DNA of 64,000 nucleotides from an uncultured Eubacteriales bacterium. Its GTDB lineage: Bacteria; Acidobacteriota; Aminicenantia; Aminicenantales; Aminicenantaceae. Of the stretch, positions 1-64,000 are shown in pieces; within the stretch, counting starts at the first letter, position 1, and every line of letters starts with the position of its first letter. The stretch is taken from positions 13,192-77,191 of the forward strand of contig CAYPGQ010000009.1 of assembly GCA_964410125.1 (NCBI GenBank), read 5' to 3'. The notes below the pieces were generated by a model. The model did no database searches. It was not told the origin of the DNA and worked only from the letters and a program-made list of their open reading frames with translations. The position numbers and the translations under genes were made by a program.

Positions 1-1
1 C

Positions 2-637
2 AAGGTGTTGTATTCCGAAGGAAAGGGGACTGTCGGGTTGATCGAATACATTCCCGGCGAATACGCTTGGAGAGGGGTCGAAGCAGAAGGGTACATGGTT
101 ATCCACTGCCTTTGCATCTTTTATAAGCCGTACAGAGAAAAGGGCATTGCAAGCAAGATGATCGATGAGTGCATAAAAGATGCAAAAAAAGAAAAAAAGC
201 ATGGAGTTGCTGTCGTCACACGGAAGGGAGCTTGGATGGTCGGAAAGGACCTATTCGTGAAGAATGGATTTGAAGTTGTGGATAAGGCTGAACCTGATTT
301 TGAGCTTTTGGTGAAAAAATTCAAAAAAGAAACTCCTGCACCAAAATTCAAGGGAAATTGGGATAAAGTTCTGGAAAAATACAAAAAAGGCCTGACCATC
401 CTCTGGTCTGACCAATGTCCGTATATTGCAAAGTCGATCCATGAAATCAGAGAAACGATCAAGGAAAGATATGGGATTAAGGCCAATATTGTCGAGATAA
501 AAGATCACAAACAAGCCCAGAATGCTCCCTCCCCGTATGCGATCTTCAGCCTGATTTATGAGGGGGAACTCCTGGCCTTTCATCCCATCAGCAATAAAAG
601 GTTCATGAACATCATGGACAAAGTTTTGAGGAAATAA
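2..637 (+). CDS. GNAT-family N-acetyltransferase with C-terminal YoaP-like domain (5' end cut by window edge)
   Basis: The frame is open from the window start, and track ORF 5..637 begins at an internal GTG. There is a GNAT core with an acetyl-CoA-loop-like segment (YREKGIASKMI). The C-terminal tail (WSDQCPYIAKS...IYEGELLAFHPIS) is typical of YoaP-like domains. Confidence 0.7.
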   Translation, partial: KVLYSEGKGTVGLIEYIPGEYAWRGVEAEGYMVIHCLCIFYKPYREKGIASKMIDECIKDAKKEKKHGVAVVTRKGAWMVGKDLFVKNGFEVVDKAEPDFELLVKKFKKETPAPKFKGNWDKVLEKYKKGLTILWSDQCPYIAKSIHEIRETIKERYGIKANIVEIKDHKQAQNAPSPYAIFSLIYEGELLAFHPISNKRFMNIMDKVLRK

Positions 638-641
638 CATC

Positions 642-827
642 ATGCTTCCGAAAGTGATCACGCATAACACAATCAGTCTTTTGATCTTGCCCACTCTGGT
701 CGGACGAGAATCCTTGAAGTTGTTCGAAGATTTTAGCCCCAGAGACAAAGAGATAAGACTGAAACTTACAAGAAATGAAGCTTTCGATAACAACCACATT
801 TTGTTAGAATACAAAGTGTTGAAATAG
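642..827 (+). CDS. Possible small hypothetical protein (61 aa)
   Basis: This is only an ORF filling the GNAT/GyrI-like intergenic gap. It has no recognisable motif and no clear Shine-Dalgarno sequence. Confidence 0.15.
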   Translation: MLPKVITHNTISLLILPTLVGRESLKLFEDFSPRDKEIRLKLTRNEAFDNNHILLEYKVLK

Positions 828-843
828 GCAAAAAGGAGGGGCC

Positions 844-1323
844 ATGAGTGATTTAGACGTTCGGATCGTTAAGCTTGAACCGATGCGTGTGGCGAGTGTT
901 AGGGCAGTCAGCGAAAGTCCGGAGGTAGATGCCTGGGGAAAATTGCGAACATGGGCCGAGCCCAAAGGATTTCTCCAGGATGACGAAAATCATCCTATAT
1001 TTGGGTTCAACAATCCCAATCCCCAACCGGGCAGCAAGGAATATGGATACGAGCTCTGGATAAAGGTGGGTTCCGATGTGGGATCCGAGGGAAAGATCGA
1101 GATGAAGGACTATCCTGGCGGATTATTTGCTGTGACTACGTGCAAACTGACCGGAGATCCCAGCGGGTGGAATATCCTCGAGACTTGGAAGGCGCTTTGG
1201 GAATGGGTCAAAGCCAGCAAATACAAATGGCGTCAGGTTCATGAGTTGGAAAAGGTCCACGACCCGATGGCTGCAGAGATGGATATCATCTTAGACCTCT
1301 TTCTTCCCATCGAAGAAGAGTAG
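844..1323 (+). CDS. GyrI-like small-molecule-binding domain protein
   Basis: 159 aa. An AGGAGGGG Shine-Dalgarno sequence lies just upstream. The pattern VRIVKLEPMRVASVR...YELWIKV...GGLFAV matches the GyrI-like/AraC effector-binding fold family. Confidence 0.7.
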   Translation: MSDLDVRIVKLEPMRVASVRAVSESPEVDAWGKLRTWAEPKGFLQDDENHPIFGFNNPNPQPGSKEYGYELWIKVGSDVGSEGKIEMKDYPGGLFAVTTCKLTGDPSGWNILETWKALWEWVKASKYKWRQVHELEKVHDPMAAEMDIILDLFLPIEEE

Positions 1324-1330
1324 CCCCTGC

Positions 1331-2077
1331 TCAAAATTTTGCGGATAGGCCGGCGATAAACAAAACATCATTTTTCTTGATGGCCTCGCCGACCGGTTTG
1401 CTGTCATATTTATCCATCAGTGTCAGTTTGACCGACAATCCTTTGGTTATGGCTGAGGCCAAACTTATCTCGAATTGCAAAAAGATATGGTCCAATTTTG
1501 ATATGTTCGTATTGAGACTGAGCGATTGAGATATTTCCGCGGTCGGGCTGACTTGCCAAGTGAATTCATTCCCCAATGAAATACCGGTATAACTGTCTGT
1601 TTCTCCGGACTCGTGGTATTTTGTGAACACCTGGGATAGCCCGGAGCTGGCAGATAGAAGGGCATTTTCCAATGTGAGGATTTTATAGCCCAATCCCAAA
1701 CTGGGGAGGATCCTGTAACTGAAGTTTTTAAATCGGTCTCTGAGCCCCTGAATGCCATAATAGGAAAAAAATCTTTCTGAATGTTTCCATTGGATATAAG
1801 TTTCCAGCCCCATAGATTCGGCATTGGAGATATCCTTTTCTTTGTTAAGAAGAAAAAAAGCTTTATTCGTGCTGTCGATAGACTTGGACACTGGGCCTTT
1901 TGCAGAAAAAGTTAAAGATATATTTGTTGTGTCGGTATTCCCGCGAGCCAAAGCCAATCCAACTGCGGCATCTCCACCCCAATTATTCTCTTCATTTTCC
2001 TTGTCTTGGGCAAGTGCCCCTGTCACCAAGCATAGGCACAAAGCTGTAATAAGCCAATTGTATTTGAGAAGTTTCAT
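1331..2077 (-). CDS. DUF481-family outer-membrane beta-barrel protein (YdiY-like)
   Basis: Signal peptide (LITALCLCLVTGALAQ). It has alternating beta-strand sequence, the segment GNTDTTNISLTFSAK and a terminal aromatic residue (LSAKF), all typical of DUF481. Confidence 0.65.
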   Translation of the reverse strand: MKLLKYNWLITALCLCLVTGALAQDKENEENNWGGDAAVGLALARGNTDTTNISLTFSAKGPVSKSIDSTNKAFFLLNKEKDISNAESMGLETYIQWKHSERFFSYYGIQGLRDRFKNFSYRILPSLGLGYKILTLENALLSASSGLSQVFTKYHESGETDSYTGISLGNEFTWQVSPTAEISQSLSLNTNISKLDHIFLQFEISLASAITKGLSVKLTLMDKYDSKPVGEAIKKNDVLFIAGLSAKF

Positions 2078-2091
2078 AAGTTATCCTCCAC

Positions 2092-2313
2092 TTAATGAGT
2101 CCGTTTGTTTTCATTCCTTGATTTGCGCAACAGGGATGGATAGGATATTAAGGATTGGGGCCTGCGAGAACGATAGGCAGCCAACAGACTCAGAAGAAAG
2201 CTGATAAAAAGAAAACCAATGATCACAAGAATACGGGACATGCTGATCGTCCAGAGAAAAAAATGAAAGGTGACCATTTCCGTAGTCTGGAATGCGATAT
2301 TGAGGACAAGCAC
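2092..2313 (-). CDS. Possible small membrane protein (start uncertain)
   Basis: The ORF lies between two OMP genes on the same strand. It has one clear hydrophobic helix (ILVIIGFLFISFLLSLLAAY) followed by basic residues. There is no Shine-Dalgarno sequence and no known family. Confidence 0.25.
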   Translation of the reverse strand: MLVLNIAFQTTEMVTFHFFLWTISMSRILVIIGFLFISFLLSLLAAYRSRRPQSLISYPSLLRKSRNENKRTH

Positions 2314-2316
2314 TGA

Positions 2317-2931
2317 TTAATAAAAATAATTCAGCCCGATCAGGATACTGAAAGAGCTCAGGTTGACGCGGAATGTGGTTGAAGGTGAATTATCGAGGTA
2401 GATCGTTTCAGCATCAGCCGTCCCTCTGAGATAGAGGCCTTCGAAGAACAAGGATAACCTGTTGTTGAGCTTGATCGTGCTCCCGACTCCTCCATAAAAT
2501 CCCAAGCCGTTTTTTATTTCTTGTCTTCGGACGTTTGCTTCCTCCAAATCTCCCCGCTCGCTCAGACGAAAGGTGCTGAAAAACAGGCCTCCTCCGGCGA
2601 AAACATAGGGTGAGAAAGTTTCACTCACAGATATGTTGTAATGGACAGAGGCAACAAGGGGAGTCACGGTAAGTGTGCCATCCAGAAATTTGCCTTCTTC
2701 TTTATCGACGCTAAGCCGGTTGTACTTCCACTCGAGAGAAACAGATATGTTGGGATTGAGATAAATTACTCCGCCTATGCCGGATCCGTATCCTGTGTTT
2801 ATGTTTTTTTGGCTGGGGAAAAAACCTGCCGCGTTTATAAAAAAGCTGAGCCGGCGAAACTGGGCAAAACCGGTTGTGGCTAGAGCCATTAGCAATAATG
2901 GAATAACAATCAGTTTGAAAAATCTGGGCAT
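2317..2931 (-). CDS. Outer-membrane beta-barrel protein (OmpW/porin-like small barrel)
   Basis: Signal peptide ending TTGFAQ, amphipathic beta-strands, and the C-terminal GLNYFY aromatic signature. Confidence 0.6.
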   Translation of the reverse strand: MPRFFKLIVIPLLLMALATTGFAQFRRLSFFINAAGFFPSQKNINTGYGSGIGGVIYLNPNISVSLEWKYNRLSVDKEEGKFLDGTLTVTPLVASVHYNISVSETFSPYVFAGGGLFFSTFRLSERGDLEEANVRRQEIKNGLGFYGGVGSTIKLNNRLSLFFEGLYLRGTADAETIYLDNSPSTTFRVNLSSFSILIGLNYFY

Positions 2932-3011
2932 GCCAGCCTCCTAAAGATAAAAATCCGTATATATGCTAAGAAACGTGTCAATTGTTCCACTTTTTTAAAT
3001 TCATGATCATT

Positions 3012-4955
3012 TTACACGGATTCCAGGAGTTCTTCGAGCCGGAGGCGGTGGGATTCCCAGGATTTATACAACCCCTCGATCCGTTTCTTGAGCTCGGCAT
3101 AATCATTGTTCAACTGGGCAATGTCTGTCCTATCCCGATAAGTTTCAGGATTAGCCAATTTCGTCTCCGTTTCTCTGAGTTGGAATTCGGACATCTCAAT
3201 ATCCTTTTCGAGTCTTTTTATCATTTTCTGTAGGTAATTCCGTTCATGGCTTACTTCTTGACGAGCTTCAGCCTCCTGGCGCTTTTGCTCTCTGGTCTTC
3301 CGGCTTGTGGCACCGCGCTCCTGTGGTTCCTCCTCTTCGATTTTTTGTTCGGTCGCGTCCGGTTCCTGTTCCCGCTTCCAAAGATAATAGGAATAATTGC
3401 CGTAGTATTCGTCCAGACGTCCATTCTTGAGCTCGATGACCCGGCCCACCAGTTTATCCAGGAAGTAGCGATCATGGGAAATGAGAAGCAAAGTGCCATC
3501 GTAATTGCCCAGAGCATCCTCCAGTGCTTCCCGGGCGGTGATGTCTAGGTGGGTGGTGGGTTCGTCCATAATCAATAAATTGACAGGCGAAAGCAATATT
3601 TTTGCCAGTGATACGCGCGCCTTTTCCCCGCCTGACAGGACCTTGATCTTTTTGTCAATCTCGTCGTCACCGAACTGAAAGATCCCCAGTGCTTGACGGA
3701 TTTTGGTAATGAGCCCTGTGACAGCAGTGGAAGCCACTTCGTCGAAGATCGTGTTTTCCGGATGCAGGGCCTGGATTTGGTGCTGGGCGTAAAAGCCGAC
3801 CTGCACCTTTTTTCCCAGCCGCAAGGTCCCTTGCTGCGGTTCAATCTCTCCTGCGACAAGTCGAGTCAACGTGGTTTTTCCTGCTCCGTTGATCCCGACC
3901 AGAGCGATCTTATCCCCTCGCGAGATGTGAAGGTCGATGTTCTTCAACACCCAATCCTGTTGGTAGCGGAAACTCATGTTTTCGGTGAACAGTACATCTT
4001 TATAGCCGGGTGTTTCGACCTGGAGGCTGAAATTCAGGTTTCTGAGTGCCGGGGGAAGTTCGATCGCTTCCATCTTTTCCAGCATTTTGATCCGGCTTTG
4101 AACCTGGGAAGCCCTTCTTTTATCGCTCCGGTACTTGTTGATGAAGCGAGTAATACGCTCCTTCTCTACTGCCTGCTCATCGCGTCGTTTCTGCAAGAGC
4201 CGAAGTTTCTCCTGCTTCTGCTCCTCGAAGAAGTGATAATTCCCTCGGTAACGGGTGAGTTCTCCCCGGTCGAGCTCGTAGATCTCATGGGCCAGCCGGT
4301 CGATGAAAAACCGGTCATGGGAGACGATGACGATGCTGCCCTTGTAATTCAGGAGATAATGCTCCAGCCATTCCATCGAGGGAATATCCAGGTGGTTGGT
4401 GGGCTCATCCAGGAGGAGCAAGTCGGGATTTTGGAGAAGGAGCTGGGCAAGGTAAACTCGCATACACCATCCTCCGCTCAATTCGGCGAAGTCCGCATGG
4501 AATAGCTTCTCTTTGAAACCTAGGCCGGAAAGAATTTTTTTAGCTTCACCTTCAATGGTGTAGCCCCTCAGATCCTGATAATGCTGTTCCAGGGGACCCA
4601 GTCTTTTCAGCAAGCCTTTGTCCTCAGGGTCGGTTTCTAGGGCGGTGTGAAGGGCGTGGATCTTGTGCTCCAGCTCTCGGATCTCCGGAATTCCTGCCAG
4701 GGCGTTTTCCAGGACGCTCCCTTGGCCTACCACGATTTCTTCCTGGGGGAGGTAGCCGATGGTGTAGTTACGCGGTTTGGTAATGGTCCCTGAATGGGAG
4801 TCGATATCTCCGGTCAGGATGCGCAGAAGGGTGGTCTTGCCAGACCCGTTGGGCCCGATCAACGCGAAACGCTTCTCAGGTTGAAGATTCCAGCTTACAG
4901 AGGACAGGAGGTCCCGGTCCCCGATGGAGTAATGGAGGTTACGAACTTGAAGCAT
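3012..4955 (-). CDS. ABC-F family ATPase (Uup/YheS-like, no transmembrane domain)
   Basis: Two Walker A motifs (GPNGSGKTT, GINGAGKTT), two ABC signatures (LSGGWCMR, LSGGEKAR) and two Walker B motifs (LLLLDEPTNHLD, LLIMDEPTTHLD). There is an inter-domain linker and a charged coiled-coil C-terminus. Confidence 0.9.
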   Translation of the reverse strand: MLQVRNLHYSIGDRDLLSSVSWNLQPEKRFALIGPNGSGKTTLLRILTGDIDSHSGTITKPRNYTIGYLPQEEIVVGQGSVLENALAGIPEIRELEHKIHALHTALETDPEDKGLLKRLGPLEQHYQDLRGYTIEGEAKKILSGLGFKEKLFHADFAELSGGWCMRVYLAQLLLQNPDLLLLDEPTNHLDIPSMEWLEHYLLNYKGSIVIVSHDRFFIDRLAHEIYELDRGELTRYRGNYHFFEEQKQEKLRLLQKRRDEQAVEKERITRFINKYRSDKRRASQVQSRIKMLEKMEAIELPPALRNLNFSLQVETPGYKDVLFTENMSFRYQQDWVLKNIDLHISRGDKIALVGINGAGKTTLTRLVAGEIEPQQGTLRLGKKVQVGFYAQHQIQALHPENTIFDEVASTAVTGLITKIRQALGIFQFGDDEIDKKIKVLSGGEKARVSLAKILLSPVNLLIMDEPTTHLDITAREALEDALGNYDGTLLLISHDRYFLDKLVGRVIELKNGRLDEYYGNYSYYLWKREQEPDATEQKIEEEEPQERGATSRKTREQKRQEAEARQEVSHERNYLQKMIKRLEKDIEMSEFQLRETETKLANPETYRDRTDIAQLNNDYAELKKRIEGLYKSWESHRLRLEELLESV

Positions 4956-5054
4956 AATCTGTCCTCAATGGACAATCATAATACCATATTTTCTGCTAGA
5001 TCCAATTCTCAATCCCATTCTTTTATTGTCATCAGTCTAATGCTTTTGGTAGAA

Positions 5055-5072
5055 CATCACAATTTTGTGATG
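5055..5072. promoter_or_regulatory. Perfect 8-bp inverted repeat CATCACAA-TT-TTGTGATG
   Basis: Read directly from the sequence. It lies ~100 nt upstream of the ABC-F start (4955) and 7 nt beyond the stop of the repeat-protein gene. It is either an operator or a weak terminator hairpin. Confidence 0.35.
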
Positions 5073-5078
5073 CTGGTA

Positions 5079-6275
5079 TCAAAAAGCCTCAAGGCCGACA
5101 AAGAATAGCGGGCGGAATTTACCGTCGTTAAAGGATTGATGACAGTCTGCGATATAGCTTAACCCTGCGCCTCCGATCAAAGAAACACTTGAGGAGATGT
5201 TATAGCTCACGTGAGCCCGTCCAATCAGGATGTGCTGGTTGGGTGCTTCGGGGCTGCTTTTAAAGATTTTTTTGTTATCCATGTACATGTATCCCACATC
5301 GACTCCGATCGCTACGTCTTCCTGGTACACAGTTATCCCGTAGTAGCCTGCGTACGAAAGGGCAGACCCTTTGTCTTTCTGGAAGTTCCCGTACCCGAGC
5401 GCAACGATCGAATAAATCTTCCCCACTTCGAATTTTACACCGGAGTTTAAGCCGCTGAGGTTGCTGCCCCAGTTGACCCATCTTATGGTTCCATCCTTTT
5501 TCGAAACGTTGACCAATCCGACGGGAATGCCGTGTGTCTCACCATTCCAATTGACTACTCCCAGTTGAAATCCCCGCATTTCGGCCGATATGTTGATTAT
5601 TCCGATTTGGGCAGCATTGGCAAAGTAAGGGGCAATGTTGAAAGTGCCGATTTGGGCTCCGGTCAGATTATCTCCGACAATGTTAAAAAGACCCGATGCC
5701 TGCAATCCTTTGAAGTTCTCGCCCACGATATTGAACAGGCCTGCTGCCTGAAAGCCCACACAACTCTCCCCGACGATATTGAATCCTCCCGTGGCTTGAA
5801 ATCCCTTGAGTCTTTCCCCGACAATGTTGAATAATCCGGAAGCCTGGAATCCTTTCCCTGTTTCTCCTGCGATGTTTATAAGGCCGGATACTTGGGCTCC
5901 TTTGAGAGAGTCTCCGGTGATGCTAACTAAACCGCTGACCTGGACGCCTGATGTAGAATCGCCAGAAATACCGGAAAGCCCTGTGATTTGAAGCCCTTTC
6001 AGTTCATCGGTTAGGGCTGAGGCGCCGATCGCTAGATCCAGGCCTTTGACTGTTCCGATTCGTCCGTACAGAAGCGAGAAATTTAAGTTTGCCGAATCGT
6101 GTTTTGTGCGGTTGATAGAGACTGGATACCAGAGAGACAGATTGACAGGATAATGCCGGGGAGAAAAGGATGGCTTTTCTATCTCTTCTTGAGCGGATAG
6201 CTGAAGGCTCGAAACACACAAGAGAGTCAAAGATAGGATAGCTATAATGGTGATGTCCTGTAAACGATGCATCAT
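5079..6275 (-). CDS. Exported surface/outer-membrane protein with tandem 16-residue Gly-Gln-Asn repeats
   Basis: Signal peptide. Seven consecutive units follow G-[FLVA]-Q-[AVI]-[ST]-G-L-[FIV]-[NS]-I-[VAT]-G-[ED]-x-x-[KT], flanked by degenerate units. The C-terminal half is beta-rich and ends in GLEAF. Confidence 0.75.
   Translation of the reverse strand: MMHRLQDITIIAILSLTLLCVSSLQLSAQEEIEKPSFSPRHYPVNLSLWYPVSINRTKHDSANLNFSLLYGRIGTVKGLDLAIGASALTDELKGLQITGLSGISGDSTSGVQVSGLVSITGDSLKGAQVSGLINIAGETGKGFQASGLFNIVGERLKGFQATGGFNIVGESCVGFQAAGLFNIVGENFKGLQASGLFNIVGDNLTGAQIGTFNIAPYFANAAQIGIINISAEMRGFQLGVVNWNGETHGIPVGLVNVSKKDGTIRWVNWGSNLSGLNSGVKFEVGKIYSIVALGYGNFQKDKGSALSYAGYYGITVYQEDVAIGVDVGYMYMDNKKIFKSSPEAPNQHILIGRAHVSYNISSSVSLIGGAGLSYIADCHQSFNDGKFRPLFFVGLEAF
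5661..5996 (-). repeat. Intragenic tandem repeat, 7 x 48 nt (16-aa units), inside CDS 5079..6275
   Basis: Residues 94-205 of the protein form seven head-to-tail 16-aa units. The DNA shows the matching recurring strings (for example ccccgacgatattgaa / ccccgacaatgttgaa). Confidence 0.85.
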
Positions 6276-6360
6276 ATTCTCCTTGTTTGCAATCTTAAAT
6301 GTGCACCTCTAGTGTCTTGTTTTCATTTTTTTATACGATATTTTGGAGTAAAAGGTTCCT

Positions 6361-8055
6361 TTATTTCCCCGGACCGTACAGGACTTTTCCAGGAAGCTTT
6401 TCTGTGTGTCTGTCGTGATCGATGACGGTCGTGCCGTTTACGAGGACATAGTCTATGCCGACCGGATATTGATGAGGTTCGATAAAAGTGGCCTTATCCG
6501 CGATGGTTTTAGGATCAAAAACCACGATGTCTGCAAAATTCCCTTGTTTGAGAGATCCTCGATCATTAAGGCCCAACTTGGCTGCCGATTTGGATGTAAC
6601 TTTTTTTATGGCTTCAGGAAGGGCTAATAGCTTTTTCTCCCGCACATAATAGCCGAGAAAGCGGGGGAAAGCGCCGTAATTTCGAGGATGGGGCTTGCCT
6701 TCGCTCAGAGGACCGTAAGGAGCAAGGGAGGATCCGTCCGATCCCAGCATCACCAGGGGATGCTTGAGGACCATTTCTGTGGTTTCCTCATTCATGCCAA
6801 AGCCTATATGTGAAACATTCGATTCTTCATCTATGATCAAATCGCACATAAACTCATACGGATCGATATTTTTTGTGGCTGCGGCTTCTCCGATGCTTTT
6901 TCCGATCAACCATTGGTTGTGTTTTTTATGAAGATTGGAAACCACAATCTTGTCCCATCCGTAGCCTCTGACCTTTTTCAGTGTGTCGGCCTTCATGGAT
7001 TGTCTGGTTTTTTCATCCTTGAGCCTGATGATGAGCTGCTCCAGGCCGCCATCCAAGGCCCATTGGGGATAGAGGATGGTCAATCCTGTGCTGTAGGCGA
7101 TGTAGGGGTAACGGTCGGCTGTGACATTCAATCCTCTCTCCGCGGCCCGTTCTACCAGGTCGATCATCTTGGGCAGTTTCCACCAGTTTGTTTTTCCCAC
7201 GGCCTTGAAATGGGCTATTTGCAGGGGGAGGCCTGCCGTTTCTGCGATATGGATGGCTTCACCCACAGCCTCAAGGACAGCGTTGTCCTCGCTCCGGATG
7301 TGGGTGGCATAAAATCCTCCATAGTTGGCAACGATTTTGCAAAGTTCGATAAGTTCTTGTGTTTCGGCAAAACCGCTCGGCGTATACTCCAGCCCAGTCG
7401 ACAATCCGAAGGCTCCCTGTTCCATGGCCTCTGCCACGAGCTTTTTCATCTGATCCATTTCTTCTGCTGTTGGTTCACGCTGGTCATCTCCCATCACAAA
7501 GCCGCGGACCGTGCCTTGGCCAATCAGAGTTGCGTGGTTCACTGCTGTCCCTTTACTTTCTATCGCTTGATGAAATCCTTTCAAGTCTGTCCAATCGATC
7601 GAAATGTTGGCCTCCTCGGCCAAACGCTTTTCATAATCCGAAAGAGGGTATTTCATCGGGAACGGCGAAGACCCGCAATTCCCGCCCAATTCAGTTGTTA
7701 CTCCCTGTCTTATTTTGCTTTCGGCCTTACGGTTGATCAGGATTTCGATATCTGTGTGCGTGTGGATGTCGATAAACCCGGGCGATACAACCCGGTTTGT
7801 CGCGTCGATGACTGTTTTTCCCGTGGCATTTTGGAGGTTCCCGATTTGTTTGATATGTTCTCCGATAATTCCGATATCGCCCTTGTATGGTTCATTGCTT
7901 ATTCCATCTACCAGTGTCCCGTTTTTGATCACCAGGTCATAGATTTCGTTTGTTCCGCTTTTCAAAAGACCGGATCCAGCAAAGCTCATGAACAGCCCTG
8001 CCTTTGCCGATGATTTAATAAATTCCCGCCGACTGATCTGTTTTTTCATGACCAT
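6361..8055 (-). CDS. N-acyl-D-amino-acid deacylase (D-aminoacylase) family amidohydrolase, Tat-exported
   Basis: Twin-arginine signal (ISRREFIKSSAKAG). It has the amidohydrolase metal motif DIHTHTD and family-typical blocks (GVTTELGGNCG, YATHIRSE, LGSDG). The start may instead be the ATG at 8049, which has better AGGAG spacing. Confidence 0.85.
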   Translation of the reverse strand: MVMKKQISRREFIKSSAKAGLFMSFAGSGLLKSGTNEIYDLVIKNGTLVDGISNEPYKGDIGIIGEHIKQIGNLQNATGKTVIDATNRVVSPGFIDIHTHTDIEILINRKAESKIRQGVTTELGGNCGSSPFPMKYPLSDYEKRLAEEANISIDWTDLKGFHQAIESKGTAVNHATLIGQGTVRGFVMGDDQREPTAEEMDQMKKLVAEAMEQGAFGLSTGLEYTPSGFAETQELIELCKIVANYGGFYATHIRSEDNAVLEAVGEAIHIAETAGLPLQIAHFKAVGKTNWWKLPKMIDLVERAAERGLNVTADRYPYIAYSTGLTILYPQWALDGGLEQLIIRLKDEKTRQSMKADTLKKVRGYGWDKIVVSNLHKKHNQWLIGKSIGEAAATKNIDPYEFMCDLIIDEESNVSHIGFGMNEETTEMVLKHPLVMLGSDGSSLAPYGPLSEGKPHPRNYGAFPRFLGYYVREKKLLALPEAIKKVTSKSAAKLGLNDRGSLKQGNFADIVVFDPKTIADKATFIEPHQYPVGIDYVLVNGTTVIDHDRHTEKLPGKVLYGPGK

Positions 8056-8097
8056 CTCCTGGGCAATATCATACCCTTTTTTCTATTTTTAATAAAT

Positions 8098-8128
8098 GGG
8101 GACGTCCCCAAGAGTCGTCCCCAAGAGT
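8098..8128 (-). terminator. GC palindrome GGGGACGTCCCC plus tandem 13-bp duplication (CGTCCCCAAGAGT x2) abutting the stop of CDS 8128..10323
   Basis: Read directly. On the minus strand the G4/C4 arms can form alternative hairpins followed by ATTTATT. This is the only terminator-like structure in the long minus-strand gene run. Confidence 0.4.
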
Positions 8129-10323
8129 TACCAGCGCCAGGAGTACTGGACTTTGACGAAAAACTGATTCAATTCCGAGAGAAATCTACCCTGGGTGTCC
8201 AGCCAGTTGCGGTTATATACAACAAAAATGTCTAGCAGACTGCGGTAGGTGAAACGCAGGCGGGTATTCAAGCCTAAGGATTTGGTGATGTTGTCATACT
8301 GAAGGAAACTGAGAATCTGGAAATTGGAGGTGAGGAAAAGATCAACTCGAGCTCTTACCATTTGGATATCCACATCTCCCGTGGGGAGTTTCCCCCAGTT
8401 CCTTTCTCCTTGGAAACCCAAGTTCAAGCGGTGTGAAGGCCTCCATGCGAGTTCAACCTGCAACTGGTCCATAGTTCCGTCATATAGCGTGCCGAACCAC
8501 CAACTGATTTTTGTCGTCACTTTTCGTTTGCTGGCTGATTGAAATTCCAGGCGGTAGCGCCACCAATTGTATTCGCCTGCCTTGACAAAGACATCCTCAG
8601 CAATTTCGAATTCTTCGGGAATACGTTCGTAATAAGGGACGATATTGAATTCGATCCGGTCGCCACTTTCCAAACGCCAGTTGAGCGGAGCGGTGAAAAT
8701 TCTCCACTGGTAAATCTTTCCATCTAAATCCCAAACAGCCTGTGTGAAAAATTCGTGCATCATTTGCCGTACCCAGGACCAGTTCGGTCTGGGCTTAAAG
8801 TTAAGATTGAAGTTGGCTTTGTAGATTCCTCTCCAGGGTACAAATCCCATTGAAGGGTCATAATCTTCGCCGATGCGTTTAAAATTAAAAGAGATGTCCC
8901 AGAGATCATTCGGATAATCGATGGAGAATCCGAAAGCTGTGCGGTCATTTCCCAAATCCTCCCGGTTGTTGAACAATCCCCAGACCCCGACCAGGAAGTT
9001 TTTATCACCTTGAAATTTGGATGTCTTGTACACAAAATCGCCGCCAACCTGCCAGCTGTTTTTGCGTCCAAGGGGATCTCCAGCGGTCACGATAAAACCA
9101 AATTTTGATTCAGCCCAAATATTTTGAAAACCACGTGCAGCAAAAAGATTGGTTCTTGGAGAAAGACCATCAACTGGACGCATCAATGAATTGAGAACAC
9201 CGAAGCTAAACCTGCCGGTGCTGCCAGTCGCTTTCACGGCCGCATCTATCGGAACCGTTTCTCCCTCTTCCAGCCCGATGCGCCGGCTGAAAAAAGGCAC
9301 CAAGTCTCTGCTGTGGTGGAAGCTCATTCCTAGTCCGAATTCGTAAATATCTGAACCTTCGAGGAAAAAAGTTCTTTTTTCAGGAAAAAAAAGAGGAAAC
9401 CGTGTCAGGTTGATCCGTCGAGTGTCGACTTCGGTTTCGGCAAAATCCGTGTTGATGCTCAGGAGCCCGGTGACATTTCCCCCGAAATTTTTCATGACAT
9501 CCAGACCCGGCTCGAAATTGTAAGAGACCGCTTCTTCGGGAGAATTCTGTATACGGTTCCCCAAAACATACGGCCGGACGGTCAATCCCTTTCCCTGTTG
9601 GAATGCTGGGAGTGAGGTGAGTTGGCCAGCGGTGCTTACGTTTGTGACTTTAAAGTTGCGATTGGGAGCCGCCCAGCGGTCGGTCTCCTGCAACCGTTGG
9701 ATCCGGCGTTCCACGTTAAATCCCCATTGTGTCAATCCTGTCGCGAAACGGATGGTTTTGATCGGTATGAAAATTTCTGCGCTCCAGCCTTGTTCAAACC
9801 GCCTTGCTGCTGCCTCCCAGATTCCGTCCCACTGTGCATTCTCTCCTTCTCCCTCTCTCTCGATTAAGCCGTCATACCTGGCTCCGTTCGGATTGATGGC
9901 GAAGATGTATCCGGTTCTTCCGTTTGAAAAAGTGTCCAGCACGATCTTCATATGGTCTTCACCACGCAATTGGGCATCCCGTTGCATGGTGTAGCTCACG
10001 ATCTTATCCGGATCGCTGTCGAAGCACATGATCCCGAAATAAATCGATTGGGAATCCACAACGACTCGCACTTCGGTCTTCATGCTAGGAGGAACACCCT
10101 CATCCGGTTCTACCATGGTCAAAGGTCCGATAGGTGTTGCTTTTTGCCACAGAGCCTCTGTTAAGTGGCCATCAATCTTAATTTTTTCCTGTTGGGAGAT
10201 CTGATACACCTGTGCGTCTGCTGATGGCGTTCTTGCCTTCGATTGAATCGATCCAGGCAGGCATAAAAGGAGGATGATGAAAGAGGAGGTGAAAAGGAAT
10301 CTGATGGCAGAGGCTTTATCCAT
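8128..10323 (-). CDS. CBM9-like + DUF5916 domain outer-membrane protein
   Basis: Signal peptide. The N-terminal block (IDGHLTEALWQKA...VVVDSQSIYFGIMCFD...HMKIVLDTFSNGRTGYIFAINPNG) is characteristic of the carbohydrate-binding family-9-like domain that precedes DUF5916. A long beta-rich C-terminus ends in YSWRW. Confidence 0.7.
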   Translation of the reverse strand: MDKASAIRFLFTSSFIILLLCLPGSIQSKARTPSADAQVYQISQQEKIKIDGHLTEALWQKATPIGPLTMVEPDEGVPPSMKTEVRVVVDSQSIYFGIMCFDSDPDKIVSYTMQRDAQLRGEDHMKIVLDTFSNGRTGYIFAINPNGARYDGLIEREGEGENAQWDGIWEAAARRFEQGWSAEIFIPIKTIRFATGLTQWGFNVERRIQRLQETDRWAAPNRNFKVTNVSTAGQLTSLPAFQQGKGLTVRPYVLGNRIQNSPEEAVSYNFEPGLDVMKNFGGNVTGLLSINTDFAETEVDTRRINLTRFPLFFPEKRTFFLEGSDIYEFGLGMSFHHSRDLVPFFSRRIGLEEGETVPIDAAVKATGSTGRFSFGVLNSLMRPVDGLSPRTNLFAARGFQNIWAESKFGFIVTAGDPLGRKNSWQVGGDFVYKTSKFQGDKNFLVGVWGLFNNREDLGNDRTAFGFSIDYPNDLWDISFNFKRIGEDYDPSMGFVPWRGIYKANFNLNFKPRPNWSWVRQMMHEFFTQAVWDLDGKIYQWRIFTAPLNWRLESGDRIEFNIVPYYERIPEEFEIAEDVFVKAGEYNWWRYRLEFQSASKRKVTTKISWWFGTLYDGTMDQLQVELAWRPSHRLNLGFQGERNWGKLPTGDVDIQMVRARVDLFLTSNFQILSFLQYDNITKSLGLNTRLRFTYRSLLDIFVVYNRNWLDTQGRFLSELNQFFVKVQYSWRW

Positions 10324-10467
10324 TGTTTTTCTGAATGCATTAGTATAAGAAGAATGTTATATTTAGACAAGGAGTAATAAAGATTAAAAAAGCTTCTAAG
10401 GTAAAAAATTGGCTTTAATACGAAAATAATCAGTTTGTTATAAATAACTTAAGTCGGTCCGCCCCCG

Positions 10468-11007
10468 TTATTTGGCTTGTTGGCCGATGCGGAAGTCAAA
10501 GGACGAGATCAAAAATTTGCTTGTTGACTCAAAGGTCCGTTTCAACTCTGTATATTCCTTTTCGAGTGGGGATTCCACCTTCAACAGTACGTTTTCTGGA
10601 GAAGCGGCACTGACAAGGGTTGATATTGGGCCCAGAGGTGGCATTTGCTTCGAACGGGGAAGGGTTAGAAATATGATGCTGACGGATATAACCAACACCG
10701 TGATGGCGGCGGCGAGGGATGGGATGAGGGCAAGAGTTTTGCGGCGAGGTTCTGTTCCCAGCTCTGTTCTTCCGGGAATAGCCATCATGATTTTTTTGTT
10801 CAAGGATTCGTCAAAATCCTCGAGAATGGCCTTTTTATCCTGAGTAAACTTCGGCTTGAGGGATGTGCAGAGTTCGGCATATTCCCGGCATGAATCACAT
10901 CGTCGCATGTGCCTTTGCACCTTGCGGGATGTTGGTTTTCCCGAATCCATGGCTTGAGATATTTTCCATTTATAAATGGGGCAAAACATTTTGCTTCTCC
11001 TCATCAT
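10468..11007 (-). CDS. Anti-sigma factor (zf-HC2-type, single-pass membrane)
   Basis: There is a 4-nt ATGA overlap with the upstream ECF sigma gene. It has the H-x3-C-x2-C motif (HMRRCDSCREYAELC) and one TM helix (LIPSLAAAITVLVISVSIIFL). Confidence 0.75.
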   Translation of the reverse strand: MMRRSKMFCPIYKWKISQAMDSGKPTSRKVQRHMRRCDSCREYAELCTSLKPKFTQDKKAILEDFDESLNKKIMMAIPGRTELGTEPRRKTLALIPSLAAAITVLVISVSIIFLTLPRSKQMPPLGPISTLVSAASPENVLLKVESPLEKEYTELKRTFESTSKFLISSFDFRIGQQAK

Positions 11008-11606
11008 AAGAATGAAAATTTATGGGCAGCAGGAGTGGTTCCTGCGAGTTTTCCAGAAGCGATAGGCAAATCCATCCTCTTTCCTAGATTCAGCCGGGCC
11101 CTATGCAGGAGGACCCGGACAGTGACCGGCTTTTTGTTCAGGATTTTTGCCATCTCTTTGATCGGCATGTCCTCACCATAATGCAGCCACAGGGCCTCGT
11201 ATTGCCTTTCTCCCAACTTGCTGGCCAAATGCCAGATATTTTGAGATTCCTCCTTCTGGATGACGATTTCCTGTGGATCTGGAGGCGATGGGGAAGGATC
11301 GAGAGAAGTCGATCTTTTTTTCTCCAACCGGAAGCGGCTGATGGCTTGCCGGATGGCAATCGTGTACAGCCATGTCGAGAATCTCCGTTCGGGATTAAAT
11401 CGGTCGATATTCCGGAAGGCTTTAAGAAAGGTTTCCTGGATCAGGTCTTCGATATCCTGGTCTGTTTTGAAACGGTGCCGTAGAAAATAAAACAACCGGA
11501 AGCTGTAACGGGAGACCAATTCCTCAAAAGACGACCGGGAGCCAGAAGCCACCTTAGAAGCCAGCTCTTCATCGGAAAGATGTTTGACTGCTTGGATGCT
11601 GCTCAT
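11004..11606 (-). CDS. ECF-type RNA polymerase sigma-70 family factor
   Basis: Region 2 (DLIQETFLKAFRNIDRFNPERRFSTWLYTIAIRQ) and a region 4 HTH (MPIKEMAKILNKKPVTVRVLLHRARLNL) are present. The track ORF extends to a TTG at 11657, but the ATG at 11606 has a GAAGGAG Shine-Dalgarno sequence. Confidence 0.85.
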   Translation of the reverse strand: MSSIQAVKHLSDEELASKVASGSRSSFEELVSRYSFRLFYFLRHRFKTDQDIEDLIQETFLKAFRNIDRFNPERRFSTWLYTIAIRQAISRFRLEKKRSTSLDPSPSPPDPQEIVIQKEESQNIWHLASKLGERQYEALWLHYGEDMPIKEMAKILNKKPVTVRVLLHRARLNLGKRMDLPIASGKLAGTTPAAHKFSFL

Positions 11607-11701
11607 CAACCTACTAGCTCCTTCTTCTGGGTTATTTATAAAAAATGGCGATGCCAATATTCAATTTTAAGAAAAATAAATTTTCAAATTCAACAAAAAT
11701 A

Positions 11702-11861
11702 TTCATCGACATTTTTTACCCTTTGGGCAAGCCAATCTCACTACATCGGCAGCGTTGTAGCCCATTTGTGGTGGATAACCACAGCGCCATGGGCCACCGC
11801 CTTGCCTCCATTAATACTAGGGCGGGGCGGAGGGTCTTGGCTCGTGAATAATCCAGAATCA
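11702..11861 (+). repeat. Long-form intergenic repeat element, copy A (possible structured RNA or MITE-like insert)
   Basis: It aligns end to end with 54937..55077. Both share TTCATCGRCATTTTT(T)ACCCT..GGGCRAGCCRATCTCACT.CATC...GCCCATTTG.GGT...GCCTC...GGCTC.TGAATAATCCAG. Confidence 0.7.
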
Positions 11862-11893
11862 TTATAATCCTTATTTAGGCTATTTCCTAGAGT

Positions 11894-12838
11894 CTACGGC
11901 AAGAGATTGAAATGCGAGATAAGATGGAAGGCTGAGAATTTTGTTTTGCCCATTGCGATATCGAGCAAAGCTTTGCTGGGATAGTTCATCTCCATGTAAA
12001 CTTTTTTCCCTTTCGTTGCAATCACGATATCTTGAGGGATCTTAAATTTTGTCTTCATTTCTTCCAGCTGCATGTTTGCTAAAGAAATCAGGCCTCTCAA
12101 GACGTTTTCCATATTTTGGGCATCTTCCAAGGTTTTGACCGTAAAATTCAGGCGGATGTTGAAATTTTCTTTAATTTCTGCAAGTGAGAACATAGCCGAT
12201 TCTGTCTTTTTGATGATAAAAACTTTGGATTTACCCTCTGCCAGAGAAGAAATGTCTTTCGCCAACGCAGCTAAAAAGGCATTGGAAGGAATCTCTTTAA
12301 TATACTCATTCATCGGGGAACTGGCGATATTCGCTTTTTTCCCGGCGATGACATCCAACGTCAACTTGATCGCATCCTGGTTGGGCCCAATCAAAGCGAG
12401 GTTATCACCAGCGAAGGCCCCGTATTCATCCCCACCCCAGTTGTGGATGATGAATTGGCCATGCGGGATTTCTTTGTGGGATTCTTCTGCCCCTAGAAGG
12501 CCGAGAAGATGATCGCGGTCAAAATTCCCCTGGAGGCAGGCCACTATGTTCTCTTCTCCCTTTCCAAACCCGAACACGGTGATGCCGTGGATATCCTCTT
12601 TAAGGTTGATTCTGTATTTCTTGAGGAAGTTCTCATTCTTTTTCCCCAATCCCACAACGTCTTCCTCGTTGAGCAAATGATTCCCGATTTGGGTGGCAGC
12701 AAATTTCTCCAAATCGAAGTGAATCACCCAGCTTGCCTCGGCGGGGATGATCGATTTTTGTAGGTTGGTCGCCAAAAGTTCGCAACAAAAGAACATGGCG
12801 AAAATGACAGTTACCATAATGATGACAGCTTTTTTCAT
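11894..12838 (-). CDS. Hypothetical exported protein
   Basis: 314 aa. It has an N-terminal hydrophobic signal/anchor (VIIMVTVIFAMFFCCELLA) and no motif I recognise. It is the first gene of the minus-strand run containing the ECF sigma pair. Confidence 0.6.
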   Translation of the reverse strand: MKKAVIIMVTVIFAMFFCCELLATNLQKSIIPAEASWVIHFDLEKFAATQIGNHLLNEEDVVGLGKKNENFLKKYRINLKEDIHGITVFGFGKGEENIVACLQGNFDRDHLLGLLGAEESHKEIPHGQFIIHNWGGDEYGAFAGDNLALIGPNQDAIKLTLDVIAGKKANIASSPMNEYIKEIPSNAFLAALAKDISSLAEGKSKVFIIKKTESAMFSLAEIKENFNIRLNFTVKTLEDAQNMENVLRGLISLANMQLEEMKTKFKIPQDIVIATKGKKVYMEMNYPSKALLDIAMGKTKFSAFHLISHFNLLP

Positions 12839-12910
12839 TTTTTACTCCTTTTCTGCCTGAATTTGTCTGTTCACCTTTTTATACGCTGTAACAGGGATAA
12901 CGTTACATAC

Positions 12911-13251
12911 ATGCTAGGAGCCCATTATGCTCCTTGCCCCAGGAACAGACAGGTCTGGAAATTTGTGGTCATCAAAAACCGGGAAATTTTGGATCAGATA
13001 AAAGAGGAATGCATAAAAAGAATTCTATTCCAGAGGATGTGACAAAAAAAATACTCAATATCCCCGACAACTACAAAAGGGTTTGCATAACCCCGATCGG
13101 CATCCCGTATGAGTGGCCGGAAACGCTTCCTAAAAAGGATCTCAAAGAGGCAATCGTTTACGATAAGTTTCAGGGATCGCTGATTTACTTTTTGAGCTCG
13201 AAAAGAGCTTTGGCTTTTTCTTCCCCGTTCACGATGATAGAAATCTGGTGA
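12911..13251 (+). pseudogene. Nitroreductase-family gene relic (N-terminal truncation, internal deletion and frameshift)
   Basis: The frame from ATG 12911 reads MLGAHYAPCPRNRQVWKFVVIKNREILDQIKEEC...stop at 13040. This matches the nitroreductase APS-x2-N-x-Q-P-W-x-F-x-V block. Track ORF 12934..13251, in a different frame, carries the family C-terminus (ILNIPDNYKRVCITPIGIPYEWPETLPKKDLKEAIVYDKF). The ~100 central residues are missing. Confidence 0.6.
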
Positions 13252-14264
13252 GTTCCCGGATAGTGCCTCCTGGTTGTCTGCTCCTGGAATGACTGTTTTT
13301 TGGATATGGAATAGTTTCCCGAATCATAGTTTTTTTCGGTGATTTTGAACACTTTTTTGGATGACTTGCCTTTGGCTTTGACGAAATAGACAGCATACTC
13401 CAGACGCACTTTGCTCTTTTTCTCGACAGTAATGTCAAAGGAAGAGGTCAAAACATCTCCGATGCGCAAGGCTTTTTTATCGAGCTTCAAATTTCCCACA
13501 CTGATCAAGGAAGGATCGCTGTACCCAAAAATCGCGAGAGCTCTTTTGTTTCCTGCCTTGAGCATTGTGCGGCAGGCATGTTTCACGATTTTATCAGTAT
13601 TTTCTGACTGCCCGTGCCATTTCTCGCAGATTCCCAACGCCAATTCGGGGTTGTCTTTGGAGATGTCGTTCAAGTTGTTGGCCACGCTTCGTCTTACATC
13701 TTCCGAGGTGTCGTATTTCAGTTTTTCCAAGATGGGCAAAATGAGGCTCGGGTCTTTTTTGAATTTGGGCAGCGCCATTGCCCAAGGGAGCCTCGGACGG
13801 CATCCCTCACTGGCCAAGCGCCGGACCTTTGGATTTTTATCATCGGCCCAATCCAACATGTAGGCCATGCCTTTTTCAGGTTCTTTGGCGAGGAAAGGTC
13901 GGATGGCCAGCTCGGATGAGTAGTATTTTGTGAAGTGCTTTAGGGCAGGCAAAGAAAGATCCCAATAATCCATTCCGTAAGTGGCCACAATGTTGGGAAG
14001 GGCCATCGCTTCGAAACCCTTGACATCTGGAGCTGCTTTTATAAGGATATCCAGAGCTTTTTTATAAGGCTTAGGCAGTGTGTCAAACAAACACTTTGTC
14101 GTGTGCCTCATCTTGTCCAGTAGTTCTTTTGCTTCGAAAGATTCATCGAACATGAGTCTGAGGAATCGTGGTTTGTCGAATGAAGGGTAGTGTTGTTCGA
14201 TGGCATCCGCAAATTTATTGATCGAATCCAGAGTGAAAAACATGTCTTTAAGCCGTTCAGCCAT
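13185..14264 (-). CDS. DNA alkylation repair protein (AlkC/AlkD-like HEAT-repeat family)
   Basis: 359 aa. The helical-repeat N-terminal part carries the family block DDKNPKVRRLASEGCRPRLPWA...DTSEDVRRSVANNLNDISKDNP. The extra beta-rich C-terminal domain resembles AlkC-type proteins. Confidence 0.6.
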   Translation of the reverse strand: MAERLKDMFFTLDSINKFADAIEQHYPSFDKPRFLRLMFDESFEAKELLDKMRHTTKCLFDTLPKPYKKALDILIKAAPDVKGFEAMALPNIVATYGMDYWDLSLPALKHFTKYYSSELAIRPFLAKEPEKGMAYMLDWADDKNPKVRRLASEGCRPRLPWAMALPKFKKDPSLILPILEKLKYDTSEDVRRSVANNLNDISKDNPELALGICEKWHGQSENTDKIVKHACRTMLKAGNKRALAIFGYSDPSLISVGNLKLDKKALRIGDVLTSSFDITVEKKSKVRLEYAVYFVKAKGKSSKKVFKITEKNYDSGNYSISKKQSFQEQTTRRHYPGTHQISIIVNGEEKAKALFELKK

Positions 14265-14331
14265 TGCAGTTTCCTCCCCAAATATATTAAGTTATTATGG
14301 ACGCGACTTCAAATTCAAAAGGGGATTAAAA

Positions 14332-14387
14332 GGGGAAGGTTCTATTTTTCATGTTTTTGAAAAATAGAACCGTCCCCTTTTTTTATT
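14332..14387. terminator. Very strong hairpin (14-bp perfect stem, 19 bp with one mismatch) flanked by A- and T-runs; resembles a bidirectional intrinsic terminator
   Basis: GGGGAAGGTTCTATTTTTCA-TGTTTT-TGAAAAATAGAACCGTCCCC is followed by TTTTTTTATT. It lies between divergent gene starts (14264 minus, 14542 plus), so it terminates neither annotated gene. Confidence 0.5.
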
Positions 14388-14541
14388 GAAATGACACTCA
14401 ATTTCGTTTAAAATATAATTTACTAAATTTCTGAGGTTTTTTGATAAAATAGGCAGCCTTCATCAAGGCAAAAAACAAACAATACTTTTATTTAAATCGA
14501 AAGCATTAATAATAGTTTTTTTTATAACGGAGCAGGGAATA

Positions 14542-15222
14542 ATGGAAAAAAAGATAAAACCTTTCATTCAAGTGTATTGTCCTGAATGCCAGGAGATGAT
14601 AAGTCCAGGAGAATGGACGGCCTGTCCGTATTTCGAGGGTGCAAAGCTGGATGTCAATGACACCGAAGATGCGATGAAACAAATTTTTCGCTGTCATGTC
14701 CAGTGCGATTGCAAGATTGAATACTCCTATTACGAGGGAGACAAATTAGTCTCCAAAGTCGAAGACGCGATCGAGGATCCCGAGAGTTTGCGGCGAATCT
14801 TGTCCTTGGTAACGAAAAAAAAGGATAAAGAAAAAGAAAGGAAATCGAAAAAAATCCTTCTAGTAGATGATGATAGAGATTTCTTGGAAATGCACACGGC
14901 TGTGCTGGAGCATAGGGGATATGAGGTGATTACAGCCCAGAGCTCCAATGAATGCATGGCAAAGTTGGATGAGACAAAGCCAGACATCGTTATTCTCGAC
15001 GTCATGATGGAACAGTTCGATTCCGGCTTCAAAGCCAGCGAGAAGATCAAACAGAAACACAAAAACCTTCCAGTCATGCTTTTAACATCGATCGGAGCAC
15101 AAACAAACTTGGATTTTTCATCAAACGATGATGTTCTGAAAGTTAGCGGGGCGGATGCCCTTCTGGATAAACCAGTGAGCCCCAAAGTCTTGATCGATGA
15201 GATCGAGCGGCTGACAAGCTAG
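14542..15222 (+). CDS. Response-regulator receiver protein with N-terminal Cys-rich (zinc-ribbon-like) extension and no output domain
   Basis: The N-terminus has CPEC-x12-C and C-x3-C-x-C. A Lys/Glu-rich linker follows. The REC domain reads KKILLVDDDRDFLE...DIVILDVMM...VMLLTS...DALLDKP. Confidence 0.85.
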   Translation: MEKKIKPFIQVYCPECQEMISPGEWTACPYFEGAKLDVNDTEDAMKQIFRCHVQCDCKIEYSYYEGDKLVSKVEDAIEDPESLRRILSLVTKKKDKEKERKSKKILLVDDDRDFLEMHTAVLEHRGYEVITAQSSNECMAKLDETKPDIVILDVMMEQFDSGFKASEKIKQKHKNLPVMLLTSIGAQTNLDFSSNDDVLKVSGADALLDKPVSPKVLIDEIERLTS

Positions 15223-15246
15223 AAGGCTGATAATCCACCAAGTTCC

Positions 15247-17337
15247 ATGGAATTTTTAAAAATTTCGAGGCAGAAGTGCCGGTTGTGCGGCCGGTGTGTG
15301 AGGGACTGCCCCACCAATGCCTTGATGATCGAGCAAGGGAAGGTGGTTCGGATCGAGAATCGGTGCATTCTGTGCGGATCCTGTTACAAGTACTGTCCGC
15401 ATGGGGCTGTCCAAATACAAACGGGCGTGAATGAAGTCTTGGACGGCCTGGACGCGGGGGAAAAAATCATCGCGTGCCTCGATCCCACATTCCCGGCCGT
15501 TCTGGATGTTGGAACACCTGGCCAGTTGGTGACGGCTCTGAAAAAATTGGGATTTCAGGAAGTTTGGGAATCTGCTCTTGGGGGAGATCTGATCAGCCGC
15601 GAGTATCGAAAATGGCTTTGGGGAAACTCCAAGAATTCTTATATCTCTTCATTCTGTCCTTCGGTCGTACTCTACGTCGAAAAATTTGCACCGCAGTTGG
15701 TCGATCAGCTCGCGCCTGTGGTTTCGCCGATGGTGGCAACCGGAAAAGCCATTAAGAAGCTCCTGGGAGAGGAGACCAAAGTGGTATTTATCGGTTCCTG
15801 TATCTCCCGGATTTACGAGAGCCGGATCCCCCATCTAGAGGGGATCGTTGATTGTGTTCTGACCTACCACGACATAAAAGATATTCTTGATGATAAGGGC
15901 ATAGATCGTGAGGTACAGGAAGAATCACAATTTGATGGACCGAAACCGGGTCTGGGCAGAGTGCTCAGTGTCTCTGGTGGAATGTCCAAATGCATTGGGT
16001 TTGAACAGGACCTGGTGAATTTGAATAATGTGATCACGGCGGGTCCAAAGAGTGCTATACGGGCCATCCAGCAGCTGCAGGATGGGGCCATCCGACCCAA
16101 GTTTCTCGATGTGCTTTTCTGTCAGGGATGCATCGATGGGCCTATCGTGGACAAGAACATATCGGGGCCGAGCCGAAAGCAGATCGTTGTGGATTTTTTT
16201 GAGTCCCAAAGCGAGGAGATTTGGGAAGGGGATAAAGACGTTACTTCGAAACTGTTGCCTATGGACCTTGGACGCAGCTTTTCTGTTCAGGATATATCTC
16301 TGCCAGAGCCGAAGGAAAAAGAGATTCAGGCCGTTTTGGCCGAATTGGGCAAAACCTATCCCAACCGGAATCTGGACTGTGGAGCATGTGGTTTCAACAC
16401 CTGCCGCGAGAAGGCTATCGCCGTCGTGCAGGGTCTGGCCGAGAAAGAAATGTGCATGCACTATCTTCTCACCCAATCGAGGCGCTTGTATTCCCGTCTG
16501 GAAAAGTCTCATCAGGAACTCAAGATTTCCCATGAAGAATTGGAACAGGCTCAGAGACAGCTCATTCAGTCCGAAAAATTGGCCTCTCTCGGTCAGTTGG
16601 CAGCCGGCGTGGCCCATGAATTGAACAATCCTCTGGGAACGATCACCCTTTTCGGCAGTATGCTCAAAAAAGATTTGGCTCACAATGAGAAGTGGGATAA
16701 AGACATCAGCCTTATCATCCTGGAAGCGGAACGGGCCGCCAAAATTGTCAAGGACCTGTTGAGTTTTTCACGGCAAACCAAGCTGAAACCAGGGCTTGTG
16801 AATATTGACAGCATTATCGAAGAGGCGGTCTCTCTTCTCGCCAAGCGATCCCTATTTCGTAACATTCAGGTGAAACAGGAACTGGATGTCTCTGCCCCGA
16901 CCACGTTTGCCGATCCTGATCTGCTCAAGCAGGTCTTTTTCAACATCATTCTGAACGGGGCTCAAGCCATGGAAGGAAGTGGAGAACTCACGATACGAAG
17001 TCATGCTATCAACAGGGATAAAAGGATCCAAATCCAGATCGAAGATACGGGAAAAGGAATTGCAGAGGACCATCTTTCCCGTCTTTTCGATCCTTTTTTC
17101 ACGACAAAGGAAAAGGGAACTGGGCTTGGGCTAGCCTTGGTTTACGGGATTGTGTCCAAACACAAGGGGACGATCGATGTGAAAAGCGAGCTGGGAAAAG
17201 GAACAACGTTTTATATAGACCTGCCTGTTTTGGATCAGTCGGAATGGAAAAAGGGAGAATTGAAGCTCGTGGATATGAAAAAAGTGCAAAGAGGAGGGGA
17301 AGATGCCTCAAAAGGGAAAGATCTTATTGGTGGATGA
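15247..17337 (+). CDS. Sensor histidine kinase with 2x[4Fe-4S] ferredoxin + [FeFe]-hydrogenase large-subunit-like + Fe-S (CxxCx4C..C) domains
   Basis: Two CxxCxxCxxxCP motifs (res 11-21, 40-50). The hydrogenase-like core has SSFCPS, GSCISR and FCQGCIDG at the positions of the H-cluster motifs. It also has LDCGACGFNTC...C, a coiled coil, the H-box AAGVAHELNNPL, and N/G boxes (NIILNGAQAM, DTGKGI, GTGLGLALV). Confidence 0.85.
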   Translation: MEFLKISRQKCRLCGRCVRDCPTNALMIEQGKVVRIENRCILCGSCYKYCPHGAVQIQTGVNEVLDGLDAGEKIIACLDPTFPAVLDVGTPGQLVTALKKLGFQEVWESALGGDLISREYRKWLWGNSKNSYISSFCPSVVLYVEKFAPQLVDQLAPVVSPMVATGKAIKKLLGEETKVVFIGSCISRIYESRIPHLEGIVDCVLTYHDIKDILDDKGIDREVQEESQFDGPKPGLGRVLSVSGGMSKCIGFEQDLVNLNNVITAGPKSAIRAIQQLQDGAIRPKFLDVLFCQGCIDGPIVDKNISGPSRKQIVVDFFESQSEEIWEGDKDVTSKLLPMDLGRSFSVQDISLPEPKEKEIQAVLAELGKTYPNRNLDCGACGFNTCREKAIAVVQGLAEKEMCMHYLLTQSRRLYSRLEKSHQELKISHEELEQAQRQLIQSEKLASLGQLAAGVAHELNNPLGTITLFGSMLKKDLAHNEKWDKDISLIILEAERAAKIVKDLLSFSRQTKLKPGLVNIDSIIEEAVSLLAKRSLFRNIQVKQELDVSAPTTFADPDLLKQVFFNIILNGAQAMEGSGELTIRSHAINRDKRIQIQIEDTGKGIAEDHLSRLFDPFFTTKEKGTGLGLALVYGIVSKHKGTIDVKSELGKGTTFYIDLPVLDQSEWKKGELKLVDMKKVQRGGEDASKGKDLIGG

Positions 17338-17704
17338 TGACCTGGATTTTCTCGAAATGCATAAGGCTGTGCTGGTTAATCATGGTTATGAAGTGAAAAC
17401 AGCTCCCAGTGCTCAAGAGGGATTGGAAAAAGTGAGAACAGAAATGCCAGACCTGATCGTCCTGGATTTGATGATGGAGAAACACGACGCTGGATTTTCC
17501 TTTTCCAGACAAATCAAAAGCGATCCCCTATTCAAAAAAATCCCTATCCTGATGGTGACTGCCGTGGCCGATGTTACAGGCTTCAAGTTTTCATTGGAAA
17601 AGGATGGATACTGGATGAAAACGGATGAGTTTCTCGATAAACCTGTGGAACCATCGGTTCTCATCGAAAAAGTCGAAAAATTACTCGGAAAAAAAGAGGA
17701 GTAA
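17303..17704 (+). CDS. CheY-like single-domain response regulator
   Basis: 133 aa with a GGAGG Shine-Dalgarno sequence. It overlaps the kinase gene by 35 nt. REC motifs are KILLVDDDLDFLE, DLIVLDLMM, ILMVTA and FLDKP. Confidence 0.9.
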   Translation: MPQKGKILLVDDDLDFLEMHKAVLVNHGYEVKTAPSAQEGLEKVRTEMPDLIVLDLMMEKHDAGFSFSRQIKSDPLFKKIPILMVTAVADVTGFKFSLEKDGYWMKTDEFLDKPVEPSVLIEKVEKLLGKKEE

Positions 17705-17705
17705 A

Positions 17706-19193
17706 TTGAGCACCAAAGCGAATATCCTGGTTGTGGATGATGAAATGGGAATCCGGGAGGGCTGCAAGCGAGCCCTTTCCGAAGAAGGTTATGCCGTGGA
17801 TGATGCGGAGGATGGCCAGGCCGGACTCCAGAAAGTCACACAGAATGACTACGACTTAGTCCTGGTCGATCTGATGATGCCGGGTATAGGGGGCATGGAC
17901 CTCATCAAGAAAATTCACCACATGGACCCTGAGATCATCACAGTGGTGATCACAGGGAATGCGACGATCGAAACAGCAGTCGAGGCCACAAAACTTGGCG
18001 CGTACGATTATCTTCCCAAACCCTTTTCCCCCGAGGCGCTGGCCGCGGTCGTCAAGCGCGGGCTGGAAAAGAGAATTCTCAGCCTCGAAGCGAAAAAACT
18101 CTACGCTGAGAGGACACAAAAGATGCTGGAACTGGTGAATGAAAGGAGCCGGCTGCGGACCATTGTCGGCTGCATGGCCGATGGTGTTTTGGTGGCCAAT
18201 CTGGAAGGCCGGCTTGTGCTCTGGAATGCATCCAGTGTCAAGATGCTTAAATCTAAGGGTTTTGATATAGCCGGAGAGCCCCTCGAATACTATATTTCTA
18301 ATGAACCTCTTATCGCCGGCATCAAAGAAGTTCTTAATTCTGAGGATAAAGATTTTTCGATGATAAGCCGGGAAGTTCCCGTCCAGGACGAAAAAGTGAT
18401 CTTGATGGCTAATATAGCGCCAGTCAGGGACGAAGGCGAAAAGATCCTTGGAGCGGTGACGGTTCTCAGGGATATCACAACACTCAAAGAGATCAATAAG
18501 ATCAAGTCGCAGTTTGTCTCGATGGTCGCTCATGAGCTCAGGGCTCCGCTGGCTGCGATCAAGGGTTGGCTGGAAGTAATCCTTTCTGGCGAAGCCGGCG
18601 GGGATGCGGAACAGAATAAGCAATGGCTCCAGCGGGCCATGGATCGTTCAGACTCTTTGCTGGCGCTGGTCAATGACCTTCTCGTGATCAACCGGATGGA
18701 GGCTGGAAAGATTGCCCAAAAAATGGAGCCTGTCCTGATAAACGACGTTATAAAAAAAATAGTCGATTTTTTAAAACCTGAGGCCGAAAAACGAAAAGTG
18801 ACCTTAACCATTGAATTACCTGAAGACCTTCCTTCTATCCAAGCTGATCTCAGAGATATGGAAAAGCTTTTCACCAACCTGGTCAGCAATGCGATCAAAT
18901 TCAACAGGAAGAATGGGTCTGTCACCATAAAAGGGGAGGTCGAGGGGAGTTCTATCCATCTTAGTGTAAAGGACACCGGCATCGGGATTTTAGCCGATCA
19001 CCTATCCCATATCTTCGATGATTTTTACCGTGCCGATGATGAAAAAATAAAAAAGATATCCGGCACCGGGCTCGGTTTGACCATCGCCAAAAAGATTGTC
19101 AACTCCTATTTTGGGCACATCGAGGTGGCAAGCGAACCAGATAAAGGAAGCATCTTTTCTATATTTCTTCCCCTTGAGCATCGCAAAGATTAA
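17706..19193 (+). CDS. Hybrid REC-PAS-histidine kinase
   Basis: REC (NILVVDDEMGIREG...DLVLVDLMMPG...VITGNA...YLPKPF), a PAS-like segment, the H-box SMVAHELRAPL and an HATPase domain (NLVSNAIKF, DTGIGI, GTGLGLTIAK). I place the start at TTG 17706, 1 nt after the upstream stop and behind GAGGAG. The track ORF starts at 17625. Confidence 0.85.
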   Translation: MSTKANILVVDDEMGIREGCKRALSEEGYAVDDAEDGQAGLQKVTQNDYDLVLVDLMMPGIGGMDLIKKIHHMDPEIITVVITGNATIETAVEATKLGAYDYLPKPFSPEALAAVVKRGLEKRILSLEAKKLYAERTQKMLELVNERSRLRTIVGCMADGVLVANLEGRLVLWNASSVKMLKSKGFDIAGEPLEYYISNEPLIAGIKEVLNSEDKDFSMISREVPVQDEKVILMANIAPVRDEGEKILGAVTVLRDITTLKEINKIKSQFVSMVAHELRAPLAAIKGWLEVILSGEAGGDAEQNKQWLQRAMDRSDSLLALVNDLLVINRMEAGKIAQKMEPVLINDVIKKIVDFLKPEAEKRKVTLTIELPEDLPSIQADLRDMEKLFTNLVSNAIKFNRKNGSVTIKGEVEGSSIHLSVKDTGIGILADHLSHIFDDFYRADDEKIKKISGTGLGLTIAKKIVNSYFGHIEVASEPDKGSIFSIFLPLEHRKD

Positions 19194-19203
19194 GAGGCAA
19201 AAA

Positions 19204-21486
19204 ATGAGTTCAAGCGAAAAATACAAGTTGAATGAGATTGTCCATAAAGAAAGCTTAGCCCCGGCTATCACACTTTTTAAAATTTATACACCTGTTGTAG
19301 CCAATGCCGTGAAGGCGGGACAGTTCGCCGTCGTCAGAACGGATGACTATGCGGAGAGAGTCCCCTTGACTGTTGCGGATAAAGACCTAAAGGGAGAGAC
19401 CATCACGCTGATCGTGCAGGTTGTGGGGACGGCCACACGGAAAATGGACTCCTTGGAAGTGGGGGATTTTTTTCTCGATGTTGTCGGTCCTCTGGGACAG
19501 GCGACAGAGGTCGGGAGTGCGGGAACCGTGGTGTGTATCGGAGGGGGCGTCGGTGTCGCCCCTGTTTATCCGATTACCAGAGCATTTAAAGAGGCCGGGA
19601 ATCGCATCATCTCCATCATCGGTGCGCGGTCCAAGGAAATGATCATCCTGGAAGACGAGATGCGGGCCACAAGCGACGAGCTGTATATCGCCACAGACGA
19701 TGGTTCCGAGGGGCATCATGGTTTTGTGACAGATATCCTCAAAAAGCTTCTAGCAGATGGAACAGAGATTAATGAAGTTGTAGCCATAGGCCCGGGAATA
19801 ATGATGAAAGCCGTGGCCGATATCACGAAGGAGCCGGGCATCAAAACCATCGTGAGCCTCAACTCTCTCATGGTGGATGGAACAGGCATGTGCGGGGGGT
19901 GCCGGATCACAGTAGGAGGAGAAACAAAATTTGTCTGTGTGGATGGGCCGGAATTTGACGGCCATCTGGTCGATTTTGATGAGCTCATGCAGCGCTCGGA
20001 GATGTATGTCCGGGAAGAACATCGTGCCATGTGGGATTATGAATGCCGGCTGCAGCAAGCCGACGATAACCTAAAAAGAGCAAACAACCGGGAGCCCATG
20101 CCCAAACAGGACCCGAAGATGCGGATCCAGAATTTTGATGAGGTGGCGTTGGGATACAACCGGGAACAAGCCATGCGAGAAGCTTCACGCTGCCTGCAGT
20201 GCAAAAAGCCTTTTTGTGTGGAAGGATGCCCTGTGGATATCGACATTCCGGCTTTTATCATCAAAATCAAAGAAGGGGATTTCATGGGGGCCATCCACAA
20301 GATCAAGGAAAAAAACAGCCTGCCTGCTGTATGCGGCAGAGTATGCCCACAGGAGGAACAGTGCGAAGCGAAGTGCATCCTCGGGAAGAAAAAAGATCCC
20401 ATCGCCATAGGCCGATTGGAACGGTTTGTGGCAGATTATGAGTTTGACCAGGGCGAAGCGCGAGTCCCGAAGCTTCCTGAACCGACAGGGAAAAAGGTGG
20501 CGGTGATCGGTGCCGGCCCAGCAGGACTCACCGTTGCCGGGGAATTGTGCAAGATCGGTCACGCTGTCACGGTTTTCGAAGCTCTCCATGCCCCGGGAGG
20601 AGTTCTTGTTTACGGCATTCCCGAGTTTCGTCTACCCAAATGGATTGTCCAGAGGGAGAGCGATTACATCGGGAAGTTGGGAGCGGATATCAAAGTCAGT
20701 TATGTCGTCGGCAAAGCCAAAACCGTGAACGAGCTACTTGAAGACGGATACGATGCGGTGTTTATCGGGACAGGGGCAGGATTACCCTATTTTCTGAATA
20801 TTCCGGGGGAGAACCTTAATGGAGTATATTCGGCAAACGAATTTCTGACCCGGGTTAATCTGATGAAGGCCTATCTTTTTCCCGAATACAACACGCCCAT
20901 CCGTCTCGGCCAAAAAATCGCGGTCATCGGCGGAGGAAACGTGACAATGGATTCAGCCCGAACTTCCCTACGCCTTGGTGCCGAGAAAGTCTATCTGGTC
21001 TACCGGAGGTCCCGCGAGGAGATGCCTGCTCGGGAGGAAGAGATCGAGAATGCCTTTGAAGAAGGCATCGAACCCCGTCTGCTGACCAATCCGATCCGGA
21101 TCCTGGGCAATGAAAGAGGATGGGTCACAGGATTGGAATGTGTCCAGACGAAATTGACAGAGCCTGATGATTCTGGCCGGAGGCGTCCCGTTGCCATAGA
21201 GGGTTCTGAGCATGTTATCGATGTGGATATGGTGATTGTGGCTATCGGTCAGGGGCCGAACCCGTTGTTGACTTCGACGACACCGGACTTAGAACTGACA
21301 AAATGGGGAAACATCGTGGCCGATGAAGAGACAGGGCGGACATCGAAAAAGGGTGTTTTTGCCGGAGGGGATATTGTCACAGGTGCGGCCACCGTGATTC
21401 TTGCGATGGGCGCGGGCAAAATTGCGGCCCGATCCATCGACCAGTACTTAAACGATGGAAAATGGGAGATCGCTCGTGAAGGCTAG
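19204..21486 (+). CDS. nfnAB: Fused NfnA-NfnB: NADH-dependent reduced-ferredoxin:NADP+ oxidoreductase-type (sulfide dehydrogenase/GltD-like) single polypeptide
   Basis: The N-terminal PyrK/NfnA-like FAD/NAD module carries the [2Fe-2S] motif DGTGMCGGCR...FVCVDGPEF. The C-terminal GltD/NfnB-like module has 2x[4Fe-4S] (RCLQCKKPFCVEGCP; CGRVCPQEEQCEAKC), GAGPAGL and a second dinucleotide fold (VIGGGNVTMD). The ATG at 19204 lies behind AAGAGG, and the upstream part of the track ORF overlaps the kinase gene. Confidence 0.85.
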   Translation: MSSSEKYKLNEIVHKESLAPAITLFKIYTPVVANAVKAGQFAVVRTDDYAERVPLTVADKDLKGETITLIVQVVGTATRKMDSLEVGDFFLDVVGPLGQATEVGSAGTVVCIGGGVGVAPVYPITRAFKEAGNRIISIIGARSKEMIILEDEMRATSDELYIATDDGSEGHHGFVTDILKKLLADGTEINEVVAIGPGIMMKAVADITKEPGIKTIVSLNSLMVDGTGMCGGCRITVGGETKFVCVDGPEFDGHLVDFDELMQRSEMYVREEHRAMWDYECRLQQADDNLKRANNREPMPKQDPKMRIQNFDEVALGYNREQAMREASRCLQCKKPFCVEGCPVDIDIPAFIIKIKEGDFMGAIHKIKEKNSLPAVCGRVCPQEEQCEAKCILGKKKDPIAIGRLERFVADYEFDQGEARVPKLPEPTGKKVAVIGAGPAGLTVAGELCKIGHAVTVFEALHAPGGVLVYGIPEFRLPKWIVQRESDYIGKLGADIKVSYVVGKAKTVNELLEDGYDAVFIGTGAGLPYFLNIPGENLNGVYSANEFLTRVNLMKAYLFPEYNTPIRLGQKIAVIGGGNVTMDSARTSLRLGAEKVYLVYRRSREEMPAREEEIENAFEEGIEPRLLTNPIRILGNERGWVTGLECVQTKLTEPDDSGRRRPVAIEGSEHVIDVDMVIVAIGQGPNPLLTSTTPDLELTKWGNIVADEETGRTSKKGVFAGGDIVTGAATVILAMGAGKIAARSIDQYLNDGKWEIAREG

Positions 21487-22110
21487 ATCCTCAATGTCGC
21501 TGCGGACATTCCTTATGGAAAGGGACGGGATTCGGGAGATGTCCAAAATCTTTATTCTCGGATCGAGCATCTGCCCTTCAGTGGGCTGCTGATGAATTTT
21601 CTTTACAACATCCATGCCGCCTACCACTCTGCCAAAGGCAGAAAATCCCTGGCTATCCGGATTGCGTTTGCCCTCAAAATCCAGCTCGGACTGGTCTCCG
21701 ACACAGATGAAAAACTCCGAAGAGGCTGTCCCGGGTTTTGATCTGGCCATGGAAATCACACCATTTTTGTGGAGGATGCCTGTTTTGTCCGTTGTTTCGT
21801 GTTCGATGGGAGAGAGCATATTCCCTCGAGTTTCTGCACTCAATCCGCCCTGGATGACTTCGATCTTGATGTCATTATTGGGCTGGTTATCCATCGTGAC
21901 AACCCGGTAAAAACATCCGTTTTTATAACGTCCTTCATCTACATACTTGAGAAAATTGGCGGCCGTGACCGGGGCATCCTTTTCATAAATTTCAATCGAG
22001 ATATCCCCAAGTTCTGTGTTAATCAAAACACAAGGATTTTCTGCTCCACCTGCCCAAATCAAAGAACAGATGATAAAAAGTTGTCCCAATAGCCTCCAAA
22101 ATGTTCTCAT
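21448..22110 (-). CDS. Cyclophilin-type peptidyl-prolyl cis-trans isomerase, exported
   Basis: Signal peptide (FWRLLGQLFIICSLIWAGGA). Cyclophilin blocks are present (APVTAANFLKYVDEGRYKNGCFYRV, GVISMARS...SEFFIC, AFGRVVGGMDVV). The ATG at 22110 has an AGGAGA Shine-Dalgarno sequence. The 3' end overlaps nfn by 39 nt. Confidence 0.85.
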   Translation of the reverse strand: MRTFWRLLGQLFIICSLIWAGGAENPCVLINTELGDISIEIYEKDAPVTAANFLKYVDEGRYKNGCFYRVVTMDNQPNNDIKIEVIQGGLSAETRGNMLSPIEHETTDKTGILHKNGVISMARSKPGTASSEFFICVGDQSELDFEGKRNPDSQGFSAFGRVVGGMDVVKKIHQQPTEGQMLDPRIKILDISRIPSLSIRNVRSDIEDLAFTSDLPFSIV

Positions 22111-22274
22111 TTTTGTTTCTCCTATGGTTCCTTTTTGTTTCAACAGCTACCTTATCAAAGAAAGAGAATAGAATTCAATATAATCTTCATTCAAGAAATT
22201 TGGTTATATCCTTGATTTGAAGCGAGAAAATCGTTACCTTATATGGACATGTTTGAGATAAATCATCGGAGAGG

Positions 22275-23540
22275 ATGCAGATGGCACGGACATTGACTCT
22301 GGATGGTATGCGGTGGCCCCGGATTCTGAGCTTTTTTTCAGGAATCGGGATGATGGTAGCCTCATTCCTGACTATCCAGCATTTTTTTCTTGCCAATTAT
22401 CCCGAAAACATATTCGAAGGATCCTTTTGCGACATAAGCGCTTTTTTCAACTGCGATAGCTCTGCTTTTTCTATGGTTTCCGCTGTGCAGGGGATTCCCC
22501 TCGGTTTTTTTGGATTAATCATAGGCGCTCTTGTTGTGCTCGGCGTAATCTTTCCATCGGAAAACTTTGAACGCACCAATTCCTTTATTGCCTTCCTGAA
22601 TATCCTCGGCGTTATCGCGCTATTTGCTTATTCCGTTTTTTTCGTGGGAAGCCTTTGTCTCCTTTGCACCGGCTTTTATGTCTTTTCACTTTTAAGTTTT
22701 ATCCTTTTCTGGAAATTCGGGATCGGACGGGGAAAAAGAATTTCTTTTATCCGTTTTTTCCAGCCATCTCTCAAGATGCTCGTGACCTTTACGTGTATCA
22801 CAGCCTTCGGAACTTACGGAATGATCCAGTTTCACGATGCGAAAAAGGATGCCCAGGCCGCTGTTAGTTTGCGGATTATCAAGCAATTCCGCGATCTGCC
22901 TGTGGTGGCCAATCCCAGCATCATATCGCCCTACTGGACAGTACGCTCCACTGAATATTTTGAGGATGCGCCGATCCAGGTTATTGAATTTTCAGATTTT
23001 CTCTGCCCGGACTGTTTGTTCCTCACACAGGAGTTTGACAGACTGAAACAGGAGTTCGCCGGAAAAATAAACATCGCCTTTCAATTTTTTCCTCTCGAGG
23101 GGCTTTGTAATCCAGTTGCTCTGGAAAAGGATATTCATCCGGGAGCCTGTGAGCTGGCTTATATCGCGGCATACGATCCGGCCCAATTCGTCGCTATCCA
23201 TGATGAGATCTTTGTCAATTTCAATGCGGCCCGAAGGCCGGAATGGCGCCAGGAATTGGCGATGAAATACGGAGTGGAGCAGGCGCTCAGCGATTCCGTC
23301 ACGCATGATATTGTGAGGTCCATCGCCAATACTGGTATGGAGTACGAAAAGACGTCAGAAAAATTCTCTTACGGGATCCGGTCCACCCCGACCATGATCA
23401 TCAATGGCCGGATGATCATTGGCACCCTGCCATACGAGCAAATGCGGGCGATATTCCAGGACCTTGTGGACGAATACGAGGGACGATCCCGTTTTATCGA
23501 GCAATGGGTTCCGCCCAAAGGAAGAAAAATAAAGCGTTAG
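22275..23540 (+). CDS. VKOR-family membrane oxidoreductase fused to a DsbA-like thioredoxin-fold domain
   Basis: The N-terminal multi-TM domain has the loop Cys pair (FCDISAFFNC) and the membrane CxxC (LCLLC) of vitamin-K epoxide reductase homologues. The C-terminal DsbA-like domain has the active site FSDFLCPDC. Confidence 0.8.
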   Translation: MQMARTLTLDGMRWPRILSFFSGIGMMVASFLTIQHFFLANYPENIFEGSFCDISAFFNCDSSAFSMVSAVQGIPLGFFGLIIGALVVLGVIFPSENFERTNSFIAFLNILGVIALFAYSVFFVGSLCLLCTGFYVFSLLSFILFWKFGIGRGKRISFIRFFQPSLKMLVTFTCITAFGTYGMIQFHDAKKDAQAAVSLRIIKQFRDLPVVANPSIISPYWTVRSTEYFEDAPIQVIEFSDFLCPDCLFLTQEFDRLKQEFAGKINIAFQFFPLEGLCNPVALEKDIHPGACELAYIAAYDPAQFVAIHDEIFVNFNAARRPEWRQELAMKYGVEQALSDSVTHDIVRSIANTGMEYEKTSEKFSYGIRSTPTMIINGRMIIGTLPYEQMRAIFQDLVDEYEGRSRFIEQWVPPKGRKIKR

Positions 23541-23555
23541 TTTAAAGAGTGTCCC

Positions 23556-24977
23556 CTATATCGGGAAGTGGATGAGGAAAGAGGTTCCTTTGTTCACTTC
23601 GCTTTCGACTTCGATTTTTCCCCCATGACAATCGGCCACCCTTTTGACGATGGAGAGTCCCATCCCTAAACCGCCAGTTTCTTTAAATCGGGATTTATCC
23701 ACGACATAAAAGCGGTCGAAGATCAAAGGTTGCGATTCTTCCGGGATCCCTATGCCCGTGTCTTTAACGAGGAGGGTGAATGTCCCGTCCTTTTTATCCA
23801 GACTGACTTCCACCTTCCCTCCCGAATGTGTGTACCGGATGGAATTGTCGATGATGTTGGCGACCATCCGTTCCAGCAGGACTTCTTCTCCTTTGATTTG
23901 GGCTGGTTCCGCCTTCTTGATATCGAGTGTGATGTCTTTCTTTTTTGCGGCAAGCTCCTGGCTTTCTACGACCTTGAGCAGAATTTCATCCAACTGAACC
24001 GACTTGTCGAACTCCTTTTTTTCCAGAGCTTCGATCCTGGAAAGGAAGAGAAGGTCGTCGATGATCCGTTCCAGATAGGCCGCTTCCTCGAGAGTACTCT
24101 TTAAAATTTTTTGGTACTCTTCTTTGTTGCGCTCTTTCCGGAGAAGCACTTCGATTTCACCCCGGATTATGGTCAGCGGGGTTCTCAACTCATGGGAGAC
24201 ATCGCCGCTGAATTGTTTGATTTTTTTGACCGATTTTTCCAATCGGGAAATCATATCATTGAAGGTATCAACCAGTTCTCCGATCTCGTCTTGGCGTTGT
24301 CCGGACTCGATGCGCAAAGACAGATCATCGGCGGAGATATCCTTGGCTGTTTGAACGACACTCTTGACTGGTTTCAAAGCTTTTCGGATGATAAAATTTC
24401 CTCCTAAAGAAGCCAGTAACATCAACCCGCCTCCTGCGAGGATCATGATAATCATCAGTCTTCGCAGATCGAATTCGGTGTTCTCCAACGAAATCCCCAC
24501 CTGCACAATATTGGGCCCTCTTGCAGGATACAGGATAGTGCGTACAGGATAGGGGCCGAGTTTCTTTTCATTATGGGTCATGTAAACCAGGCTATCGATG
24601 TCCGATCGATCAGCGCGGTAGTAAGTTCTCACATCAAGCAGAAAACTTCCTTCCTCAACCGGCTCGGGACGAATAACTTCCGTGATTTTTTTTCTTCCAT
24701 GATCCTGTAATTTTACAATTTGAATCAACGGCTGGTAGGTTTGGAACTTCCTTGTTGTTTCCCGGATGGCTTTTTCCCAGGACACGCCCCGCTCTCGGTA
24801 CCAGGTTTCATTAGTCTCACCTGCGATCTCCAGCAATTTGGCATCGAGCTCATCCAGCAGGCTGTCTTTAAAGCTTTGATACTGAAAAATACCGGCCAGG
24901 ATGATGATTCCCCCAAGGATCACGATATACCACAGGGTGAGTTTAAAGCTTAGTGACCGGAATTTTTTAGTCTTCAT
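23556..24977 (-). CDS. Two-component sensor histidine kinase (CusS/heavy-metal-sensor-like architecture)
   Basis: Two TM helices flank a periplasmic domain. There is a HAMP domain, the H-box DVSHELRTPLT and an HATPase domain (IIDNSIRYT, DTGIGI, GGLGMGLSIV). The ATG at 24977 overlaps the RR stop by 11 nt, and the track ORF extends further upstream. Confidence 0.85.
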   Translation of the reverse strand: MKTKKFRSLSFKLTLWYIVILGGIIILAGIFQYQSFKDSLLDELDAKLLEIAGETNETWYRERGVSWEKAIRETTRKFQTYQPLIQIVKLQDHGRKKITEVIRPEPVEEGSFLLDVRTYYRADRSDIDSLVYMTHNEKKLGPYPVRTILYPARGPNIVQVGISLENTEFDLRRLMIIMILAGGGLMLLASLGGNFIIRKALKPVKSVVQTAKDISADDLSLRIESGQRQDEIGELVDTFNDMISRLEKSVKKIKQFSGDVSHELRTPLTIIRGEIEVLLRKERNKEEYQKILKSTLEEAAYLERIIDDLLFLSRIEALEKKEFDKSVQLDEILLKVVESQELAAKKKDITLDIKKAEPAQIKGEEVLLERMVANIIDNSIRYTHSGGKVEVSLDKKDGTFTLLVKDTGIGIPEESQPLIFDRFYVVDKSRFKETGGLGMGLSIVKRVADCHGGKIEVESEVNKGTSFLIHFPI

Positions 24978-25638
24978 CGATCTGGAATCCATGGCCGCGG
25001 ATGGTTTGGATAAGCTTGATATCAAAATCTTTGTCGATTTTGTTGCGGAGATGATTGATGTACACGTTAACGATGTTGCTGAAACCTTCATAATCCATGT
25101 CCCAGACATGTTCGAGGATCATGGATGGAGTTACGGTTCGCCCCCGGTTTCGTAGCAAATACTCCAACAAGGCATATTCTTTGCCGGTGAGATCGATCTT
25201 TTCACCCGCTCTGGTAACCATCCGCCTTAAGGGATCCAGTTCCAGGTCTCCAACCTTTAGTTCTTTGGTCTTGTAATCCTGGCTTCTTCTCAGGAGCGCG
25301 CGAATCCGGGCTAACAGCTCATCGAAAGAGAATGGCTTGGTCAGATAATCATCGGCGCCCTCGGAAAGCCCTGTCACCTTGTCCTCTATCTCGTCTTTTG
25401 CTGTCAGCATAAGGATAGGCGTGAGAATCGCCTTTTGTCTCATTTCCCGGCAAACCGTGAAGCCGTCCATCCCAGGCAACATGATGTCCAAAACGATCAC
25501 ATCGTACGGGTTGAGTTGGACAAGGTATAAAGCATCGGTGCCGTTGCGGCAGACATCCACGGCATATTGTTCTTCCTGCAGACCCCTTTTTAGAAATCCC
25601 CCGACCTTTTTGTCATCTTCCACGATAAGTATTCGCAT
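24967..25638 (-). CDS. OmpR-family DNA-binding response regulator
   Basis: REC (MRILIVEDD...VIVLDIMLPGMDG...MLTAKD) plus a winged-helix domain (LTGKEYALLEYLLRN...VNVYINHLRNKID). An alternative upstream start lies at 25686. Confidence 0.9.
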   Translation of the reverse strand: MRILIVEDDKKVGGFLKRGLQEEQYAVDVCRNGTDALYLVQLNPYDVIVLDIMLPGMDGFTVCREMRQKAILTPILMLTAKDEIEDKVTGLSEGADDYLTKPFSFDELLARIRALLRRSQDYKTKELKVGDLELDPLRRMVTRAGEKIDLTGKEYALLEYLLRNRGRTVTPSMILEHVWDMDYEGFSNIVNVYINHLRNKIDKDFDIKLIQTIRGHGFQIDED

Positions 25639-25697
25639 GGCCTTATTATAATTCACGTCTGCGGAAAAGGAAATGGAATCTGACATACACTTAAGGT

Positions 25698-26990
25698 TTA
25701 AAACCTGCCCCTTCCTCGGTATCGTGTTCTTCCAAACCGGGGATTGACCACATTGCTGTAAACCGATCCGAAGGTGTACCGCAATCCCACGGATATGGAA
25801 TAATCGTAGGCTGTGAGCAACTCTTTTCTTGCCAGGAGGACCTCATCCAGAGATGCATCTCCTATTGGCAAGGACAATTGGTCGTGGACAAGGTCATATC
25901 GTCCATTAATATCTAAAGAGAGTCCCTTAAATACTCGGATATCCAGGTTCCCGTATACTTGCAGGCGATTTTTTTTAAAGTCATGGAAATAATTCGAGCC
26001 TTCGATCGAAGCGGAAGCATTCCCCCAAGGCTCTCTGATGCTGAGAGTTACCGTGAGTGACTGATTGAACAGAGTCTCTGACATTTTGTCGTAAATTGTC
26101 ACGTCCCTGTAATTGGCGTGGTTGTATCCAATTTTGTAAAGGAACCTGAGCTGTCGCCTTGTGGATTCGGAATAAGGCCAAATATTGTACTCCACTGCGG
26201 GGGCAATCGTGAAAAGAAGATCCAAGTTGCTGTACGTGTTCGCTTCAGCCTCGATCCAACCTCCTATTGACCAGTGGTCGTTGATGCTTTTCACGACCAT
26301 GCTCGTGGCGTTTTTTTGCTCAGAGACACTTTCGATGTATTCGTCTTCATAATCGTATGTGCGTTTGTCGAAATCGCCGGAGAGACCCAACCGGATATTC
26401 CAGTCGGGCGTGACCCTGTTGGCCGAGATGTTCACATCCAGGGAGCGAGAGCTTCGGCTGGATTCTCCTGATAAGCGGGCGTCCACACTTATACTGAACA
26501 CCCAAAAATTCCAGGGGTCCTTAACTGCAGTTGGTTTGAGTTTTTGATGGAAGCTCAAGTAGATGTGTTCGGCTATCGGCGTTTTGACCACATACGGGAA
26601 AAGTCCCCTTTTCATCACCTCGACCTGGCCTTTTCTGGTCTCATCTCTCGTATCGTTCGGGCCGGATGAATAGGTGAGGGAATTGTCCAAACCTGTGTAT
26701 TCGTTCAATCCGATAAAGGCGAACGTGTATTCCTGGCCTCCGCTTCCTGTGCTTTGGTCTGTTACCAGAACATGGATGTCTGCGTCCTTTCTATCGCGGA
26801 CATAATTGATATAGGTGATTTCTTCCCGGAAAAAGTCTCTGTCGCATCTGCGGCAGTCGAGAAAGACTTTTGGGGCGGCCTCTTTAAGCTCATCCACGTT
26901 GGGTTTAGGATTGTCAGCCATAAGTTGAGTTGTCGGCAAAGAACAACAAATCCACACGAGTAGAAAAAAAAGTATTCGTGATCGCTTCAT
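25698..26990 (-). CDS. Hypothetical outer-membrane beta-barrel protein
   Basis: AAGGAGAA Shine-Dalgarno sequence and a signal peptide (MKRSRILFFLLVWICCSLPTTQLMA). The body is long and beta-rich with alternating hydrophobicity. It has no known family and heads the two-component system operon. Confidence 0.55.
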   Translation of the reverse strand: MKRSRILFFLLVWICCSLPTTQLMADNPKPNVDELKEAAPKVFLDCRRCDRDFFREEITYINYVRDRKDADIHVLVTDQSTGSGGQEYTFAFIGLNEYTGLDNSLTYSSGPNDTRDETRKGQVEVMKRGLFPYVVKTPIAEHIYLSFHQKLKPTAVKDPWNFWVFSISVDARLSGESSRSSRSLDVNISANRVTPDWNIRLGLSGDFDKRTYDYEDEYIESVSEQKNATSMVVKSINDHWSIGGWIEAEANTYSNLDLLFTIAPAVEYNIWPYSESTRRQLRFLYKIGYNHANYRDVTIYDKMSETLFNQSLTVTLSIREPWGNASASIEGSNYFHDFKKNRLQVYGNLDIRVFKGLSLDINGRYDLVHDQLSLPIGDASLDEVLLARKELLTAYDYSISVGLRYTFGSVYSNVVNPRFGRTRYRGRGRF

Positions 26991-27104
26991 TCCTATTCTC
27001 CTTTGTCTTTCGAATTTCACTCCTTTTAGGTAAATCAGGATAGCACATGAATGTTAAAAGAATGTGAATATTACATTAAAGAATTTTAATCTTCACTTCC
27101 TGAA

Positions 27105-28454
27105 TTATTTTATGAGGAAAAGCTTTGTTTGGTGTCCGTCGATGAATTTGCAGCCGTCTTTGGTGAAAACGCCCCCTTCTTCCAGGCCCATTCGTATATC
27201 CAGATTGTCCCACTCCGGCACTTTGTACCTGTTGTTCATTTCGATGGCGTAACACGTGTTGTAATACAGAGGGTAATCTCCCCGTACGGGGACGCCGTCC
27301 TGCCGGTTCCAGAGCCCGACCACAAATCCGGCGGCATGTCCATGCACTCCCAGAGGGTGGCAGTAGACGCTGGGTGTCAGGCCTTCGGCCTTGGCTTTCT
27401 CTAGCGAAGAACGAAGAACTTCGTTTCCGGTTCGGCCGATCCGGTGTTCTGCCATCACGATATCCTGCAGCCGGTTTCCTCTGAGCAACGCTTCTTTCAA
27501 TCCCTTCGGGGCATCATTTTCGCCGATTCGGCACACGTAAGCATTTTGCTGGGTGTCGGTGCAGAGCCCTAGATATACGATGCCTATATCGCAATGCAGG
27601 AGATCTCCGCGCCGGATAATATGAGGATTGTCCTTGTACATCATTGCATCTTTCTCGGAGCGTTGAATAGAGACGGAGGGCTGAAACCAGGTTTCCAGGC
27701 CGAGGTCTGTAAACCGCTGCCGGATCCACCAAACCACGTCCTTAGTAGTTGTCGCATCGGGAACGATCACTTGATTCGAGAAGAATTCGGCGATGATGTC
27801 GTGGGCAACCCCGCAGATGTGACGATACAGACTCAGCTCACGAGGGCTTCGCGTTTCAAGCCACCCCACACACAGGTTTTCGGCCGATACCAGACGGGTA
27901 GATAATTCTGGCCCAAAAGCTTTGACTAAACCAGCCTTGAAGGAGGCCGACAGCCCATCTCCGAAAGCCCATGTTTCCGATTCGTTTATCCCGATTTTTT
28001 TTGGATTGTTCTTTTTAATATAGTCGGCTAGGACCTCCATCTGATCTTTGCTTTGGTCTGTGAAGATGGATTTATACCATTTTCCCATCCCATAGAAGCT
28101 GCCTGTCAGCCTTGCCACGCCCTTCTCTTTTCCTTTGTCATGGAAGATGAGGATGGAAGTGCGGCGGGCGGCCATGGTCGGTTCCGGGATCAAAGTCAGG
28201 TAAACTGGGTCCTCGTTATACTCTCTGCAGATGATGAGCCACATATCTATCCCTTCCCGGCGCATCAGCTCGGGAATGATGTGCTCCAACCGCCATTCCA
28301 GTATTTCGTTCATGACCTTGGCCCTGTCTTTTTCCGGCAGGATGTTGTCGATGTCTCGAACAGCCGTGGTCCCGATATTCTGAGAATATGCCGTTCCCGC
28401 AACTATTGATAAAAGGACTACCAAACAAACATACAAAGATTTTCCTGTTTTCAT
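27105..28454 (-). CDS. M24-family metallopeptidase (Xaa-Pro aminopeptidase/prolidase-like), exported
   Basis: Signal peptide. The pita-bread fold metal-ligand blocks are present (LLHCDIGIVYLGLCTD, HPLGVHGHAAG, CYAIEMN, MGLEEG). Confidence 0.75.
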   Translation of the reverse strand: MKTGKSLYVCLVVLLSIVAGTAYSQNIGTTAVRDIDNILPEKDRAKVMNEILEWRLEHIIPELMRREGIDMWLIICREYNEDPVYLTLIPEPTMAARRTSILIFHDKGKEKGVARLTGSFYGMGKWYKSIFTDQSKDQMEVLADYIKKNNPKKIGINESETWAFGDGLSASFKAGLVKAFGPELSTRLVSAENLCVGWLETRSPRELSLYRHICGVAHDIIAEFFSNQVIVPDATTTKDVVWWIRQRFTDLGLETWFQPSVSIQRSEKDAMMYKDNPHIIRRGDLLHCDIGIVYLGLCTDTQQNAYVCRIGENDAPKGLKEALLRGNRLQDIVMAEHRIGRTGNEVLRSSLEKAKAEGLTPSVYCHPLGVHGHAAGFVVGLWNRQDGVPVRGDYPLYYNTCYAIEMNNRYKVPEWDNLDIRMGLEEGGVFTKDGCKFIDGHQTKLFLIK

Positions 28455-28503
28455 ATGAACCTCGCTCTATAAAATTTTCTTTATGCCAAGAATAAGTTCA
28501 AAT

Positions 28504-30387
28504 CTACTGAACTTTGATGTTGATCCGCTTGGTGTCCGTGCCTCCGTTTTGAGACTTCACCTGAACCTCGACCCAGCCCTGGCCACCGTCCATCTTTACG
28601 AGAGCACCGAAACGGAGCGTCTGTTTTCCTTTCAGCCAAAACTCGGTTCCCTTTTTCGTGATCAATTCCACCTGCGCGCCGGGATTGGATGGATTGATAG
28701 CGGCTGAGCCTTTCGGAACCTCGATCATCGAAATATTGTTGGATGTCTTGAGCATGATCTTATCTTTTTTGACAAGTTTCAATTGTTGGCTTCTGTCCGA
28801 GGCAGTCGGGTAAACCCTGTTGTTTTTGACTGCTGCCTCGATCCAGTAAAGGTTATCCGCTGCCGGGCGCACGGTGATTTCCTCAACCTCGACCTTGGGG
28901 AACTGGCTGGCACAGTACATCACGAACTGGGCATTTTTGTAGGCTTCCTGCTCGATATACCGGGCAGGAGGGGTTCGGCGGATGTGTTTTTTCGGGGATC
29001 CGCCTATCCATATCTCCCCCAGGTCGGGGTGGTCTACTTTGTGCGGATTTATCCAACCTTCACCCATGAGCTCGATATCGATCCATTGGAGCATTTCTTC
29101 ATCGGAAACACGGCCGTCGCCGTCCATATCCGCATATTCGGCATTCGAACCCCAGAGTTCGATCAGATAGCTGTAAGCACCAAGCATGTAATAGGTGGCT
29201 GCGTTAGCCTGACCGCTGAGTCCACCGATGGTCGGGCGGTAATTTTGCAGAATTCGTGCCCCAGTGCTGACGATAGCCGTCTGGGTGTCCATATCGTGCT
29301 GATTGACCGGTGCCACCTGGCGGTCAAAAAGCTGAGCGTACTTGTTTCTTTCCCTCATCATCGCTAGACGTTGCTCTTGCATCTCTTGCATTCGCTGGGC
29401 CTGTTCGGCACTCATATTGGGCTGCCGGACTGCCGGAGGGGCCTGGAACATGACCAAACGGCCTGTATTGTGGTAGTGAAAACTGGCAAAGATGTTCGGA
29501 TGGTTGAGCTGAAACTCGAACACATTCCGGCATTCGGACTCTGACATCGGATAGGGATTTCCTGCCTGCAGGTTCCATCCGTAGGGATAATTCCTGTTGG
29601 GGTCAGGGCCACCGATGTCGTCCTCATTGATCAACCCGTCGCCGTCGTTGTCGTATCCTTCTCCGCCAATGCGGGTGAAAAGTTTTACTCCTTCTTCTGG
29701 ATTTTCTACACGGATGAATTGCCTCTTGTCAGCAGAGAGTTTGTAGTTCCCTTTGGGGCCCTCGATGTACATGGTAGAGAGTTCTCCATCACCGTCCACA
29801 TCTTCGGTTTGATCCTCATCGTAAAGCCCGTCGCCGTCGTTATCTTCCGGCCGGTAGGGTTCGCGCGGATTGTTCGGGGTGTTGGGATGTACGACAAAGG
29901 ATTCGTTGGCATCCACGTTCAATCCCGGCAGGAGGTAGAAGGTGCAGTTGTCCACAAGATCATGCACATAGGGATCGTAATTGTACCGTGTCAACAAGTA
30001 CCACATCAGATAAAGAGAGCATGTGATGCCGTTGACTTCATTACCGTGCACAGCACCGTCCACCCACATGGCTGTTTTCTCGGAATGTTTTCCGGTCGCC
30101 TTGGCTGTTATGGTGATTAAGTACTGGTCACGGTCCATCCGGCTTTTTCCGATGGACTGGATATCCGAGAGCTGCGGATACTTTTTTTGTATGTTGTGCA
30201 TGATTTTGGTCCACTCCGCATAGCTGTAATACCGGCTCCAACTGATCGGAAAGTCCAATTCTCCATGGTATCCACCCGGGCTTTTTTGCAGATTTTTCTG
30301 GGCGATGCCTGGGGGAGTCAGGACAAGAACCATGGTTATTACAAGAGTTGCTGTGTATTTAAACAATCTTTTGATTTTCATCTTCAT
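28504..30387 (-). CDS. M14-family zinc carboxypeptidase, exported, with Asp-rich Ca-binding-like inserts
   Basis: Signal peptide. It has the zinc motif VHGNEVNG (HxxE), NRNYP and a later FHYHNTG. The acidic DxDxDG-type loops are EDNDGDGLYDEDQTEDVDGDGE and YDNDGDGLINEDD. Confidence 0.85.
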   Translation of the reverse strand: MKMKIKRLFKYTATLVITMVLVLTPPGIAQKNLQKSPGGYHGELDFPISWSRYYSYAEWTKIMHNIQKKYPQLSDIQSIGKSRMDRDQYLITITAKATGKHSEKTAMWVDGAVHGNEVNGITCSLYLMWYLLTRYNYDPYVHDLVDNCTFYLLPGLNVDANESFVVHPNTPNNPREPYRPEDNDGDGLYDEDQTEDVDGDGELSTMYIEGPKGNYKLSADKRQFIRVENPEEGVKLFTRIGGEGYDNDGDGLINEDDIGGPDPNRNYPYGWNLQAGNPYPMSESECRNVFEFQLNHPNIFASFHYHNTGRLVMFQAPPAVRQPNMSAEQAQRMQEMQEQRLAMMRERNKYAQLFDRQVAPVNQHDMDTQTAIVSTGARILQNYRPTIGGLSGQANAATYYMLGAYSYLIELWGSNAEYADMDGDGRVSDEEMLQWIDIELMGEGWINPHKVDHPDLGEIWIGGSPKKHIRRTPPARYIEQEAYKNAQFVMYCASQFPKVEVEEITVRPAADNLYWIEAAVKNNRVYPTASDRSQQLKLVKKDKIMLKTSNNISMIEVPKGSAAINPSNPGAQVELITKKGTEFWLKGKQTLRFGALVKMDGGQGWVEVQVKSQNGGTDTKRINIKVQ

Positions 30388-30394
30388 CCTCCCT

Positions 30395-32521
30395 TTAATC
30401 GATAGAAACAGGTTTCGCCTTGGTACCGCCCTTCTGCGAAGTAACCACGACCTTGAGCGGTGTGTTTCCCTCCACCGCCACCAGCCATGTAACAGTCCGT
30501 GAAGGGCCCTTCTGGTTGACCTGGGTCGGTTGCCTCCGTTGTTGCCGCATAAAAGGCATCGGGAAACCCGGAGGATAGAAAAATCGCCGTTGGGATCGCT
30601 CTTGAGCAGGTGCTGCTGGCATCCTTTGTCCTGTGTAGCCAGGAATTTTCATGGTTCCTTCCATCACACCCAGCTTTTGGAAAGGCGTTCCGAGCAGATA
30701 AGTTGTTTTGGTGGGATCGCCGATAAGCCAGATCACGTCCTCTCTGTTTCCTGCCAGCTGAGCGCCTCGTGCAACATGGGTAGCGAGGTTCCCTTCATTT
30801 TTGACCTTGGCTGTGATTTGAACAACTTTGAATTTTCCCTTTGATTTGCCTTTTTTAATCGTGACCTGATCACCACTCTGAATTGCTTTGGCTTCTTTAG
30901 CGCTGTTGGTTGTGTATAGTACTTTAGCTTTGACATCGGTGATCACGACCTCTGGCAAAAGCCCTGCGCGGAAAAACGTGAACTGCCAATGATCCTCGCA
31001 TACCTTACGCAGCGGGTCACCAGGCCAAGCATTGTTGCGCAAGTTGGGAAGCCAACCGCCGATTTCTCCATCACCAAGCTCTGGGTGCTTGAATGGTTTC
31101 CAGTCGACAAAAAGCCCGCCGCCGTATTTTTCATCCTGGTATTTCAGTGTTTCCCGTTGTCTCTGGGTATAATTCTCATCTCCTTCGGATTTGGGAAAAC
31201 CGGGGATGTCATTCCTGGGATTCCAGAGTTCAGTGCAGAGGGTGTATATGCCGTACTGCATGTACATCCAGTCTGCGGCCATGCCATAGCTGTAACGTTG
31301 GTCACGTTCTTCATTGTAACTCACCCTCCAGCCCCATGGCAGCTCGTATCCCCGCATGATGGCATATTTATTTTTCGATGTCTTCTTGAGCTCCTCCTTG
31401 TATTTATCCAGGTTGTCGGGATTTTGCCATGCTTCCGGGATCTCCTCCCCTATGATCTCCAGGTATTTTTTTCCCATGATGAAGTCCAAAACCGCCACGT
31501 CCTTTAGGTGCAGGTTGGGGTGCGGGGCTGTCCCCATCGGGCGGAAGGTAAATCCGCCCGAGGTATGGTAATTCTGCGCCATCAGAATATTTGTGTGGTT
31601 GGTCAGAAACTCGGCCATGGCGTGGGTTTCAGGCGCTGAGGTGGGGTAGTTACCCGAGCCGCCGGCAAATCCGTCGGGCCGCCACCAACCTTCGGGATAA
31701 TTTCGGTTGAGGTCGATCCCAGACTCAGAATCCTCCCCGCGCTTGCCATCGCCATCGTTGTCCTTATCCTCTGTGATAACAGAATAACGGGGCTTGTCTG
31801 TTTTTTGGTTTCCTCGGACTCGTATCATCAGGCGTGGATCTTGGTCATCCATGACGTAGTTACCCTTGGGATCCTTATAGCGGAACTGGAGGATTCGCCC
31901 GTCTCCATCGAGGTCGTCTGGTCCGTCCTCGTTGATCTTCCCGTCGTTATCGTCATCTTTTTTCATGCTGTTGTATCGCTGTGGTATACCTTTTTCCACA
32001 CTGTTGTACACTCCGTCCGGATTGACCATCGGGCAGATGAAGAAGGTTTTGTTGTCGATTATGGTTGTGATCTCTTTGTCGGATCCATAACCTGAGACCA
32101 GCTTATCGATGGTGTACAGACAGACTTCGGTCCCGGTAAACTCGTTTCCGTGCGTGGCTCCAGAGATCCAGTGACCTGGTTTTCCTTGATAGGATTTCAT
32201 CGGGATGACATTTTTCACGCCTTCTTTGCGTTTGTTCCGAAGGTCTACATGGGCGTCGATCGTAGTCCCGGTCTTCATGTTGGAGATTACGAGGACATAA
32301 ATTGACCTGCCCATCGTGCTTTTCCCTATTTCTGTGAGTTTGGTGATGTTTGGATAGGCTTTGGCCACGGCCTTAAGATAGTTCAACGTGCCGGTGTAGC
32401 CGTGGTATTTGTCGAAACTAATCGGCACTTTTTGTGCGGCGCGCATAGGAGTGCTAATGATAAGGCCAAACATGATAAATAAGATGGCTATCCTGAGAAA
32501 ATAGACAGATTTCAACTTCAT
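30395..32521 (-). CDS. M14-family zinc carboxypeptidase paralog, exported
   Basis: The ATG at 32521 lies behind GGAGGG. There is a signal/anchor (VYFLRIAILFIMFGLIISTPMRAA), THGNEFTG, DLNRNYP and QNYHTSG. The same acidic loops occur (DDDNDGKINEDGPDDLDGDG, DKDNDGDGKRGED). The C-terminal tail resembles that of its neighbour. Confidence 0.85.
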   Translation of the reverse strand: MKLKSVYFLRIAILFIMFGLIISTPMRAAQKVPISFDKYHGYTGTLNYLKAVAKAYPNITKLTEIGKSTMGRSIYVLVISNMKTGTTIDAHVDLRNKRKEGVKNVIPMKSYQGKPGHWISGATHGNEFTGTEVCLYTIDKLVSGYGSDKEITTIIDNKTFFICPMVNPDGVYNSVEKGIPQRYNSMKKDDDNDGKINEDGPDDLDGDGRILQFRYKDPKGNYVMDDQDPRLMIRVRGNQKTDKPRYSVITEDKDNDGDGKRGEDSESGIDLNRNYPEGWWRPDGFAGGSGNYPTSAPETHAMAEFLTNHTNILMAQNYHTSGGFTFRPMGTAPHPNLHLKDVAVLDFIMGKKYLEIIGEEIPEAWQNPDNLDKYKEELKKTSKNKYAIMRGYELPWGWRVSYNEERDQRYSYGMAADWMYMQYGIYTLCTELWNPRNDIPGFPKSEGDENYTQRQRETLKYQDEKYGGGLFVDWKPFKHPELGDGEIGGWLPNLRNNAWPGDPLRKVCEDHWQFTFFRAGLLPEVVITDVKAKVLYTTNSAKEAKAIQSGDQVTIKKGKSKGKFKVVQITAKVKNEGNLATHVARGAQLAGNREDVIWLIGDPTKTTYLLGTPFQKLGVMEGTMKIPGYTGQRMPAAPAQERSQRRFFYPPGFPMPFMRQQRRQPTQVNQKGPSRTVTWLVAVEGNTPLKVVVTSQKGGTKAKPVSID

Positions 32522-32687
32522 AACATTGTCCCTCCATAAGTTAGATATTTGTAAAAAAAAGTTGGGATGACTTGATAAGAACACATGGAAAGATATTACA
32601 TAATACAATCGGACGATAAAATCAATCATTTCCTACATTCCCTTGCTTGGCTTCCGAAACGGATAGAGATTAAATGAGATAGGCTAA

Positions 32688-32739
32688 TTTTTGGGCAAAA
32701 AAAGGGCTTAAATCGAAGTTTTTTTTAGGCCCAAAAAAA
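32688..32739. promoter_or_regulatory. Long A/T-flanked hairpin TTTTTGGGCAAAAAAA-(15 nt)-TTTTTTTT-AG-GCCCAAAAAAA in a divergent promoter region
   Basis: Read directly. It is a ~16-bp imperfect stem with a 2-nt bulge, between the M14 start (32521, minus) and the VWA start (32824, plus). Confidence 0.35.
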
Positions 32740-32823
32740 TAGTGTGATTTGCTATTAATGGAAAGACTCATGACGTGACTGAAATGGTCAAGTATGCTAT
32801 GGTGATAAATTGATTCCGAATTT

Positions 32824-33876
32824 ATGGCTTGTTCTAAGACAAAAAGAAATGCTGTTGAGATAAGAGAAAATAAGATTGGACAGATGACTCAGGGCCAAAA
32901 AAAATGCTCATCCAGGTGGTTTTTTATTATTTTCATGTTGTTGGCTATCATAAATGGATCTTTTTCCTTATCCTTTGCCCAGGAAAAAAATAAACAGGAA
33001 ATAACCTATGACGTAGCCGTTACCGCCATTTCCATCGCTGTGAGCGTTCAAAATAGGAAAGGAAGGCATATTAGCGACCTCACGGAGGAGGATTTTTTCG
33101 TTTACGAGAATAACAAAAAAAGGAATATAACTTATTTCAGCCACAATTTTGAAGCGCCGTTGAGTCTGACCGTTCTCCTCGATGTAAGCGGCAGCATGGC
33201 CCTTCAGGATAAGCTGAGCGAAAGCAAAGATGCCCTCGATTATCTGATGAAACACCTGCTTGCCGACAGCGATGAGGTCTCATTATTGATATTCGCTGAC
33301 GGGGATGTGGAGGTTGCCTCAAGTTTTTCCAAAGATAAAACAGATTTTTTGTCTGTTTTGGAAAGGACCGAAGCATACGGCCAGACTGCCTTAAACGATG
33401 CTGTTGGTGTATCCCCGGATTTTGCTAACAAAGGGAACAATGAAAAGCGGGCTCTTCTTTTGATCACAGATGGAATCGAAAATGACAGCGAATATTCTCC
33501 CGAACAGGCTATCGAGGTTGCGCGGAGAGTGGACATCCCGATTTATACAATCGGATACAAAATTCCCCTAGACGAACAGTTTTTAAAAAAGTACAAACGA
33601 TCTAAGGGATTGACGGCTTCTGGTATTGCCCAATCTCTAGAAAGATTTTCAGAAGCGACCGGCGGAAAGGCCTTTTTTGTCAATAAGGCTTTGGATTTGA
33701 AAAACGCTTTGAGATTGATCAAGCAGGAAATGAGTCATCAGTACATCCTTGGTTACACTTCCTATACAGATCCCAACAATGAGTACCGGAAAATAAAGGT
33801 TGTCACGAAAAAAAAGAGCTACAGGGTGCGAACAAGAGAAGGTTATTACAGCGGTGAGAAGAAAGATATAAGATAA
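32824..33876 (+). CDS. von Willebrand factor type A domain protein (acidobacterial VWFA-related type)
   Basis: Signal/anchor. The MIDAS motif is LLDVSGSM. It also has GQTALNDAV and LLITDGIENDS, and a C-terminal YRKIKV...RTREGYY tail typical of the acidobact_VWFA family. The start may instead be the ATG at 32884. Confidence 0.8.
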   Translation: MACSKTKRNAVEIRENKIGQMTQGQKKCSSRWFFIIFMLLAIINGSFSLSFAQEKNKQEITYDVAVTAISIAVSVQNRKGRHISDLTEEDFFVYENNKKRNITYFSHNFEAPLSLTVLLDVSGSMALQDKLSESKDALDYLMKHLLADSDEVSLLIFADGDVEVASSFSKDKTDFLSVLERTEAYGQTALNDAVGVSPDFANKGNNEKRALLLITDGIENDSEYSPEQAIEVARRVDIPIYTIGYKIPLDEQFLKKYKRSKGLTASGIAQSLERFSEATGGKAFFVNKALDLKNALRLIKQEMSHQYILGYTSYTDPNNEYRKIKVVTKKKSYRVRTREGYYSGEKKDIR

Positions 33877-33948
33877 TATTTTTTATTCAAAAAGGAAGAT
33901 AGCTTATGTTATAATAACACTAACGAAAGAAAGGAAAGGGAGGAAATT

Positions 33949-34596
33949 ATGAACAAAAACAAAATAACCTTTTTCGTTGGAACGATACTGATCATTGGCC
34001 TGATAGCTGGTACTGGCTGCGCGACAAAAAAATACGTGATGGGTGAAGTGGCTACTCTGGATCAGAAAGTCGAAGGGGTGGAAACATCGGTCGAAGAAAA
34101 TCAGAAAAGGATCAAAGAGCATGATGCGCAGTTGGCTACACTGGGTTCGTTAATCAAAGAACAAGAATCCGAATTGAGCAATCAAATGTCCGAATTCGAC
34201 AGCAAACTGAGCGAAGTGAAAAAAGCGGCGGAGGGAAGGCTGATTTTTCAAGAAGTTCTCAAAAATGATGAGGCGAAATTCAAATTCGACAAATGGGATC
34301 TGAGTGATGAAGCAAAAGTCGCATTGGATAAGTTCGTCGAAGTCCTGATTGCCCAGGATAAAGGTGTATACTTGGAGATTCAAGGGCACACAGATAACAC
34401 AGGAGAGGAAGAGTGGAATTTGATTTTGGGAAAAAGAAGAGCAGATGCGGTGATGGAATACCTGCACAAAAAATACAATATCCCTCTCCACAGGATGGAA
34501 GTGATAAGCTACGGAAGTGATGCGCCGGTGGGTGACAATTCCACCCGCGATGGAAGAGCGCAGAATCGGCGAGTAATCATCCTCGTGTTTGAATAG
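33949..34596 (+). CDS. OmpA-family peptidoglycan-binding (lipo)protein with coiled-coil N-terminal part
   Basis: GGGAGG Shine-Dalgarno sequence and a lipobox-like IAGTGC. The OmpA_C-like motifs are IQGHTDNTG, NLILGKRRADAV and RAQNRRVII. Confidence 0.85.
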   Translation: MNKNKITFFVGTILIIGLIAGTGCATKKYVMGEVATLDQKVEGVETSVEENQKRIKEHDAQLATLGSLIKEQESELSNQMSEFDSKLSEVKKAAEGRLIFQEVLKNDEAKFKFDKWDLSDEAKVALDKFVEVLIAQDKGVYLEIQGHTDNTGEEEWNLILGKRRADAVMEYLHKKYNIPLHRMEVISYGSDAPVGDNSTRDGRAQNRRVIILVFE

Positions 34597-34735
34597 GGGA
34601 CTGCCAAAAAAGACAATTTGATTTAGATTTTCCTTTTTTTAAATCCGAATCTAGAATTTTAAGCCCTACAAGTATATCTCCGCTTTTTTTGCATAAATTT
34701 GGGAACTGGTTTATAAAATACCCAGGAGTCTTGGA

Positions 34736-37147
34736 ATGTTCAAAAACTATTTGAAGATCGCATACCGAAACTTAGCCAAACACAAATTTTATTCATTGAT
34801 CAATATTTTTGGGCTCTCTCTAGGAATAGCCAGCTGCATTTTGATCTTTGCTTACATCGGATATGAACTTTCTTATGATGGTTACCACAAAAACGCGGAC
34901 AATATCTATCGAGTCGTTTCCAGAAGAACAGTATCGGGACAGACGAGTGAACTTGCCAGATCGCCAGCACCGGTAGGACCGACAATGGTGGAGGAGCTGC
35001 CGGAAGTTAAAAATGCCGTGAGATTCAGTCCAACAGTAAAAAGAGTATTTGCCTATAAAGACAGGACTTTTTTCGAAGACGGTGTGCTGTATGTTGATCA
35101 GTCCATTTTTGACGTTTTTTCATTTGAGATGATCGAAGGTGACTCCAAAACGGCTCTGGAAGTCCCGTTCACCATGGTTTTTACCGAAAAAACCGCTAAA
35201 AAATACTTTGGCGACGAAAGCCCGATCGGAAAAATCATCAATTGGGACAATAAATTCGACTATCGGGTTACAGGAGTTGTGAAAGATCCTCCTCCCAACT
35301 CCCATTTCACTTTCAATGCTCTGGCATCGTTTTCAACTTTTATCAAATATGATCCCCGCATAGGGTCCTGGAATGGAGGAAGCTTCCAAACCTATTTGCT
35401 GATGCAGGACAACACCGATTTCAAGAAATTCGAGCAGAAGATGAAAAGATTCCATGAAAAATATCTTGGGCCTGCATTGAAGGAAAGGGGAATTGAACTG
35501 GAGGCCTATCTTCAGCCTTTAAAAAGTATTCACCTGCACTCGAATGTTCAGTATGAATTGGGCGATAACAGCGATATCCGATTGATTTATGCTTTTTGGG
35601 CTATTGCCGTTATTGTTCTTTTGATCGCATGTATCAACTTCATGAATCTCTCGACTGCCCGTTCTGCAGGCCGAGCGAAAGAAGTGGGAATGCGCAAAGT
35701 TCTTGGAGCCCAGAGAACAAAGCTCATCGTTCAATTTCTTGGGGAATCATTTGTATTTGCGTTATTATCTTTAGTCTTCGCTATCCTTCTGGCACGGCTT
35801 TTTTTGCCGTATTTTTCTGGCCTTGCAGGTAAAAATATTTCCTTGAATACCTTTGAAATGCCATATGTGTATGCTGTTTTGGTCGCGATCGTGTTATTTG
35901 TCGGGTTGGTTGCCGGAAGCTATCCCGCGTTTTTTCTGTCCGCCTTCAAACCTATTTCGGCTCTTAGAGGACATGTCCCAGAAGGTTCAAAAAGCTCTTG
36001 GTTTCGTTCCATCCTGGTTGTCTTTCAATTTGCTCTCTCCATCATCTTGATCATCTGCACCATAATCGTGTTTAATCAGCACAAATACATGCAAAACAAA
36101 GACCTCGGTTTTAACAAGCAGAATTTGTTGGCTGTCGCGGTCCAGAATAATGAGGTGAGAATCGGATTGGAATCTTTCAAACAGGACTTGCTGAATATCA
36201 ACGGGATCGAAAACGCTGGGCTTTCATCCATGGTGCCAGGAGAAATGTATTTGTTCAACATCGGGACCTACCCTGAAGGATATGCCCGAGATCAGATGAT
36301 CAGGATGGACAATTTTCTCGTGGATTATGGCTTCCTAGATACCTTTGAGATCGTTGTGATCCAAGGGCGGGGATTTTCCAAAGAGATAACGACGGATTTT
36401 ACAGATGCTGTGATGATCAATGAGACGGCTGCCAAAAACCTTAGTTGGAATGACCCTGTAGGGAAAACGATCGAGATCTCTTCGGATGATGGCCTAGTCA
36501 GGAAAACAGTCATCGGAGTTTTCAAGGATATCCACCAGAGGTCTTTATACTCTGTCGTTGCTCCGACGGTAATCCAATACATCGGTACAGAAGGGGCCAT
36601 CGAGAACAGAGCGAGGAGGCTGACGTTACGACTGAACACCGACGACATTTCAGGAATTATGAAAAAAATAGAACAGAAGTGGAAACACACATTTCCGAAT
36701 CATCCCTATTATTCCTTTTTCCTGGACGAGTTTTTTGACGGTCAACATCGAGCCGAGGGAAAACTGGGCAGCATTTTCCAGACATTTTCTGTTTTGGCTG
36801 TTATCATTGGCTGTCTTGGATTGTTTGGCCTTTCGTCATTTTTAGCCGAGCAGCGGACCAAGGAAATCGGTATCAGAAAGGTGCTTGGCTCTTCGGTAAG
36901 TTCCATCGTGGTTTTGCTTTGCCGGAAATTTTTCTTATTGGTCGGTATTGCAAATGTGCTTGCCTGGCCAGTCGCCTTTTTGGCGATGACCAAATGGCTG
37001 CAGAATTTCCCCTATCCGGTTAAAATTGGAATCAGCACATTTATCTTTATGGCAATATTTACCTTTGTCATTGCATTGTTTACAGTTGGGTTTCAATCGG
37101 TCAAGGCAGCACGTGCAAATCCCGTCGATTCTCTTAGATATGAGTAG
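34736..37147 (+). CDS. Duplicated FtsX/MacB-type ABC permease (ADOP-like orphan permease, ~800 aa)
   Basis: It has the N-terminal YRNLAKHKFYSLINIFGLSLGIA helix. Two MacB-periplasmic-core + FtsX units each carry the F(M/L)...RxKE(V/I)G(M/I)RKVLGA signature. It ends in NPVDSLRYE. No ATPase gene is adjacent. Confidence 0.9.
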   Translation: MFKNYLKIAYRNLAKHKFYSLINIFGLSLGIASCILIFAYIGYELSYDGYHKNADNIYRVVSRRTVSGQTSELARSPAPVGPTMVEELPEVKNAVRFSPTVKRVFAYKDRTFFEDGVLYVDQSIFDVFSFEMIEGDSKTALEVPFTMVFTEKTAKKYFGDESPIGKIINWDNKFDYRVTGVVKDPPPNSHFTFNALASFSTFIKYDPRIGSWNGGSFQTYLLMQDNTDFKKFEQKMKRFHEKYLGPALKERGIELEAYLQPLKSIHLHSNVQYELGDNSDIRLIYAFWAIAVIVLLIACINFMNLSTARSAGRAKEVGMRKVLGAQRTKLIVQFLGESFVFALLSLVFAILLARLFLPYFSGLAGKNISLNTFEMPYVYAVLVAIVLFVGLVAGSYPAFFLSAFKPISALRGHVPEGSKSSWFRSILVVFQFALSIILIICTIIVFNQHKYMQNKDLGFNKQNLLAVAVQNNEVRIGLESFKQDLLNINGIENAGLSSMVPGEMYLFNIGTYPEGYARDQMIRMDNFLVDYGFLDTFEIVVIQGRGFSKEITTDFTDAVMINETAAKNLSWNDPVGKTIEISSDDGLVRKTVIGVFKDIHQRSLYSVVAPTVIQYIGTEGAIENRARRLTLRLNTDDISGIMKKIEQKWKHTFPNHPYYSFFLDEFFDGQHRAEGKLGSIFQTFSVLAVIIGCLGLFGLSSFLAEQRTKEIGIRKVLGSSVSSIVVLLCRKFFLLVGIANVLAWPVAFLAMTKWLQNFPYPVKIGISTFIFMAIFTFVIALFTVGFQSVKAARANPVDSLRYE

Positions 37148-39265
37148 TCAACGCAGTGCCTCTTTTATCCGGGTCGGCGTCATCGGGAGCGTAAACACTC
37201 TTTTGCCGATTGCATCATAGACCGCGTTGGCGATAACACCCCCCATAGAAGTAATGGCCGGCTCTCCACATCCTTGAGGGGGCATTTCAGGATTGTCGAC
37301 GAGGACTGTTTCTATCTTGGGCGTCCAGGAAAAACGGGGAATTTCATAGGTGTCAAAGTTCTCATCCAATATCCTGCCGTTGGAAAACCGGATTTCTTCT
37401 GTAAAACAATAGCCGAGCCCCATGGTGATGCAGCTTTCGATCTGCATCCTCACGCCTTCCGGGTTGATCACTTCGCCTGTATCCTGGGCGCACACCACAC
37501 GTTCCACCCGGATTTCACCATTATTCTTGTTCACTTTGACTTCAGCTATGGTGGCCAGATAAGTGCCGAGATAATCCGTGCATGCTAGCCCGAAACCCTT
37601 CCCGCTGGGAGCTTTGGAAAAGGATTTCCCGAACTTTTCTGCGGCTGCCGACAAAACCCGTTTCATTCTTTCATCCGTTAAGTTGTGCATTCGGAACTCC
37701 AGCGGATTCATCACGGCCTCTTCGGCCATGATGTCGACGTGGGATTCGATGGCAAACACGTTGGTGTTGCTGCCCGGACCGCGCCAGGCGCCAACCCCAA
37801 AGGGGTGGACACCCCCTCCTCCACTTCTGCCGCCCCAGCCGCCCATGGATAGGACTCGGTAGTGAGGGATGTTGTAAAAAGGTTGAGAACTTCTATCACC
37901 AGCGAAGTAATTGTGATATTCCCAGAAGACGATTTGATTTGCGCTGTTTAGGCCAGATTTGATATCGATCACAGCCGCGGGACGGAAGGTGTCAAAAAAG
38001 AATTCTTCTTTTCTGGTCCAGGCAACCTGAACCGGTTTTCCGCTCAATTGGGCCAACCGGGCAGCTTCTGTAATCTGATTCCCCTGGTTTTTTCCGCCAA
38101 AACCGCACCCCACAAAAGGCGTGATCACCCGCACTTTTTCCTGGGGGAAACTCAGGACCTGCGCGACTTCTGCTTGAGCCCTGAAAGGGGATTGTGTGGA
38201 GGCCCAGACCGTAGCTTTATCTCCCTCGATGTTGATCACAGCCGTGTGGGGTTCGGAGGGAGCATGAGCGACATAATGGTTGTAATAAGCCTTTTCGAAT
38301 TTTTTTGCTGCAAGACCTCTCCCATCCTCTATGTTTCCTTCCTCAGTCACGACATTTCCTTCCGGAGCGGAATCCTTGAGGTGCTGGAATATGGTTTGAT
38401 TGTCCAATGTGGATCCGGACGGCTCGAATTGGGCTTTTATGAGTCCCAAAGCTTTTTCCGCTACATCCGGGTGTTTATGCAGAACCGCTATCATATCTTT
38501 GTCCTGGATGATCTGGATAGCTTGGATCTTTTTGGCGGCAGATGTATCTACACTTTTTAGCGTTGCACCATGTGCCGGGGGCCTCAATATTTTGGCGTGA
38601 AGCATATCCGCCGGGTGGATGTCTCCCGTAAACTTGGCTTCTCCGGTCACTTTCTGCTCGCTGTCCATACGATCTGTCGGATTTCCCGATACAGCATGTT
38701 TGGAGTAATGTTTGATGGGCGGCTTTTTCTCTAAGTGACGTACAATTTTTTTCCCTTTCGCGAGTTCAGCGTAGGATGCCTTTTTCGTAGAGTCATCATG
38801 AGCAAAAATGGACCCATCCTTTGCTGTCAGTTTTTCCTCTGGAATGCCAAGTTTTTCGGAAGCCAGTTGGATGAGAACGGCTCGTGCTTCGGCTCCGGCT
38901 TTCCGCAATGGGGGACCAAAATACTTTGTGCTTCTGGATCCGAATGTTCCTGTGTCATAGGGGCAGAGATCGGTGTCTCCCATGACCATATCAACGTTGT
39001 TCAGGGTCACATCCAGTTCCTCTGCCAGCATCTGAGCGAGTGAAGTGTGGATGCCCTGTCCCATCTCGATCTTTCCGGTGAAACACGAAACACGGCCATC
39101 CTCTCCGATCCGGAGATAGGCATTAAAATCTGCGGGATATCCGCGGCCCCGTCTTTGTTGGAGGGTAAGCGGATTACCTGCAGCAAAAAAAATGACGATC
39201 CCTCCACCCACAAGTTTGAAAAATTCGCGGCGGTCGAGGGTGAAATTGTATGTATCATCTTTCAT
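37148..39265 (-). CDS. Molybdopterin-binding subunit of a xanthine dehydrogenase-family oxidoreductase (IorB/aldehyde oxidoreductase-like), Tat signal
   Basis: Twin-arginine motif (LDRREFFKLVGGG) and family blocks (EMGQGIHTSLAQM, GCGFGGK, GEPAITSMGGVIANA). The ATG at 39265 lies behind GAGGAGGG and overlaps the small-subunit stop (ATGA). Confidence 0.8.
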   Translation of the reverse strand: MKDDTYNFTLDRREFFKLVGGGIVIFFAAGNPLTLQQRRGRGYPADFNAYLRIGEDGRVSCFTGKIEMGQGIHTSLAQMLAEELDVTLNNVDMVMGDTDLCPYDTGTFGSRSTKYFGPPLRKAGAEARAVLIQLASEKLGIPEEKLTAKDGSIFAHDDSTKKASYAELAKGKKIVRHLEKKPPIKHYSKHAVSGNPTDRMDSEQKVTGEAKFTGDIHPADMLHAKILRPPAHGATLKSVDTSAAKKIQAIQIIQDKDMIAVLHKHPDVAEKALGLIKAQFEPSGSTLDNQTIFQHLKDSAPEGNVVTEEGNIEDGRGLAAKKFEKAYYNHYVAHAPSEPHTAVINIEGDKATVWASTQSPFRAQAEVAQVLSFPQEKVRVITPFVGCGFGGKNQGNQITEAARLAQLSGKPVQVAWTRKEEFFFDTFRPAAVIDIKSGLNSANQIVFWEYHNYFAGDRSSQPFYNIPHYRVLSMGGWGGRSGGGGVHPFGVGAWRGPGSNTNVFAIESHVDIMAEEAVMNPLEFRMHNLTDERMKRVLSAAAEKFGKSFSKAPSGKGFGLACTDYLGTYLATIAEVKVNKNNGEIRVERVVCAQDTGEVINPEGVRMQIESCITMGLGYCFTEEIRFSNGRILDENFDTYEIPRFSWTPKIETVLVDNPEMPPQGCGEPAITSMGGVIANAVYDAIGKRVFTLPMTPTRIKEALR

Positions 39266-39741
39266 GATGTCCCTCCTCTCATAGTCCGGGCCGCTGTTTG
39301 AATGGCTTGGATGATCCGGTTGTAGCTTCCGCACCGGCAAAGGTTTCCTTCCATTGCGTCGACGATATTCTCGGTAGATGGTTCGGGATTTTTTAAAAGC
39401 ATGGAGTAGGCTCTAAGGATCATTCCCGGTGTGCAATAACCGCATTGTAGGGCATTGTGTTGCATAAAAGCTGTCTGTAAAGGATGAAGTTTGCCGTTTT
39501 TCTTGAGTCCTTCGATTGTCAAGACTTCTTTTCCCTCCACTCCCTCCAGAGGAAATTGGCAAGACAGGACCGGCTCGTTATTGACCAGTACGGTGCAGGC
39601 TCCGCAGAATCCCTCGCCGCAACTGTATTTTGTTCCGGTTAACTCAAGATCGGAACGCAGAACCCATAAAAGCATCCGGTCCGGGGATGAAGTCACGTTG
39701 ATCGTTTTCCCGTTGAGCCTAAATCGAATATTTTTTTCCAT
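39262..39741 (-). CDS. (2Fe-2S)-binding small subunit of the xanthine dehydrogenase-family enzyme
   Basis: Two [2Fe-2S] motifs are present. One is plant-type (CGEGFCGACTV...C). The other is the second cluster (CGYCTPGM...CRCGSYNRI). Confidence 0.9.
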   Translation of the reverse strand: MEKNIRFRLNGKTINVTSSPDRMLLWVLRSDLELTGTKYSCGEGFCGACTVLVNNEPVLSCQFPLEGVEGKEVLTIEGLKKNGKLHPLQTAFMQHNALQCGYCTPGMILRAYSMLLKNPEPSTENIVDAMEGNLCRCGSYNRIIQAIQTAARTMRGGTS

Positions 39742-39879
39742 TGGGACTCCCCATATTTGAAAGGGCTTTATTACTTAACCTTAAATTACCACAGGTCCTT
39801 TTCTCTGTCAAAAAAATCTGCACTTAAGCGGAGGATATGCCTAACGGGACACAGGGAAAATTATGGGGATTAAAATGGC

Positions 39880-40298
39880 TTAGGAGTTGAGGGCGAGATC
39901 AAATCCCGTAAGTTTGAAGACTACAGCATATTTGCTCATTGGTTGGCCTGAGCTGAGTTTTGGCGGTTGAATCGTCAGCGTTTGATCGTCATTGATCCTG
40001 TATGTCACATTTTCCGGATTGCCCACCAGTCGGCCTTGAACATCGGTACGAAGTCATGATAGCCGAACTCTGCGGGATCTCCGTAGGCTTGCACATGGTG
40101 TTGATATACCGTGCTGCCTTTTCTGTGCATGTTGCGGGGATACCACTCGCTCCCGAATGACGGTACCGAATAGATTCCCCAGTGGAAGTAGATGCCCAGT
40201 TTGGCATCCTGGAACCACTCGGGTGCTTCGTTATGTTTATACAGTGACTCCCACTCCGCGATATACTTAGGTTCTTGGTCGGTTGATAACGCTTCTGA
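39880..40298 (-). pseudogene. GH29 alpha-L-fucosidase relic (N- and C-terminal fragments joined by a large internal deletion, plus an in-frame stop)
   Basis: The minus-strand frame reads ...YIAEWESLYKHNEAPEWFQDAKLGIYFHWGIYSVPSFGSEWYPRNMHRKGSTVYQHHVQAYGDPAEFGYHDFVPMFKAD. This is the GH29 N-terminal signature. Around 40020-40030 it shifts frame into a C-terminal-type tail (GNPENVTYRINDDQTLTIQPP...YAVVFKLTG...stop at 39880). The fragment has no start codon, so it is absent from the ORF track. Confidence 0.65.
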
Positions 40299-40497
40299 TC
40301 ATTTTTCGACGCATAAACATTGGGATGAGAAAAATCCAGCTCCCTGTAAAAGCCACAAATTCAGTCAATCCCGAGAAGGAGAAGATTCTGACGATTTCTA
40401 TTCGATATCAGCCAAGCCTTTTTCAGCAAAAAATTTGCCGAGTTGAATGTTGGGATCGGACTGCAGAATATTGTTGAATGCCGTCGTTTTGAGTGAT

Positions 40498-43161
40498 TTA
40501 ATCCAAAGATGTCCAATCGAGTTCGTGTGTTTCCCTGCTGGCTATGATCTTTCGAAAAACCTCTTCAGGCCATTTGAGAACTCCGTCCACCATCAGCAGG
40601 TCATGTCGTATGTTGATCCCGAAAAGGCGTTCGTTTTCCTGAAGATAGGGAAGAATAGTATTCCAATCTTCTCGGCGGAAGGACAGGAACTCTGCGCCGT
40701 TCAGCTGATTTTCTGCGACGGTTTTGTAAGGATCGTTCAGGTAGCAAGCTCCTCCCGATGCCAGGGAAAACAGGTTGTTCCCGGGATATTTCATTTCTAA
40801 TCCAATTACTTCACCACGTGCGTCATAGGTCAAACCGTTGATGATCACGAATCCTCCACCCGTTTGTTCACCGGCCATAAAACTTTCCGCACAATAATCG
40901 AGGCAGGTGCCGTTGATGATGGCCCGGATACAGCCAACGGCATTGATCAGGGGGCGTCCTGCCGCAGATCCCATGATGAAGGCTTCTCCGCCTTTGGCAC
41001 CATACAGGAATGTCTGGCCCACGTTTCCGAATATCACGATTTTCCCTGACTTGAGGATCTGTCCCACCTGGTCTTGAGCATCGCCATGGACGTACATGTG
41101 GGTGCCATCCAAACCACTGCCAAGGTAATCACCACTGGAGCCGTAAACGTCGATACGAACATCACCGGTATTGGGACCCAATCCACAGCCGATAAACCTG
41201 TCACCCCGGCAGCGATAAACGATGAAATTCCTCCAACCTTTGGCATGGGTGATGGCAATGACTCTTGATACAGCTTCGGACCCATCATTGGGGAAATTTC
41301 CAGCGTCGATCACCATGGTATCCGTGGATTGGCCGGGTTCGGGAAGCGGGTTTTCCCAAGCGCTGCTTCCATCCAATCTTATCATTCCTGTCTTGTTTTT
41401 TTTCCCGGGTGAAGGTACAGAATCCAGGATATCCTGGATCGATTGTTCTATGGCAGCGATCTGAAATGTCCGTTGGCCATCCCCCGGATCCCAACGTCTG
41501 TCGCGGAGCAAGGTCAGCTTTCTAAGAGTTTTATTCATCCCGTTTTCTTTAACCAGCCCTTTGGCCACCTTCTTGAAATTTGCGTACCGATTCTGTCGAA
41601 GGTCCATCATCAATTCCCTCGCCATTGCTTGAGAGGGATCATGATGTATATGTGATGACCAATCGGGAACTTCCTTTTCCCGATCGGGCTGGCTTGATTC
41701 CTTTCCTTTGTTGTTTGTCCGGCGTTCGAGGTGAAGAGGTGGGGATTGCTTCTGTTTTACAGTTCCAGGAAATGATTTTCCGTTGACCTGGTTGCCGAAC
41801 TTATCCCGGACATCCAATGTTGTGGTCCCGTTTTCTTTTTTCAGAGTGTACACAAATGCCCCACCGTCTGTGCAGCTTCCTCCTCGGGCGGCCCAATACC
41901 GGTCTGCCAGAGGAGGCACGCTTGAATCCTGTGAGGCAATTTCCTCAAAAAAGGCGTCGAGGGCTTGTTTTTCACTGGCAATAGCCCCGTAGCTTTTTTC
42001 TCCTTCGTGTAAACAAAAAACTTGCGGCCTGAGCATGGATACATCGGTGATCCCGATAAGCTGCGGTGCACCCGTTCCGGGCTCGGCCCGGGCAACGATA
42101 AAAAACCACGGCCCGTCGGGAGAGCCATGCAGGTGGGCCGACTGGATTGCCCGGTAGATTCGCTGGCGAGACTTGGACAAACGTTCAAAATCACCCTCAG
42201 GTGTGGGTGCCAATGCCTCGATCACAAATTCCAGTGGATACCCGAGTACCCGGGAGTACAAATCAAAAAGCAGCACGGAGACCTCTGTATCGGTAATAAA
42301 CTGAGGGACAAGTCCCCACTGGCGCAGGTATTCACAGACAGCATGGTAATTGGCAAAATCTCCGTTATGAACAAGGGCTTCCTGCAGGCCGACAAACGGA
42401 TGCGCACCTCCGGGATGCCAAACACGTCCTCTGGTTGGGTACCGCTGGTGTCCGATCCAAAGATGCGCTCTGGTTTCTTCCAGGCGGTAATAACGTGCGA
42501 TCTCCTCGGCATACCCAACACCTTTCAGGATCATGAGGTCCCGGCCGTGTGACAGGACAAAAGCTCGCGGATCCTGCCGGTTCTCGTAAAACTCGGCATT
42601 CAGGCGGAAACTGTTCTGAAAAACAAATTCATCCTCTGCATCTGTAATGTCTGGGATCTGGTTTTTTTCTGCGAAGTGTTCCAACTGTTCTGGTTTGACC
42701 CGCACAAAATACCGCCACACAATAGGTGGTTTGACCGTCAATCCTGTTTCGCGATAATCGTCTATGCTTTTCTGTTCTTCAGCATAGGAAACAAAAAAAA
42801 CGGATTTTATGTACTTTTTTTCGACCGGCCCTCTTGCTTTTTCGTCGAGGAAAGAAATGTGCAGGGCATAAAAATCTTTGTACTCGTTGAACAATCCCAC
42901 TGCAGCCACACCGCCCCCTTTACCGTTTCCCCGGTTCCTCATCTGTTCACACGGGCGGATGATGCAATCGCCTTTGAGTTTTTCACTTCCGATAAGACCT
43001 ATAACTCCGCATCCTCCTTCCAGTGATCGCTTTTTTGTGAATGTTCTACCTGCGATATTGTTCAAACGGGATCGTGCGATTGCCTCTGCGATTTCTGCTG
43101 CGTTATCTCTTATTATCAAGTCTGATTCACCTATTCGGGTTGATAATCCAAAAGGTCCCAC
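40498..43161 (-). CDS. Glutamate-synthase-related fusion protein: class-II (Ntn) glutamine amidotransferase domain + long linker + GXGXG (GltB C-terminal) domain
   Basis: A nucleophile Cys follows a propeptide (SLEGGCGVIGLIG). The GATase_2 blocks are HQRYPTRG and HNGDFANY. The C-terminus has the GXGXG repeats (YGSSGDYLGSGLDG, VHGDAQDQVGQ, FGNVGQTFLYGAKGG). The start is either GTG 43161 or TTG 43119, the latter behind AGGTGA and 11 nt after the upstream stop. Confidence 0.8.
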   Translation of the reverse strand: MGPFGLSTRIGESDLIIRDNAAEIAEAIARSRLNNIAGRTFTKKRSLEGGCGVIGLIGSEKLKGDCIIRPCEQMRNRGNGKGGGVAAVGLFNEYKDFYALHISFLDEKARGPVEKKYIKSVFFVSYAEEQKSIDDYRETGLTVKPPIVWRYFVRVKPEQLEHFAEKNQIPDITDAEDEFVFQNSFRLNAEFYENRQDPRAFVLSHGRDLMILKGVGYAEEIARYYRLEETRAHLWIGHQRYPTRGRVWHPGGAHPFVGLQEALVHNGDFANYHAVCEYLRQWGLVPQFITDTEVSVLLFDLYSRVLGYPLEFVIEALAPTPEGDFERLSKSRQRIYRAIQSAHLHGSPDGPWFFIVARAEPGTGAPQLIGITDVSMLRPQVFCLHEGEKSYGAIASEKQALDAFFEEIASQDSSVPPLADRYWAARGGSCTDGGAFVYTLKKENGTTTLDVRDKFGNQVNGKSFPGTVKQKQSPPLHLERRTNNKGKESSQPDREKEVPDWSSHIHHDPSQAMARELMMDLRQNRYANFKKVAKGLVKENGMNKTLRKLTLLRDRRWDPGDGQRTFQIAAIEQSIQDILDSVPSPGKKNKTGMIRLDGSSAWENPLPEPGQSTDTMVIDAGNFPNDGSEAVSRVIAITHAKGWRNFIVYRCRGDRFIGCGLGPNTGDVRIDVYGSSGDYLGSGLDGTHMYVHGDAQDQVGQILKSGKIVIFGNVGQTFLYGAKGGEAFIMGSAAGRPLINAVGCIRAIINGTCLDYCAESFMAGEQTGGGFVIINGLTYDARGEVIGLEMKYPGNNLFSLASGGACYLNDPYKTVAENQLNGAEFLSFRREDWNTILPYLQENERLFGINIRHDLLMVDGVLKWPEEVFRKIIASRETHELDWTSLD

Positions 43162-46031
43162 CGCCCCCGCAATTGATCGATATTGGTCATGCCCAGGCTG
43201 CGAAGGCGCTGTTCCATATCAACGGCAAAACTCTTATACAAGTTGCAGATCCTGCCGCATACCCATTCGGCGGTCATTTGTGGTGCCAGCTCAGGGTCGG
43301 TTGTAGCAATGCCGATCGGGCAGCCCCTCTCCCGTTCGCAGTTTCCGCACCGGACGCAGTCGATCGCCACCAATTCAGCAGTGCCGATGACCACTCCGTC
43401 TGCGCCCAAGGCTATCATCTTGAGTATGTCTTCACTGGTGCGGATGCCTCCGCTTGCGATGAGCACCACTTCATCCCGAATCCCTTCTTTGACCAAAAAC
43501 TCATGTGTTTGAGATGTGGCGTATTCGATCGGCATGGCAATGTTTTTTTTGGCTATATCGGGAGCTGCGCCCGTGCCTCCGTATGCTCCATCAAGATGGA
43601 TGACATTGGCACCGGCATAGTAGCTCCCCACGGCGACCATATCTACATCCACCGGTGTGGAGACCTTGACCGAAACAAGCACATCGGGGTGTATGGAACG
43701 GATCCAATCCACATGCTTTTTGTGGTCTTCCACCGAATACACGCTGTGGAACGGGAACGGTGAAAACAGGTTCGTGTACGGAACAGCCTCGCGCATCGAT
43801 GCCACTTCCGGCGTGTTTTTTTCACCCAACAGGTGACCTCCCAGGCCTGGTTTTGCGCCCTGAGCATATTTGAACTCGATTATCGGGGCACGCTGGATAG
43901 TCTCTTCCCGTACACCGAATAGTCCTGTGGCAACCTGCGTGATAATGGAATCCGAATAAGGAACGAGCTCGTCCGGATAGCCGCCTTCCCCCGTGCAGGT
44001 CAAAGACCCGATTTTTTTAGCTGCCATGGCGCGACCCAACATGACCTGCAAAGAAATGGACCCGTAGGACATGCCTCCTCCGTAAATCGGGAGAGAGATT
44101 TTTTTCTTTGGGCCTGTTTTGCGTCTGTTAAGCGGAAGAGAGAGCGCGACCGGTCCTTGTACCGGAGCTATCCCGGGGACTGATAGAGCGAGTCGCATCC
44201 TGTCCAATCCGCCTCCTGATGATCCGATCTGTTCCTCTGGCTTCAACTTTGAGGGAGATCCGTCCCATGACAATCGGTAAGTTTCGCGCAGCAAATCCGG
44301 CGTCCAACGGGGGTCACCCAGGACCGTGTCGACCGAATCCTTCACGATTTCCAGGGCCTCCCAGGGGCAAACATTCACACAACACCATTCATTTTCTTTG
44401 CATGAAGGCCCGATGCACCGACTGTGGATCGGCTCGTCCAGGGCTCGTTTGCCGTCCGTTCGACGGTGCACATCGTATTCACATTTCACCACGCATATGT
44501 TGCAGTTTGTGCATCGTGTACGGTCCACGAGGACACGCCATCCTCCGTGTTTGATCCCGAACCGGTCTGGAACCGATTTGGCTTTTATGTGAGGCAAGGG
44601 ACCATCCAAGTTTTTATTGGTACCCTCAGGAGTGGTCTTGGAAACGTTTCCGGGCATGTTTTTAAGTCTTTCAGAGAAATTTTTTCGCTCCGTATCCGCG
44701 AAAATCGCGCGACCGGTTTCCCCTCGCAACCGCCGTACGTCCCGAAGTCCCATGGCTCCCAGTACTTCCAACAGCTGGTCTCTCCAAGAAAGCATCAGAT
44801 TGATAACTCGGGAAGCTCCCCATCGAGGATCGAGCTCCTCGATCCCTTTCGGATACAATGTTGGGCTCCCTTTTTCATCCGGCATCCATTTTGTCACATC
44901 CATGGCTATCAAGAGCGGGATGTCCACCACGACAGCATCAGCCCCCATGATGATGGTTTTGGGCACATGTTCGGCAGCAGCGATTCCTCCTGAGGCTACC
45001 AAGGTGATCCTGTCCCGCAGACCTTTCTCCACAAGCAAGGTGTGGGTGGTATGAAGGGATTCCAACAGGGTAACACCGTCGCTGCCTCTCCCATGAATGT
45101 CGGCGCTCAAATGCACGGTTTCGGCTCCGTTGCGGGCCAGTTCAAGAATTTGTCGTTCCGCACTATCAGAAACAGGCACGTGAATAACGGTAAGCACATT
45201 GGGATTGATCTCTCTCGCGTGGACAATGGCAGCTACCGGATCCTTATCTGGATCGAACTCGACGATCGTGGCCCATTCTATAATGTCCCTGTATTGATCT
45301 ATTTCATTCGGGTTTAACCGGATCAACAGATGGCTGTAATATTCCTTCAACTCTTGGGTAGTGTTTTTTGCCGGGATACTCAGATAGGTCTTCAGTTTGC
45401 TCGCTGCCAATGCAAGGGAAGAAAGGGCTGTGTGCCCGGGAAAAAACGGCATAAGACCGAATATAACCGGGACCGGGATTTCTCGGTTAAGCGGAATATG
45501 GGATTTCAGGTTGCCTTTTTTATCGAACACCATCCCGCACAAGTCACTGGCCATCCGCCCAAGAGCGACAGTCGTAGAAATGTGTTCCCTGCCATGGATT
45601 CCGTCACGTGTGGGCCGCACAATTTCAGACATGTCTGTCCAGATATTGTCGTAATAATCGCCGTCGAAAGGTCCTCTATAACCGGCTCCGCTGACAGGAA
45701 TTTTCCCTTGTTCTGCCTGTTCCAAAATGGAATGGATGTGGTCAGGTGTGTATGTTTCATCTCCCAACCCGAGATATTTCTCGTTTTTTTGCATGCTTAG
45801 GGCATCTCTGGGACAACTTTTGATGCAGGCGAAACAGTTCCGGCAGCCGTATTCCTTCGGGTCGGCCATTATCCGGGGATCATCTTCTGATCGGTAATGA
45901 CAGTCGTAGATACAGGCCTCTATGCAGGTCCCGCAGTTGATGCAGCGATCGCTGCGGAGGATCTGGTAAGGGGTGATGATGGGATAACGCGAAGGAGTCG
46001 GTCGCGGGGAGAGGCGTTTAAGGTGAGTCAT
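43131..46031 (-). CDS. Glutamate-synthase FMN-domain protein with two tandem [ferredoxin + GltS-type TIM-barrel] modules
   Basis: Module 2 has the full GltS set (PIYGGGMSYGS, TGEGG, QGAKPGLGGHL, HLDGAYGGTGAAP, ASGGIRT...ALGADGV, CVRCGNCERERGCPIGIATTD). Module 1 has its own 2x Cys clusters and ASGGIAA...MGADAVVV, but lacks the GEGG and KPGxGG blocks. The ATG at 46031 overlaps the upstream stop (ATGA). Confidence 0.8.
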   Translation of the reverse strand: MTHLKRLSPRPTPSRYPIITPYQILRSDRCINCGTCIEACIYDCHYRSEDDPRIMADPKEYGCRNCFACIKSCPRDALSMQKNEKYLGLGDETYTPDHIHSILEQAEQGKIPVSGAGYRGPFDGDYYDNIWTDMSEIVRPTRDGIHGREHISTTVALGRMASDLCGMVFDKKGNLKSHIPLNREIPVPVIFGLMPFFPGHTALSSLALAASKLKTYLSIPAKNTTQELKEYYSHLLIRLNPNEIDQYRDIIEWATIVEFDPDKDPVAAIVHAREINPNVLTVIHVPVSDSAERQILELARNGAETVHLSADIHGRGSDGVTLLESLHTTHTLLVEKGLRDRITLVASGGIAAAEHVPKTIIMGADAVVVDIPLLIAMDVTKWMPDEKGSPTLYPKGIEELDPRWGASRVINLMLSWRDQLLEVLGAMGLRDVRRLRGETGRAIFADTERKNFSERLKNMPGNVSKTTPEGTNKNLDGPLPHIKAKSVPDRFGIKHGGWRVLVDRTRCTNCNICVVKCEYDVHRRTDGKRALDEPIHSRCIGPSCKENEWCCVNVCPWEALEIVKDSVDTVLGDPRWTPDLLRETYRLSWDGSPSKLKPEEQIGSSGGGLDRMRLALSVPGIAPVQGPVALSLPLNRRKTGPKKKISLPIYGGGMSYGSISLQVMLGRAMAAKKIGSLTCTGEGGYPDELVPYSDSIITQVATGLFGVREETIQRAPIIEFKYAQGAKPGLGGHLLGEKNTPEVASMREAVPYTNLFSPFPFHSVYSVEDHKKHVDWIRSIHPDVLVSVKVSTPVDVDMVAVGSYYAGANVIHLDGAYGGTGAAPDIAKKNIAMPIEYATSQTHEFLVKEGIRDEVVLIASGGIRTSEDILKMIALGADGVVIGTAELVAIDCVRCGNCERERGCPIGIATTDPELAPQMTAEWVCGRICNLYKSFAVDMEQRLRSLGMTNIDQLRGRWDLLDYQPE

Positions 46032-48025
46032 CCCCTTCCTCCCTCCATGGGAGACCATTCCGGAAGATCCAATCCGAAAATGTCCTTGATGTACTCCCGG
46101 TTGCTGTCCAGTTTTTCGACAAATTCTTGTACGGTTTCAACAGGGGATCCGAACCGGTTTTCAATCCAATCCTCGAGGATAAGATAACAATCGCGCAAAG
46201 GCAAATGAGTTTGACAGACTTCCTCACACAATCCGCAGTGCAGGCATTGAAACAGGGAATGTGCCTCTGCCTGGTCCAATTCCTCTCCGTTCATCATGGC
46301 CTCGGCCAAACGCAGTTTGGTCCTGCCGGTAACCAACTCGTCTTTGGTGATGTGGTAGGCCGGGCAAACCGAAATACAGGATCCGCAGGACGTGCAGCGT
46401 TGCGCACTTTGGTGCAGAAGGCTTCTTCCCTGTTCCTCTTCTTTTTCAGGAACTTCCCAGCCGTCAGACTGCTTCGGCCCTAAAAGCCTGGCAGTAAGTC
46501 CCAATACCGGTGCAAAAAAATAGGAAATGGCCATAATCATGCGGAAGGAAAGAGGACGCATGAAAAGTGCAGGGATGCTGAAAAACCGTCCCTTGATCTT
46601 GAAAAATTTATGGGGATTCAGCGTTTCGCCGGGATCTATGTCCTGTTTTTTTCTGTTTAGTTCGTCCAACCGGTCTTTCTTGAATTTGCTCCCTACAAAA
46701 GGCGTGTTCCATATGCCCACTCCGTACGGGTGGCCTTTGCTGCGCACGGCCATCCTGACCAAGAGCTGGATAAACAATAAGCATAAAACATAATGAAGTT
46801 TTCGGGAATAATCACAGCTGAAAGACAGGATGACCAGATAGGAGTAATGTTTTTTATCGCGGCAGACGATTACCTCGATCGTGGGTTTTATGTTGAAATG
46901 CCGCGCCAACTTCCTGGCTTTCCGAATATATCGGGGTATCTTTTCTCCGGGGATCACCACCTCTGTTCCTAGAAGCCCAGGGCTAATCCGTTGAGCTTTG
47001 AGCGGAAAATAGCGGTCAGACCAGAGGTAGCGGGCGGCCAACCGGTATTCCTGGATCTGATCCAAATTCCCATTCAATGAAGATAGGAATTTTTGCTCGT
47101 TTTCCCGAGTCTCGAAATGAAGAAGGACCGTATCATCCTCAGGAACGATGGGGTCCGTTATGCCGGTATGTTCTGTGAAAAGGATGTCTTCCTTTTTCAT
47201 GTATTCTCTGTCAAAATACACAACATGAGAGGGATGATTATCTCGGCCAGCAAGTTGTTCCACAAATTTAAATGCCTGTTCAGGCGTTTTGAAAGTCAAC
47301 AGACAGACTCCGCTGTAATGCGGTTTCGGGCGGACGCGTAATGTGACTTCCGTCAGGATGCCGAATTGCCCTTCGGTCCCGAAAAGATCTTTTATGGATT
47401 TGCTCGTGGAGTCCAGTTCCTGAATGGATCCATCTGGACGGGCAACACGAACTCTCAGTACGGATTCGCTGACATGGCCATAAGCATAGCTGTCCAATCC
47501 CATTCCCCCGGTGGCAATCCATCCGCCAACCGTGGAAAACCTGCTCGTCGGTGTTGTCACAGAAATCAAACCATAAGGCTCAAGTTTTGTCGCCACATCT
47601 GCCCACCGGGTTCCCGGTTGCACACGAACGGATAAGCTTTCGGGATTGACCTCAATAACAGCCATCATAGGGGAAAGGTCCATCACGATCCCTCTCCGAG
47701 TAGGAACAGCGCCTCCAAAGGCGAAAGAGCCTGTTCCCCGGGGAAATAATGCAAGACCTCGAGATTTACAGAAAGTCATGATTTTTGCAATATCATGCTC
47801 ATTCTCAGGCTGTACGACCAATAGAGGTGTCGTGCGTATGAGTGTTTTTTCTATCAGAGGCGGAACACGAGCCAGATCTTTGCTGTAATTTTTCCGCTCA
47901 AAAAAGTTTAGAACCACTCGACAGGATTCTCCCACATGGGATTTGAGATCTTGTGCCAGCATATCGATTTGATTCTTTCGCAAAGGGGTGTCACGGTCTA
48001 TCAGATGCCGCCATAACTGTCTCAT
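46028..48025 (-). CDS. FAD-linked oxidase (GlcD/D-lactate dehydrogenase-like) fused to a 2x[4Fe-4S] ferredoxin-type domain
   Basis: It has a PCMH-type FAD-binding domain (LFPRGTGSFAFGGAV...GGWIATGGMG) and an FAD-oxidase C-like middle part. A hydrophobic segment follows, then CTSCGSCISVCPAY and CLHCGLCEEVCQTHLP. Confidence 0.75.
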   Translation of the reverse strand: MRQLWRHLIDRDTPLRKNQIDMLAQDLKSHVGESCRVVLNFFERKNYSKDLARVPPLIEKTLIRTTPLLVVQPENEHDIAKIMTFCKSRGLALFPRGTGSFAFGGAVPTRRGIVMDLSPMMAVIEVNPESLSVRVQPGTRWADVATKLEPYGLISVTTPTSRFSTVGGWIATGGMGLDSYAYGHVSESVLRVRVARPDGSIQELDSTSKSIKDLFGTEGQFGILTEVTLRVRPKPHYSGVCLLTFKTPEQAFKFVEQLAGRDNHPSHVVYFDREYMKKEDILFTEHTGITDPIVPEDDTVLLHFETRENEQKFLSSLNGNLDQIQEYRLAARYLWSDRYFPLKAQRISPGLLGTEVVIPGEKIPRYIRKARKLARHFNIKPTIEVIVCRDKKHYSYLVILSFSCDYSRKLHYVLCLLFIQLLVRMAVRSKGHPYGVGIWNTPFVGSKFKKDRLDELNRKKQDIDPGETLNPHKFFKIKGRFFSIPALFMRPLSFRMIMAISYFFAPVLGLTARLLGPKQSDGWEVPEKEEEQGRSLLHQSAQRCTSCGSCISVCPAYHITKDELVTGRTKLRLAEAMMNGEELDQAEAHSLFQCLHCGLCEEVCQTHLPLRDCYLILEDWIENRFGSPVETVQEFVEKLDSNREYIKDIFGLDLPEWSPMEGGRG

Positions 48026-48258
48026 TCGAAATGTTTTTTTCCTATATCAAGTCTAAAATATGTTTAATTGTCCTTAAATATATAATAGAATATTTCATAT
48101 GTCAACAAAAACATAAAAAAAATATATAAAAGAATTGAATTAATAGACAATATAAAACGTTTGTTACTTTTTGTGATTTGTTCTATTTCCCATTAGATTT
48201 TTGGTGTATGAATGAACTCCAACGCTATAAAATCATTTGATATTTAATGTTCGTTCCT

Positions 48259-48281
48259 TTAACCTGAATAATCCAGGTTAA
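48259..48281. promoter_or_regulatory. 17-nt core motif TGAATAATCCAGGTTAA embedded in the perfect palindrome TTAACCTG-N7-CAGGTTAA
   Basis: Read directly. It lies 58 nt upstream of the SDR start codon, in the AT-rich divergent region between the glutamate-synthase-like operon and the SDR gene. Confidence 0.5.
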
Positions 48282-48339
48282 AAAGGACTTAGGAATAAAT
48301 TGTGAAGCGAAAGAATGATTATGTGAAAAGGAGAATTTG

Positions 48340-49275
48340 ATGTCACAGAAGAAATGGGACAGCAACGACATACCTGACCAGAAAGGAAAAGTGGCCATCG
48401 TGACGGGTTCCAGCAGCGGTATCGGTTACGAAACGGCTCGTGTGCTTGCTAACAAAAATGCCGAGGTGATTATGGCAGTGCGTAATCTGCAAAAGGGGAA
48501 TGCAGCCCTAGATAAAATTAAAGCTGGTTACCAAGATGCAGATGTAAAGGTTATGGAGTTGGACTTAGCCAGCCTGGAATCGCTACGTAGATTTGCCGAG
48601 GATTTTAAGAAGACTTTTTCTCGACTGGATCTATTGATCAATAATGCTGGAGTCATGATGCCGCCATATTCCAAAACGGCCGATGGATTCGAACTCCAAT
48701 TCGGAACGAATCATTTGGGTCACTTTGCCTTGACCGGTCTCTTGATGGATCTGATTATAAACACAGAGAACTCACGTGTTGTCAATGTGAGCAGCACGAG
48801 CCACAAAAGCGGAAAAATTGATTTCAATGATCTCGATTGGGAAAAACGCACATATAAAAAGATGCGGGCCTACGGCGATAGTAAAATCGCTAACATCTAT
48901 TTTACCTTTGAGCTGCAGAGAAAGTTAGAGAGAGCGGGATCGAATACGAGCGCTGTCGCCTCACATCCAGGTTGGACAAGAACTGAACTCCAACGGCATG
49001 TTGGCTTTATTCATTTTCTGAATCGCTTTTTATCCCAGGGGATTGATATAGGGGCGCTGCCGACCCTTTATGCGGCAATTGCTCCAGATGTTAAGGGCGG
49101 TGATTATTATGGTCCTGCAGGCTGGCAAGAGATGAGGGGGTATCCGAAAAAAGTTGGATCCAATAAATTGTCTCAGGATAAAGATATAGCACAAAAACTT
49201 TGGAGAGTATCTAAAAAACTCACAGGGATCGAATATGAGTCACTCATAGCGGAGAGACTTGACCTGGTCAGCTGA
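48340..49275 (+). CDS. Short-chain dehydrogenase/reductase (classical SDR)
   Basis: The motifs are TGSSSGIGYETA (TGxxxGxG), NNAG and YGDSK (YxxxK). The ATG at 48340 lies behind GGAGAA. The 3' end overlaps the convergent permease gene by 36 nt. Confidence 0.9.
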   Translation: MSQKKWDSNDIPDQKGKVAIVTGSSSGIGYETARVLANKNAEVIMAVRNLQKGNAALDKIKAGYQDADVKVMELDLASLESLRRFAEDFKKTFSRLDLLINNAGVMMPPYSKTADGFELQFGTNHLGHFALTGLLMDLIINTENSRVVNVSSTSHKSGKIDFNDLDWEKRTYKKMRAYGDSKIANIYFTFELQRKLERAGSNTSAVASHPGWTRTELQRHVGFIHFLNRFLSQGIDIGALPTLYAAIAPDVKGGDYYGPAGWQEMRGYPKKVGSNKLSQDKDIAQKLWRVSKKLTGIEYESLIAERLDLVS

Positions 49276-51774
49276 GGCGGCCCTGAGAGTTTGATAGCTG
49301 ACAGTCATCATAGCCACCGCAAACACAAGCCCACCGGCAAACACAAAATCCCCAATTCCGTTAGAGGTTCGGTAGGAGAAATTCTGGAGCCACTTTTGTA
49401 AGATAAAATAAGAAATGGGCCAAGCGATCACATTGGCTAACAACACCCATTTTAAAAATTCCTTGGACAGTAGGATTTGAATGCCTATCCTCGATGCTCC
49501 CAAGACTTTTCGGATCCCAATCTCTTTGGTTCTTTGTTCGGTGGCGTAGGAGACCAGCCCGAATAAACCGAGGCATGAGATAAACACTGCCAAAACAGAT
49601 AGGATGTTTATAAATCGTCCCAATTCTTTTTCAGAACGGTATAAACTGTCTATCTCTTCGTCGAAGAAGCGCAAGCGGAAAGAACGGTTAGGATTGATCT
49701 GTTTCCAACTATCGGCCAAAACTTGAAGGGCTTCTGGCGTACGGCCAGGCACCATCCGCACGAAAACATAATTGCTCCAGGACGGCTCCATCAGGAATGC
49801 CACAGGCTCTATTTCTTCATGGACAGAGTGGTGATGAAAATCTTTTACTACACCCATAATTTCTCCCCTTTTATCGTCTAACGAAAACCACTTTCCTAAA
49901 GGAGAATTGAGTCCCATTACCTTTATGGCTGATTCATTGAGAATGTAACCTTGTTTGGTGTCCGTCGACATTTCCTTGGAAAAAAACCGCCCTTCCTTCA
50001 TATCCATCCCGAAAGTCCGGAGATAGTCGAAATCCACGGTCCTGATCTGGACATTCATTATGTCCTCGGCTGTTTTCCCTTCCCAGGAAACACCTGTTGT
50101 CTCAATGCCCAACCATAATAAGGGTGCATTTGTGGCTGTCACGCAGGATATGGACGGACTTTGGATGAGGGCGTGCTTGATGGTTTCCAGTTGGAGATGC
50201 GGATTATCTCCCAACTGGAAGAAGGCCAGGTTTTCCTTGTCCAATCCCAAATCTTTGCTTCGAATGAAATGAAGCTGCCTTGAAACCACAAGCGTGCAGA
50301 TGATCAGAGCCAGGGAAATGGCAAACTGAAAAACCACCAAAAATCGTCTGGTATTCAACATTTTTTTTGTTGACTGAGAAAAACTTTTGAAAATCTTGAC
50401 CGGAGGGAAAGACGAAAGAAATACAGCGGGATAGATCCCGGATACGGCACTGGTAAAGACAATCACAGTTGAGATAGCTGCGATGATGGGAACCGTTCCT
50501 AAAATATCCAATCCGATATCTTTGCCCAAAAGGCGGTTTAAAAGCGGAAGAAAAATATAAATGAGCCCCATGGCCAAGATGGCGCTTATAAAGGATAGAA
50601 CCAGTGACTCTCCGAAGAACTGCCCGATCAGGCTTGGCCGTCTCGCACCTATGACTTTTCTTACGCCAACCTCAAGGGAACGTTTCCCGAATCGGGCGGT
50701 GGACAAATTCATGAAGTTAATACAGGCTACAATCAGGATAAACAGGGCCAGAATGACGGCAATCGACACATATACTATGGGACCTCCCCCCTCCAATGAA
50801 CGAAGATGGATTTCCGTCAGTGGCTGAAATATGAGACGGGATGATGTTTTAGGAACTCGATCCTGCACAAAGTTTTCCAGCCGGTGATTGAGTTCAAAAT
50901 GATCGACATTTTCACGAAGCATGACGTAGGTTTTGGAATCGGAAGAGTTCCAACGATCCAAAGACTGTCCTTTCCGGATGAGATAGTCGCTGGGTATAAC
51001 ATATTCGAACTTTAGATGAGAGTTTTCGGACACATTTTTCAAAATACCAGTAATCTGGAATGGATCTCCGTTGGTCGCTGTTAATGTTTTTCCCATTGGA
51101 TCTTGTCTTTCGAAGCATACCTGTGCCATCTTTTTGGTTATGATTATAGATTGAGGACCTGCCAAGGCAGTGCTTGGATTTCCTTCCTTTAAAGGAAAGG
51201 TGAAAAGCTGAAAAATTTCCGGATCTGCGAAAAGCCCGTCTTCATCGTAAATTTTGTCCTTATTATCGCCAAAGGTAAATGCCACCCCTGCATGTCTTAG
51301 ACGGGCGGCTTTTTCGATTTCATGATAGTTTGCCGCCAAAGCTGGTGCTAGGGGAGAGGGAGTGGAGGGTGTTTTGAATATCCGATCGGTTTTTCTCTCC
51401 TGGACTATGCGGTATATGTTCTTTGCATTATCATGGAAGCGGTCATAACTCAATTCATCCATGGCCCAAAATATCAACATCAAGCTGGAGGCCATCCCCA
51501 TGGCCAGTCCCATGATATTGATGAAGGAATAACCTTTATTTCTCTTTATATTTCGTAAGGCCATTTTTAAAAAATGTTTAAGCATTGTTTTCCTCGTTAC
51601 ATAAGAAAATTTGATATAGGCCGGGATGGAATACACCGCCTGCCACCAGTACCATAGGAAAGCCCGAATTTTCCCATTTTCTGCCGCTATCCTTTGGTAC
51701 TCTTCATCGAAATCCGCCACCATCGAGAATTCATCCTCATATCGGCGCAAAAGGGAAATAATCCACCGCTTCAT
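49240..51774 (-). CDS. Duplicated FtsX/MacB-type permease with N-terminal prefix domain (ADOP-like), coupled to PadR
   Basis: 844 aa. A ~60-aa N-terminal extension precedes ALRNIKRNKGYSFINIMGLAMGMA. It has two FtsX units (FMNLSTARFGKRSLEVGVRKVIGA; EQRTKEIGIRKVLGA) and ends in QVKSLRYE. A 4-nt ATGA overlap joins it to padR. Confidence 0.9.
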   Translation of the reverse strand: MKRWIISLLRRYEDEFSMVADFDEEYQRIAAENGKIRAFLWYWWQAVYSIPAYIKFSYVTRKTMLKHFLKMALRNIKRNKGYSFINIMGLAMGMASSLMLIFWAMDELSYDRFHDNAKNIYRIVQERKTDRIFKTPSTPSPLAPALAANYHEIEKAARLRHAGVAFTFGDNKDKIYDEDGLFADPEIFQLFTFPLKEGNPSTALAGPQSIIITKKMAQVCFERQDPMGKTLTATNGDPFQITGILKNVSENSHLKFEYVIPSDYLIRKGQSLDRWNSSDSKTYVMLRENVDHFELNHRLENFVQDRVPKTSSRLIFQPLTEIHLRSLEGGGPIVYVSIAVILALFILIVACINFMNLSTARFGKRSLEVGVRKVIGARRPSLIGQFFGESLVLSFISAILAMGLIYIFLPLLNRLLGKDIGLDILGTVPIIAAISTVIVFTSAVSGIYPAVFLSSFPPVKIFKSFSQSTKKMLNTRRFLVVFQFAISLALIICTLVVSRQLHFIRSKDLGLDKENLAFFQLGDNPHLQLETIKHALIQSPSISCVTATNAPLLWLGIETTGVSWEGKTAEDIMNVQIRTVDFDYLRTFGMDMKEGRFFSKEMSTDTKQGYILNESAIKVMGLNSPLGKWFSLDDKRGEIMGVVKDFHHHSVHEEIEPVAFLMEPSWSNYVFVRMVPGRTPEALQVLADSWKQINPNRSFRLRFFDEEIDSLYRSEKELGRFINILSVLAVFISCLGLFGLVSYATEQRTKEIGIRKVLGASRIGIQILLSKEFLKWVLLANVIAWPISYFILQKWLQNFSYRTSNGIGDFVFAGGLVFAVAMMTVSYQTLRAASADQVKSLRYE

Positions 51775-52100
51775 TCTCTGTGACTCCTCACAAGATCCTG
51801 CAAATTTGTCCAGATCGCTTCGTGGAGGTCAAGAGCTTTTAAAAGGGCCTCTTTGCCTTTAGTTGTAGGTTTATAATACATCCTTCTGCGCCCGCGCCTT
51901 TCTGGAACTAGATCTCCCTTTGTTTTGGTCACATATCCTTTGCGCAACAGTTGGTCCATCACGTTATAAAGAGTCCCATACATGATGTTTTTGTTTGCGA
52001 TTTCACGCACTTTTCTCCGGATTGCCATGCTGAAGGCCTCATCCTCAAGACTGATGATGGAAGCCAGGATGAGCTGCTCCAAAACCGTTAGATTTCTCAT
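51771..52100 (-). CDS. PadR-family transcriptional regulator
   Basis: 109 aa. The winged-helix pattern is MYGTLYNVMDQLLRKGYV...RRGRRRMYYKPTTKGKEAL. Confidence 0.9.
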   Translation of the reverse strand: MRNLTVLEQLILASIISLEDEAFSMAIRRKVREIANKNIMYGTLYNVMDQLLRKGYVTKTKGDLVPERRGRRRMYYKPTTKGKEALLKALDLHEAIWTNLQDLVRSHRE

Positions 52101-52146
52101 TCTATATTTTCCTTGTTATCCTTACATGACTTGTGTCTGTTAATAA

Positions 52147-52161
52147 AACGTAATTTACGTT
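52147..52161. promoter_or_regulatory. Candidate PadR operator: perfect palindrome AACGTAA-T-TTACGTT
   Basis: Read directly. It lies 47-61 nt upstream of the padR start codon in the padR/methyltransferase divergent region. Confidence 0.45.
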
Positions 52162-52253
52162 AAAAAGGTTGACGAATCGGAATTATTAAATGTTTAAATT
52201 TTGCTATTATAATTGGTATAATCCAATTCTGAATTAAGATACTCCTGTAAAAA

Positions 52254-52284
52254 ATCATGTTTATGAATAATTCAGGTTAAATAG
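52254..52284 (+). repeat. Short-form copy of the intergenic repeat (ATCATGTTTA-TGAATAATTCAGGTTAA-ATAG)
   Basis: The core matches the 17-nt motif at 16/17 positions. It shares the flanks TTTATG...AGGTTAAATAG with copy 54830..54862. It ends 20 nt before the methyltransferase ATG. Confidence 0.55.
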
Positions 52285-52300
52285 CAAGGAAAAAAAACAT

Positions 52301-53221
52301 ATGAAAAAATCCATTATCGGTCTGCTCTTTTTATCCTGTCTTGTGATGTGGGGTGAGACAGGACTTCAACAAAAAAAGCCCGAGGTCCCCTTTGTGCCAA
52401 CCCCGGAGGAGGTTGTCGCGGAAATGCTCAGAATGGCAGATGTGGGCCAAGATGATGTACTTTACGATCTGGGCTGCGGCGATGGCCGGATCGTTATCAC
52501 GGCCGCCAAAGAGCTGGGTTGTCGAGGCGTGGGAATAGATATAGATCTTACACGCATCCATGAAAGTCGCATAAATGCCAGTAATGCTGGGGTATCAGAT
52601 AGGGTGGAGTTTTTAAATATGGATCTTTTCGAAGCGGATATCAGCCAGGCCACCGTTGTGACTCTCTATCTTCTTTCGAAAGTCAACCTCAGGCTTCGTC
52701 CGAAACTTTTCCGGGAACTGAAGCCGGGTACAAGAGTCATCTCACATGACTTCAGTATGGGTGAATGGATACCCGAGAAAACCTCCCTTATCGAGGAAAA
52801 AGTCGATTATATTCCTTTTCATGATACCCGTTTTATCGATGATTATTGGAATAAGCATACCGTTTATTTTTGGATTATTCCTGCCAATGTGTCAGGTACT
52901 TGGAAATGGACCATGCCAACAATATCCGGGAAAAAACCTTACAGGCTGGAGATCGATCAAGACTTTCAAATGCTTAAAGGAAAAGCATATGAAGGATCTG
53001 CATCACTCTTGCTTGACATAAGAAATGGAAAAATAAAAGGGGATAGATTGGAGTTTACCTTGGAGAGGAGGGCCCGAGGAAATACGGAAAAATTGTTTTT
53101 TGAAGGGATTGTGAAAAATCATGATATTGTTGGCTTTGTCAGGATCGAGGGAAAACCGGAGCTTGAAGAAAAATGGCAAGCCAAACGGGATCCCTCGACA
53201 CGAAAGTCTATCGATAAATAA
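52301..53221 (+). CDS. Class I SAM-dependent methyltransferase with N-terminal signal-like peptide and an extra C-terminal domain
   Basis: It has a hydrophobic N-terminus (IIGLLFLSCLVMWG) and SAM motif I (VLYDLGCGDGRIVITAA). Motif II/III-like segments are present (VEFLNMDLF, VVTLYLL, LKPGTRVISHDF). A ~140-aa C-terminal domain of unknown type follows. Confidence 0.75.
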   Translation: MKKSIIGLLFLSCLVMWGETGLQQKKPEVPFVPTPEEVVAEMLRMADVGQDDVLYDLGCGDGRIVITAAKELGCRGVGIDIDLTRIHESRINASNAGVSDRVEFLNMDLFEADISQATVVTLYLLSKVNLRLRPKLFRELKPGTRVISHDFSMGEWIPEKTSLIEEKVDYIPFHDTRFIDDYWNKHTVYFWIIPANVSGTWKWTMPTISGKKPYRLEIDQDFQMLKGKAYEGSASLLLDIRNGKIKGDRLEFTLERRARGNTEKLFFEGIVKNHDIVGFVRIEGKPELEEKWQAKRDPSTRKSIDK

Positions 53222-53234
53222 AAATCCTCTTAGT

Positions 53235-54308
53235 TTACTCTATCTTTTCCTTTTTTTTGTCTTTCATTACCGATTTAACCATTTTTCCAAATTTTTTATC
53301 TTTATGCCGCTTTTCTAAATAGGACATTTCATGAAATTCTGACTCTTTGCGGATCTTTAAATAATTTTGATACCGTTTGGCAGGCAATTCCCCATTCTTG
53401 ACTGCTTCTGTAACCGCACAACCAGGCTCATCCATATGCGTGCAGTTTTTGAAACGGCAATCCTGGGCCAGGTTGACGATATCCTTAAAAGTTTTAATCA
53501 ATCCCGTATCGACTCCGATATTACTCAATTCTCTCATTCCGGGTGTATCGATGATCAAACCACCCTGTTCAAGGATCACCAATTGTCGTCGAGCTGTGAC
53601 ATGTTTCCCCTTGCCGTCTTTTTCTCTAACGGCGTCTGTTGCAAAAACATTCTTACCTATGAGTTTGTTGATCAACGTTGTTTTCCCGACTCCTGACGAC
53701 CCGAGGAGGCAGTATGTTTTGCCTAGTTTTAGCAATTTTTGAATATCCTCTAATCCTTTGCCTGTTTTGTTGCTGAAAGCGATAATTTCATACTCAGGAT
53801 TTGTGCTTTTTATCTCTTGGATCTCTTTTTCCAAGTTTTCTGGTGAGATTAAATCACGTTTGCTGAGCAATATAACAGGTCGGATATTGCTTTCATTGAC
53901 CATTGTCAAATAGCGTTCCAGTCTTGGTAAGTTGAAATCAAATTCGACCGATTGCATGATGAATGCGACATCTATATTTGAGGCTATCAGTTGATGTTCA
54001 ATTTTTTTACCTGCCACTTTCCTCTTCAAAAGTGATTTTTTTGGCAAAATCTTGTGGATAATGGCGAACGTGTTTTCATTGAAGTACTGCACACAAACCC
54101 AATCACCGACTGTCGGTAAATCGAGATTCGATTGGGCTCCGTACATCATTTTCCCAGTGACCTCTGCGGGAACCTCTGTCTCTTCGTTTCTTATTATGTA
54201 ATTGTCCTTATTGACAGCGATTATACGCGCCAGGCTATACTCGAGTGGTTGAGAATCTCCGAGTCTCACACGGAACCAATCACTGAATCCCAAATCTTCT
54301 AATTTCAT
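53235..54308 (-). CDS. rsgA: Ribosome small-subunit-dependent GTPase A
   Basis: The GTPase is circularly permuted, with order G4 (LLSKRDL), G1 (GSSGVGKTTLIN), G3 (DTPG). It has an N-terminal OB-fold region and a C-terminal zinc knuckle (CRFKNCTHMDEPGCAV). Confidence 0.9.
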   Translation of the reverse strand: MKLEDLGFSDWFRVRLGDSQPLEYSLARIIAVNKDNYIIRNEETEVPAEVTGKMMYGAQSNLDLPTVGDWVCVQYFNENTFAIIHKILPKKSLLKRKVAGKKIEHQLIASNIDVAFIMQSVEFDFNLPRLERYLTMVNESNIRPVILLSKRDLISPENLEKEIQEIKSTNPEYEIIAFSNKTGKGLEDIQKLLKLGKTYCLLGSSGVGKTTLINKLIGKNVFATDAVREKDGKGKHVTARRQLVILEQGGLIIDTPGMRELSNIGVDTGLIKTFKDIVNLAQDCRFKNCTHMDEPGCAVTEAVKNGELPAKRYQNYLKIRKESEFHEMSYLEKRHKDKKFGKMVKSVMKDKKKEKIE

Positions 54309-54312
54309 GATG

Positions 54313-54759
54313 TCATATTTTTTTATACCTAATATTCAGCAAAACCAGGCTGATCGCCATCAACAACGTGGATGGAAATGCCGATCCTATGCCGAGCGGA
54401 GCGATGGCCACAAGAAATATGATCCCGCCCAAAATCCCCAACAAAAAGAGCTTCCCTTTTCTTAAAAGGAATATCCCCACCAGAATCTGTCCAGCGCCGA
54501 TCAAGGACACGATAAAAATAGTGAAGGAATTGAATACACCGTCGATGAAAAATTTATAAAAATCCACCGCATGATCCCGATATCCCAAATAGGCTTGGGG
54601 ATCTTTAATCACTGTAAATATATTGAATATCCCGGCAAGTATGAAGATAATTCCCCAGGCAACCTTTCCTATTTTAGGCCATTTGTAACAGATGATGATC
54701 AACAGTATGGCGACGATATTCGTGATGACATAAGGGAACCAGTAGTCCGGCAGATTCAT
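54313..54759 (-). CDS. Hypothetical integral membrane protein (about four TM helices)
   Basis: 148 aa. An AAGGAGGGG Shine-Dalgarno sequence is present. It has four long hydrophobic segments and no family I recognise. It ends 4 nt upstream of the rsgA start. Confidence 0.65.
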   Translation of the reverse strand: MNLPDYWFPYVITNIVAILLIIICYKWPKIGKVAWGIIFILAGIFNIFTVIKDPQAYLGYRDHAVDFYKFFIDGVFNSFTIFIVSLIGAGQILVGIFLLRKGKLFLLGILGGIIFLVAIAPLGIGSAFPSTLLMAISLVLLNIRYKKI

Positions 54760-54829
54760 TATTCCCCTCCTTATATCGCAACTTTTTTTTTATCCTATCC
54801 GACCGCTTGATAAATAAAAGCCATTCTAT

Positions 54830-54862
54830 TTAACCTGAACTATTCATAAAAAATGCCGATGC
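54830..54862 (-). repeat. Short-form copy of the intergenic repeat, inverted relative to copy B
   Basis: The reverse complement reads GCATCGGCATTTTTTA-TGAATAGTTCAGGTTAA. That is the 5' flank and 3' core of the long form directly abutted. It points at the membrane-protein gene start 70 nt away. Confidence 0.6.
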
Positions 54863-54936
54863 TTTTTTTACTTTAGCAATATCAGGAAGTTATACTGACA
54901 TTGCTGAAAAAACTTTTCAAGAAGAACCTTTTTATT

Positions 54937-55077
54937 TTCATCGGCATTTTTACCCTACGGGCGAGCCGATCTCACTGCATCTGCTTTGTTACGGCCCATT
55001 TGCGGTACACTTGTACAGCAGCATGGACCGATGCCTCGCATCTGCAGCAAGCTAGGCTCTTGAATAATCCAGGTTAA
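54937..55077 (+). repeat. Long-form intergenic repeat element, copy B (possible structured RNA or MITE-like insert)
   Basis: It aligns with 11702..11861 and ends in a perfect 17-nt core (55061..55077), 85 nt upstream of the B3/4-domain gene start. Confidence 0.7.
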
Positions 55078-55162
55078 TAAACTTATTCTTTTCAATAAAC
55101 TTTTCTGCTGTGAAACTCTTGATATTTCGAATTCATTAAAGTAGTTTTGTCACTAGGAGACA

Positions 55163-55882
55163 TTGGTGAGTGATTTATTCTATTTCATAAGCGATGAAGT
55201 ATTTGCCCTTTTTCCAGAATATGTTCGTGGTGTCGTACTTGCTTATGACGTGACGAATGCGGAATCACCTCCCCGCTTAATGGAGATGCTTCGGACTGAA
55301 GAAGCTTCTGTTCGTGATCGGCTAAACTTGGAGGAACTTACTGCTCATCTAAGGATTGCCTCATGGCGAGAAGCATTTCGAAGGGCAGGAATCAAGCCCA
55401 GTGAGTTTAGAGCTTCTGTTGAAGCCATGACGCGCCGTGTGCTTCGCCATCAAGAGTTGCCGTCAATCAACGCGCTGGTCGACATCGGCAACATTCTATC
55501 ATTACGCCATCTCTTACCGATCGGTGCCCACGCGATAGATGTCGTTTCACACGACATCGCTTTATGTCGAGCCTCAGGAGAAGAGGAGTTTGTGGCTTTC
55601 AGGTCTGAGCAGGTTGAACATCCTATCCCAGGAGAGATCATATTTACAGAGGGCAATACTGTTCTGACGCGGCGGTGGAGTTGGCGTCAGGCCAATCACA
55701 CGCTGACTTTTCCGACTACGACGGCCATTGAATTTAACGTCGATGGCCTTCCTCCTGTTTTGAAATCTGAGGTAGAAGAAGTTTGCCTAGAACTCATGGA
55801 ATTGGTGCAGCAGTTTTGTGGTGGTCAGATGCGTTATGAGATCCTTACGCGGCAGAATCCGCGAATCACATTAAAGCGCTAG
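55163..55882 (+). CDS. Stand-alone B3/B4 tRNA-binding domain protein (PheRS beta-subunit editing-domain homologue)
   Basis: 239 aa, with a GTG start behind AGGAGA. The pattern (WREAFRRAGIKPSEFRASVEAMTRRVL...LPSINALVDIGNILSLRHLLPIGAHAID...TRRWSWRQ) is typical of free-standing B3_4 domain proteins. Confidence 0.7.
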   Translation: MVSDLFYFISDEVFALFPEYVRGVVLAYDVTNAESPPRLMEMLRTEEASVRDRLNLEELTAHLRIASWREAFRRAGIKPSEFRASVEAMTRRVLRHQELPSINALVDIGNILSLRHLLPIGAHAIDVVSHDIALCRASGEEEFVAFRSEQVEHPIPGEIIFTEGNTVLTRRWSWRQANHTLTFPTTTAIEFNVDGLPPVLKSEVEEVCLELMELVQQFCGGQMRYEILTRQNPRITLKR

Positions 55883-56238
55883 CTCAATTCTTCAAAATCA
55901 TCAATTGTTTATCCTAATCACTCACTTTTTGAGCAGTCGTGCTTAATACATCCTCGCTGTCAATATGGGGACGTCCCTGTATTGTCTGGTCATTATAGAT
56001 TCTGTCGTTTGTTATGCTTCTTTCAGTTCCATCTAATATTGAATTTTTTCACGAGAAGAAAGCCCAAAAAAATCCTGGTATATTTTACGAAAGAGGGCAT
56101 ATAATATTCACCTGTTTTTGTATTTATGGAATGATATCTCTTTCGAAGCATTTTGGCAGAATTATGACTGTCCGTGAGGACTCTAACACAACATGGGATT
56201 AATTTGTGGTGATAAAATTTTTCTTGGAGGTATTTTTA

Positions 56239-58569
56239 ATGTTTAAAAAACGTCTTTTTATCTTTTTGGTTTTGATTGCTTCTTTTTTCTTTCTGAACGC
56301 TATAATTGGATTAGCTCAGGAAATGGACCGGTCGGACCAGTTCCGGCAGCTTTATAAAGAGCTGCCCACTCCTAATAAATACCGCACAGCTAGCGGGGCC
56401 CCGGGCCCAGAATACTGGCAGCAGCGGGCTGACTATGATATCTCGGTTGAACTGGATGAAAACAAACAGCGGATATATGGAACGGAAACCATTACGTATT
56501 TTAATAATTCTCCTGACAAACTTTCGTATCTATGGCTTCAGCTTGACCAGAATATGCGCGCTAGGGACTCGATGACGAAGAAGACCGAAACAGGCAGGAT
56601 ATCAGATACGATGAACTTCCGTTATCTACATAGATTGCACAATGATTTTGATGGTGGGTTTAAAATCGAATATGTGAAAGATGTAAATGGCAAAAACTTA
56701 CACTACCGGGTAGTGAACACCATGATGAGAGTTGACCTTCCAAATGCATTAAACTCCGATTCGCAATATTCTTTTAAAGTGAAATGGTGGTACAACATAA
56801 ACGACAGATTGAAAATCGGTGGAAGGTCTGGATTCGAATTTTATGAAAAAGACGGAAATTGTGTTTTTGCAATTGCCCAGTTCTTTCCGCGGATGACCGT
56901 GTACAACGAAACGGAAGGCTGGCAGCATAAGCAGTTCCTCGGGAGCAGCGAATTCGCGCTTCCATTTGGGAATTATGTGGTCAAGATCAGTGTCCCCTCT
57001 GACCATATCGTAGGAGCAACTGGAATACTACAGAATGCTGACAAGGTGCTTTCAGACGCTCAGCAAGCCAGGATTGAAAAAGCCCGTAATACGACTGACA
57101 CCCCCGTTTTGATTGTCAGTGAAGAGGAGGCCATTCAGAACGAGAAATCACATGCAGCTACCAAGAAGACCTGGGTTTTCAAAGCAGAAAATGTACGGGA
57201 TTTTGCTTTTGCATGCTCTCGGAAATTTATATGGGACGCCATGGCTGTAAAATTGGGGGAGCGGTCGCCTCTTGCCATATCTTTTTACACCAAGGAAGGC
57301 AATCCTCTATGGGAGAAATATTCAACCAAAGCCGTCGCTCATGCATTGAGGGTTTATTCGAAATTTACATTTGACTTTCCCTATCCCAAAGCAATATCAG
57401 TCTTATCAGGAAGAGGAGGAGGGATGGAGTATCCAATGATTTGCTTTAACGGCGGCAAACCTGAGTCAGACGGAACATACTCCAAGCGTTTGAAATACAG
57501 TCTTATCGGTGTGATCATCCATGAGGTCGGGCATAACTTCTTCCCGATGATAGTGAATTCGGACGAGCGCCAGTGGGAATGGATGGATGAAGGGTTGAAT
57601 ACATTTATGGAGTACCGTGCAGAACAGGAATGGGACCGAAATTTTGCGGAAAGAGAGGGTCCGGCGTATACTGTAATCAACTACATGAAAAGCGACAAAA
57701 GGGACGTGTCGCCCATTATGTCGAATCCCGACTCTGATTTGCATGCGGGGAGTAATGCTTACGCCAAAACAGCCGCAGGCCTCAATATCCTCCGGGAAAC
57801 AATCATGGGGAGAGAGCTGTTTGATTTTGCTTTTAAAGAATATGCACAGAGGTGGATGTTTAAGCATCCTACTCCCGGTGATTTTTTCCGCACCATGGAG
57901 GACGCCTCTGGCATAGACCTTGACTGGTTCTGGCGAGGATGGTTTTTCGGCATTGACCATGTGGATTTGGCCATTGACAATGTGAAGTGGTACAAAATAA
58001 ACACGATGGAGCCGCAATTGGCGAAATCCATAGAATACGAGGCTGAAAACCGCAATAAGAGGCGCTTTATCAGCAACATCCGTAATAAAGCGGACATCAA
58101 AGAAACAGCATCGGAAAAGGATCAATCCCTGGCTGATTTTTATGATAGATATGACCCTCTTAAAGTCACATCTCTTGACGAAAAAGAATATAAAAAATAC
58201 CTCGACTCCCTTACAGAGGAAGAAAAAGAGATGCTCAAGGCAGGCTATAACTATTATGAGATTGCTTTTTCTAATCTCGGAGGGATGGTCATGCCTGTTG
58301 TATTGAAATTTGAATATTCGGATGGCTCAGAAGAAATAAAGAGGATTCCTGCTGAAATATGGCGCAGATCCAATGACGCTGTGAAGAAAATATTCGTCAC
58401 AGAAAAAGAGATTCGTCATGTCACTCTGGACCCCTTCCTCGAGACCGCTGATGTGGATGTGAGCAATAATGTACGGACTGTTCAGGAGAAGCCGGACTAT
58501 TTTAAGGTTAATAAAAGCAAAAGGCGTTCAGAAAAAAATCCCATGCAGCGAGCCAAAAAAAAGAAATAA
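56239..58569 (+). CDS. M1-family zinc metallopeptidase (aminopeptidase N-like), exported
   Basis: The ATG at 56239 lies behind GGAGG. It has a signal peptide, the exopeptidase motif GGMEYP (GxMEN-like) and the zinc site HEVGHNFF-x18-WMDEGLNTF (HExxH-18-E). Confidence 0.9.
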   Translation: MFKKRLFIFLVLIASFFFLNAIIGLAQEMDRSDQFRQLYKELPTPNKYRTASGAPGPEYWQQRADYDISVELDENKQRIYGTETITYFNNSPDKLSYLWLQLDQNMRARDSMTKKTETGRISDTMNFRYLHRLHNDFDGGFKIEYVKDVNGKNLHYRVVNTMMRVDLPNALNSDSQYSFKVKWWYNINDRLKIGGRSGFEFYEKDGNCVFAIAQFFPRMTVYNETEGWQHKQFLGSSEFALPFGNYVVKISVPSDHIVGATGILQNADKVLSDAQQARIEKARNTTDTPVLIVSEEEAIQNEKSHAATKKTWVFKAENVRDFAFACSRKFIWDAMAVKLGERSPLAISFYTKEGNPLWEKYSTKAVAHALRVYSKFTFDFPYPKAISVLSGRGGGMEYPMICFNGGKPESDGTYSKRLKYSLIGVIIHEVGHNFFPMIVNSDERQWEWMDEGLNTFMEYRAEQEWDRNFAEREGPAYTVINYMKSDKRDVSPIMSNPDSDLHAGSNAYAKTAAGLNILRETIMGRELFDFAFKEYAQRWMFKHPTPGDFFRTMEDASGIDLDWFWRGWFFGIDHVDLAIDNVKWYKINTMEPQLAKSIEYEAENRNKRRFISNIRNKADIKETASEKDQSLADFYDRYDPLKVTSLDEKEYKKYLDSLTEEEKEMLKAGYNYYEIAFSNLGGMVMPVVLKFEYSDGSEEIKRIPAEIWRRSNDAVKKIFVTEKEIRHVTLDPFLETADVDVSNNVRTVQEKPDYFKVNKSKRRSEKNPMQRAKKKK

Positions 58570-58610
58570 ATCAAGAGTAGGAAATTTAGGTACAGCCGAC
58601 AGCGGCGATA

Positions 58611-59156
58611 TTGCTGGTTCCGGAAATTTCTAGTTTCATCTGTCTTTTTCTCTTTTTGATGGTAAGTACAACATTCAGCCAATCCCATAAATCTTTGTTT
58701 CCATGTTTCATTAACCTGCCGGGATGGGAGGCTGAAGAAGCATCTGGCATGGATCCGGATGACTGGGTTATAGTTGCTGGAGAGAAACGAGATCTAATTA
58801 TTGCCACGCGCGATTATGAAAAAGGCGATAAAAGTTTTTCGGCAGTCATCCAGGTCGGACCGAGTGTTGCCGCTCTCTATGCGGAAATGGAAGACGGCCA
58901 GTTCGACTCCGGAGGCATTCACATTACGATACAAAAAATCAATGGATTCAAAACGTACATAGACTTCAAGAAAGACGATGAGAGCAGCACCTGTGATATA
59001 AAGGTCGTCCTGTTTGCGGACAAAGAATTCCAAGGACTTCTTTGGTTTACTTCGGAAGGCTTGACAGAAAAAGAAGCCTTGGATATCGCGCAGAAATTCG
59101 ATTGGGGTTTGATGCGGAACAAAGCCGAATCAATAAAATTTTCGCCATTTCTATAG
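58611..59156 (+). CDS. Hypothetical protein (possibly exported)
   Basis: 181 aa from TTG, with a signal-like N-terminus (FICLFLFLMVSTTFSQS). An alternative ATG at 58659 would remove that signal. No recognisable family. Confidence 0.5.
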   Translation: MLVPEISSFICLFLFLMVSTTFSQSHKSLFPCFINLPGWEAEEASGMDPDDWVIVAGEKRDLIIATRDYEKGDKSFSAVIQVGPSVAALYAEMEDGQFDSGGIHITIQKINGFKTYIDFKKDDESSTCDIKVVLFADKEFQGLLWFTSEGLTEKEALDIAQKFDWGLMRNKAESIKFSPFL

Positions 59157-59337
59157 ATATCAATTATTCCTGGAAAACCAGTGATCCTCTGGAAAATGGG
59201 AACAGCGTGCCGATTGAACTTCACTATACAGAATCACCTCCTCAAGTGACAGACACCTTCCCGAGAGAATGCACACCCGAAAAAGAGGACGAGAGCAAGG
59301 TCATGGTGCAGAATTTGTTTCTGGGATTTATGTGAAA

Positions 59338-59532
59338 TTAGCGCAAATATTTTTCTGGAATTGGTTTGGAATCCTGCTCATCCTCCCATGTTATGCTGAC
59401 AACCCACCAACGTTGATCGTCATGATAGAGCTGCAAGCTATTGATCCCACGTCCGAACTCGTCTGGATTTTTTGTGTTCATTCCTTTTTTGTAGGTGCTG
59501 AAGACCTGAGCGATGCTCCCATAGGACTCCAT
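59338..59532 (-). pseudogene. C-terminal fragment of an NTF2-like/DUF4440-type small protein (probably N-terminally disrupted)
   Basis: YGSIAQVFSTYKKG...GRGINSLQLYHDDQRWWVVSITWEDE...PIPEKYL matches the C-terminal half of a ~140-aa family. The frame stays open only ~25 codons upstream of the ATG. A further upstream piece (to ~59700) appears to sit in another frame. Confidence 0.45.
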
Positions 59533-59871
59533 TTTCCGTGAGATTTCTGATTCATGGAAGCTTTTTAACTGTCCGGATTTAACTCTCTGCCCGAAGGATG
59601 AAATGAAAAATCATTGCCTCTACACTGTTTTCAAGCCCAGTCAGCAAATCAATATCCTTGGTGGTACGAGTAGCTTGGATGTTCCAGGCTGTAAACACAA
59701 GCGCACCTTATTGTGTTTAATGTCAAGAAAAACTAATCTTTTTTCCTTTTAAAAGATGTGATGAGCATCTGACTACGAATCAGAAGGCCGTATGCCTGTT
59801 GCGTCCTTCTCCACCTCATAATATCCACCAGATGTAACATTTATTAATTTGCTCAGGTATTACCAAATAAG

Positions 59872-62265
59872 ATGATTAAACACTACTTCATGACGGCTTT
59901 ACGGAACATCAAAAAACATAAAGGATATTCTTCGATTAATGTTGCAGGCCTGGCTATCGGCATGGCCTGCTGTCTGCTTATCGTCCTCAATATTCAGGAT
60001 GAGTTGAGCTATGATACATTTCATGTGAATGCGGACCGGCTTTTCAGAGTTGTGATCAGTACCTCTCGGGATGCTATTCCCACCAATGCCACGAGCACAT
60101 TCGGCACCGGGCCGGCCATGAAAGAAGATTTCCCCGAGGTTGTTGATTTTGCACGGCTTCGAATGATGGGTCAGGGAACCAGAATCTACATCGGCCACGG
60201 GGATCGAAAATTTTATGAAGACCGGTTTTTCTTTGCAGATCCCAGCATCTTCACGGTCTTCACGTTTCCGCTTTTACGGGGGGATGCGGAGAAAGCTTTG
60301 TCAGAATCCAACTCCATTGTTATTACAGAAGACATGGCGGAAAAGTATTTCGGCCATGAAAATCCCATCGGTCAAACCCTGGAAGCAGATCCCTACAACT
60401 CCGGCGAGATGATGGTCTTCCAGGTCACCGGCATCGCTCGAAACGTACCGGGTAATTCCCACTTTCATTTCGATTTTCTGGCATCCTATGTCAACCAGAA
60501 AGAGAACCTGACATCATTCAGCGGTTTAAGGTCGCACTACACCTATGTCTTGCTTCATGACGCTTCCCAGGCGCCCGGACTGGAATCCCGGTTACCCGAT
60601 TTTATAAATAGGCACGCGGGTGAAAACTCTTGGTATACCAATCACCTCCAACCCATCCGCAAAATTCGGCTCTATTCCCATCTCCGGTCGGAGATCGAGC
60701 CAACCGGCAATATGGCCTCTGTCACCATTTTCTCCTTGGTGGCTGTTTTTGTACTGATCATCGCCTGTCTCAATTATATCAATATATCCACAGCCCAGTC
60801 TCTAAAACGAGCCAGAGAAGTCGGCTTGCGCAAGGTGGTGGGGGCACAAAGGAAACAGCTCATTGGGCAGTTCCTCGGTGAATCCTTTTTGGTTTGTCTT
60901 CTGAGTGGTCTTCTCGCTCTGGTTCTGGCGGCGTTTTTTCTTCCGCTCTTTAATGCTGTTGCGGGCAAGAAGGTCAGCCTTCATTTTCTTTCCGGAGTCA
61001 TCCCCCTGGCATCTTTAATGGTTATCGTGATGGTTGTGGGTATCGTTTCAGGAGGTTATGTAGCCTTTGTGCTCTCGGGTTTGACTCCGCTCCAGGTTTT
61101 GAAAGGCGGTTCCCACTCTAGCAGCTGGAAAATAAAACTCAGGGAAGGGATGGTCATTGTTCAATTTTTCCTGGCCACCATCCTGATCATCGGCGCGTTG
61201 ACCGCGCAAAAACAAATGCGTTTTATACAGACGCATAATACCGGCTACCATCGTGACGAGATCCTTGTCATCCCGCTAAACAGGGAAGCGAGGGCTGGTT
61301 ATACGGCGCTCCGGAGCGAACTGCTGATGTACCCGGCCATCCGAAACACCACCTCTTCATCCCTTGTCCCCACGCGAGGCAGCATGCATGAAAGCGTCTC
61401 ATTCGAGGGAAAAGATCAGAACCTGACCCCGGTTCTTTATTTTATCGATAATGAATTCATCGACACTTACGGCGTTCAGATCCTCCATGGTGCGAACTTT
61501 ACTCAGTCAATGGCCCATCCATCCAATGCGGAATTCCTGGTCAGTGCGAGGGCTGTTGCCGAGGCAGGATACTCTGGCCCAGATGAGGCTCTGGGCAAAC
61601 GGGTCCAATGGAGGAGCAGAGACGGGGACTACAGCGGTACAATCACCGGTATCATCAACGATATGAATCTCTATTCTTTCCATAGGGGTGCGTACCCTAT
61701 GATTTTACTGGTGACGCCCATACAGCAGCATAATTACCTGTCTGTTCGTTTGGATGCCAGCCGCTACAGTGAAGCGCTGACGGCCATTCGCTCAGTGTGG
61801 AAGCGGCTGATCCACGATTATCCCCTGGATTATTTCTTTCTGGATGATAGCTTCGAAGCACTACACAAGGCGGACAGGCGGCTGGGCGACATCTTTCGAT
61901 ATTTCAGCGTGACAGCGGTCATAGTAGCCTGTATGGGGCTTTTCGGCCTGGCGCTGTTTACAGCAGAACAGAAGACAAAAGAGATCGGAATAAGGAAGGT
62001 TCTCGGTGCTTCGACTTTCAATATCTACGTGATGCTGTCGAAGGATTTTCTCAAATGGGTGAGTGCTGCAAATATTGTGGCATGGCCGATTGCCTATTAT
62101 GGCATGCAAAAGTGGCTTCAGGGTTTTGTCTTCCGTACACGAATCGGATTGGAGGTCTTTTTGTTATCTGCCGGCATGGCCTTGATCATCTCGATCTTTA
62201 CTATCTCTTTCCAATCTATTAAAGCGGCCAGGGCAAATCCTGTGGATTCGTTGACATATGAGTGA
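59872..62265 (+). CDS. Duplicated FtsX/MacB-type ABC permease (ADOP-like orphan permease)
   Basis: 797 aa. It has ALRNIKKHKGYSSINVAGLAIGMA, two FtsX signatures (YINISTAQSLKRAREVGLRKVVGA; EQKTKEIGIRKVLGA) and ends in NPVDSLTYE. Confidence 0.9.
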   Translation: MIKHYFMTALRNIKKHKGYSSINVAGLAIGMACCLLIVLNIQDELSYDTFHVNADRLFRVVISTSRDAIPTNATSTFGTGPAMKEDFPEVVDFARLRMMGQGTRIYIGHGDRKFYEDRFFFADPSIFTVFTFPLLRGDAEKALSESNSIVITEDMAEKYFGHENPIGQTLEADPYNSGEMMVFQVTGIARNVPGNSHFHFDFLASYVNQKENLTSFSGLRSHYTYVLLHDASQAPGLESRLPDFINRHAGENSWYTNHLQPIRKIRLYSHLRSEIEPTGNMASVTIFSLVAVFVLIIACLNYINISTAQSLKRAREVGLRKVVGAQRKQLIGQFLGESFLVCLLSGLLALVLAAFFLPLFNAVAGKKVSLHFLSGVIPLASLMVIVMVVGIVSGGYVAFVLSGLTPLQVLKGGSHSSSWKIKLREGMVIVQFFLATILIIGALTAQKQMRFIQTHNTGYHRDEILVIPLNREARAGYTALRSELLMYPAIRNTTSSSLVPTRGSMHESVSFEGKDQNLTPVLYFIDNEFIDTYGVQILHGANFTQSMAHPSNAEFLVSARAVAEAGYSGPDEALGKRVQWRSRDGDYSGTITGIINDMNLYSFHRGAYPMILLVTPIQQHNYLSVRLDASRYSEALTAIRSVWKRLIHDYPLDYFFLDDSFEALHKADRRLGDIFRYFSVTAVIVACMGLFGLALFTAEQKTKEIGIRKVLGASTFNIYVMLSKDFLKWVSAANIVAWPIAYYGMQKWLQGFVFRTRIGLEVFLLSAGMALIISIFTISFQSIKAARANPVDSLTYE

Positions 62266-62274
62266 GAAAAATGT

Positions 62275-64000
62275 TTACTCGTATTTCAGCGCATTCACTG
62301 GATTAGCATTTGCAGCTTTAATTGAATGAAAACTTACAGTGAACAAAGCAATGACAGCTGTAATTATCCCCGAGAAGATAAAAATGTCCCATCTTACACT
62401 GATGCGGTAGGCAAAATTTCCAAGCCATCTGTCCATTATATAATAAGCCAGCGGCCATGCTATGATGTTTGCAGCAAAGACCCATTTGGAGAATTCTTTT
62501 GAAAGCAACAGGACTATCTCACGACCTGAAGCTCCGAGTACTTTACGGATTCCAATTTCTTTTGTGCGCTGCTCTACAGAATAAGATGCCAGCCCAAAAA
62601 GACCGAGACAGGCAACAAAGACTGCGAGAAATCCAAAAGCGATATATATTTCCCGGATTTTTTCTTCTTCCGGATACTTGCTTCTGAAATTATCATCGAT
62701 AAAATAATAGCTGTAATTAAATTCCCTATCCGGATAAATTTCCCTCAAAGAACTTTCTAAAAAAGCCAAAGTATTTGGCACATTGTCAGGACGTACTCTG
62801 ACAGATATAAAACCGAAAAACCTCGGTTCGAGGGTTATAACAATAGGACTGATTTCCATTTTCATGCTCGCACTGTGAAAATTTTTAACAACTCCAACAA
62901 TAATTCCCGGCCTATTGTCCCGGGAGACATTAACCAAACGTTTCCCCAGGACATCTTCTCCCCAGCCAAGCATAGCTGCTGCTTTTTCATTAATTATAAG
63001 GGCTTGACCTGCATCAGTAGAAAAGCTTTCGGAAAAATCCCTTCCTTTTACTATCTCCATTCCATATGTATTTATAAAGTTGTGGTCAACCCAATATCTC
63101 ATAGCTCTGAGAGTTTCGTCATTGCTTTTCCCTTCAGGTAAAAAGGCATCGTATCCCAAATCTCCACCGGGAATATCTATTGAGAATGAAGCCGATACAA
63201 TGCTGGAATTCTGCAGTATTTTGTTTCTCAACGCCTCATGTCTTCCGGCTCCTTCTTCGTTTTGCCTGCTGCCAAAAAAAGGAATAACGACCATTTGTTC
63301 CTTATTGAAGCCCAAATTTATATTTTTTATATAATCCAACTGCCTTATAATGACCAGAATCCCTATAATCATAAAAATAGAAATGGAAAACTGAATAACG
63401 ACCAGTAATTTTCTCAATGTGATATTTCTTGAAGCCGAACTCAGCTTCCCCTTGAGCACCATAACAGGATCAAAAGCCGACAAAATAAATGCAGGAAAAC
63501 TTCCGGCAATAATCCCCGTAACAAGAATAATCCCAAACAGCCCGAGGAGAACGGTTAAATTCATTAAATGACTCGAGTCAAATTCTTTGCCAGACAATCT
63601 ATTAAATGAGGGAAGCGCTAACTGAACCAACACTATGCTTATCAGCAGACCGAAAATAGACATGATTATGGATTCGCTTAAAAACTGTCTCACAATTTGG
63701 CTTTTCTGTGAGCCCATAACTTTTCTCATTCCGACTTCTCTTGCACGATTGGCAGATCTTGCCGTAGAGAGATTAATGAAATTAAAACATGCTATGAACA
63801 GGACGAAAAGCGCTATGGCCGAAAACAAATAGACTGTGTTTATGTCTCCGGGATTGCCGGGTTCATACTCACATTTGGATTTCAAGTGTAAATCTGTAAG
63901 TTTTTGGAGAGGGTATTGGCGGGTTGTTCCTTTCTCTCTTAATAAATCTCCCCATTTTTCTTCAGCAGTTTCCATTACTTTTTTTTCAACATTGCCAACA
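62275..64000 (-). CDS. Duplicated FtsX/MacB-type permease, 5' end beyond window edge
   Basis: The frame is open to the window end. It has FINLSTARSANRAREVGMRKVMGS and EQRTKEIGIRKVLGA and ends in NPVNALKYE. By eye it is more AT-rich than its convergent neighbour. Confidence 0.85.
   Translation of the reverse strand, partial: VGNVEKKVMETAEEKWGDLLREKGTTRQYPLQKLTDLHLKSKCEYEPGNPGDINTVYLFSAIALFVLFIACFNFINLSTARSANRAREVGMRKVMGSQKSQIVRQFLSESIIMSIFGLLISIVLVQLALPSFNRLSGKEFDSSHLMNLTVLLGLFGIILVTGIIAGSFPAFILSAFDPVMVLKGKLSSASRNITLRKLLVVIQFSISIFMIIGILVIIRQLDYIKNINLGFNKEQMVVIPFFGSRQNEEGAGRHEALRNKILQNSSIVSASFSIDIPGGDLGYDAFLPEGKSNDETLRAMRYWVDHNFINTYGMEIVKGRDFSESFSTDAGQALIINEKAAAMLGWGEDVLGKRLVNVSRDNRPGIIVGVVKNFHSASMKMEISPIVITLEPRFFGFISVRVRPDNVPNTLAFLESSLREIYPDREFNYSYYFIDDNFRSKYPEEEKIREIYIAFGFLAVFVACLGLFGLASYSVEQRTKEIGIRKVLGASGREIVLLLSKEFSKWVFAANIIAWPLAYYIMDRWLGNFAYRISVRWDIFIFSGIITAVIALFTVSFHSIKAANANPVNALKYE

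Follow-up and report, generated by a model that had tools for sequence, protein, structure and literature searches.

A hydrogenase-like sensor kinase cassette linked to a fused NfnAB transhydrogenase in Candidatus Aminicenantes

ORF and Pfam analysis of the window, a 64-kb stretch of DNA from an uncultured Candidatus Aminicenantes bacterium from sediment, revealed five plus-strand genes (g1-g5, positions 14542-21486) bordered on either side by minus-strand genes. Gene g1 (14542-15222, 226 aa) is followed after 24 nt by g2 (15247-17337, 696 aa), the end of which overlaps g3 (17303-17704, 133 aa) by 35 nt; g4 (17706-19193, 495 aa) begins after a gap of 1 nt and g5 (19204-21486, 760 aa) after a further 10 nt. 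These ORFs match exactly the packing described in an initial annotation, and the domain content it had given for all five proteins was borne out by Pfam. The ribosome-binding site of g3 is GAGGAGGGG, while g4 starts at TTG with GAGGAG upstream (enclosing ORF opening at 17625) and g5 at ATG with AAGAGG upstream (enclosing ORF opening at 19096). Spacing and synteny suggest that g1-g5 are co-transcribed, and the arrangement is not due to chance, since the identical gene order and the g2/g3 overlap recur in every relative with enough contig. A consensus scan yielded two sigma-70-type promoter candidates on the plus strand, TTGAAA-17-TAAAAT (14386-14414) and ATGACA-17-TATAAT (14391-14419), and initiation from this region (14386-14419) would imply a leader of ~120 nt before g1. 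Close relatives have TTGAA and TAnAAT elements at aligned positions, and more distant relatives carry TTGAC(C)-17-TATACT upstream of g1. No sigma-54 promoter was found in the intergenic region upstream of g1.

The second gene encodes a cytoplasmic sensor histidine kinase with an input module laid out as in the HydS-type putative sensory [FeFe] hydrogenases. It begins with two ferredoxin-type [4Fe-4S] motifs (two Fer4 matches in Pfam; residues 5-55, 15259-15411), whose cysteines (C11, C14, C17, C21 and C40, C43, C46, C50) are kept in all homologues with called sequences covering this region. The H-domain (residues 78-299, 15478-16143) had been described as hydrogenase-like, and it indeed scores 145 bits against Fe_hyd_lg_C (3.5e-42; cut-off 22). 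Its residues C137, C185, C292, and C295 align to the H-cluster ligands C300, C355, C499, and C503 of CpI and are conserved in 119-120 of 120 homologues. A C-terminal Cx2Cx4Cx16C motif (residues 376-404, 16372-16458; PF04060, FeS) with the sequence CGACGFNTCREKAIAVVQGLAEKEMC contributes C378, C381, C386, and C403 and is invariant in 30 fused-kinase representatives as well as in the 120 homologues; this accessory [4Fe-4S] site is typical of group C/D putative sensory hydrogenases (PMC8163306). The kinase core (residues 448-661, 16588-17229), consisting of HisKA (448-510) and HATPase_c (556-661), follows the C-terminal cluster directly; Pfam gave no PAS match in g2, and the only PAS domain of the operon lies in g4. 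The core is of the AtoS/ZraS/NtrB type, with AtoS and ZraS as the best NCBIfam matches, and its DHp histidine (H457 in AHELNNPL) is invariant among the 120 homologues. More than 120 clusters are homologous to g2 at ≥61% identity, and wherever named they belong to Aminicenantes.

The remaining signalling proteins comprise two receivers and a second kinase. Response_reg is the sole Pfam domain of g3, a stand-alone receiver that is 75-78% identical in relatives, where it shows the same overlap with g2. According to Pfam and NCBIfam, g4 combines Response_reg, PAS, HisKA, and HATPase_c domains, namely an NtrC-type receiver (residues 7-116), a PAS domain (residues about 149-260), and a PhoR/WalK-type kinase core with the H-box AHELRAPL. 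In g1, a Lys/Glu-rich linker joins the receiver (Response_reg, residues 105-221, 1.5e-19) to a Cys-rich N-terminal part (residues 1 to ~95), for which the alignment shows C13, C28, C51, H52, and C55 to be invariant. Residues 1-100 had no match in Pfam or the PDB, and the AF2 model of the N-terminal part has a pLDDT of 50-79. The receiver retains an intact acidic pocket, Asp, Thr, and Lys (D109, D110, D153, T182, and K210, all invariant). The more than 120 orthologous clusters of g1 all encode proteins of 222-238 aa annotated as Response_reg only, and the gene occurs in every Aminicenantes locus but in none of the Desulfobacterota loci. By its sequence, g1 is a lineage-specific receiver with a Cys-rich orphan domain. 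The catalytic motifs are complete in both kinases (H, N, G1, F, and G2 boxes in g2 and g4) and in all three receivers (acidic pocket, phospho-Asp, Thr, and Lys in g1, g3, and g4).

The last gene of the operon, g5, is predicted from sequence to encode a single-polypeptide NfnA-NfnB, homologous to the NfnSL-type NADH-dependent ferredoxin:NADP+ oxidoreductases over the full length of both an NfnA-like and an NfnB-like subunit. NAD_binding_1 and DHODB_Fe-S_bind form the NfnA part, followed by Fer4_20 and Pyr_redox_2 in the NfnB part. Residues 11-275 match the small subunit of Pyrococcus NfnI (5jca_S, 2e-94), the NfnA part (residues 9-275) also matches 4ylf_A (9e-73), and residues 294-754 match Thermotoga maritima NfnB (4ylf_B, E=1e-184). 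Against NCBIfam PRK12778, g5 scores 1099.8 bits, 3 bits below the cut-off of 1103. Of the five proteins, it shows the strongest conservation (72-79% for the NfnB part vs. 41-64% for the sensor), with identities of 74-75% in relatives whose g2 kinase is only 62-66% identical.

Conservation of the operon was assessed in a comparison set of 80 loci from many phyla. All five genes are kept in 4/4 relatives with kinases 62-66% identical and in 4/4 closer metagenome relatives with enough contig (g1 in 8/8 of those examined). The whole operon including the nfn adjacency is found in all eight Aminicenantes loci with enough contig, and the Syntrophorhabdaceae/Smithella/delta group, with sensors ~41-46% identical, keeps g2-g5 in 6/7 distinct loci; locus L006 is a short second contig (3.7 kb) of L005 that ends before nfn and does not represent a distinct locus. 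The proximity to nfn pointed out initially is thus conserved in Aminicenantes (8/8) and in the Desulfobacterota sister group (6/7 distinct loci). Of 53 loci in other phyla, 46 encode a REC-kinase downstream of their sensor kinase, and at least 34 contain both the small REC and the REC-kinase; the orthologous small RECs, ~40% identical to g3, come after the sensor kinase. This triad is normally located between hydCBA, encoding a bifurcating [FeFe] hydrogenase, and hydGFE, with neighbour gene identities verified with Pfam. Among 58 loci with other fused-kinase sensors, HydA, HydB, and HydC occur within 10 kb in 39, 40, and 38, and HydG, HydF, and HydE in 19, 15, and 15 loci, respectively. Within the same distance of the Nfn-type sensors, HydA, HydE, HydF, and HydG were found in none of 10 loci.

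Nfn-linked sensors were monophyletic in 100/100 bootstrap replicates. The triad is thus a widespread cassette, of which the window represents a separate monophyletic branch with Nfn as the neighbouring enzyme, and in the Aminicenantes operon the phosphorelay core (g2, g3, and g4) together with g1 is tied to the fused NfnAB transhydrogenase g5. A literature search found no publication describing such a kinase/receiver/Nfn operon, in line with the initial suggestion that a coupling of the relay to nfn was undescribed. The lack of a DNA-binding output, which had also been emphasized, holds for the operon, as Pfam and NCBIfam recognised no HTH, winged-helix, sigma-54, or other DNA-binding or enzymatic output domain in g1-g5, but it is not special to the nfn-linked form, the same triad being present in at least 34-46 of the 53 loci of other phyla.

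The Nfn-linked branch keeps the Fe-S cysteines of the hydrogenase-like input, but the residues of the [2Fe] pocket are replaced. In an alignment to solved [FeFe] hydrogenases, CpI residues A230, S232, C299, M353, P354, K358, and M497 correspond to D79, T81, F136, G183, S184, R188, and L290 of g2, respectively, and one residue is deleted between the last two H-cluster cysteines (CQGC). K358 contacts the distal CN, and A230, S232, and P354 line the [2Fe] cavity (PMC10147833). The residues that hydrogen-bond the [2Fe] cofactor are conserved in characterised sensory enzymes (PMC10055695; for residue roles see also PMC10147833, PMC8163306). Position 299, the proton-relay Cys of canonical enzymes, is occupied by Phe in g2. 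Within the Nfn-linked clade, D230 is found in 117/120, F299 in 120/120, and R358 in 118/120 homologues (the range across R188, T81, and D79 being 114-118/120), and P231, S323, P324, and E361 are retained, like all Fe-S cysteines. The exchanges K358 to R/H/Q, A230 to D, and S232 to T/A and the bulky Phe at 299 are fixed only in this clade; hydrogenase-linked sensors keep A230 in 55, K358 in 56, and S232 in 55 of 58 cases. Because the pocket residues are systematically replaced and HydA and HydEFG are not encoded nearby, H2 sensing by g2, as initially proposed, is doubtful, and the sensor of this clade may no longer respond to H2. No HydA or HydEFG was detected in the scanned ORFs of the window. 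A HydF search returned matches only from other Acidobacteriota, a result compatible with either presence or absence of hydEFG in Aminicenantes.

We consider it on balance probable that the operon encodes a relay with a hydrogenase-derived Fe-S redox sensor that is coupled to Nfn and matches Nfn capacity to the NAD(P)H/ferredoxin balance. The input domain of g2 would no longer hold an H2-binding H-cluster but act as an Fe-S redox sensor, reporting the reduction state of the ferredoxin or Nfn low-potential branch, probably via the two N-terminal ferredoxin-like clusters. Judging from family resemblance, the NtrB/AtoS-type kinase g2 would phosphorylate the NtrC-type receiver of g4, which in turn would set the activity of the PhoR/WalK-type kinase of g4, with the stand-alone, PhoB/DivK-like receivers g3 and g1 as presumed targets of this kinase. 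This sequence of phosphotransfer (g2 to g4 to g3/g1) is suggested by the subfamilies that the proteins resemble and by the order of the genes; a transfer from g2 to g3, which fits the translational coupling of the two genes, would be equally compatible. The final step might be taken either by an unlinked DNA-binding regulator governing this operon along with further redox genes or by the single-domain receivers, through control at the level of protein-protein interaction. During fermentation of amino acids or sugars, the net effect would be an Nfn capacity fitted to the NAD(P)H/ferredoxin balance of the cell.

With regard to the final step, Clostridia and Dehalococcoidales encode an NtrC-type sigma-54 activator (REC-sigma54-HTH) directly after the homologous sensor kinase. 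The receiver of g4 is 40-41% identical to those of two such activators (L013, L016), compared to only 26-30% for g1 and g3. Given these kinase-activator pairs, transcriptional output of the relay through an unlinked regulator remains likely. A wholly ordinary transcriptional circuit, in which the relay ends on an unlinked NtrC- or OmpR-type DNA-binding regulator, nfn is transcribed along with the relay as its target or as a passenger, and the stand-alone receivers serve as phosphate sinks or connectors, is a serious candidate that we rate somewhat short of probable. Orphan regulators are common in bacterial genomes, and the AtoS/ZraS/NtrB-type core of g2 and the conserved candidate promoter and leader upstream of g1 also fit this scheme. 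However, none of the Nfn-type loci has a conserved DNA-binding regulator within 10 kb, the operon lacks an upstream sigma-54 promoter, and the only DNA-binding regulator among the window ORFs scanned is of the OmpR type and is accompanied by a HAMP kinase of its own (23556-25686).

Alternatively, g2 could be a genuine H2 sensor with a modified but functional H-cluster that senses the H2 partial pressure, and the relay would tune Nfn so that NADPH-derived electrons go to, or stay away from, ferredoxin and H2 production. A modified H-cluster is possible because Arg358 could still hydrogen-bond a cyanide ligand and the four H-cluster cysteines remain, as do P231, S323, P324, and E361. The layout is also shared with TmHydS and TamHydS, two enzymes that bind an H-cluster although C299, M353, and M497 are missing from them (PMC8163306, PMC10055695), and the sister clades are located within hydCBA/hydGFE operons. 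Moreover, [NiFe] Hox hydrogenase genes adjoin the cassette in two relatives (L003, L004), and the genome of the former also codes for a group-D-like hydrogenase homologue in which the canonical Lys is present, suggesting that maturases may exist in these genomes. Still, we regard H2 sensing as rather unlikely in view of the pocket exchanges confined to the Nfn-linked clade, the absence of HydA and HydEFG within 10 kb in 10/10 loci, and the description of one published Aminicenantes bin with [NiFe] hydrogenases only (PMC5459899).

Direct post-translational control of Nfn appears improbable. Here, phosphorylated g3 and/or g1 would associate with NfnAB and thereby alter its activity or its direction, or g2 would dock on NfnB and exchange electrons, making Nfn both input device and target. 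Strict co-inheritance of nfn with the relay across two phyla, the high conservation of g5, and an operon free of DNA-binding domains are consistent with such control, and the N-terminal ferredoxin-like clusters of g2 may be the kind of module that NfnB reduces. However, compared with T. maritima NfnAB, g5 carries no added domain or insertion at which docking could take place, and the triad occurs without Nfn in all other phyla. That g5 instead feeds electrons, as a GltD-like subunit, into another enzyme such as the split glutamate-synthase-like proteins at 40498-46058, and that the relay regulates nitrogen assimilation, is very improbable: NfnB is homologous to GltD (matches to 6s6s_G and 2vdc_G), GltB-like proteins but no GltD are encoded in the window, and glutamate dehydrogenase genes flank the cassette in four relatives (L001 to L004), but T. 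maritima NfnB (E=1e-184) and Pyrococcus NfnI match far better than GltD (E ~1e-84), the NfnA part is fused within the same polypeptide, and the GltB-like genes lie 19 kb away on the other strand, unlinked to the cassette in relatives.

The favoured Fe-S redox relay coupled to Nfn can be set against several known systems. Putative sensory [FeFe] hydrogenases fall into group C (TmHydS, M2f) and group D (TamHydS, M2e), with HydDB listing C1 as 'histidine kinase-linked (putative)', and their signalling role has been proposed but never demonstrated (PMC8163306, PMC13104023, PMC5037454). Like these enzymes, g2 has two N-terminal [4Fe-4S] motifs, a four-Cys H-domain, and the C-terminal Cx2Cx4Cx16C motif, and it has lost Cys299, Met353, and Met497 (F136, G183, L290). 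Unlike group C (M2f), it has no PAS domain after the C-terminal cluster, the kinase core being fused directly, and in contrast to sensory enzymes with conserved cofactor-hydrogen-bonding residues (PMC10055695), its clade has replaced A230, S232, and K358 and carries Phe at 299. The genomic partner also differs, being NfnAB for g2 and a bifurcating [FeFe] hydrogenase for the group C/D sensory enzymes. A related organisation is seen in the hydrogenase-linked fused-kinase members of Bacteroidota, Ignavibacteria, Planctomycetota, and others (e.g. L067, L030), which share the cysteine set and the triad of sensor kinase, 130-aa REC, and REC-(PAS)-kinase, likewise without a DNA-binding protein. These lie between hydCBA and hydGFE, keep A230, S232, and K358, and lack both Nfn and the Cys-rich g1.

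Hydrogenase-type input to a two-component system is also known from the [NiFe] regulatory HoxBC/HoxJ/HoxA system of Ralstonia eutropha (HydDB group 2b; PMC5037454, PMC5665086). There, the metal site is unrelated, sensor and kinase are separate proteins, and, unlike in the g1-g5 operon, signalling ends on a known NtrC-type regulator that binds DNA and targets hydrogenase genes. For the enzyme itself, g5 is homologous to both subunits of T. maritima 4YLF and P. furiosus NfnI 5JCA over their full length, and the alignment shows the Fe-S cysteine stretches to be shared. NfnAB/NfnSL consists of two subunits and g5 of one 760-aa chain, a fused form already represented by PRK12778; as a further difference, g5 is predicted to share its transcript with a phosphorelay. 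Myxococcus RedCDEF is a multi-kinase relay without output domains whose operon, like g1-g5, encodes a pair of kinases along with receiver-only proteins. In both cases, the fusion of a receiver to a kinase suggests kinase-to-kinase control. Inputs, biology, and linked enzyme all differ. Compared to these systems, the Nfn-linked operon represents a hitherto undescribed branch of signalling cassettes whose usual place is within hydrogenase operons.

The initial annotation described five closely packed genes joining a hydrogenase-like phosphorelay to an Nfn transhydrogenase, and this layout holds. Five plus-strand open reading frames lie at 14542-15222 (g1, a Cys-rich protein with a receiver domain, REC), 15247-17337 (g2, the hydrogenase-like sensor histidine kinase), 17303-17704 (g3, a small REC protein), 17706-19193 (g4, a REC-PAS-kinase), and 19204-21486 (g5, a fused NfnA-NfnB), with the same spacings of 24 nt, a 35-nt overlap (g2/g3), 1 nt, and 10 nt. 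An AGGAGG-like motif precedes the start of g3, the TTG start of g4 lies 1 nt past the g3 stop with a GAGGAG motif ahead of it, and an AAGAGG motif precedes g5. The block is flanked by minus-strand genes for a HEAT-repeat protein upstream and a cyclophilin downstream; g5 and the convergent cyclophilin gene share 39 nt at their 3' ends (21448-21486), leaving no intergenic room for a terminator. All previously named domains were recovered with Pfam: g1 carries a REC domain behind a 100-aa region without a match, g2 combines two Fer4 domains, Fe_hyd_lg_C (3.5e-42), PF04060 FeS, HisKA, and HATPase_c, g3 is a REC domain alone, g4 is REC-PAS-HisKA-HATPase_c, and g5 joins NfnA-like and NfnB-like parts in a single chain. 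As described earlier, Pfam and NCBIfam detected neither a DNA-binding nor a sigma-54 domain in any of the five proteins.

The coupling of nfn to the cassette of sensor kinase, small REC, and REC-kinase (the triad) is real and conserved. Named g2 homologues are from Candidatus Aminicenantes, with more than 120 clusters at least 61% identical. In four of these relatives (kinases 62-66% identical; contigs of 0.26-1.95 Mb), the five genes, their order, and the g2/g3 overlap are the same, with identities of 64-68% for g1, 75-78% for g3, 65-67% for g4, and 74-75% for g5. A metagenome scan for close relatives yielded eight loci, all of which keep g1, and g3-g5 are kept in all four with sufficient extent. 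The distant homologue L005 (41-45% identical) has the order g2-g3-g4-g5 without g1, and a scan of species-representative genomes assigned such cassettes to Syntrophorhabdaceae, Smithella, and related Desulfobacterota MAGs. In this Desulfobacterota group, nfn lies directly downstream in six of seven distinct loci, L005 counted; L006 is a second contig (3.7 kb) that carries the same protein as L005 and stops before nfn. Loss of the adjacency in relatives had been set beforehand as a refutation of the proposed link; since the gene order recurs in both groups, the adjacency of nfn to a hydrogenase-like kinase survives this test.

Nfn is central to balancing NADH, NADPH, and ferredoxin in anaerobes, and the papers searched gave no account of a regulator dedicated to it. 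The homology of g5 to T. maritima NfnB (E=1e-184) and to NfnA-type subunits of Pyrococcus and Thermotoga extends over its full length and takes in the cysteine-rich stretches. A glutamate synthase subunit was rejected, as the GltD match is far weaker than that to NfnB. Among the cassette proteins, the fused Nfn is conserved best: its NfnB part is 72-79% identical between phyla vs. 41-46% for the sensor, and it is nearer to the copies in other cassettes than to the unfused NfnA and NfnB genes of the same loci. Both features fit a cassette that was co-inherited, or transferred as a unit.

A relay free of DNA-binding output is not special to the nfn operon, as a wider comparison shows. For the sensor module (g2 residues 1-420), 684 cluster representatives were obtained at E<=1e-30; among the best 150, about one third have a fused kinase core. 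In a comparison set of 80 genome loci drawn from many phyla, a 130-aa REC protein and a REC-(PAS)-kinase usually come after the fused-kinase sensor; Ignavibacteria, Bacteroidota, Planctomycetota (Kuenenia too), Calditrichota, Myxococcota, Spirochaetota, and Victivallales are among these phyla. Of the 53 loci with sufficient sequence, 46 have a REC-kinase, and at least 34 have both a small REC and a REC-kinase. Outside the Nfn-type clade, which comprises the Aminicenantes and Desulfobacterota sensors, the triad stands directly after HydC-HydB-HydA, often ahead of HydG-HydF-HydE or a second HydCBA set; Pfam bore out the Hyd gene identities around the triad for two loci (L067, L030). Among the 58 loci scored as outside this clade, HydA lies within 10 kb of the sensor in 39, HydB in 40, HydC in 38, HydG in 19, and HydF and HydE in 15 each. 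As scored, fused NfnAB occurs in none of the 58 loci outside the Nfn-type clade, and neither HydA nor HydEFG was found near any Nfn-type locus. Sensory hydrogenase genes are known to adjoin bifurcating hydrogenases and kinases (PMC3561251), and HydDB lists a C1 subtype "histidine kinase-linked (putative)" of undetermined role (PMC5037454). Together with the wide distribution of the triad, these reports identify the relay without DNA-binding output as a general cassette. A REC-sigma54-HTH activator comes straight after the sensor kinase in loci from Clostridia and Dehalococcoidales (REC-sigma54-HTH_8, no small REC; 12560-13921 in the Clostridia MAG locus L013 and 11907-13268 in the Dehalococcoidales MAG locus L016). 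A comparable 448-aa REC protein is found at locus L015.

The Nfn-linked sensors of both groups form one clade in 100 of 100 neighbour-joining bootstrap replicates, and this clade has a remodelled [2Fe] pocket. To map the H-cluster surroundings, we aligned the sensors with solved hydrogenases and with catalytic HydA of the fetched loci (CpI numbering). K358 touches the distal cyanide of the [2Fe] subcluster, and A230, S232, and P354 line the cavity (PMC10147833); cofactor H-bonding residues are conserved in characterised sensory enzymes (PMC10055695). The hydrogenase-linked sensors have Ala230 in 55/58, Ser232 in 55/58, Pro354 in 57/58, and Lys358 in 56/58, with position 299 (Cys in CpI) variable. 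In the Nfn-type clade, position 230 is Asp (g2 D79) in 10/10 loci and in 117 of the 120 Aminicenantes homologues listed, 232 is Thr or Ala, 299 is Phe (F136) in 120/120 homologues listed, and 358 is Arg (R188) in 118/120 homologues listed, with His or Gln in two Desulfobacterota loci; position 354 is Ser in Aminicenantes. The few Asp230 and the two non-Lys358 exceptions within the hydrogenase-linked set come from L006 and L008, which by sequence belong to the Nfn-type clade. All Fe-S cysteines are retained in both groups (8 N-terminal ferredoxin-like, 4 in the H-domain, and 4 in a Cx2Cx4Cx16C motif), and across the fused-kinase family the last two cysteines are one residue closer (CxGC vs. CPGGC in the catalytic HydA compared). 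As the replacement residues are themselves strongly conserved, the pocket is under selection, yet changed. The main result is a comparative pattern, in which the same triad occurs either with HydABC and a canonical pocket or with Nfn and an altered pocket.

This pattern bears on what g2 senses. The initial annotation proposed H2/redox sensing; its hydrogenase-like region was confirmed, whereas for the Nfn-type clade Fe-S redox sensing is more probable than H2 sensing. The conserved altered pocket and the lack of HydA and HydEFG near these loci favour a [2Fe]-less Fe-S sensor as the input, although an Arg in place of Lys358 could still bind cyanide. A HydF query from an Acidobacteriota locus gave at least 120 close matches, with no Aminicenantes name among the matches listed. 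One Aminicenantes bin has been described with [NiFe] enzymes (PMC5459899), with a collective statement on [FeFe] enzymes elsewhere. Two Aminicenantes relatives carry, convergent to nfn, genes for a [NiFe] hydrogenase of the NAD-linked type (HoxH, small subunit, HoxU/F-like) together with HypA and HypB (L003 16250-22088; L004 16175-22013). Weighing against a [2Fe]-less input, L003 also encodes a second hydrogenase-like protein of 425 aa (2885-4162, minus strand) with a group D (M2e) layout, the Cx2Cx4Cx16C motif, CxxxC spacing, and the canonical Lys358, so maturases may be present in these genomes. As in the TamHydS neighbourhood, it is flanked by a PHP protein and small HATPase_c proteins.

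Complete catalytic motifs are present in both kinases (g2, g4) and all three receivers (g1, g3, g4). According to NCBIfam, the g2 kinase core resembles AtoS, ZraS, and NtrB, the g4 core resembles PnpS, WalK, and PhoR, and the g1 and g3 receivers are closest in type to PhoB, PleD, and DivK. The g4 receiver is 40-41% identical to the NtrC-type activator receivers of L013 and L016, vs. 26-30% for g1 and g3. Given these subfamily resemblances, the most economical order would be transfer from g2 to the g4 receiver and from the g4 kinase to g3 and g1, but the g2/g3 gene overlap is equally compatible with transfer from g2 to g3.

No conserved regulator was found near the Nfn-type loci (L001-L005 and scanned loci). 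The sole regulator found nearby in the window, an OmpR-type response regulator (24967-25686, minus strand), has its own kinase; this HAMP histidine kinase-regulator pair (23556-25686, minus strand) lies 2 kb downstream of the operon with no sign of a link. The N-terminal domain of g1 has invariant C13, C28, C51, H52, and C55 and could bind metal; a role in nucleic-acid binding is also possible. Beyond Aminicenantes orthologues, it has no relatives in Pfam (E<=10) or PDB sequences, and its AF2 model (pLDDT 50-79) is too uncertain to justify a fold search. Post-translational control of Nfn by the relay is conceivable. A specific version, in which the [2Fe]-less hydrogenase domain is reused as an Nfn redox probe, with g2 docking on NfnAB to read its low-potential branch and phosphorylated g3 and Cys-rich g1 binding Nfn to gate its activity or direction, is improbable as a whole.

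Transcription may start from overlapping sigma-70-type candidates (TTGAAA-17-TAAAAT and ATGACA-17-TATAAT, 14386-14419) found in a consensus scan, which align in close relatives; distant relatives have TTGAC(C)-17-TATACT ahead of g1. A sigma-54 promoter upstream of the operon was rejected, with no match in 14265-14541 and fewer window-wide matches than expected by chance. The leader of about 120 nt is sequence-conserved among close relatives, and its conserved block GAGGTTTTTTGATAARATAGRCAGCC...CAATA (within 14420-14541 and equivalents in the close metagenome relatives L087-L094) contains a short GCCTT-N4-AAGGC palindrome and could be an operator. A structured RNA was rejected: Rfam matches in the window were limited to sub-threshold hairpins, L003 gave none, and RNAalifold predicted a consensus of 3 pairs (-1.2 kcal/mol) for close-relative leaders. 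A 24-nt inverted repeat (14328-14381; 96% complementary, 6-nt loop, flanking A-run and T-run) directly precedes the -35 element within the divergent promoter region; it resembles a bidirectional terminator, yet no gene ends there. It is single-copy in the window, and among close relatives only the 92%-identical L089 shares it; a repeated element or conserved operator was therefore rejected.

Elsewhere in the window, three large minus-strand genes (40498-48025) encode a FAD-linked oxidase with 4Fe-4S dicluster, a 975-aa Fer4 and glutamate synthase FMN-domain protein, and an 887-aa GATase and GXGXG protein, which together make up a split glutamate-synthase-like set lacking GltD. In the relatives L002-L004, genes for glutamate dehydrogenase and a split TPP enzyme lie upstream of the cassette. 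Two large tandem M14 carboxypeptidase genes (28504-32629) and an M24 peptidase gene (27105-28454), all on the minus strand, and further peptidase genes such as an M1 gene at 56206-58569 fit a lifestyle based on peptides or amino acids.

This operon represents a new version of the histidine-kinase-linked "sensory [FeFe] hydrogenase" cassette, one that is linked to Nfn and has a remodelled pocket; no description of an Nfn-linked sensor cassette was found in the searchable literature. The signal output of putative sensory [FeFe] hydrogenases is an acknowledged question, and a 2026 study of TamHydS calls for interaction partners (PMC13104023). In this locus and its relatives, the fused kinase, small receiver, and receiver-kinase make up a concrete, conserved partner set, and the two-sided pattern makes the signalling question open to experiment. 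It amounts to a natural experiment, in which one clade retains the cassette, exchanges HydABC for NfnAB, and alters the [2Fe] pocket alongside. If this clade senses the ferredoxin/Nfn redox state and not H2, it would show a catalytic metal site turned redox sensor and identify a regulator of Nfn. Should the docking and gating reading be true, it would be the first protein-level phospho-relay control of an electron-bifurcating enzyme and, extended to other phyla, would put HydABC under the control of the same triad.

A further parallel concerns the genes directly upstream of the cassette. In the Aminicenantes relative L001 (1965-8941) and in L005 (682-7557), gene calls identify NuoE-like, NuoF-like, molybdopterin/NuoG-like, NfnA, and NfnB genes; the evidence from L011 and L012 is partial, consisting of upstream NfnA/NfnB and NuoF-like matches. 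StnC of the Sporomusa-type Nfn was dropped as a hydrogenase-like precedent, being GltD-like plus NuoG-like instead (PMC7483475). The upstream set occupies the place that HydCBA takes in other phyla; it resembles the split Sporomusa-type Stn/Bfu transhydrogenase (PMC7483475) and may be a split bifurcating enzyme of this type.

Follow-up and report, generated by a model that had tools for sequence, protein, structure and literature searches.

A histidine kinase with a sensory [FeFe]-hydrogenase-type input cassette and an altered diiron pocket, encoded beside an Nfn-type oxidoreductase in an Aminicenantes genome

The window (the whole stretch of 64,000 nucleotides that was analyzed) contains a block of five genes on the forward strand, to which all coordinates below refer. 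The first gene (14542..15222) encodes REC1, a protein with a receiver domain at residues 105–221 (Pfam Response_reg, E 1.5e-19) and a Cys-rich N-terminal module of about 100 amino acids that has no Pfam match. The second (15247..17337) is an open ORF for a sensor histidine kinase of 696 amino acids. It is followed by a stand-alone receiver of 133 amino acids, REC2 (17303..17704, Pfam E 5.1e-19), and by a REC-PAS-HisKA-HATPase hybrid kinase of about 495 amino acids by Pfam (17706..19193), homologs of which have 491–502 amino acids. The likely start of the hybrid kinase is the TTG at 17706, which lies behind AAAGAGGAG, 1 nt past the REC2 stop codon. The fifth gene (19204..21486) encodes a fused NfnA-NfnB-type NAD(P)H/ferredoxin oxidoreductase of 760 amino acids, in which residues 294–754 match NfnB of T. 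maritima (4ylf_B, 619 bits) and residues 9–275 match NfnA/NfnI-beta (249–320 bits). Its score against NF009414 is 1099.8 bits, just under the cut-off of 1103.

From the sensor gene onward the genes are tightly packed – the sensor gene and REC2 share 35 nt, and the next two junctions are 1 nt and 10 nt – and no convincing internal terminators were found in the block, making co-transcription plausible from the layout of the sequence. Upstream of the block is a candidate sigma-70-like promoter (14391..14419, ATGACA-17-TATAAT, 11 of 12 consensus positions), but promoter-like sites are no more numerous in this region than in its shuffles, and the candidate is for that reason weak evidence. No output domain was identified for the relay of sensor, receivers and hybrid kinase.

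The sensor kinase begins with two ferredoxin-type [4Fe-4S] motifs (15259..15411, residues 5–55, Pfam Fer4 and Fer4_6), with cysteines C11/C14/C17/C21 and C40/C43/C46/C50. Next is an H-domain at residues 78–299 (15478..16143), which matches profile positions 7–245 of the 245 in Fe_hyd_lg_C (PF02906, E 3.5e-42), and then a C-terminal Cx2Cx4Cx16C Fe-S module (16372..16458, PF04060 FeS, residues 376–404) with C378, C381, C386 and C403. A PAS domain, the M2f trait, was not found in the sensor kinase by Pfam; HisKA (residues 448–510) comes directly behind the Fe-S module and includes the invariant phospho-acceptor H457 (codon 16615–16617). The HATPase_c catalytic domain (16912..17229, residues 556–661, Pfam E 2.3e-26) has intact N, G1 and G2 boxes (N566, N570, D600-G602-G604, G624-G626-G628), and ZraS matches the protein at E 5.5e-42. 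In 24 family members with 62–89% identity to the window protein, the eight ferredoxin cysteines, the four H-domain cysteines, the four cysteines of the C-terminal module, F136 and H457 are all invariant. Across relatives at 36–89% identity there is no change in H457, in the N, G1 and G2 boxes or in any of the 16 cluster cysteines. By this pattern of conservation the sensor is a working kinase under purifying selection, and its predicted domain order is that of a soluble histidine kinase whose input is the full group C type of "sensory [FeFe]-hydrogenase" cassette.

The AlphaFold model of the protein (mean pLDDT 84.4) superposes, with Foldseek E-values of about 1e-20 to 1e-22, on CpI, CbA5H, DdH and the HydA of HydABC over some 420–455 columns, and its kinase half superposes on ZraS, with a TM of 0.82 for HATPase_c. 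H-domain membership and the hydrogenase fold are far beyond chance. In DSSP on the model, a single helix from residue 404 to 476 starts after C403, runs past H457 and is followed by a helix at 481–509, forming a predicted signalling helix into the DHp/HisKA domain (16456..16776). The H-domain scores 145 bits against PF02906, below the 160–200 bits of typical group C sensors, as might be expected if it were a decayed, functionless relic on an ordinary kinase. That explanation is extremely improbable, and the conservation data in effect refute it: none of the 16 cluster ligands changes from genus to genus, nor do many of the pocket residues, the domain is modelled with confidence (pLDDT >90), and members of two phyla have kept the module.

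Motif positions in the H-domain were placed by phmmer alignment to solved CpI chains. SSFCPS aligns with TSCCPS(W) of CpI, so that F136 corresponds to C299 and C137 to C300. GSCISR aligns with MPCTSK, giving G183 for M353, S184 for P354, C185 for C355 and R188 for K358. FCQ-GCIDG aligns with ACHGGCVNG, giving L290 for M497, C292 for C499 and C295 for C503; this L3 stretch is weak in phmmer when taken alone, and the Pfam profile covers it to its end. The four ligand codons are at 15655–15657 (C137), 15799–15801 (C185), 16120–16122 (C292) and 16129–16131 (C295). The initial annotation of this sequence had placed segments at the L1, L2 and L3 motifs, equated these four cysteines with the H-cluster ligands of CpI, noted phenylalanine in place of the proton-transfer cysteine, and described two ferredoxin-type clusters upstream and an extra C-x2-C-x4-C-x16-C module directly before the His-phosphotransfer domain. 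The alignments and Pfam matches bear out each of these readings.

Over 150 representatives of the sensor superfamily, the four cluster-ligating cysteines are about 99% conserved, the FCxGCIxGP form of L3 is the norm, and 143 have glycine at the position of CpI M353, as the window protein does. Other pocket positions set the window protein apart. A230, P354 and K358 are the rule among group C representatives (116, 142 and 131 of the 150, respectively), while the window protein has D79, S184 and R188 at these positions, with F136 at 299, and does not have the pocket of a catalytic enzyme. By the CpI alignment and column statistics, the codons of the pocket substitutions are at 15481–15483 (D79, equivalent to A230), 15652–15654 (F136) and 15808–15810 (R188); L290 in place of M497 counts as a further pocket substitution. 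A bulky residue at 299 tends to accompany Asp at 230 (about 6:0 in phylogenetically independent pairs, median p 0.03). Asp at 230 is also linked to the absence of K358 (raw Fisher p 3.7e-8); here the independent pairs, about 3:0, are consistent in direction and too few for significance. Part of the pocket scaffold is kept, namely P231, S/T232 and S323-P324, along with all four cysteines.

Anaerobes often encode putative sensory [FeFe]-hydrogenases of groups C and D, and we know of no kinase-fused member that has been shown to sense anything. Loss of C299, absence of the GGGQP tail, two N-terminal clusters and a Cx2Cx4Cx16C module are hallmarks of these groups (PMC8163306), and kinase-linked or kinase-fused forms are already catalogued as HydDB C1 (PMC5037454) or known as the kinase-domain "BfuT" of sub-type V clusters (PMC11406978). 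The window protein shares the group C (HydS-type) traits of two [4Fe-4S] clusters, C299 loss and the C-terminal Cx2Cx4Cx16C, and the kinase-fused trait of HisKA and HATPase_c behind the Fe-S module, with REC and REC-HK genes following. The initial annotation's proposal of a non-catalytic sensor built on an H-domain holds, as does its choice to leave a true H-cluster and a cubane as two options. Its view of the motif pattern as remarkable does not hold, and the pattern is not unique, since the lost C299, the short L3 and the extra C-terminal cluster are published traits of the class (PMC8163306). The design of a kinase-fused H-domain is likewise known and catalogued as a "putative hydrogen sensor"; the copy in the window is from a side branch with an altered pocket and an Nfn module. 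The HydDB label C1 was not adopted, as kinase-domain sensors are typed C3 in PMC11406978, with C1 being the forms without or with only HATPase_c.

By its published description, TmHydS of T. maritima (group C, M2f) has the same two [4Fe-4S] clusters, four ligand cysteines and Cx2Cx4Cx16C module as the window protein, and both lack C299 and the proton pathway and have glycine for M353 (PMC8163306). They differ in that TmHydS ends in a PAS domain while HisKA-HATPase is fused directly in the window protein, and in that the window's genome lacks both the HydEFG set and the HydABC partner that T. maritima possesses. The "BfuT"/HydDB C1/C3 kinase-fused sensors have the domain order of the window protein (PMC11406978, PMC5037454), with 36–48% identity in the sensor half, and the loci L080 and L095 also have REC and a REC-HK hybrid downstream. 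However, these kinase-fused group C sensors adjoin HydA, and often hydG, and keep the A.PK pocket, while members of the window's clade adjoin a fused NfnAB and have a D-F-x-R/Q/H pocket. Beside the window sensor there are no HydABC/BfuABC structural genes and no hydGEF; its neighbor is NfnAB.

Kinase-fused sensors of this type were found at no fewer than 544 species-level loci. In a search of 1.8 billion proteins, the nearest relatives of the window protein were all bacterial sensors of the group C type, which speaks against the grouping with Nar1-like proteins that the initial annotation had named as a sign against an H2 sensor. Nearly all of the 150 nearest representatives align over the bacterial 2xFer4 + FeS cassette, with the Fe-S cysteines present in 142–146 of the 150. 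In a tree of the representatives, without the named references TmHydS, TamHydS and CpI, the window protein nests among cassette-sharing sequences with PAS, HK, GGDEF and sigma-54 outputs. The sequences with Asp at 230 and Phe at 299 (D-F) form one clade with 99.6% SH-aLRT when the trait columns are removed, and its members come from Aminicenantes, Syntrophorhabdaceae and other MAGs. As judged from this tree, the window sensor belongs to a side branch that is monophyletic and distinct within the widespread group of kinase-fused sensors.

All seven D-F clade members with enough flanking sequence have the order sensor-REC-RECPASHK-NfnAB, with NfnAB in the same position and Nfn scores above 1100 bits, and none of the seven has HydA or HydG in its locus. 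The position of REC2 is kept in all eight clade members with a readable downstream flank, L066 included. REC1 lies directly upstream of the sensor in the Aminicenantes relatives L011, L012 and L014 and is missing from the Desulfobacterota-like members. By contrast, a motif scan found intact-pocket (A.PK) sensors of other phyla right after a HydA-like ORF in 37 of 80 loci; HydG lies a few kb downstream in 27 of the 80. Local gene context alone separates the A.PK and D-F sensor types cleanly.

The pocket signature is not a general predictor of HydG status. Approximately one-third of genomes with A.PK sensors have no HydG (16 of 50, with HydG in the other 34), and DFPR is found in two HydG-positive genomes. 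This search used a strict threshold of 1e-60, and a very divergent HydG could therefore have been missed. Eight HydG-negative genomes, Ignavibacteria and Melioribacteraceae among them, have a canonical HydA (TSCCPGW / MPCTVK / EVMACPGGCING) adjoining an intact-pocket sensor.

In the window's own genome, which is 90% complete, HydE, HydF and HydG are all below the cut-off. This was a check that the initial annotation had proposed, and its result shifts the evidence toward an Fe-S or redox sensor rather than an H2 sensor. HydG exceeds the cut-off (threshold 1e-5) in only one of the 61 genomes of the order, the window's included, although H-domain genes (PF02906) are present in 52 of them. In that genome, G033, a HydA of catalytic type (319 bits) is followed immediately by hydG-hydE-hydF, which demonstrates that the search can pick up maturases in this lineage where there is a real hydrogenase. 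HydE and HydF were searched for in nine order-level relatives and were found only in G033; the nine include five closed genomes without either (G003, G039, G051, G037 and G057). The Aminicenantes members of the window's clade have no maturases anywhere in the genome. The window's genome has just two H-domain genes, neither of them catalytic, and among the 60 order-level relatives only one genome has a plausible catalytic [FeFe]-hydrogenase, despite PF02906 in 51. This is a caution for metabolic reconstructions, as "hydrogenase" annotations in Aminicenantes and similar MAGs may wrongly imply H2 production.

A lack of HydEFG is no proof that a diiron site is lacking. HydEFG are missing from most archaea whose [FeFe]-hydrogenases can demonstrably be activated, and another pathway has been put forward (PMC11216029). 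Together with the canonical HydA in eight HydG-negative genomes, this weakens the rule that no HydG means no H-cluster. The canonical HydA of HydG-less genomes is also the reason for keeping as an option that the window protein is a genuine H2 sensor, which would obtain a diiron or related subcluster by a HydEFG-independent route, would have its kinase switched as H2 binding alters the cluster, and may coordinate [NiFe] hydrogenases with Nfn. The conserved ligands and scaffold would suit such a sensor, characterized relatives in groups C and D bind an H-cluster despite lacking C299 (PMC8163306), and arginine at 358 could in principle still form a hydrogen bond to a CN ligand. The genome encodes three [NiFe] hydrogenases, and H2 is thus physiologically relevant to the organism; one relative has HoxH and HypA/B beside the module, and two D-F clade members from outside the Aminicenantes (L063 and L075) are in HydG-positive genomes. 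Even so, we consider an H2 sensor doubtful. The changes A230D, C299F and K358R/Q/H are concentrated in exactly the D-F clade, within which position 358 varies among R, Q and H, a spread that speaks against conserved contact with a CN ligand. Hydrogenase and maturase neighbors have both been lost in the clade, and the sole catalytic HydA in the window's order comes with canonical hydGEF.

We favor, at roughly even odds (about 0.5), a sensor kinase that has only cubanes, is derived from the H2-sensor lineage and reads the redox poise of ferredoxin/NAD(P)H. The altered pocket, the lack of cofactor-building genes and the redox-balancing neighbor make cellular reducing power a likelier signal than hydrogen. 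As in Nar1 or unmatured HydA, the H-site would contain the [4Fe-4S] cubane alone, and the protein would therefore have four cubanes. Electrons would enter from the pool of reduced ferredoxin through the N-terminal ferredoxin domain, and the cluster chain could pass on its redox state or integrity to the kinase through the C-terminal cluster, the last ligand of which, C403, appears to cap the single helix leading to H457. REC2, the REC-PAS hybrid kinase and REC1 may then receive the phosphoryl groups, perhaps in this order, and the output may affect the presumably co-transcribed Nfn transhydrogenase and with it the Fd/NADH/NADPH balance. Regulation of Nfn by the relay is suggested by synteny alone. 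In TamHydS the C-terminal cluster is unresponsive to H2 in its redox state (PMC13104023), which leaves a redox relay from cluster to helix unproven in any member.

Another explanation is that the kinase senses O2, other oxidants, NO or Fe-S status: in the manner of FNR or NreB, one or more cubanes would be degraded or nitrosylated, so that cluster loss or conversion, not reversible reduction, switches the kinase. The absent maturases and the pocket changes fit this explanation equally, the organism is of a strict-anaerobe type with many oxygen-labile Fe-S enzymes, and the C-terminal cluster in the model would sit directly on the signalling helix. We regard it as unlikely: a two-cluster ferredoxin entry domain and a conserved linkage to Nfn fit the sensing of an electron pool better, and there are no oxidative-stress genes in the locus.

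Returning to the sensor of ferredoxin/NAD(P)H poise, its history would be the conversion of an H2 sensor of a hydrogenase operon into a four-cubane sensor governing Nfn, with the pocket filled by Asp79, Arg188 and Phe136. This conversion would be shared by Aminicenantes and Syntrophorhabdaceae-type bacteria, with no maturation genes in Aminicenantes; as a whole it is a tentative proposal with not quite an even chance of being right. Nar1/NARFL (CIAO3) and unmatured apo-HydA offer a functional analogy only, that of an H-domain with its cubane ligands and no diiron subsite in a cell that lacks HydEFG. Nar1 proteins, which act in Fe-S assembly in eukaryotes, have neither a kinase nor a Cx2Cx4Cx16C module. 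A hydrogenase-derived sensor controls a histidine kinase in HoxBC with the HoxJ kinase (HydDB group 2b), for which H2 sensing is proven; the logic is the same as that proposed for the window protein, but the metal site and fold are unrelated, and sensor and kinase are separate proteins. Nothing was found in the literature on an Nfn-linked H-domain kinase or on maturase absence in Aminicenantes, either of which may still be published.

The D-F clade provides a testable contrast, as it has the cassette and phosphorelay of hydrogenase-linked sensors with three pocket residues changed, no maturases, and Nfn rather than HydABC as its neighbor. Comparing a D-F member with an A.PK relative would show whether signalling needs the diiron site. 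If the favored reading is true, the clade is a natural "minus-2Fe" control for group C sensors, one that bears on the signals actually sensed by the H-domain, C-terminal cluster and REC/REC-HK relay.

The second H-domain gene of the window's genome, on contig C39, encodes a paralog of 456 amino acids with motifs NACP and TPCPVK, a type also found in maturase-less Aminicenantes genomes. This paralog and TamHydS (group D, M2e) have the same 2xFer4/H-domain/Cx2Cx4Cx16C cassette as the window protein and likewise no C299. In contrast to the window protein, they have no fused output domain, and have Thr or Ser at the position of M353 where it has Gly. The genes around the paralog encode DRTGG proteins, a PHP protein and a small HATPase_c protein; the paralog itself is only 24% identical to the window protein in the sensor half. 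Its Cx2Cx4Cx16C module also matches the model for the RnfB N-terminus.

The sensor histidine kinase encoded at 15247–17337 (+) in the window is 696 aa long. Pfam places two ferredoxin-type 4Fe-4S motifs at residues 5–55, the [FeFe]-hydrogenase large-subunit H-domain (PF02906) at 78–299 (E 3.5e-42, the profile being matched from position 7 through its last position), a small 'FeS' module (PF04060) at 376–404, HisKA at 448–510, and HATPase_c at 556–661. The initial annotation had described two upstream ferredoxin clusters and a C-x2-C-x4-C-x16-C module before the kinase; these matches, with C378, C381, C386 and C403 as the module's cysteines, confirm both. Residue-level alignment to the Clostridium pasteurianum enzyme (CpI) also bears out its mapping of the three hydrogenase motifs and the four H-cluster ligands, and its replacement of the proton-relay cysteine C299 by Phe. 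L1 reads SSFCPS against TSCCPS(W) in CpI (F136 = C299, C137 = C300), L2 reads GSCISR against MPCTSK (G183 = M353, S184 = P354, C185 = C355, R188 = K358), and L3 reads FCQ-GCIDG against ACHGGCVNG (L290 = M497, C292 = C499, C295 = C503).

The nearest solved structures to the sensor half are T. maritima HydABC HydA, T. kivui HydA1, CpI and DdH, and the nearest to the kinase half is ZraS (E 5.5e-42). An AlphaFold2 model built from 58 sequences has a mean pLDDT of 84.4, with values >90 across most of the sensor half. Foldseek aligned the sensor half of this model to catalytic [FeFe]-hydrogenases over about 420–455 columns (E about 1e-20 to 1e-22), and aligned the kinase half to ZraS (TM 0.82). In 24 orthologs with 62–89% identity to the window protein, all 16 cluster cysteines, F136, H457, and the N, G1 and G2 boxes are invariant; that the H-domain is a relic seems extremely improbable. 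Judging from its sequence, the kinase is catalytically intact.

The flagged traits are hallmarks of a class rather than peculiarities of this protein, and the architecture is known and common. Sensor kinases in which the four ligands remain and the proton-relay cysteine is lost are an already catalogued type: HydDB (PMC5037454) has a category '[FeFe] group C1, histidine kinase-linked (putative)', and a 2024 study described, within bifurcating hydrogenase clusters, group C proteins that carry a histidine-kinase domain ('BfuT'), showing that the C1/C3 labels do not follow architecture cleanly (PMC11406978). The putative sensory [FeFe]-hydrogenases of groups C and D have lost C299 and the entire proton pathway, TmHydS has Gly at M353 and Ser at M497, and Land et al. 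2020 found the C-terminal Cx2Cx4Cx16C common to group C (M2f, TmHydS) and group D (M2e, TamHydS) (PMC8163306). The window protein is like TmHydS and TamHydS in lacking C299 and carrying this C-terminal motif, and shares Gly at 353 (G183) with TmHydS.

Residues 1–420, searched against 1.8 billion representative proteins, matched 684 representatives at E < 1e-30. Among the best 150 of these, the cassette of two ferredoxin motifs, H-domain and FeS module aligned in nearly all, the Fe-S cysteines were kept in 142–146, Gly occupied position 353 in 143, and FCxGCIxGP was the normal form of L3. A kinase core was joined to the cassette in 47 of the 150; other outputs were PAS (in proteins of about 570–590 aa), GGDEF and sigma-54 activators. 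Five representatives from other lineages (P0122, P0133, P0138, P0173 and P0175) have the same cassette fused to GGDEF or sigma-54 activator/HTH outputs, so it acts as a portable input module. Kinase-fused members were found at no fewer than 544 loci in many phyla in a scan of species-representative genomes.

The pocket of the window protein is altered at four positions: D79 (A230 in CpI), F136 (C299), S184 (P354) and R188 (K358). Of the 150 representatives, 116 retain A230, 142 retain P354 and 131 retain K358, and position 299 is mostly A, S, P, T or C. Asp at 230 covaries with bulky or otherwise unusual residues at 299 (about 6:0 phylogenetically independent pairs, median p 0.03) and with loss of K358 (raw Fisher p 3.7e-8; 3:0 independent pairs, too few for significance). 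Sequences with Asp at 230 and Phe at 299 form a single clade (99.6% SH-aLRT) in a tree built after removal of the four trait columns. Besides the window protein, this D-F clade holds three orthologs from Aminicenantes, two of the representatives (P0108 and P0121) and further loci from metagenome-assembled genomes (MAGs): one 'delta proteobacterium', two Syntrophorhabdaceae and one unclassified. D and F are fixed within it, and position 358 is variable (R, Q, H). The D79–R188 pair together with F136 may plug the pocket.

The genes around the sensor also set the clade apart. In the window, REC1, with a Cys-rich N-terminus (14542–15222), is followed by the sensor gene, REC2 (17303–17704), a REC-PAS hybrid kinase (17706–19193) and a fused NfnA-NfnB gene (19204–21486), all on the plus strand. 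Orthologs with 62–72% identity have the same five-gene order, with a fused gene product of about 755 aa, and Desulfobacterota-like members of the clade keep the last four genes. All seven D-F members with enough flank have the sensor-REC-REC-PAS-HK-NfnAB order; at one further locus, L066, only the REC gene is visible. The window Nfn product, a single polypeptide of 760 aa, scores 619 bits against T. maritima NfnB, 249–320 bits against NfnA/NfnI-beta, and 1099.8 bits against NF009414, just below its cut-off of 1103. At two D-F loci, L063 and L075, NfnA-like and NfnB-like genes also stand separately upstream of the sensor, besides the fused gene downstream.

Kinase-fused sensors with an intact pocket (A230, P354 and K358 kept), in contrast, often adjoin hydrogenase and maturase genes. 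In other phyla, many of them come directly after a HydA-like ORF (37 of the 80 loci in a motif scan), and these ORFs were usually canonical (TSC[CS]PGW / MPCxxK / ExMxCPGGC). Downstream of intact-pocket sensors are REC, REC-HK and often hydG, and HydG was in the locus in 27 of the 80. On this comparison, the three-protein relay is ancestral, and its 'client' has switched from hydrogenase plus maturases to Nfn. In one Aminicenantes relative (L012, 885–2945 and 14250–17206), the sensor/Nfn module has a group-D-like H-domain operon on one side and, on the other, a [NiFe] HoxH gene accompanied by hypA and hypB.

The initial annotation held that absence of HydEFG from the genome, together with grouping of the domain with Nar1-like proteins, would weaken the reading of the protein as an H2 sensor. 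A search of the window's own genome (5.08 Mb, 90% complete) brought no homolog of HydE, HydG or HydF to the NCBIfam cut-off. Just one other H-domain gene is present there; it encodes a 456-aa group-D/M2e-like paralog (L002, contig C39, 1048–2418, minus strand, operon 2–3225) with SNACPT at L1, TPCPVK at L2, SCLQGCVGG at L3, and Cx2Cx4Cx16C. The genes flanking it encode two small DRTGG-like proteins, an RsbW-like HATPase_c protein of 156 aa, and a PHP protein. PF02906 genes occur in 52 of the 61 genomes of the order. About 11–13 of these genes are of the kinase type (roughly 700 aa); most are of a roughly 460-aa type found in most genomes, also those without HydEFG. HydG exceeded the cut-off in one of the 61, G033, where a 593-aa catalytic-type HydA (319 bits) is directly followed by hydG, hydE and hydF (contig C12, 60660–66567), the only such cluster among these genomes. 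This cluster possibly came from lateral transfer or a mis-binned contig (6% estimated contamination). Its HydA is accompanied by maturases, so the search does pick up maturases in this lineage alongside a real hydrogenase. Five closed genomes (G003, G039, G051, G037 and G057) have none of the three maturases, and sensors in the order persist without them. By comparison, HydG occurs in 34 of 50 genomes that have typical kinase-fused sensors, often at the same locus.

That the protein is an H2 sensor whose maturation follows an unknown route is unlikely, with four observations in its favor. In the account of Greening and colleagues, HydEFG is missing from most archaea with activatable [FeFe]-hydrogenases, and an alternative route is proposed (PMC11216029). 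Eight genomes in which HydG did not appear at E <= 1e-60, most of them Ignavibacteria and Melioribacteraceae, encode a HydA directly upstream of an intact-pocket sensor kinase (L028, L037, L043, L046, L050, L061, L064 and L081; ORFs at about 8100–10000). Seven of these HydA genes are fully canonical (TSCCPGW, MPCTVK, EVM[AST]CPGGCING), and L081 reads TSCSPGW / MPCTAK; either the eight genomes are incomplete MAGs or HydG-independent maturation occurs in bacteria too. The D-F members L063 and L075 come from HydG-positive genomes. Finally, three [NiFe]-hydrogenase large-subunit genes in the window's own genome (contigs C87, C102 and C153) indicate that H2 matters to the cell.

We give roughly even odds (about 0.5) to the H-site carrying its cubane alone, the protein being a four-cubane redox sensor. 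In that case the window protein would be a wire of four cubanes: electrons would pass between the ferredoxin pool and its N-terminal ferredoxin domain, and the state of the chain would be read out at the C-terminal cluster. The last ligand of that cluster, C403, immediately precedes a single helix (residues 404–476) that holds H457 in the AlphaFold2 model. In TamHydS, the redox state of the cluster at the C-terminus was unresponsive to H2 (PMC13104023). A sensor of oxidants or of Fe-S integrity is a quite improbable use of the same protein. Under the four-cubane reading, the relay would consist of REC2, the REC-PAS hybrid kinase and REC1, and from conserved synteny we infer that it may control Nfn. 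Pfam found no recognizable DNA-binding domain in the four signaling proteins. The Cys-rich N-terminus of REC1 (14542–14850, about 100 residues, CPEC...C, C-x-C-x...) matched no Pfam or NCBIfam model and could be the missing output domain; it is present in the Aminicenantes orthologs and absent from Desulfobacterota-like D-F members. Going by the literature searched, a subclade with an altered pocket, a link to Nfn and no maturases in Aminicenantes is new. The mechanism is a proposal, and the D-F clade lends itself well as a natural contrast when asking what group C sensors respond to.

The sensor and REC2 genes overlap by 35 nt, and the next two junctions, REC2/hybrid kinase and hybrid kinase/nfn, are 1 nt and 10 nt. 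These tight junctions and one good promoter-like site upstream (14391–14419) would fit one transcript extending through nfn. For the hybrid kinase, the longest ORF takes in 17625–17705 and begins at ATG 17625, within REC2. The true start of this kinase is likely TTG 17706, behind a Shine-Dalgarno sequence and 1 nt past the REC2 stop codon, given the lengths of homologs, the AAAGAGGAG motif and the position of the TTG.

Follow-up and report, generated by a model that had tools for sequence, protein, structure and literature searches.

Glutamate synthase is the main route of nitrogen into biomass. In a 64,000-nucleotide stretch of Aminicenantes DNA (the window), three minus-strand genes, termed a, b and c here, carry the domains of this enzyme in an unusual arrangement headed by an FAD/Fe-S protein, raising the question of which reaction they catalyse and where its electrons enter. 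The reading favoured here, held with moderate confidence, is that the three proteins make up one Fe-S flavoenzyme complex, a permuted split glutamate synthase that would convert glutamine and 2-oxoglutarate to glutamate, in which a is probably a dedicated electron-input subunit.

Organisation of the a-b-c locus

Open reading frame analysis and translation placed the three genes at the coordinates listed in Table 1, and their lengths (665, 966 and 873 aa) together with their Pfam scores allow a chance origin of these predicted proteins to be dismissed. The translational coupling described in the initial annotation was confirmed by these coordinates: the TGA stop of a (46030-46028) shares bases with an ATG (46031-46029) to form ATGA, with GGAGGGAGG just 5′ of it, and a second possible ATG start for b is found at 46058. 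Downstream, b ends at 43131 and c begins either at GTG 43161 (31-nt overlap) or at TTG 43119 (11-nt gap); both starts had been put forward, and TTG 43119 is favoured because the resulting 873 aa is the length of most homologues. The promoter-like site upstream of a lies within an AT-rich intergenic region of 311 nt, and is suggestive only, as the total site count of the region is not above shuffled expectation. No minus-strand promoter-like site of comparable strength was found between a, b and c, no leader or riboswitch was detected by an Rfam scan of the whole window, and a tRNA scan detected no tRNA.

Table 1 Features of the a-b-c locus, in order of transcription (positions in the window)
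Feature	Position	Strand	Description
Promoter-like site	48077..48105	-	TTGACA-17-TATATT, 11/12 matches, ~50 nt upstream of gene a
Gene a	46028..48025	-	665-aa VAO/PCMH flavoprotein (GlcD / D-lactate-dehydrogenase fold) + C-terminal GlcF/HdrC-type dicluster
a residues 67-204	47414..47827	-	FAD_binding_4, 111 bits
a residues 235-473	46607..47323	-	FAD-oxidase_C cap (Pfam + family alignment)
a residues 541-607	46205..46405	-	two Cys motifs, CxxCxxCxxxCP + CxxCxxCxxxCQ
Gene b	43131..46031	-	966 aa (975 from 46058): ferredoxin 1 + degenerate barrel + ferredoxin 2 + FMN barrel
b residues 30-73	45813..45944	-	ferredoxin-like domain 1, two CxxCxxCxxxC motifs
b residues ~95-470	44622..45749	-	barrel module 1, paralogue of synthase barrel
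b residues 507-555	44367..44513	-	ferredoxin-like domain 2, CxxCxxCxxxC + Cx3Cx6Cx3CP
b residues 635-948 (966-aa numbering)	43188..44129	-	FMN / 2-oxoglutarate barrel, PF01645 340 bits
b residues 891-904	43320..43361	-	CxxCxxCx6C(P), four-Cys loop at the [3Fe-4S] three-Cys site of GltB
Gene c	40498..43119	-	873 aa from TTG 43119 (887 from GTG 43161): propeptide + Ntn GATase + linker + GXGXG
Cys37 codon TGC	43009..43011	-	in EGG-CGVIG, predicted N-terminal nucleophile
c residues 37-445	41785..43011	-	amidotransferase domain; IGHQRYPTRG, VHNGDFANY, TDTEV
c residues 448-566	41422..41778	-	true linker (conservation + AF2 model)
c residues ~579-873	40501..41385	-	GXGXG beta-helix, PF01493 53 bits

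Gene c combines a glutamine amidotransferase with a GXGXG domain

As initially annotated, c joins an Ntn amidotransferase (GATase_6, 27 bits) to a GXGXG domain. By analogy with the known behaviour of Ntn amidotransferases, Cys37 would be exposed by removal of a 36-residue propeptide. Across the c family, HNG[DE].AN and H[QH]R[YF].T were each present in 82/82 sequences and G[GS]CG in 78/82. The distance from the predicted nucleophilic cysteine to HQRY is 187 aa in c and is similarly long in GltB. The linker of ~350 aa that had been described between the two domains did not stand, as most of this stretch is part of an amidotransferase domain of the large GltB type. The linker proper comprises ~50 disordered residues (448-496, which are of low complexity, little conserved and predicted to be disordered) and ~70 helical residues (497-566, where helices are predicted with confidence). 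An AF2 model of c built from 26 close homologues reached a mean pLDDT of 55 (under 50 in the amidotransferase core) and was used for the linker boundaries only, its quality being too poor for a fold search. In the family profile, positions 597-744 align to GltB 1203-1359 and also to FwdC. JGI names homologues of c 'domain-containing protein 1/3'.

Gene b carries two barrels, of which one is predicted to be catalytic

Pfam matched Glu_synthase to b in two stretches, and Fer4 at residues 35-89 and ~509-530. The two ferredoxin plus FMN-barrel modules of the initial annotation both exist, but only the second barrel, which immediately follows ferredoxin-like domain 2, keeps the FMN, 2-oxoglutarate and cluster motifs and is predicted to be catalytic. 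This barrel bears TGEGG, AQGAKPGLGGHLLGEK, VASMR, GGTGAAP and SGGI...GADG, and alignment to GltB (7mfm_G, E 1e-52; also 1ea0/2vdc) showed that TGEGG, AQGAKPGxGG, R, GGTGA and SGG...GAD are shared and at least 90% conserved across the b family. We take these to be the 2-oxoglutarate-binding motifs of GltB. The catalytic residues of the amidotransferase and FMN domains, the possible loss of which had been raised initially, are intact in c and b. The three-Cys [3Fe-4S] motif of GltB (Cx5Cx4C) was not found in b; the aligned loop has four cysteines, which suggests a [4Fe-4S] cluster beside the FMN.

The first barrel shares 26% identity with the second over 224 aa (E 7e-21) and retains SGGI...GAD together with a segment, WTDMSEIVRPTRDGIHGRE, that is strongly conserved, with the AQGAKPG 2-oxoglutarate motif missing. 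Its cluster cysteines are also missing in this lineage, and CxxCxxC...CP is present at the same position in other phyla. The cysteines of the preceding ferredoxin-like domain 1 are at least 90% conserved among 39 family members. In many lineages this first ferredoxin plus barrel module is encoded by a separate gene, B1, and the corresponding split-form B2 is a protein of ~515 aa with Fer4 and Glu_synthase domains. Assignment of the first barrel to the central domain of GltB was rejected as unproven, as the module-1 profile matches only the GltB FMN domain (976-1163). From the tandem barrels it follows that at least one duplication of the synthase barrel has taken place; whether the central domain of GltB arose from such an event is a matter of debate (PMC8097209).

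Distribution of the b-c pair and its association with a

The b-c pair is conserved in at least 547 genome loci from many anaerobic phyla, including ANME-1 archaea, with a median gap of 4 nt (57 pairs). Neighbourhoods of 80 b-c loci from many phyla were examined. At 46 loci the gene 5′ of b could be evaluated: it was a in 12, MetF, MetV or MvhD in 24, and another gene or nothing conserved in 10. The median a-to-b spacing was -4 nt (12 loci). Synteny of the triad in related genomes, on which the initial proposal depended, holds across Aminicenantes genomes with differing flanking genes and extends to other phyla and ANME-1, and anaerobes widely carry this form of the enzyme. Fusions of all three proteins into one chain of 2500-3150 aa occur, four in the order a-b-c (P0191, P0149, P0241 and P0245) and one in the order c-a-b (P0163); Pfam analysis of P0191 and P0163 confirmed the fusion domains, and alignment showed that CGV is kept in P0241, P0245, P0191 and P0163. 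These natural fusions argue that a, b and c work together, and, with the finding that a-family members picked independently of b and c adjoin b-c in 3/3 cases, that a is a dedicated subunit.

Conversely, the absence of a from about three-quarters of the evaluable loci implies that b-c may work without it, for instance directly with ferredoxin, and the core, having ferredoxin-like domains of its own, may take up electrons without a. A stronger form of this argument is that b-c on its own acts as a glutamate synthase dependent on ferredoxin and that a is a regulatory or conditional accessory, not the main electron entry. We consider this unlikely: the two ferredoxin-like 2x[4Fe-4S] domains of b, the 10/46 loci with no conserved upstream partner, the 24/46 with MetFV/MvhD in place of a, and the lack of a recognisable substrate site in a (see below) are consistent with it, but the fusions in both orders and the ATGA coupling suggest that a is present in fixed stoichiometry, the three a-family members looked up all lie beside b-c and nowhere else, and strict conservation extends to both the FAD and the cluster motifs of a.

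Gene a is a flavoprotein with a D-lactate dehydrogenase fold

The initial description of a as an FAD-linked oxidase fused to a 2x[4Fe-4S] domain proved accurate, as FAD_binding_4 and FAD-oxidase_C (32 bits) were both found above the Pfam cutoffs, together with a Fer4_8 dicluster (41 bits). The FAD_binding_4 domain keeps RG...GG and GG.G motifs family-wide, and the cap has a conserved W335xxR338, E355 and PYGVGIWN (433-440). The two C-terminal Cys motifs imply 2x[4Fe-4S]; their cysteines are invariant in family alignments A2 and A4, and the dicluster corresponds to GlcF positions 22-94 and is followed by no CCG domain, as the protein ends there. The AF2 model of a (mean pLDDT 66) permitted fold assignment but not a description of active-site geometry, and Foldseek returned mouse LDHD as the top match (E 8e-22, target-normalised TM 0.69). 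Residues 486-515, considered as a possible sign of membrane binding, are predicted to form hydrophobic helices in this model. The best PDB sequence match was LctD (7qh2_C, E 5e-22). Scores against NCBIfam models were 132 bits for glcD TIGR00387 (cutoff 568) and 106 bits for NF008408 (cutoff 897).

The initial annotation had raised coupling to a 2-hydroxyacid, which would make a a true dehydrogenase of D-lactate, glycolate or D-2-hydroxyglutarate whose substrate oxidation drives glutamate synthesis. D-lactate dehydrogenases (LctD, mouse LDHD, 9qgz) are indeed the closest matches of a in fold and sequence, alignment with LctD matches its WxxR arginine and the E/D that precedes VxxP, and by textbook potentials the D-lactate/pyruvate couple (~-190 mV) would be able to power the glutamine-dependent reaction. 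However, HxGDGNxH and GEHG, which we take to be the His/His/Glu metal ligands of LDHD and D2HGDH, were not found in a in alignments to LctD and 9qgz or in the family alignment: residues at the HxGDGNxH segment are variable within the family, and in place of GEHG the family has its own PYG[IV]G[IT]WN, in a region of low identity. Without the metal ligands of the characterised proteins closest to it, a has no obvious substrate, and coupling to lactate or glycolate is unsupported. The glcD score is also far short of the equivalog cutoff, and ANME-1 archaea, in which hydroxyacids are no obvious reductant, commonly carry the system; a role of a as a hydroxyacid dehydrogenase is therefore distinctly improbable.

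Proposed reaction path and genomic context

In the favoured reading, a permuted split glutamate synthase with a as input subunit, processed chain c would expose Cys37 and hydrolyse glutamine, with its beta-helix domain having the same structural role as in GltB. The ammonia would pass to the second barrel of b, where 2-oxoglutarate would be aminated and the resulting 2-iminoglutarate reduced by FMN. Electrons would reach this FMN by way of both ferredoxin-like domains of b and the adjacent four-Cys cluster, and the first barrel, as a degenerate copy of the synthase barrel, would probably be a scaffold or tunnel element. Chain a would stand in the place of GltD, its FAD receiving electrons from a donor and its two clusters passing them into b.

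Frequent neighbours of b-c are Amt, PII, CarAB and PurF, and glutamine synthetase (GS) often adjoins too, with the order GS-a-b1-b2-c at four loci (L025, L045, L086 and L087). The frequency of glutamine synthetase, Amt and PII makes a real glutamate synthase the most likely function of b-c. In many phyla, b-c lies within metFV-hdr operons, away from nitrogen genes. Peptidase genes are abundant in the window, and Aminicenantes thus look proteolytic, so that their need for a GOGAT is not self-evident. That the system is no glutamate synthase at all, but an amidotransferase-coupled reductase of another 2-oxoacid or imine, or a glutamate-oxidising enzyme of a peptide fermenter, would fit the peptidase-rich window, the metFV-hdr setting and the position of a, b and c far below NCBIfam equivalog cutoffs, but is very improbable given the conserved GltB-type 2-oxoglutarate motifs of the b family, an intact glutaminase that is sensible only in the synthetic direction, and the recurrence of GS, Amt, PII and PurF as neighbours.

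Comparison with known glutamate synthases and related flavoproteins

All four functional elements of GltB, as known from GltB/GltD of Azospirillum (1ea0/2vdc) and B. subtilis (7mfm), are also present in b-c: c has a propeptide, an Ntn amidotransferase with a large GltB-like insertion and a GXGXG beta-helix, and b has an FMN barrel with 2-oxoglutarate motifs and an Fe-S loop by the FMN. Whereas GltB is a single chain ordered GATase-central-FMN-GXGXG, the elements here are permuted over two chains (GATase with GXGXG, barrel with barrel), each barrel of b has a ferredoxin-like domain before it, the cluster loop has four cysteines and not three, and it is the FMN domain, and not the central one, that the extra barrel resembles. 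A VAO-type FAD/dicluster protein stands in for GltD. No GltD gene (Fer4_20 + Pyr_redox_2) was found in the operon, in line with the initial annotation, and a GltD-like domain occurs only once in the window, 19 kb away, as part of a PyrK-GltD (Nfn-like) fusion (19096-21486, plus strand). With no GltD in the operon and a domain order unlike that of either GltB or the archaeal three-protein enzyme, the view that this is not a canonical NADPH-GOGAT and has a different point of electron entry is reasonable; a itself, however, is not universal (12/46 loci).

To our knowledge, no split glutamate synthase from archaea or anaerobes has been characterised biochemically, and the electron donors named for these enzymes are guesses. 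In the archaeal form (separate COG0067, COG0069 and COG0070 proteins) domains likewise reside on separate chains, and a 2x[4Fe-4S] domain stands before the FMN barrel, as it does in b. Here, by contrast, c unites GATase with GXGXG in one chain, and b has an extra ferredoxin plus barrel module. The archaeal form has been reviewed as 'ORFs encoding individual domains' (PMC8097209), and an FrhB-linked 'F420-dependent glutamate synthase' has been proposed (PMC3087415, PMC9012536). The latter also has a split synthase core with a co-encoded non-GltD flavo-Fe-S input subunit and provides a precedent for swappable input modules on split cores, but the input module of the present locus is a VAO/PCMH-fold FAD protein with no FrhB and no F420-binding domain. 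One contig, L087, has an FrhB-GltS-like cluster alongside a-b-c.

Protein a shares the FAD_binding_4 plus FAD-oxidase_C fold with GlcD/GlcF, LctD and mammalian LDHD, and its C-terminal dicluster is similar to the N-terminal portion of GlcF. It differs from these proteins in lacking metal-ligand motifs and CCG domains, in scoring far below equivalog cutoffs, and in being consistently encoded beside glutamate-synthase genes and not beside GlcE/F or Etf.

Wider implications

The locus defines a widespread two-chain core with a dedicated flavoprotein partner. Among open-access papers and preprints, a scope that makes this weak evidence, no description of the a-b-c architecture was found, in agreement with the initial impression that the combination is seemingly uncharacterised. 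A more tentative extension, possible but doubtful, is that b-c is a universal anaerobe glutamate-synthase 'socket' for lineage-specific redox modules. Aminicenantes, ANME-1 and others would then plug in the VAO-fold FAD/2x[4Fe-4S] protein a, a subunit not recognised before, which would draw not on NAD(P)H, free ferredoxin or F420 but on another donor, and Desulfobacterota, Chloroflexota, Planctomycetota and Verrucomicrobiota would use the methylene-tetrahydrofolate reductase MetFV-HdrABC-MvhD. If true, this would hard-wire nitrogen assimilation to catabolic electron-bifurcating machinery. We know of no established electron partner of MetFV-Hdr complexes, and glutamate synthesis could be the missing one. 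The genes of the a-b-c locus are at present labelled only 'FAD-binding protein' or 'glutamate synthase-related'.

Organisation of the a-b-c locus

Three long ORFs make up the locus (see table), encoding an FAD/Fe-S protein (gene a), a protein with ferredoxin and barrel modules (gene b), and a glutamine amidotransferase with a GXGXG beta-helix (gene c). The sequence bore out the overlap previously noted between genes a and b, where the gene a stop and the gene b ATG share an ATGA at 46028-46031. Gene c may start at GTG 43161 (31-nt overlap with b) or at TTG 43119 (11-nt gap), and the TTG is favoured because homologues are mostly 873 aa. Approximately 750 nt of non-coding DNA lies 3′ of gene c, containing an alpha-L-fucosidase remnant that is a truncated pseudogene; beyond it is a 2Fe-2S/molybdopterin oxidoreductase pair unrelated to a-b-c. 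The closest relatives belong to Candidatus Aminicenantes (Acidobacteriota), with the top metagenome proteins 91% identical, and 86% identity to the complete genome CP070750.1.

Features of the a-b-c locus and of the remainder of the window
Feature	Position	Strand	Remarks
[FeFe]-hydrogenase large-subunit-like domain (N-terminal ferredoxin motifs) fused to HisKA/HATPase histidine kinase	15247-17337	+	
796-aa PyrK-like (NAD_binding_1 + DHODB Fe-S) and GltD-like (Fer4_20 + Pyr_redox_2) fusion	19096-21486	+	From domains
Several M14, M24 and M1 peptidase genes	27105-32629, 56206-58569		
Four paralogous MacB_PCD/FtsX permease genes, ~800 aa	34736-37147, 49240-51774, 59872-62265, 62275-63975	+, -, +, -	
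Alpha-L-fucosidase remnant, 83 codons	40005-40256	-	Profile positions 17-94 of 345, 84 bits
Three long ORFs (a, b, c)	40498-48025	-	From ORF listing
Promoter-like site TTGACA-17-TATATT	48105-48077	-	Best-scoring of the region, inside the 311-nt gap upstream of a
Short-chain dehydrogenase gene, divergent neighbour	48337-49275	+	Separated from gene a by a 311-nt AT-rich gap
PadR regulator	51771-52100	-	Precedes one MacB_PCD/FtsX gene

Genes b and c as a probable rearranged catalytic core

Gene c encodes 873 aa, with a 36-residue variable leader followed by EGG-CGVIG and the Ntn amidotransferase motifs IGHQRYPTRG, VHNGDFANY and TDTEV. The Cys-to-HQRY spacing, 187 residues, is long, as it also is in GltB, the alpha-type subunit of bacterial NADPH-glutamate synthase. 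The amidotransferase domain extends to approximately residue 445, and the 350-aa linker of the initial annotation stemmed from a short Pfam GATase_6 match; residues 448-496 are low-complexity and unconserved, 497-566 are confidently helical, and the GXGXG beta-helix comes next.

Gene b encodes 966 aa, comprising a 2x[4Fe-4S]-type domain, barrel 1, a second cysteine-rich domain and barrel 2. Barrel 2 is a genuine FMN domain of the glutamate-synthase type (PF01645, 340 bits; E 1e-52 against B. subtilis GltA, PDB 7mfm), and carries the motifs TGEGG, AQGAKPGLGGHLLGEK, a subsequent Arg, GGTGAAP and SGGI...GADG. A three-Cys [3Fe-4S] loop is present in GltB, whereas b has CxxCxxCx6CP at the same place. 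Both barrels had been taken for glutamate-synthase FMN modules: they are indeed paralogous (26% identity over 224 aa, E 7e-21), and the barrel 1 profile matches the GltB FMN domain and not the central domain, but sequence comparison showed that the 2-oxoglutarate motif is absent from barrel 1. The barrel 1 segment WTDMSEIVRPTRDGIHGRE is among the most conserved of protein b, which suggests that this barrel is functional. In Aminicenantes, barrel 1 (44622-45749, minus strand) is without the CxxCxxC...CP cluster loop and reads LLIAMDVTKW..., whereas the corresponding B1 proteins of most other lineages keep the loop (e.g. LLIALECRLCKxC...CPV) and may therefore hold an extra Fe-S cluster, perhaps together with a second flavin, that the b of the window lacks.

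Judged by their motifs, b and c together contain all the elements needed by a glutamate synthase alpha subunit, rearranged and with an Fe-S wire of their own, and on this basis b-c is read as the catalytic core.

Gene a encodes a flavoprotein without the metal-ligand motifs

In Pfam, the 665-aa product of gene a matched FAD_binding_4 at 111 bits, the FAD-oxidase_C cap weakly at 32 bits, and Fer4_8 at the C-terminal dicluster; with the NCBIfam glcD model, for which the cutoff is 568 bits, it reached 132 bits. The tail (CxxCxxCxxxCP and CxxCxxCxxxCQ) resembles the N-terminal part of GlcF/HdrC, but their CCG domain is missing. The best-matching solved structures were LctD of the Ldh-Etf complex, 9qgz (a D-lactate dehydrogenase/glycolate oxidase), mouse LDHD and alkyl-DHAP synthase. 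By Foldseek, a moderate AF2 model (pLDDT 66) resembled LDHD at a target-normalised TM of 0.69. Alignment to solved relatives and to the a family showed that HxGDGNxH and GEHG, which contain the metal ligands in LDHD and D2HGDH structures, are absent from a: the former position falls in a segment variable within the family, and the latter is replaced by PYG[IV]G[IT]WN, whose conservation spans Aminicenantes to ANME-1 and includes the fusion proteins. The arginine of WxxR and the glutamate preceding VxxP are retained.

Many Aminicenantes homologues of a (e.g. 4872-7091 in locus L001) have an annotated length of 739 aa. Their additional N-terminal stretch of approximately 70 aa falls outside the similarity and is impossible for a in the window due to an in-frame stop; these are probably over-extended gene calls.

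Synteny and natural fusions

The triad was found to be syntenic in Aminicenantes genomes, with flanking genes that differ among them. An exhaustive HMMER search with c (E <= 1e-10, giant proteins included) gave 619 representatives. BLAST identified a-b-c fusions (P0191, 2526 aa; P0149; P0241; P0245), a c-a-b fusion (P0163, 3152 aa) and a b-c fusion (P0218), and Pfam confirmed the expected domains in P0191 and P0163. The giant fusions originate in bacterial metagenome bins, Brocadiia among them, and retain the CGV nucleophile even where c is internal, implying that they would undergo self-cleavage.

The a-family profile matched Aminicenantes and many ANME-1/'Methanomicrobia' proteins, and all three members looked up were directly upstream of b and c. 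The gene order is RHH regulator - glutamine synthetase - a - b1 - b2 - c - PurF in locus L086, glutamine synthetase - a - b1 - b2 - inserted gene - c - CarB in L087, and a - b - c in L088 (b1 and b2 being the two genes into which b is split). Of all the evidence, this adjacency argues most strongly for a dedicated-subunit role of a and for a function of the system in nitrogen assimilation.

L087, an ANME-1-type contig, holds two glutamine-synthetase-linked glutamate-synthase clusters (1-4196 and 7555-17429), one with an FrhB-like subunit and the other with an a-type flavoprotein; the insert between b2 and c is an REase-like gene.

Distribution and alternative partners of b-c

Scanning one genome per species gave at least 547 relatives of c. 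The best 80 of these loci were from Aminicenantes, Eisenbacteria, Myxococcota, Latescibacterota, Chloroflexota, Desulfobacterota, Nitrospirota, Planctomycetota, Verrucomicrobiota, Bipolaricaulota, Fraserbacteria, ANME-1 and Methanospirareceae. Gene b, single or split into B1 (~470 aa) and B2 (~515 aa), was immediately upstream of c at nearly every locus examined (median gap 4 nt). The gene upstream of b was MetF, MetV or MvhD in 24 of the 46 judgeable loci, a in 12, and something else or nothing conserved in 10. HdrC, HdrB and a 1500-aa HdrA-like protein, which contains a GltD-like module (Pfam), were often also present at the MetF/MetV/MvhD loci, and the median gap from MetF to b was 15 nt. 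Glutamine synthetase, Amt, PII, CarAB and PurF were further common neighbours.

In Desulfobacterota, Chloroflexota, Planctomycetota and Verrucomicrobiota, b-c directly follows mvhD-metV-metF (loci L027, L028, L030, L033, L038, L042, L050, L051, L053, L057, L058, L063, L065-L067, L069, L081 and L083-L085). This arrangement is a cross-phylum operon link of methylene-THF reductase/Hdr complexes to glutamate synthase.

Proposed electron input and novelty

Gene a is read as one of several interchangeable electron-input modules for b-c, likened to GltD in its NADPH-input role and to FrhB in the proposed F420-dependent glutamate synthases (PMC3087415, PMC9012536). The cofactors predicted for a, b and c together are 1 FAD, 1 FMN (possibly 2) and about 7 [4Fe-4S] clusters. 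That b-c is instead driven by ferredoxin, with a as an accessory, is a less likely alternative. Two findings weaken the suggestion of 2-hydroxyacid coupling through a: its lack of the metal-ligand motifs, and how common the system is in ANME-1.

No curated NCBIfam model scored above its cutoff for a, b or c, and the database names are only 'FAD-binding protein', 'glutamate synthase-related protein' and 'alpha-hydroxy-acid oxidizing protein'. Among open-access papers and preprints, none was found on the a-b-c architecture or on the methylene-THF reductase/Hdr-glutamate synthase operon link. The interest of a-b-c lies in this link, in flavoprotein a, and in the natural fusions, which open it to direct testing.

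Other genes in the window

The operon had been described as lacking GltD, and the only GltD homologue of the window is indeed the 796-aa fusion, 19 kb away on the opposite strand, whose domains indicate an NfnB-NfnA-type single-chain protein. Just upstream of this gene is the hydrogenase-kinase fusion gene, whose product is a putative sensor kinase for H2 or redox state; the genes on either side of it encode a response regulator and a hybrid PAS kinase (14542-15222, 17625-19193). The MacB_PCD/FtsX permease and peptidase genes are consistent with a proteolytic Acidobacteriota lifestyle.
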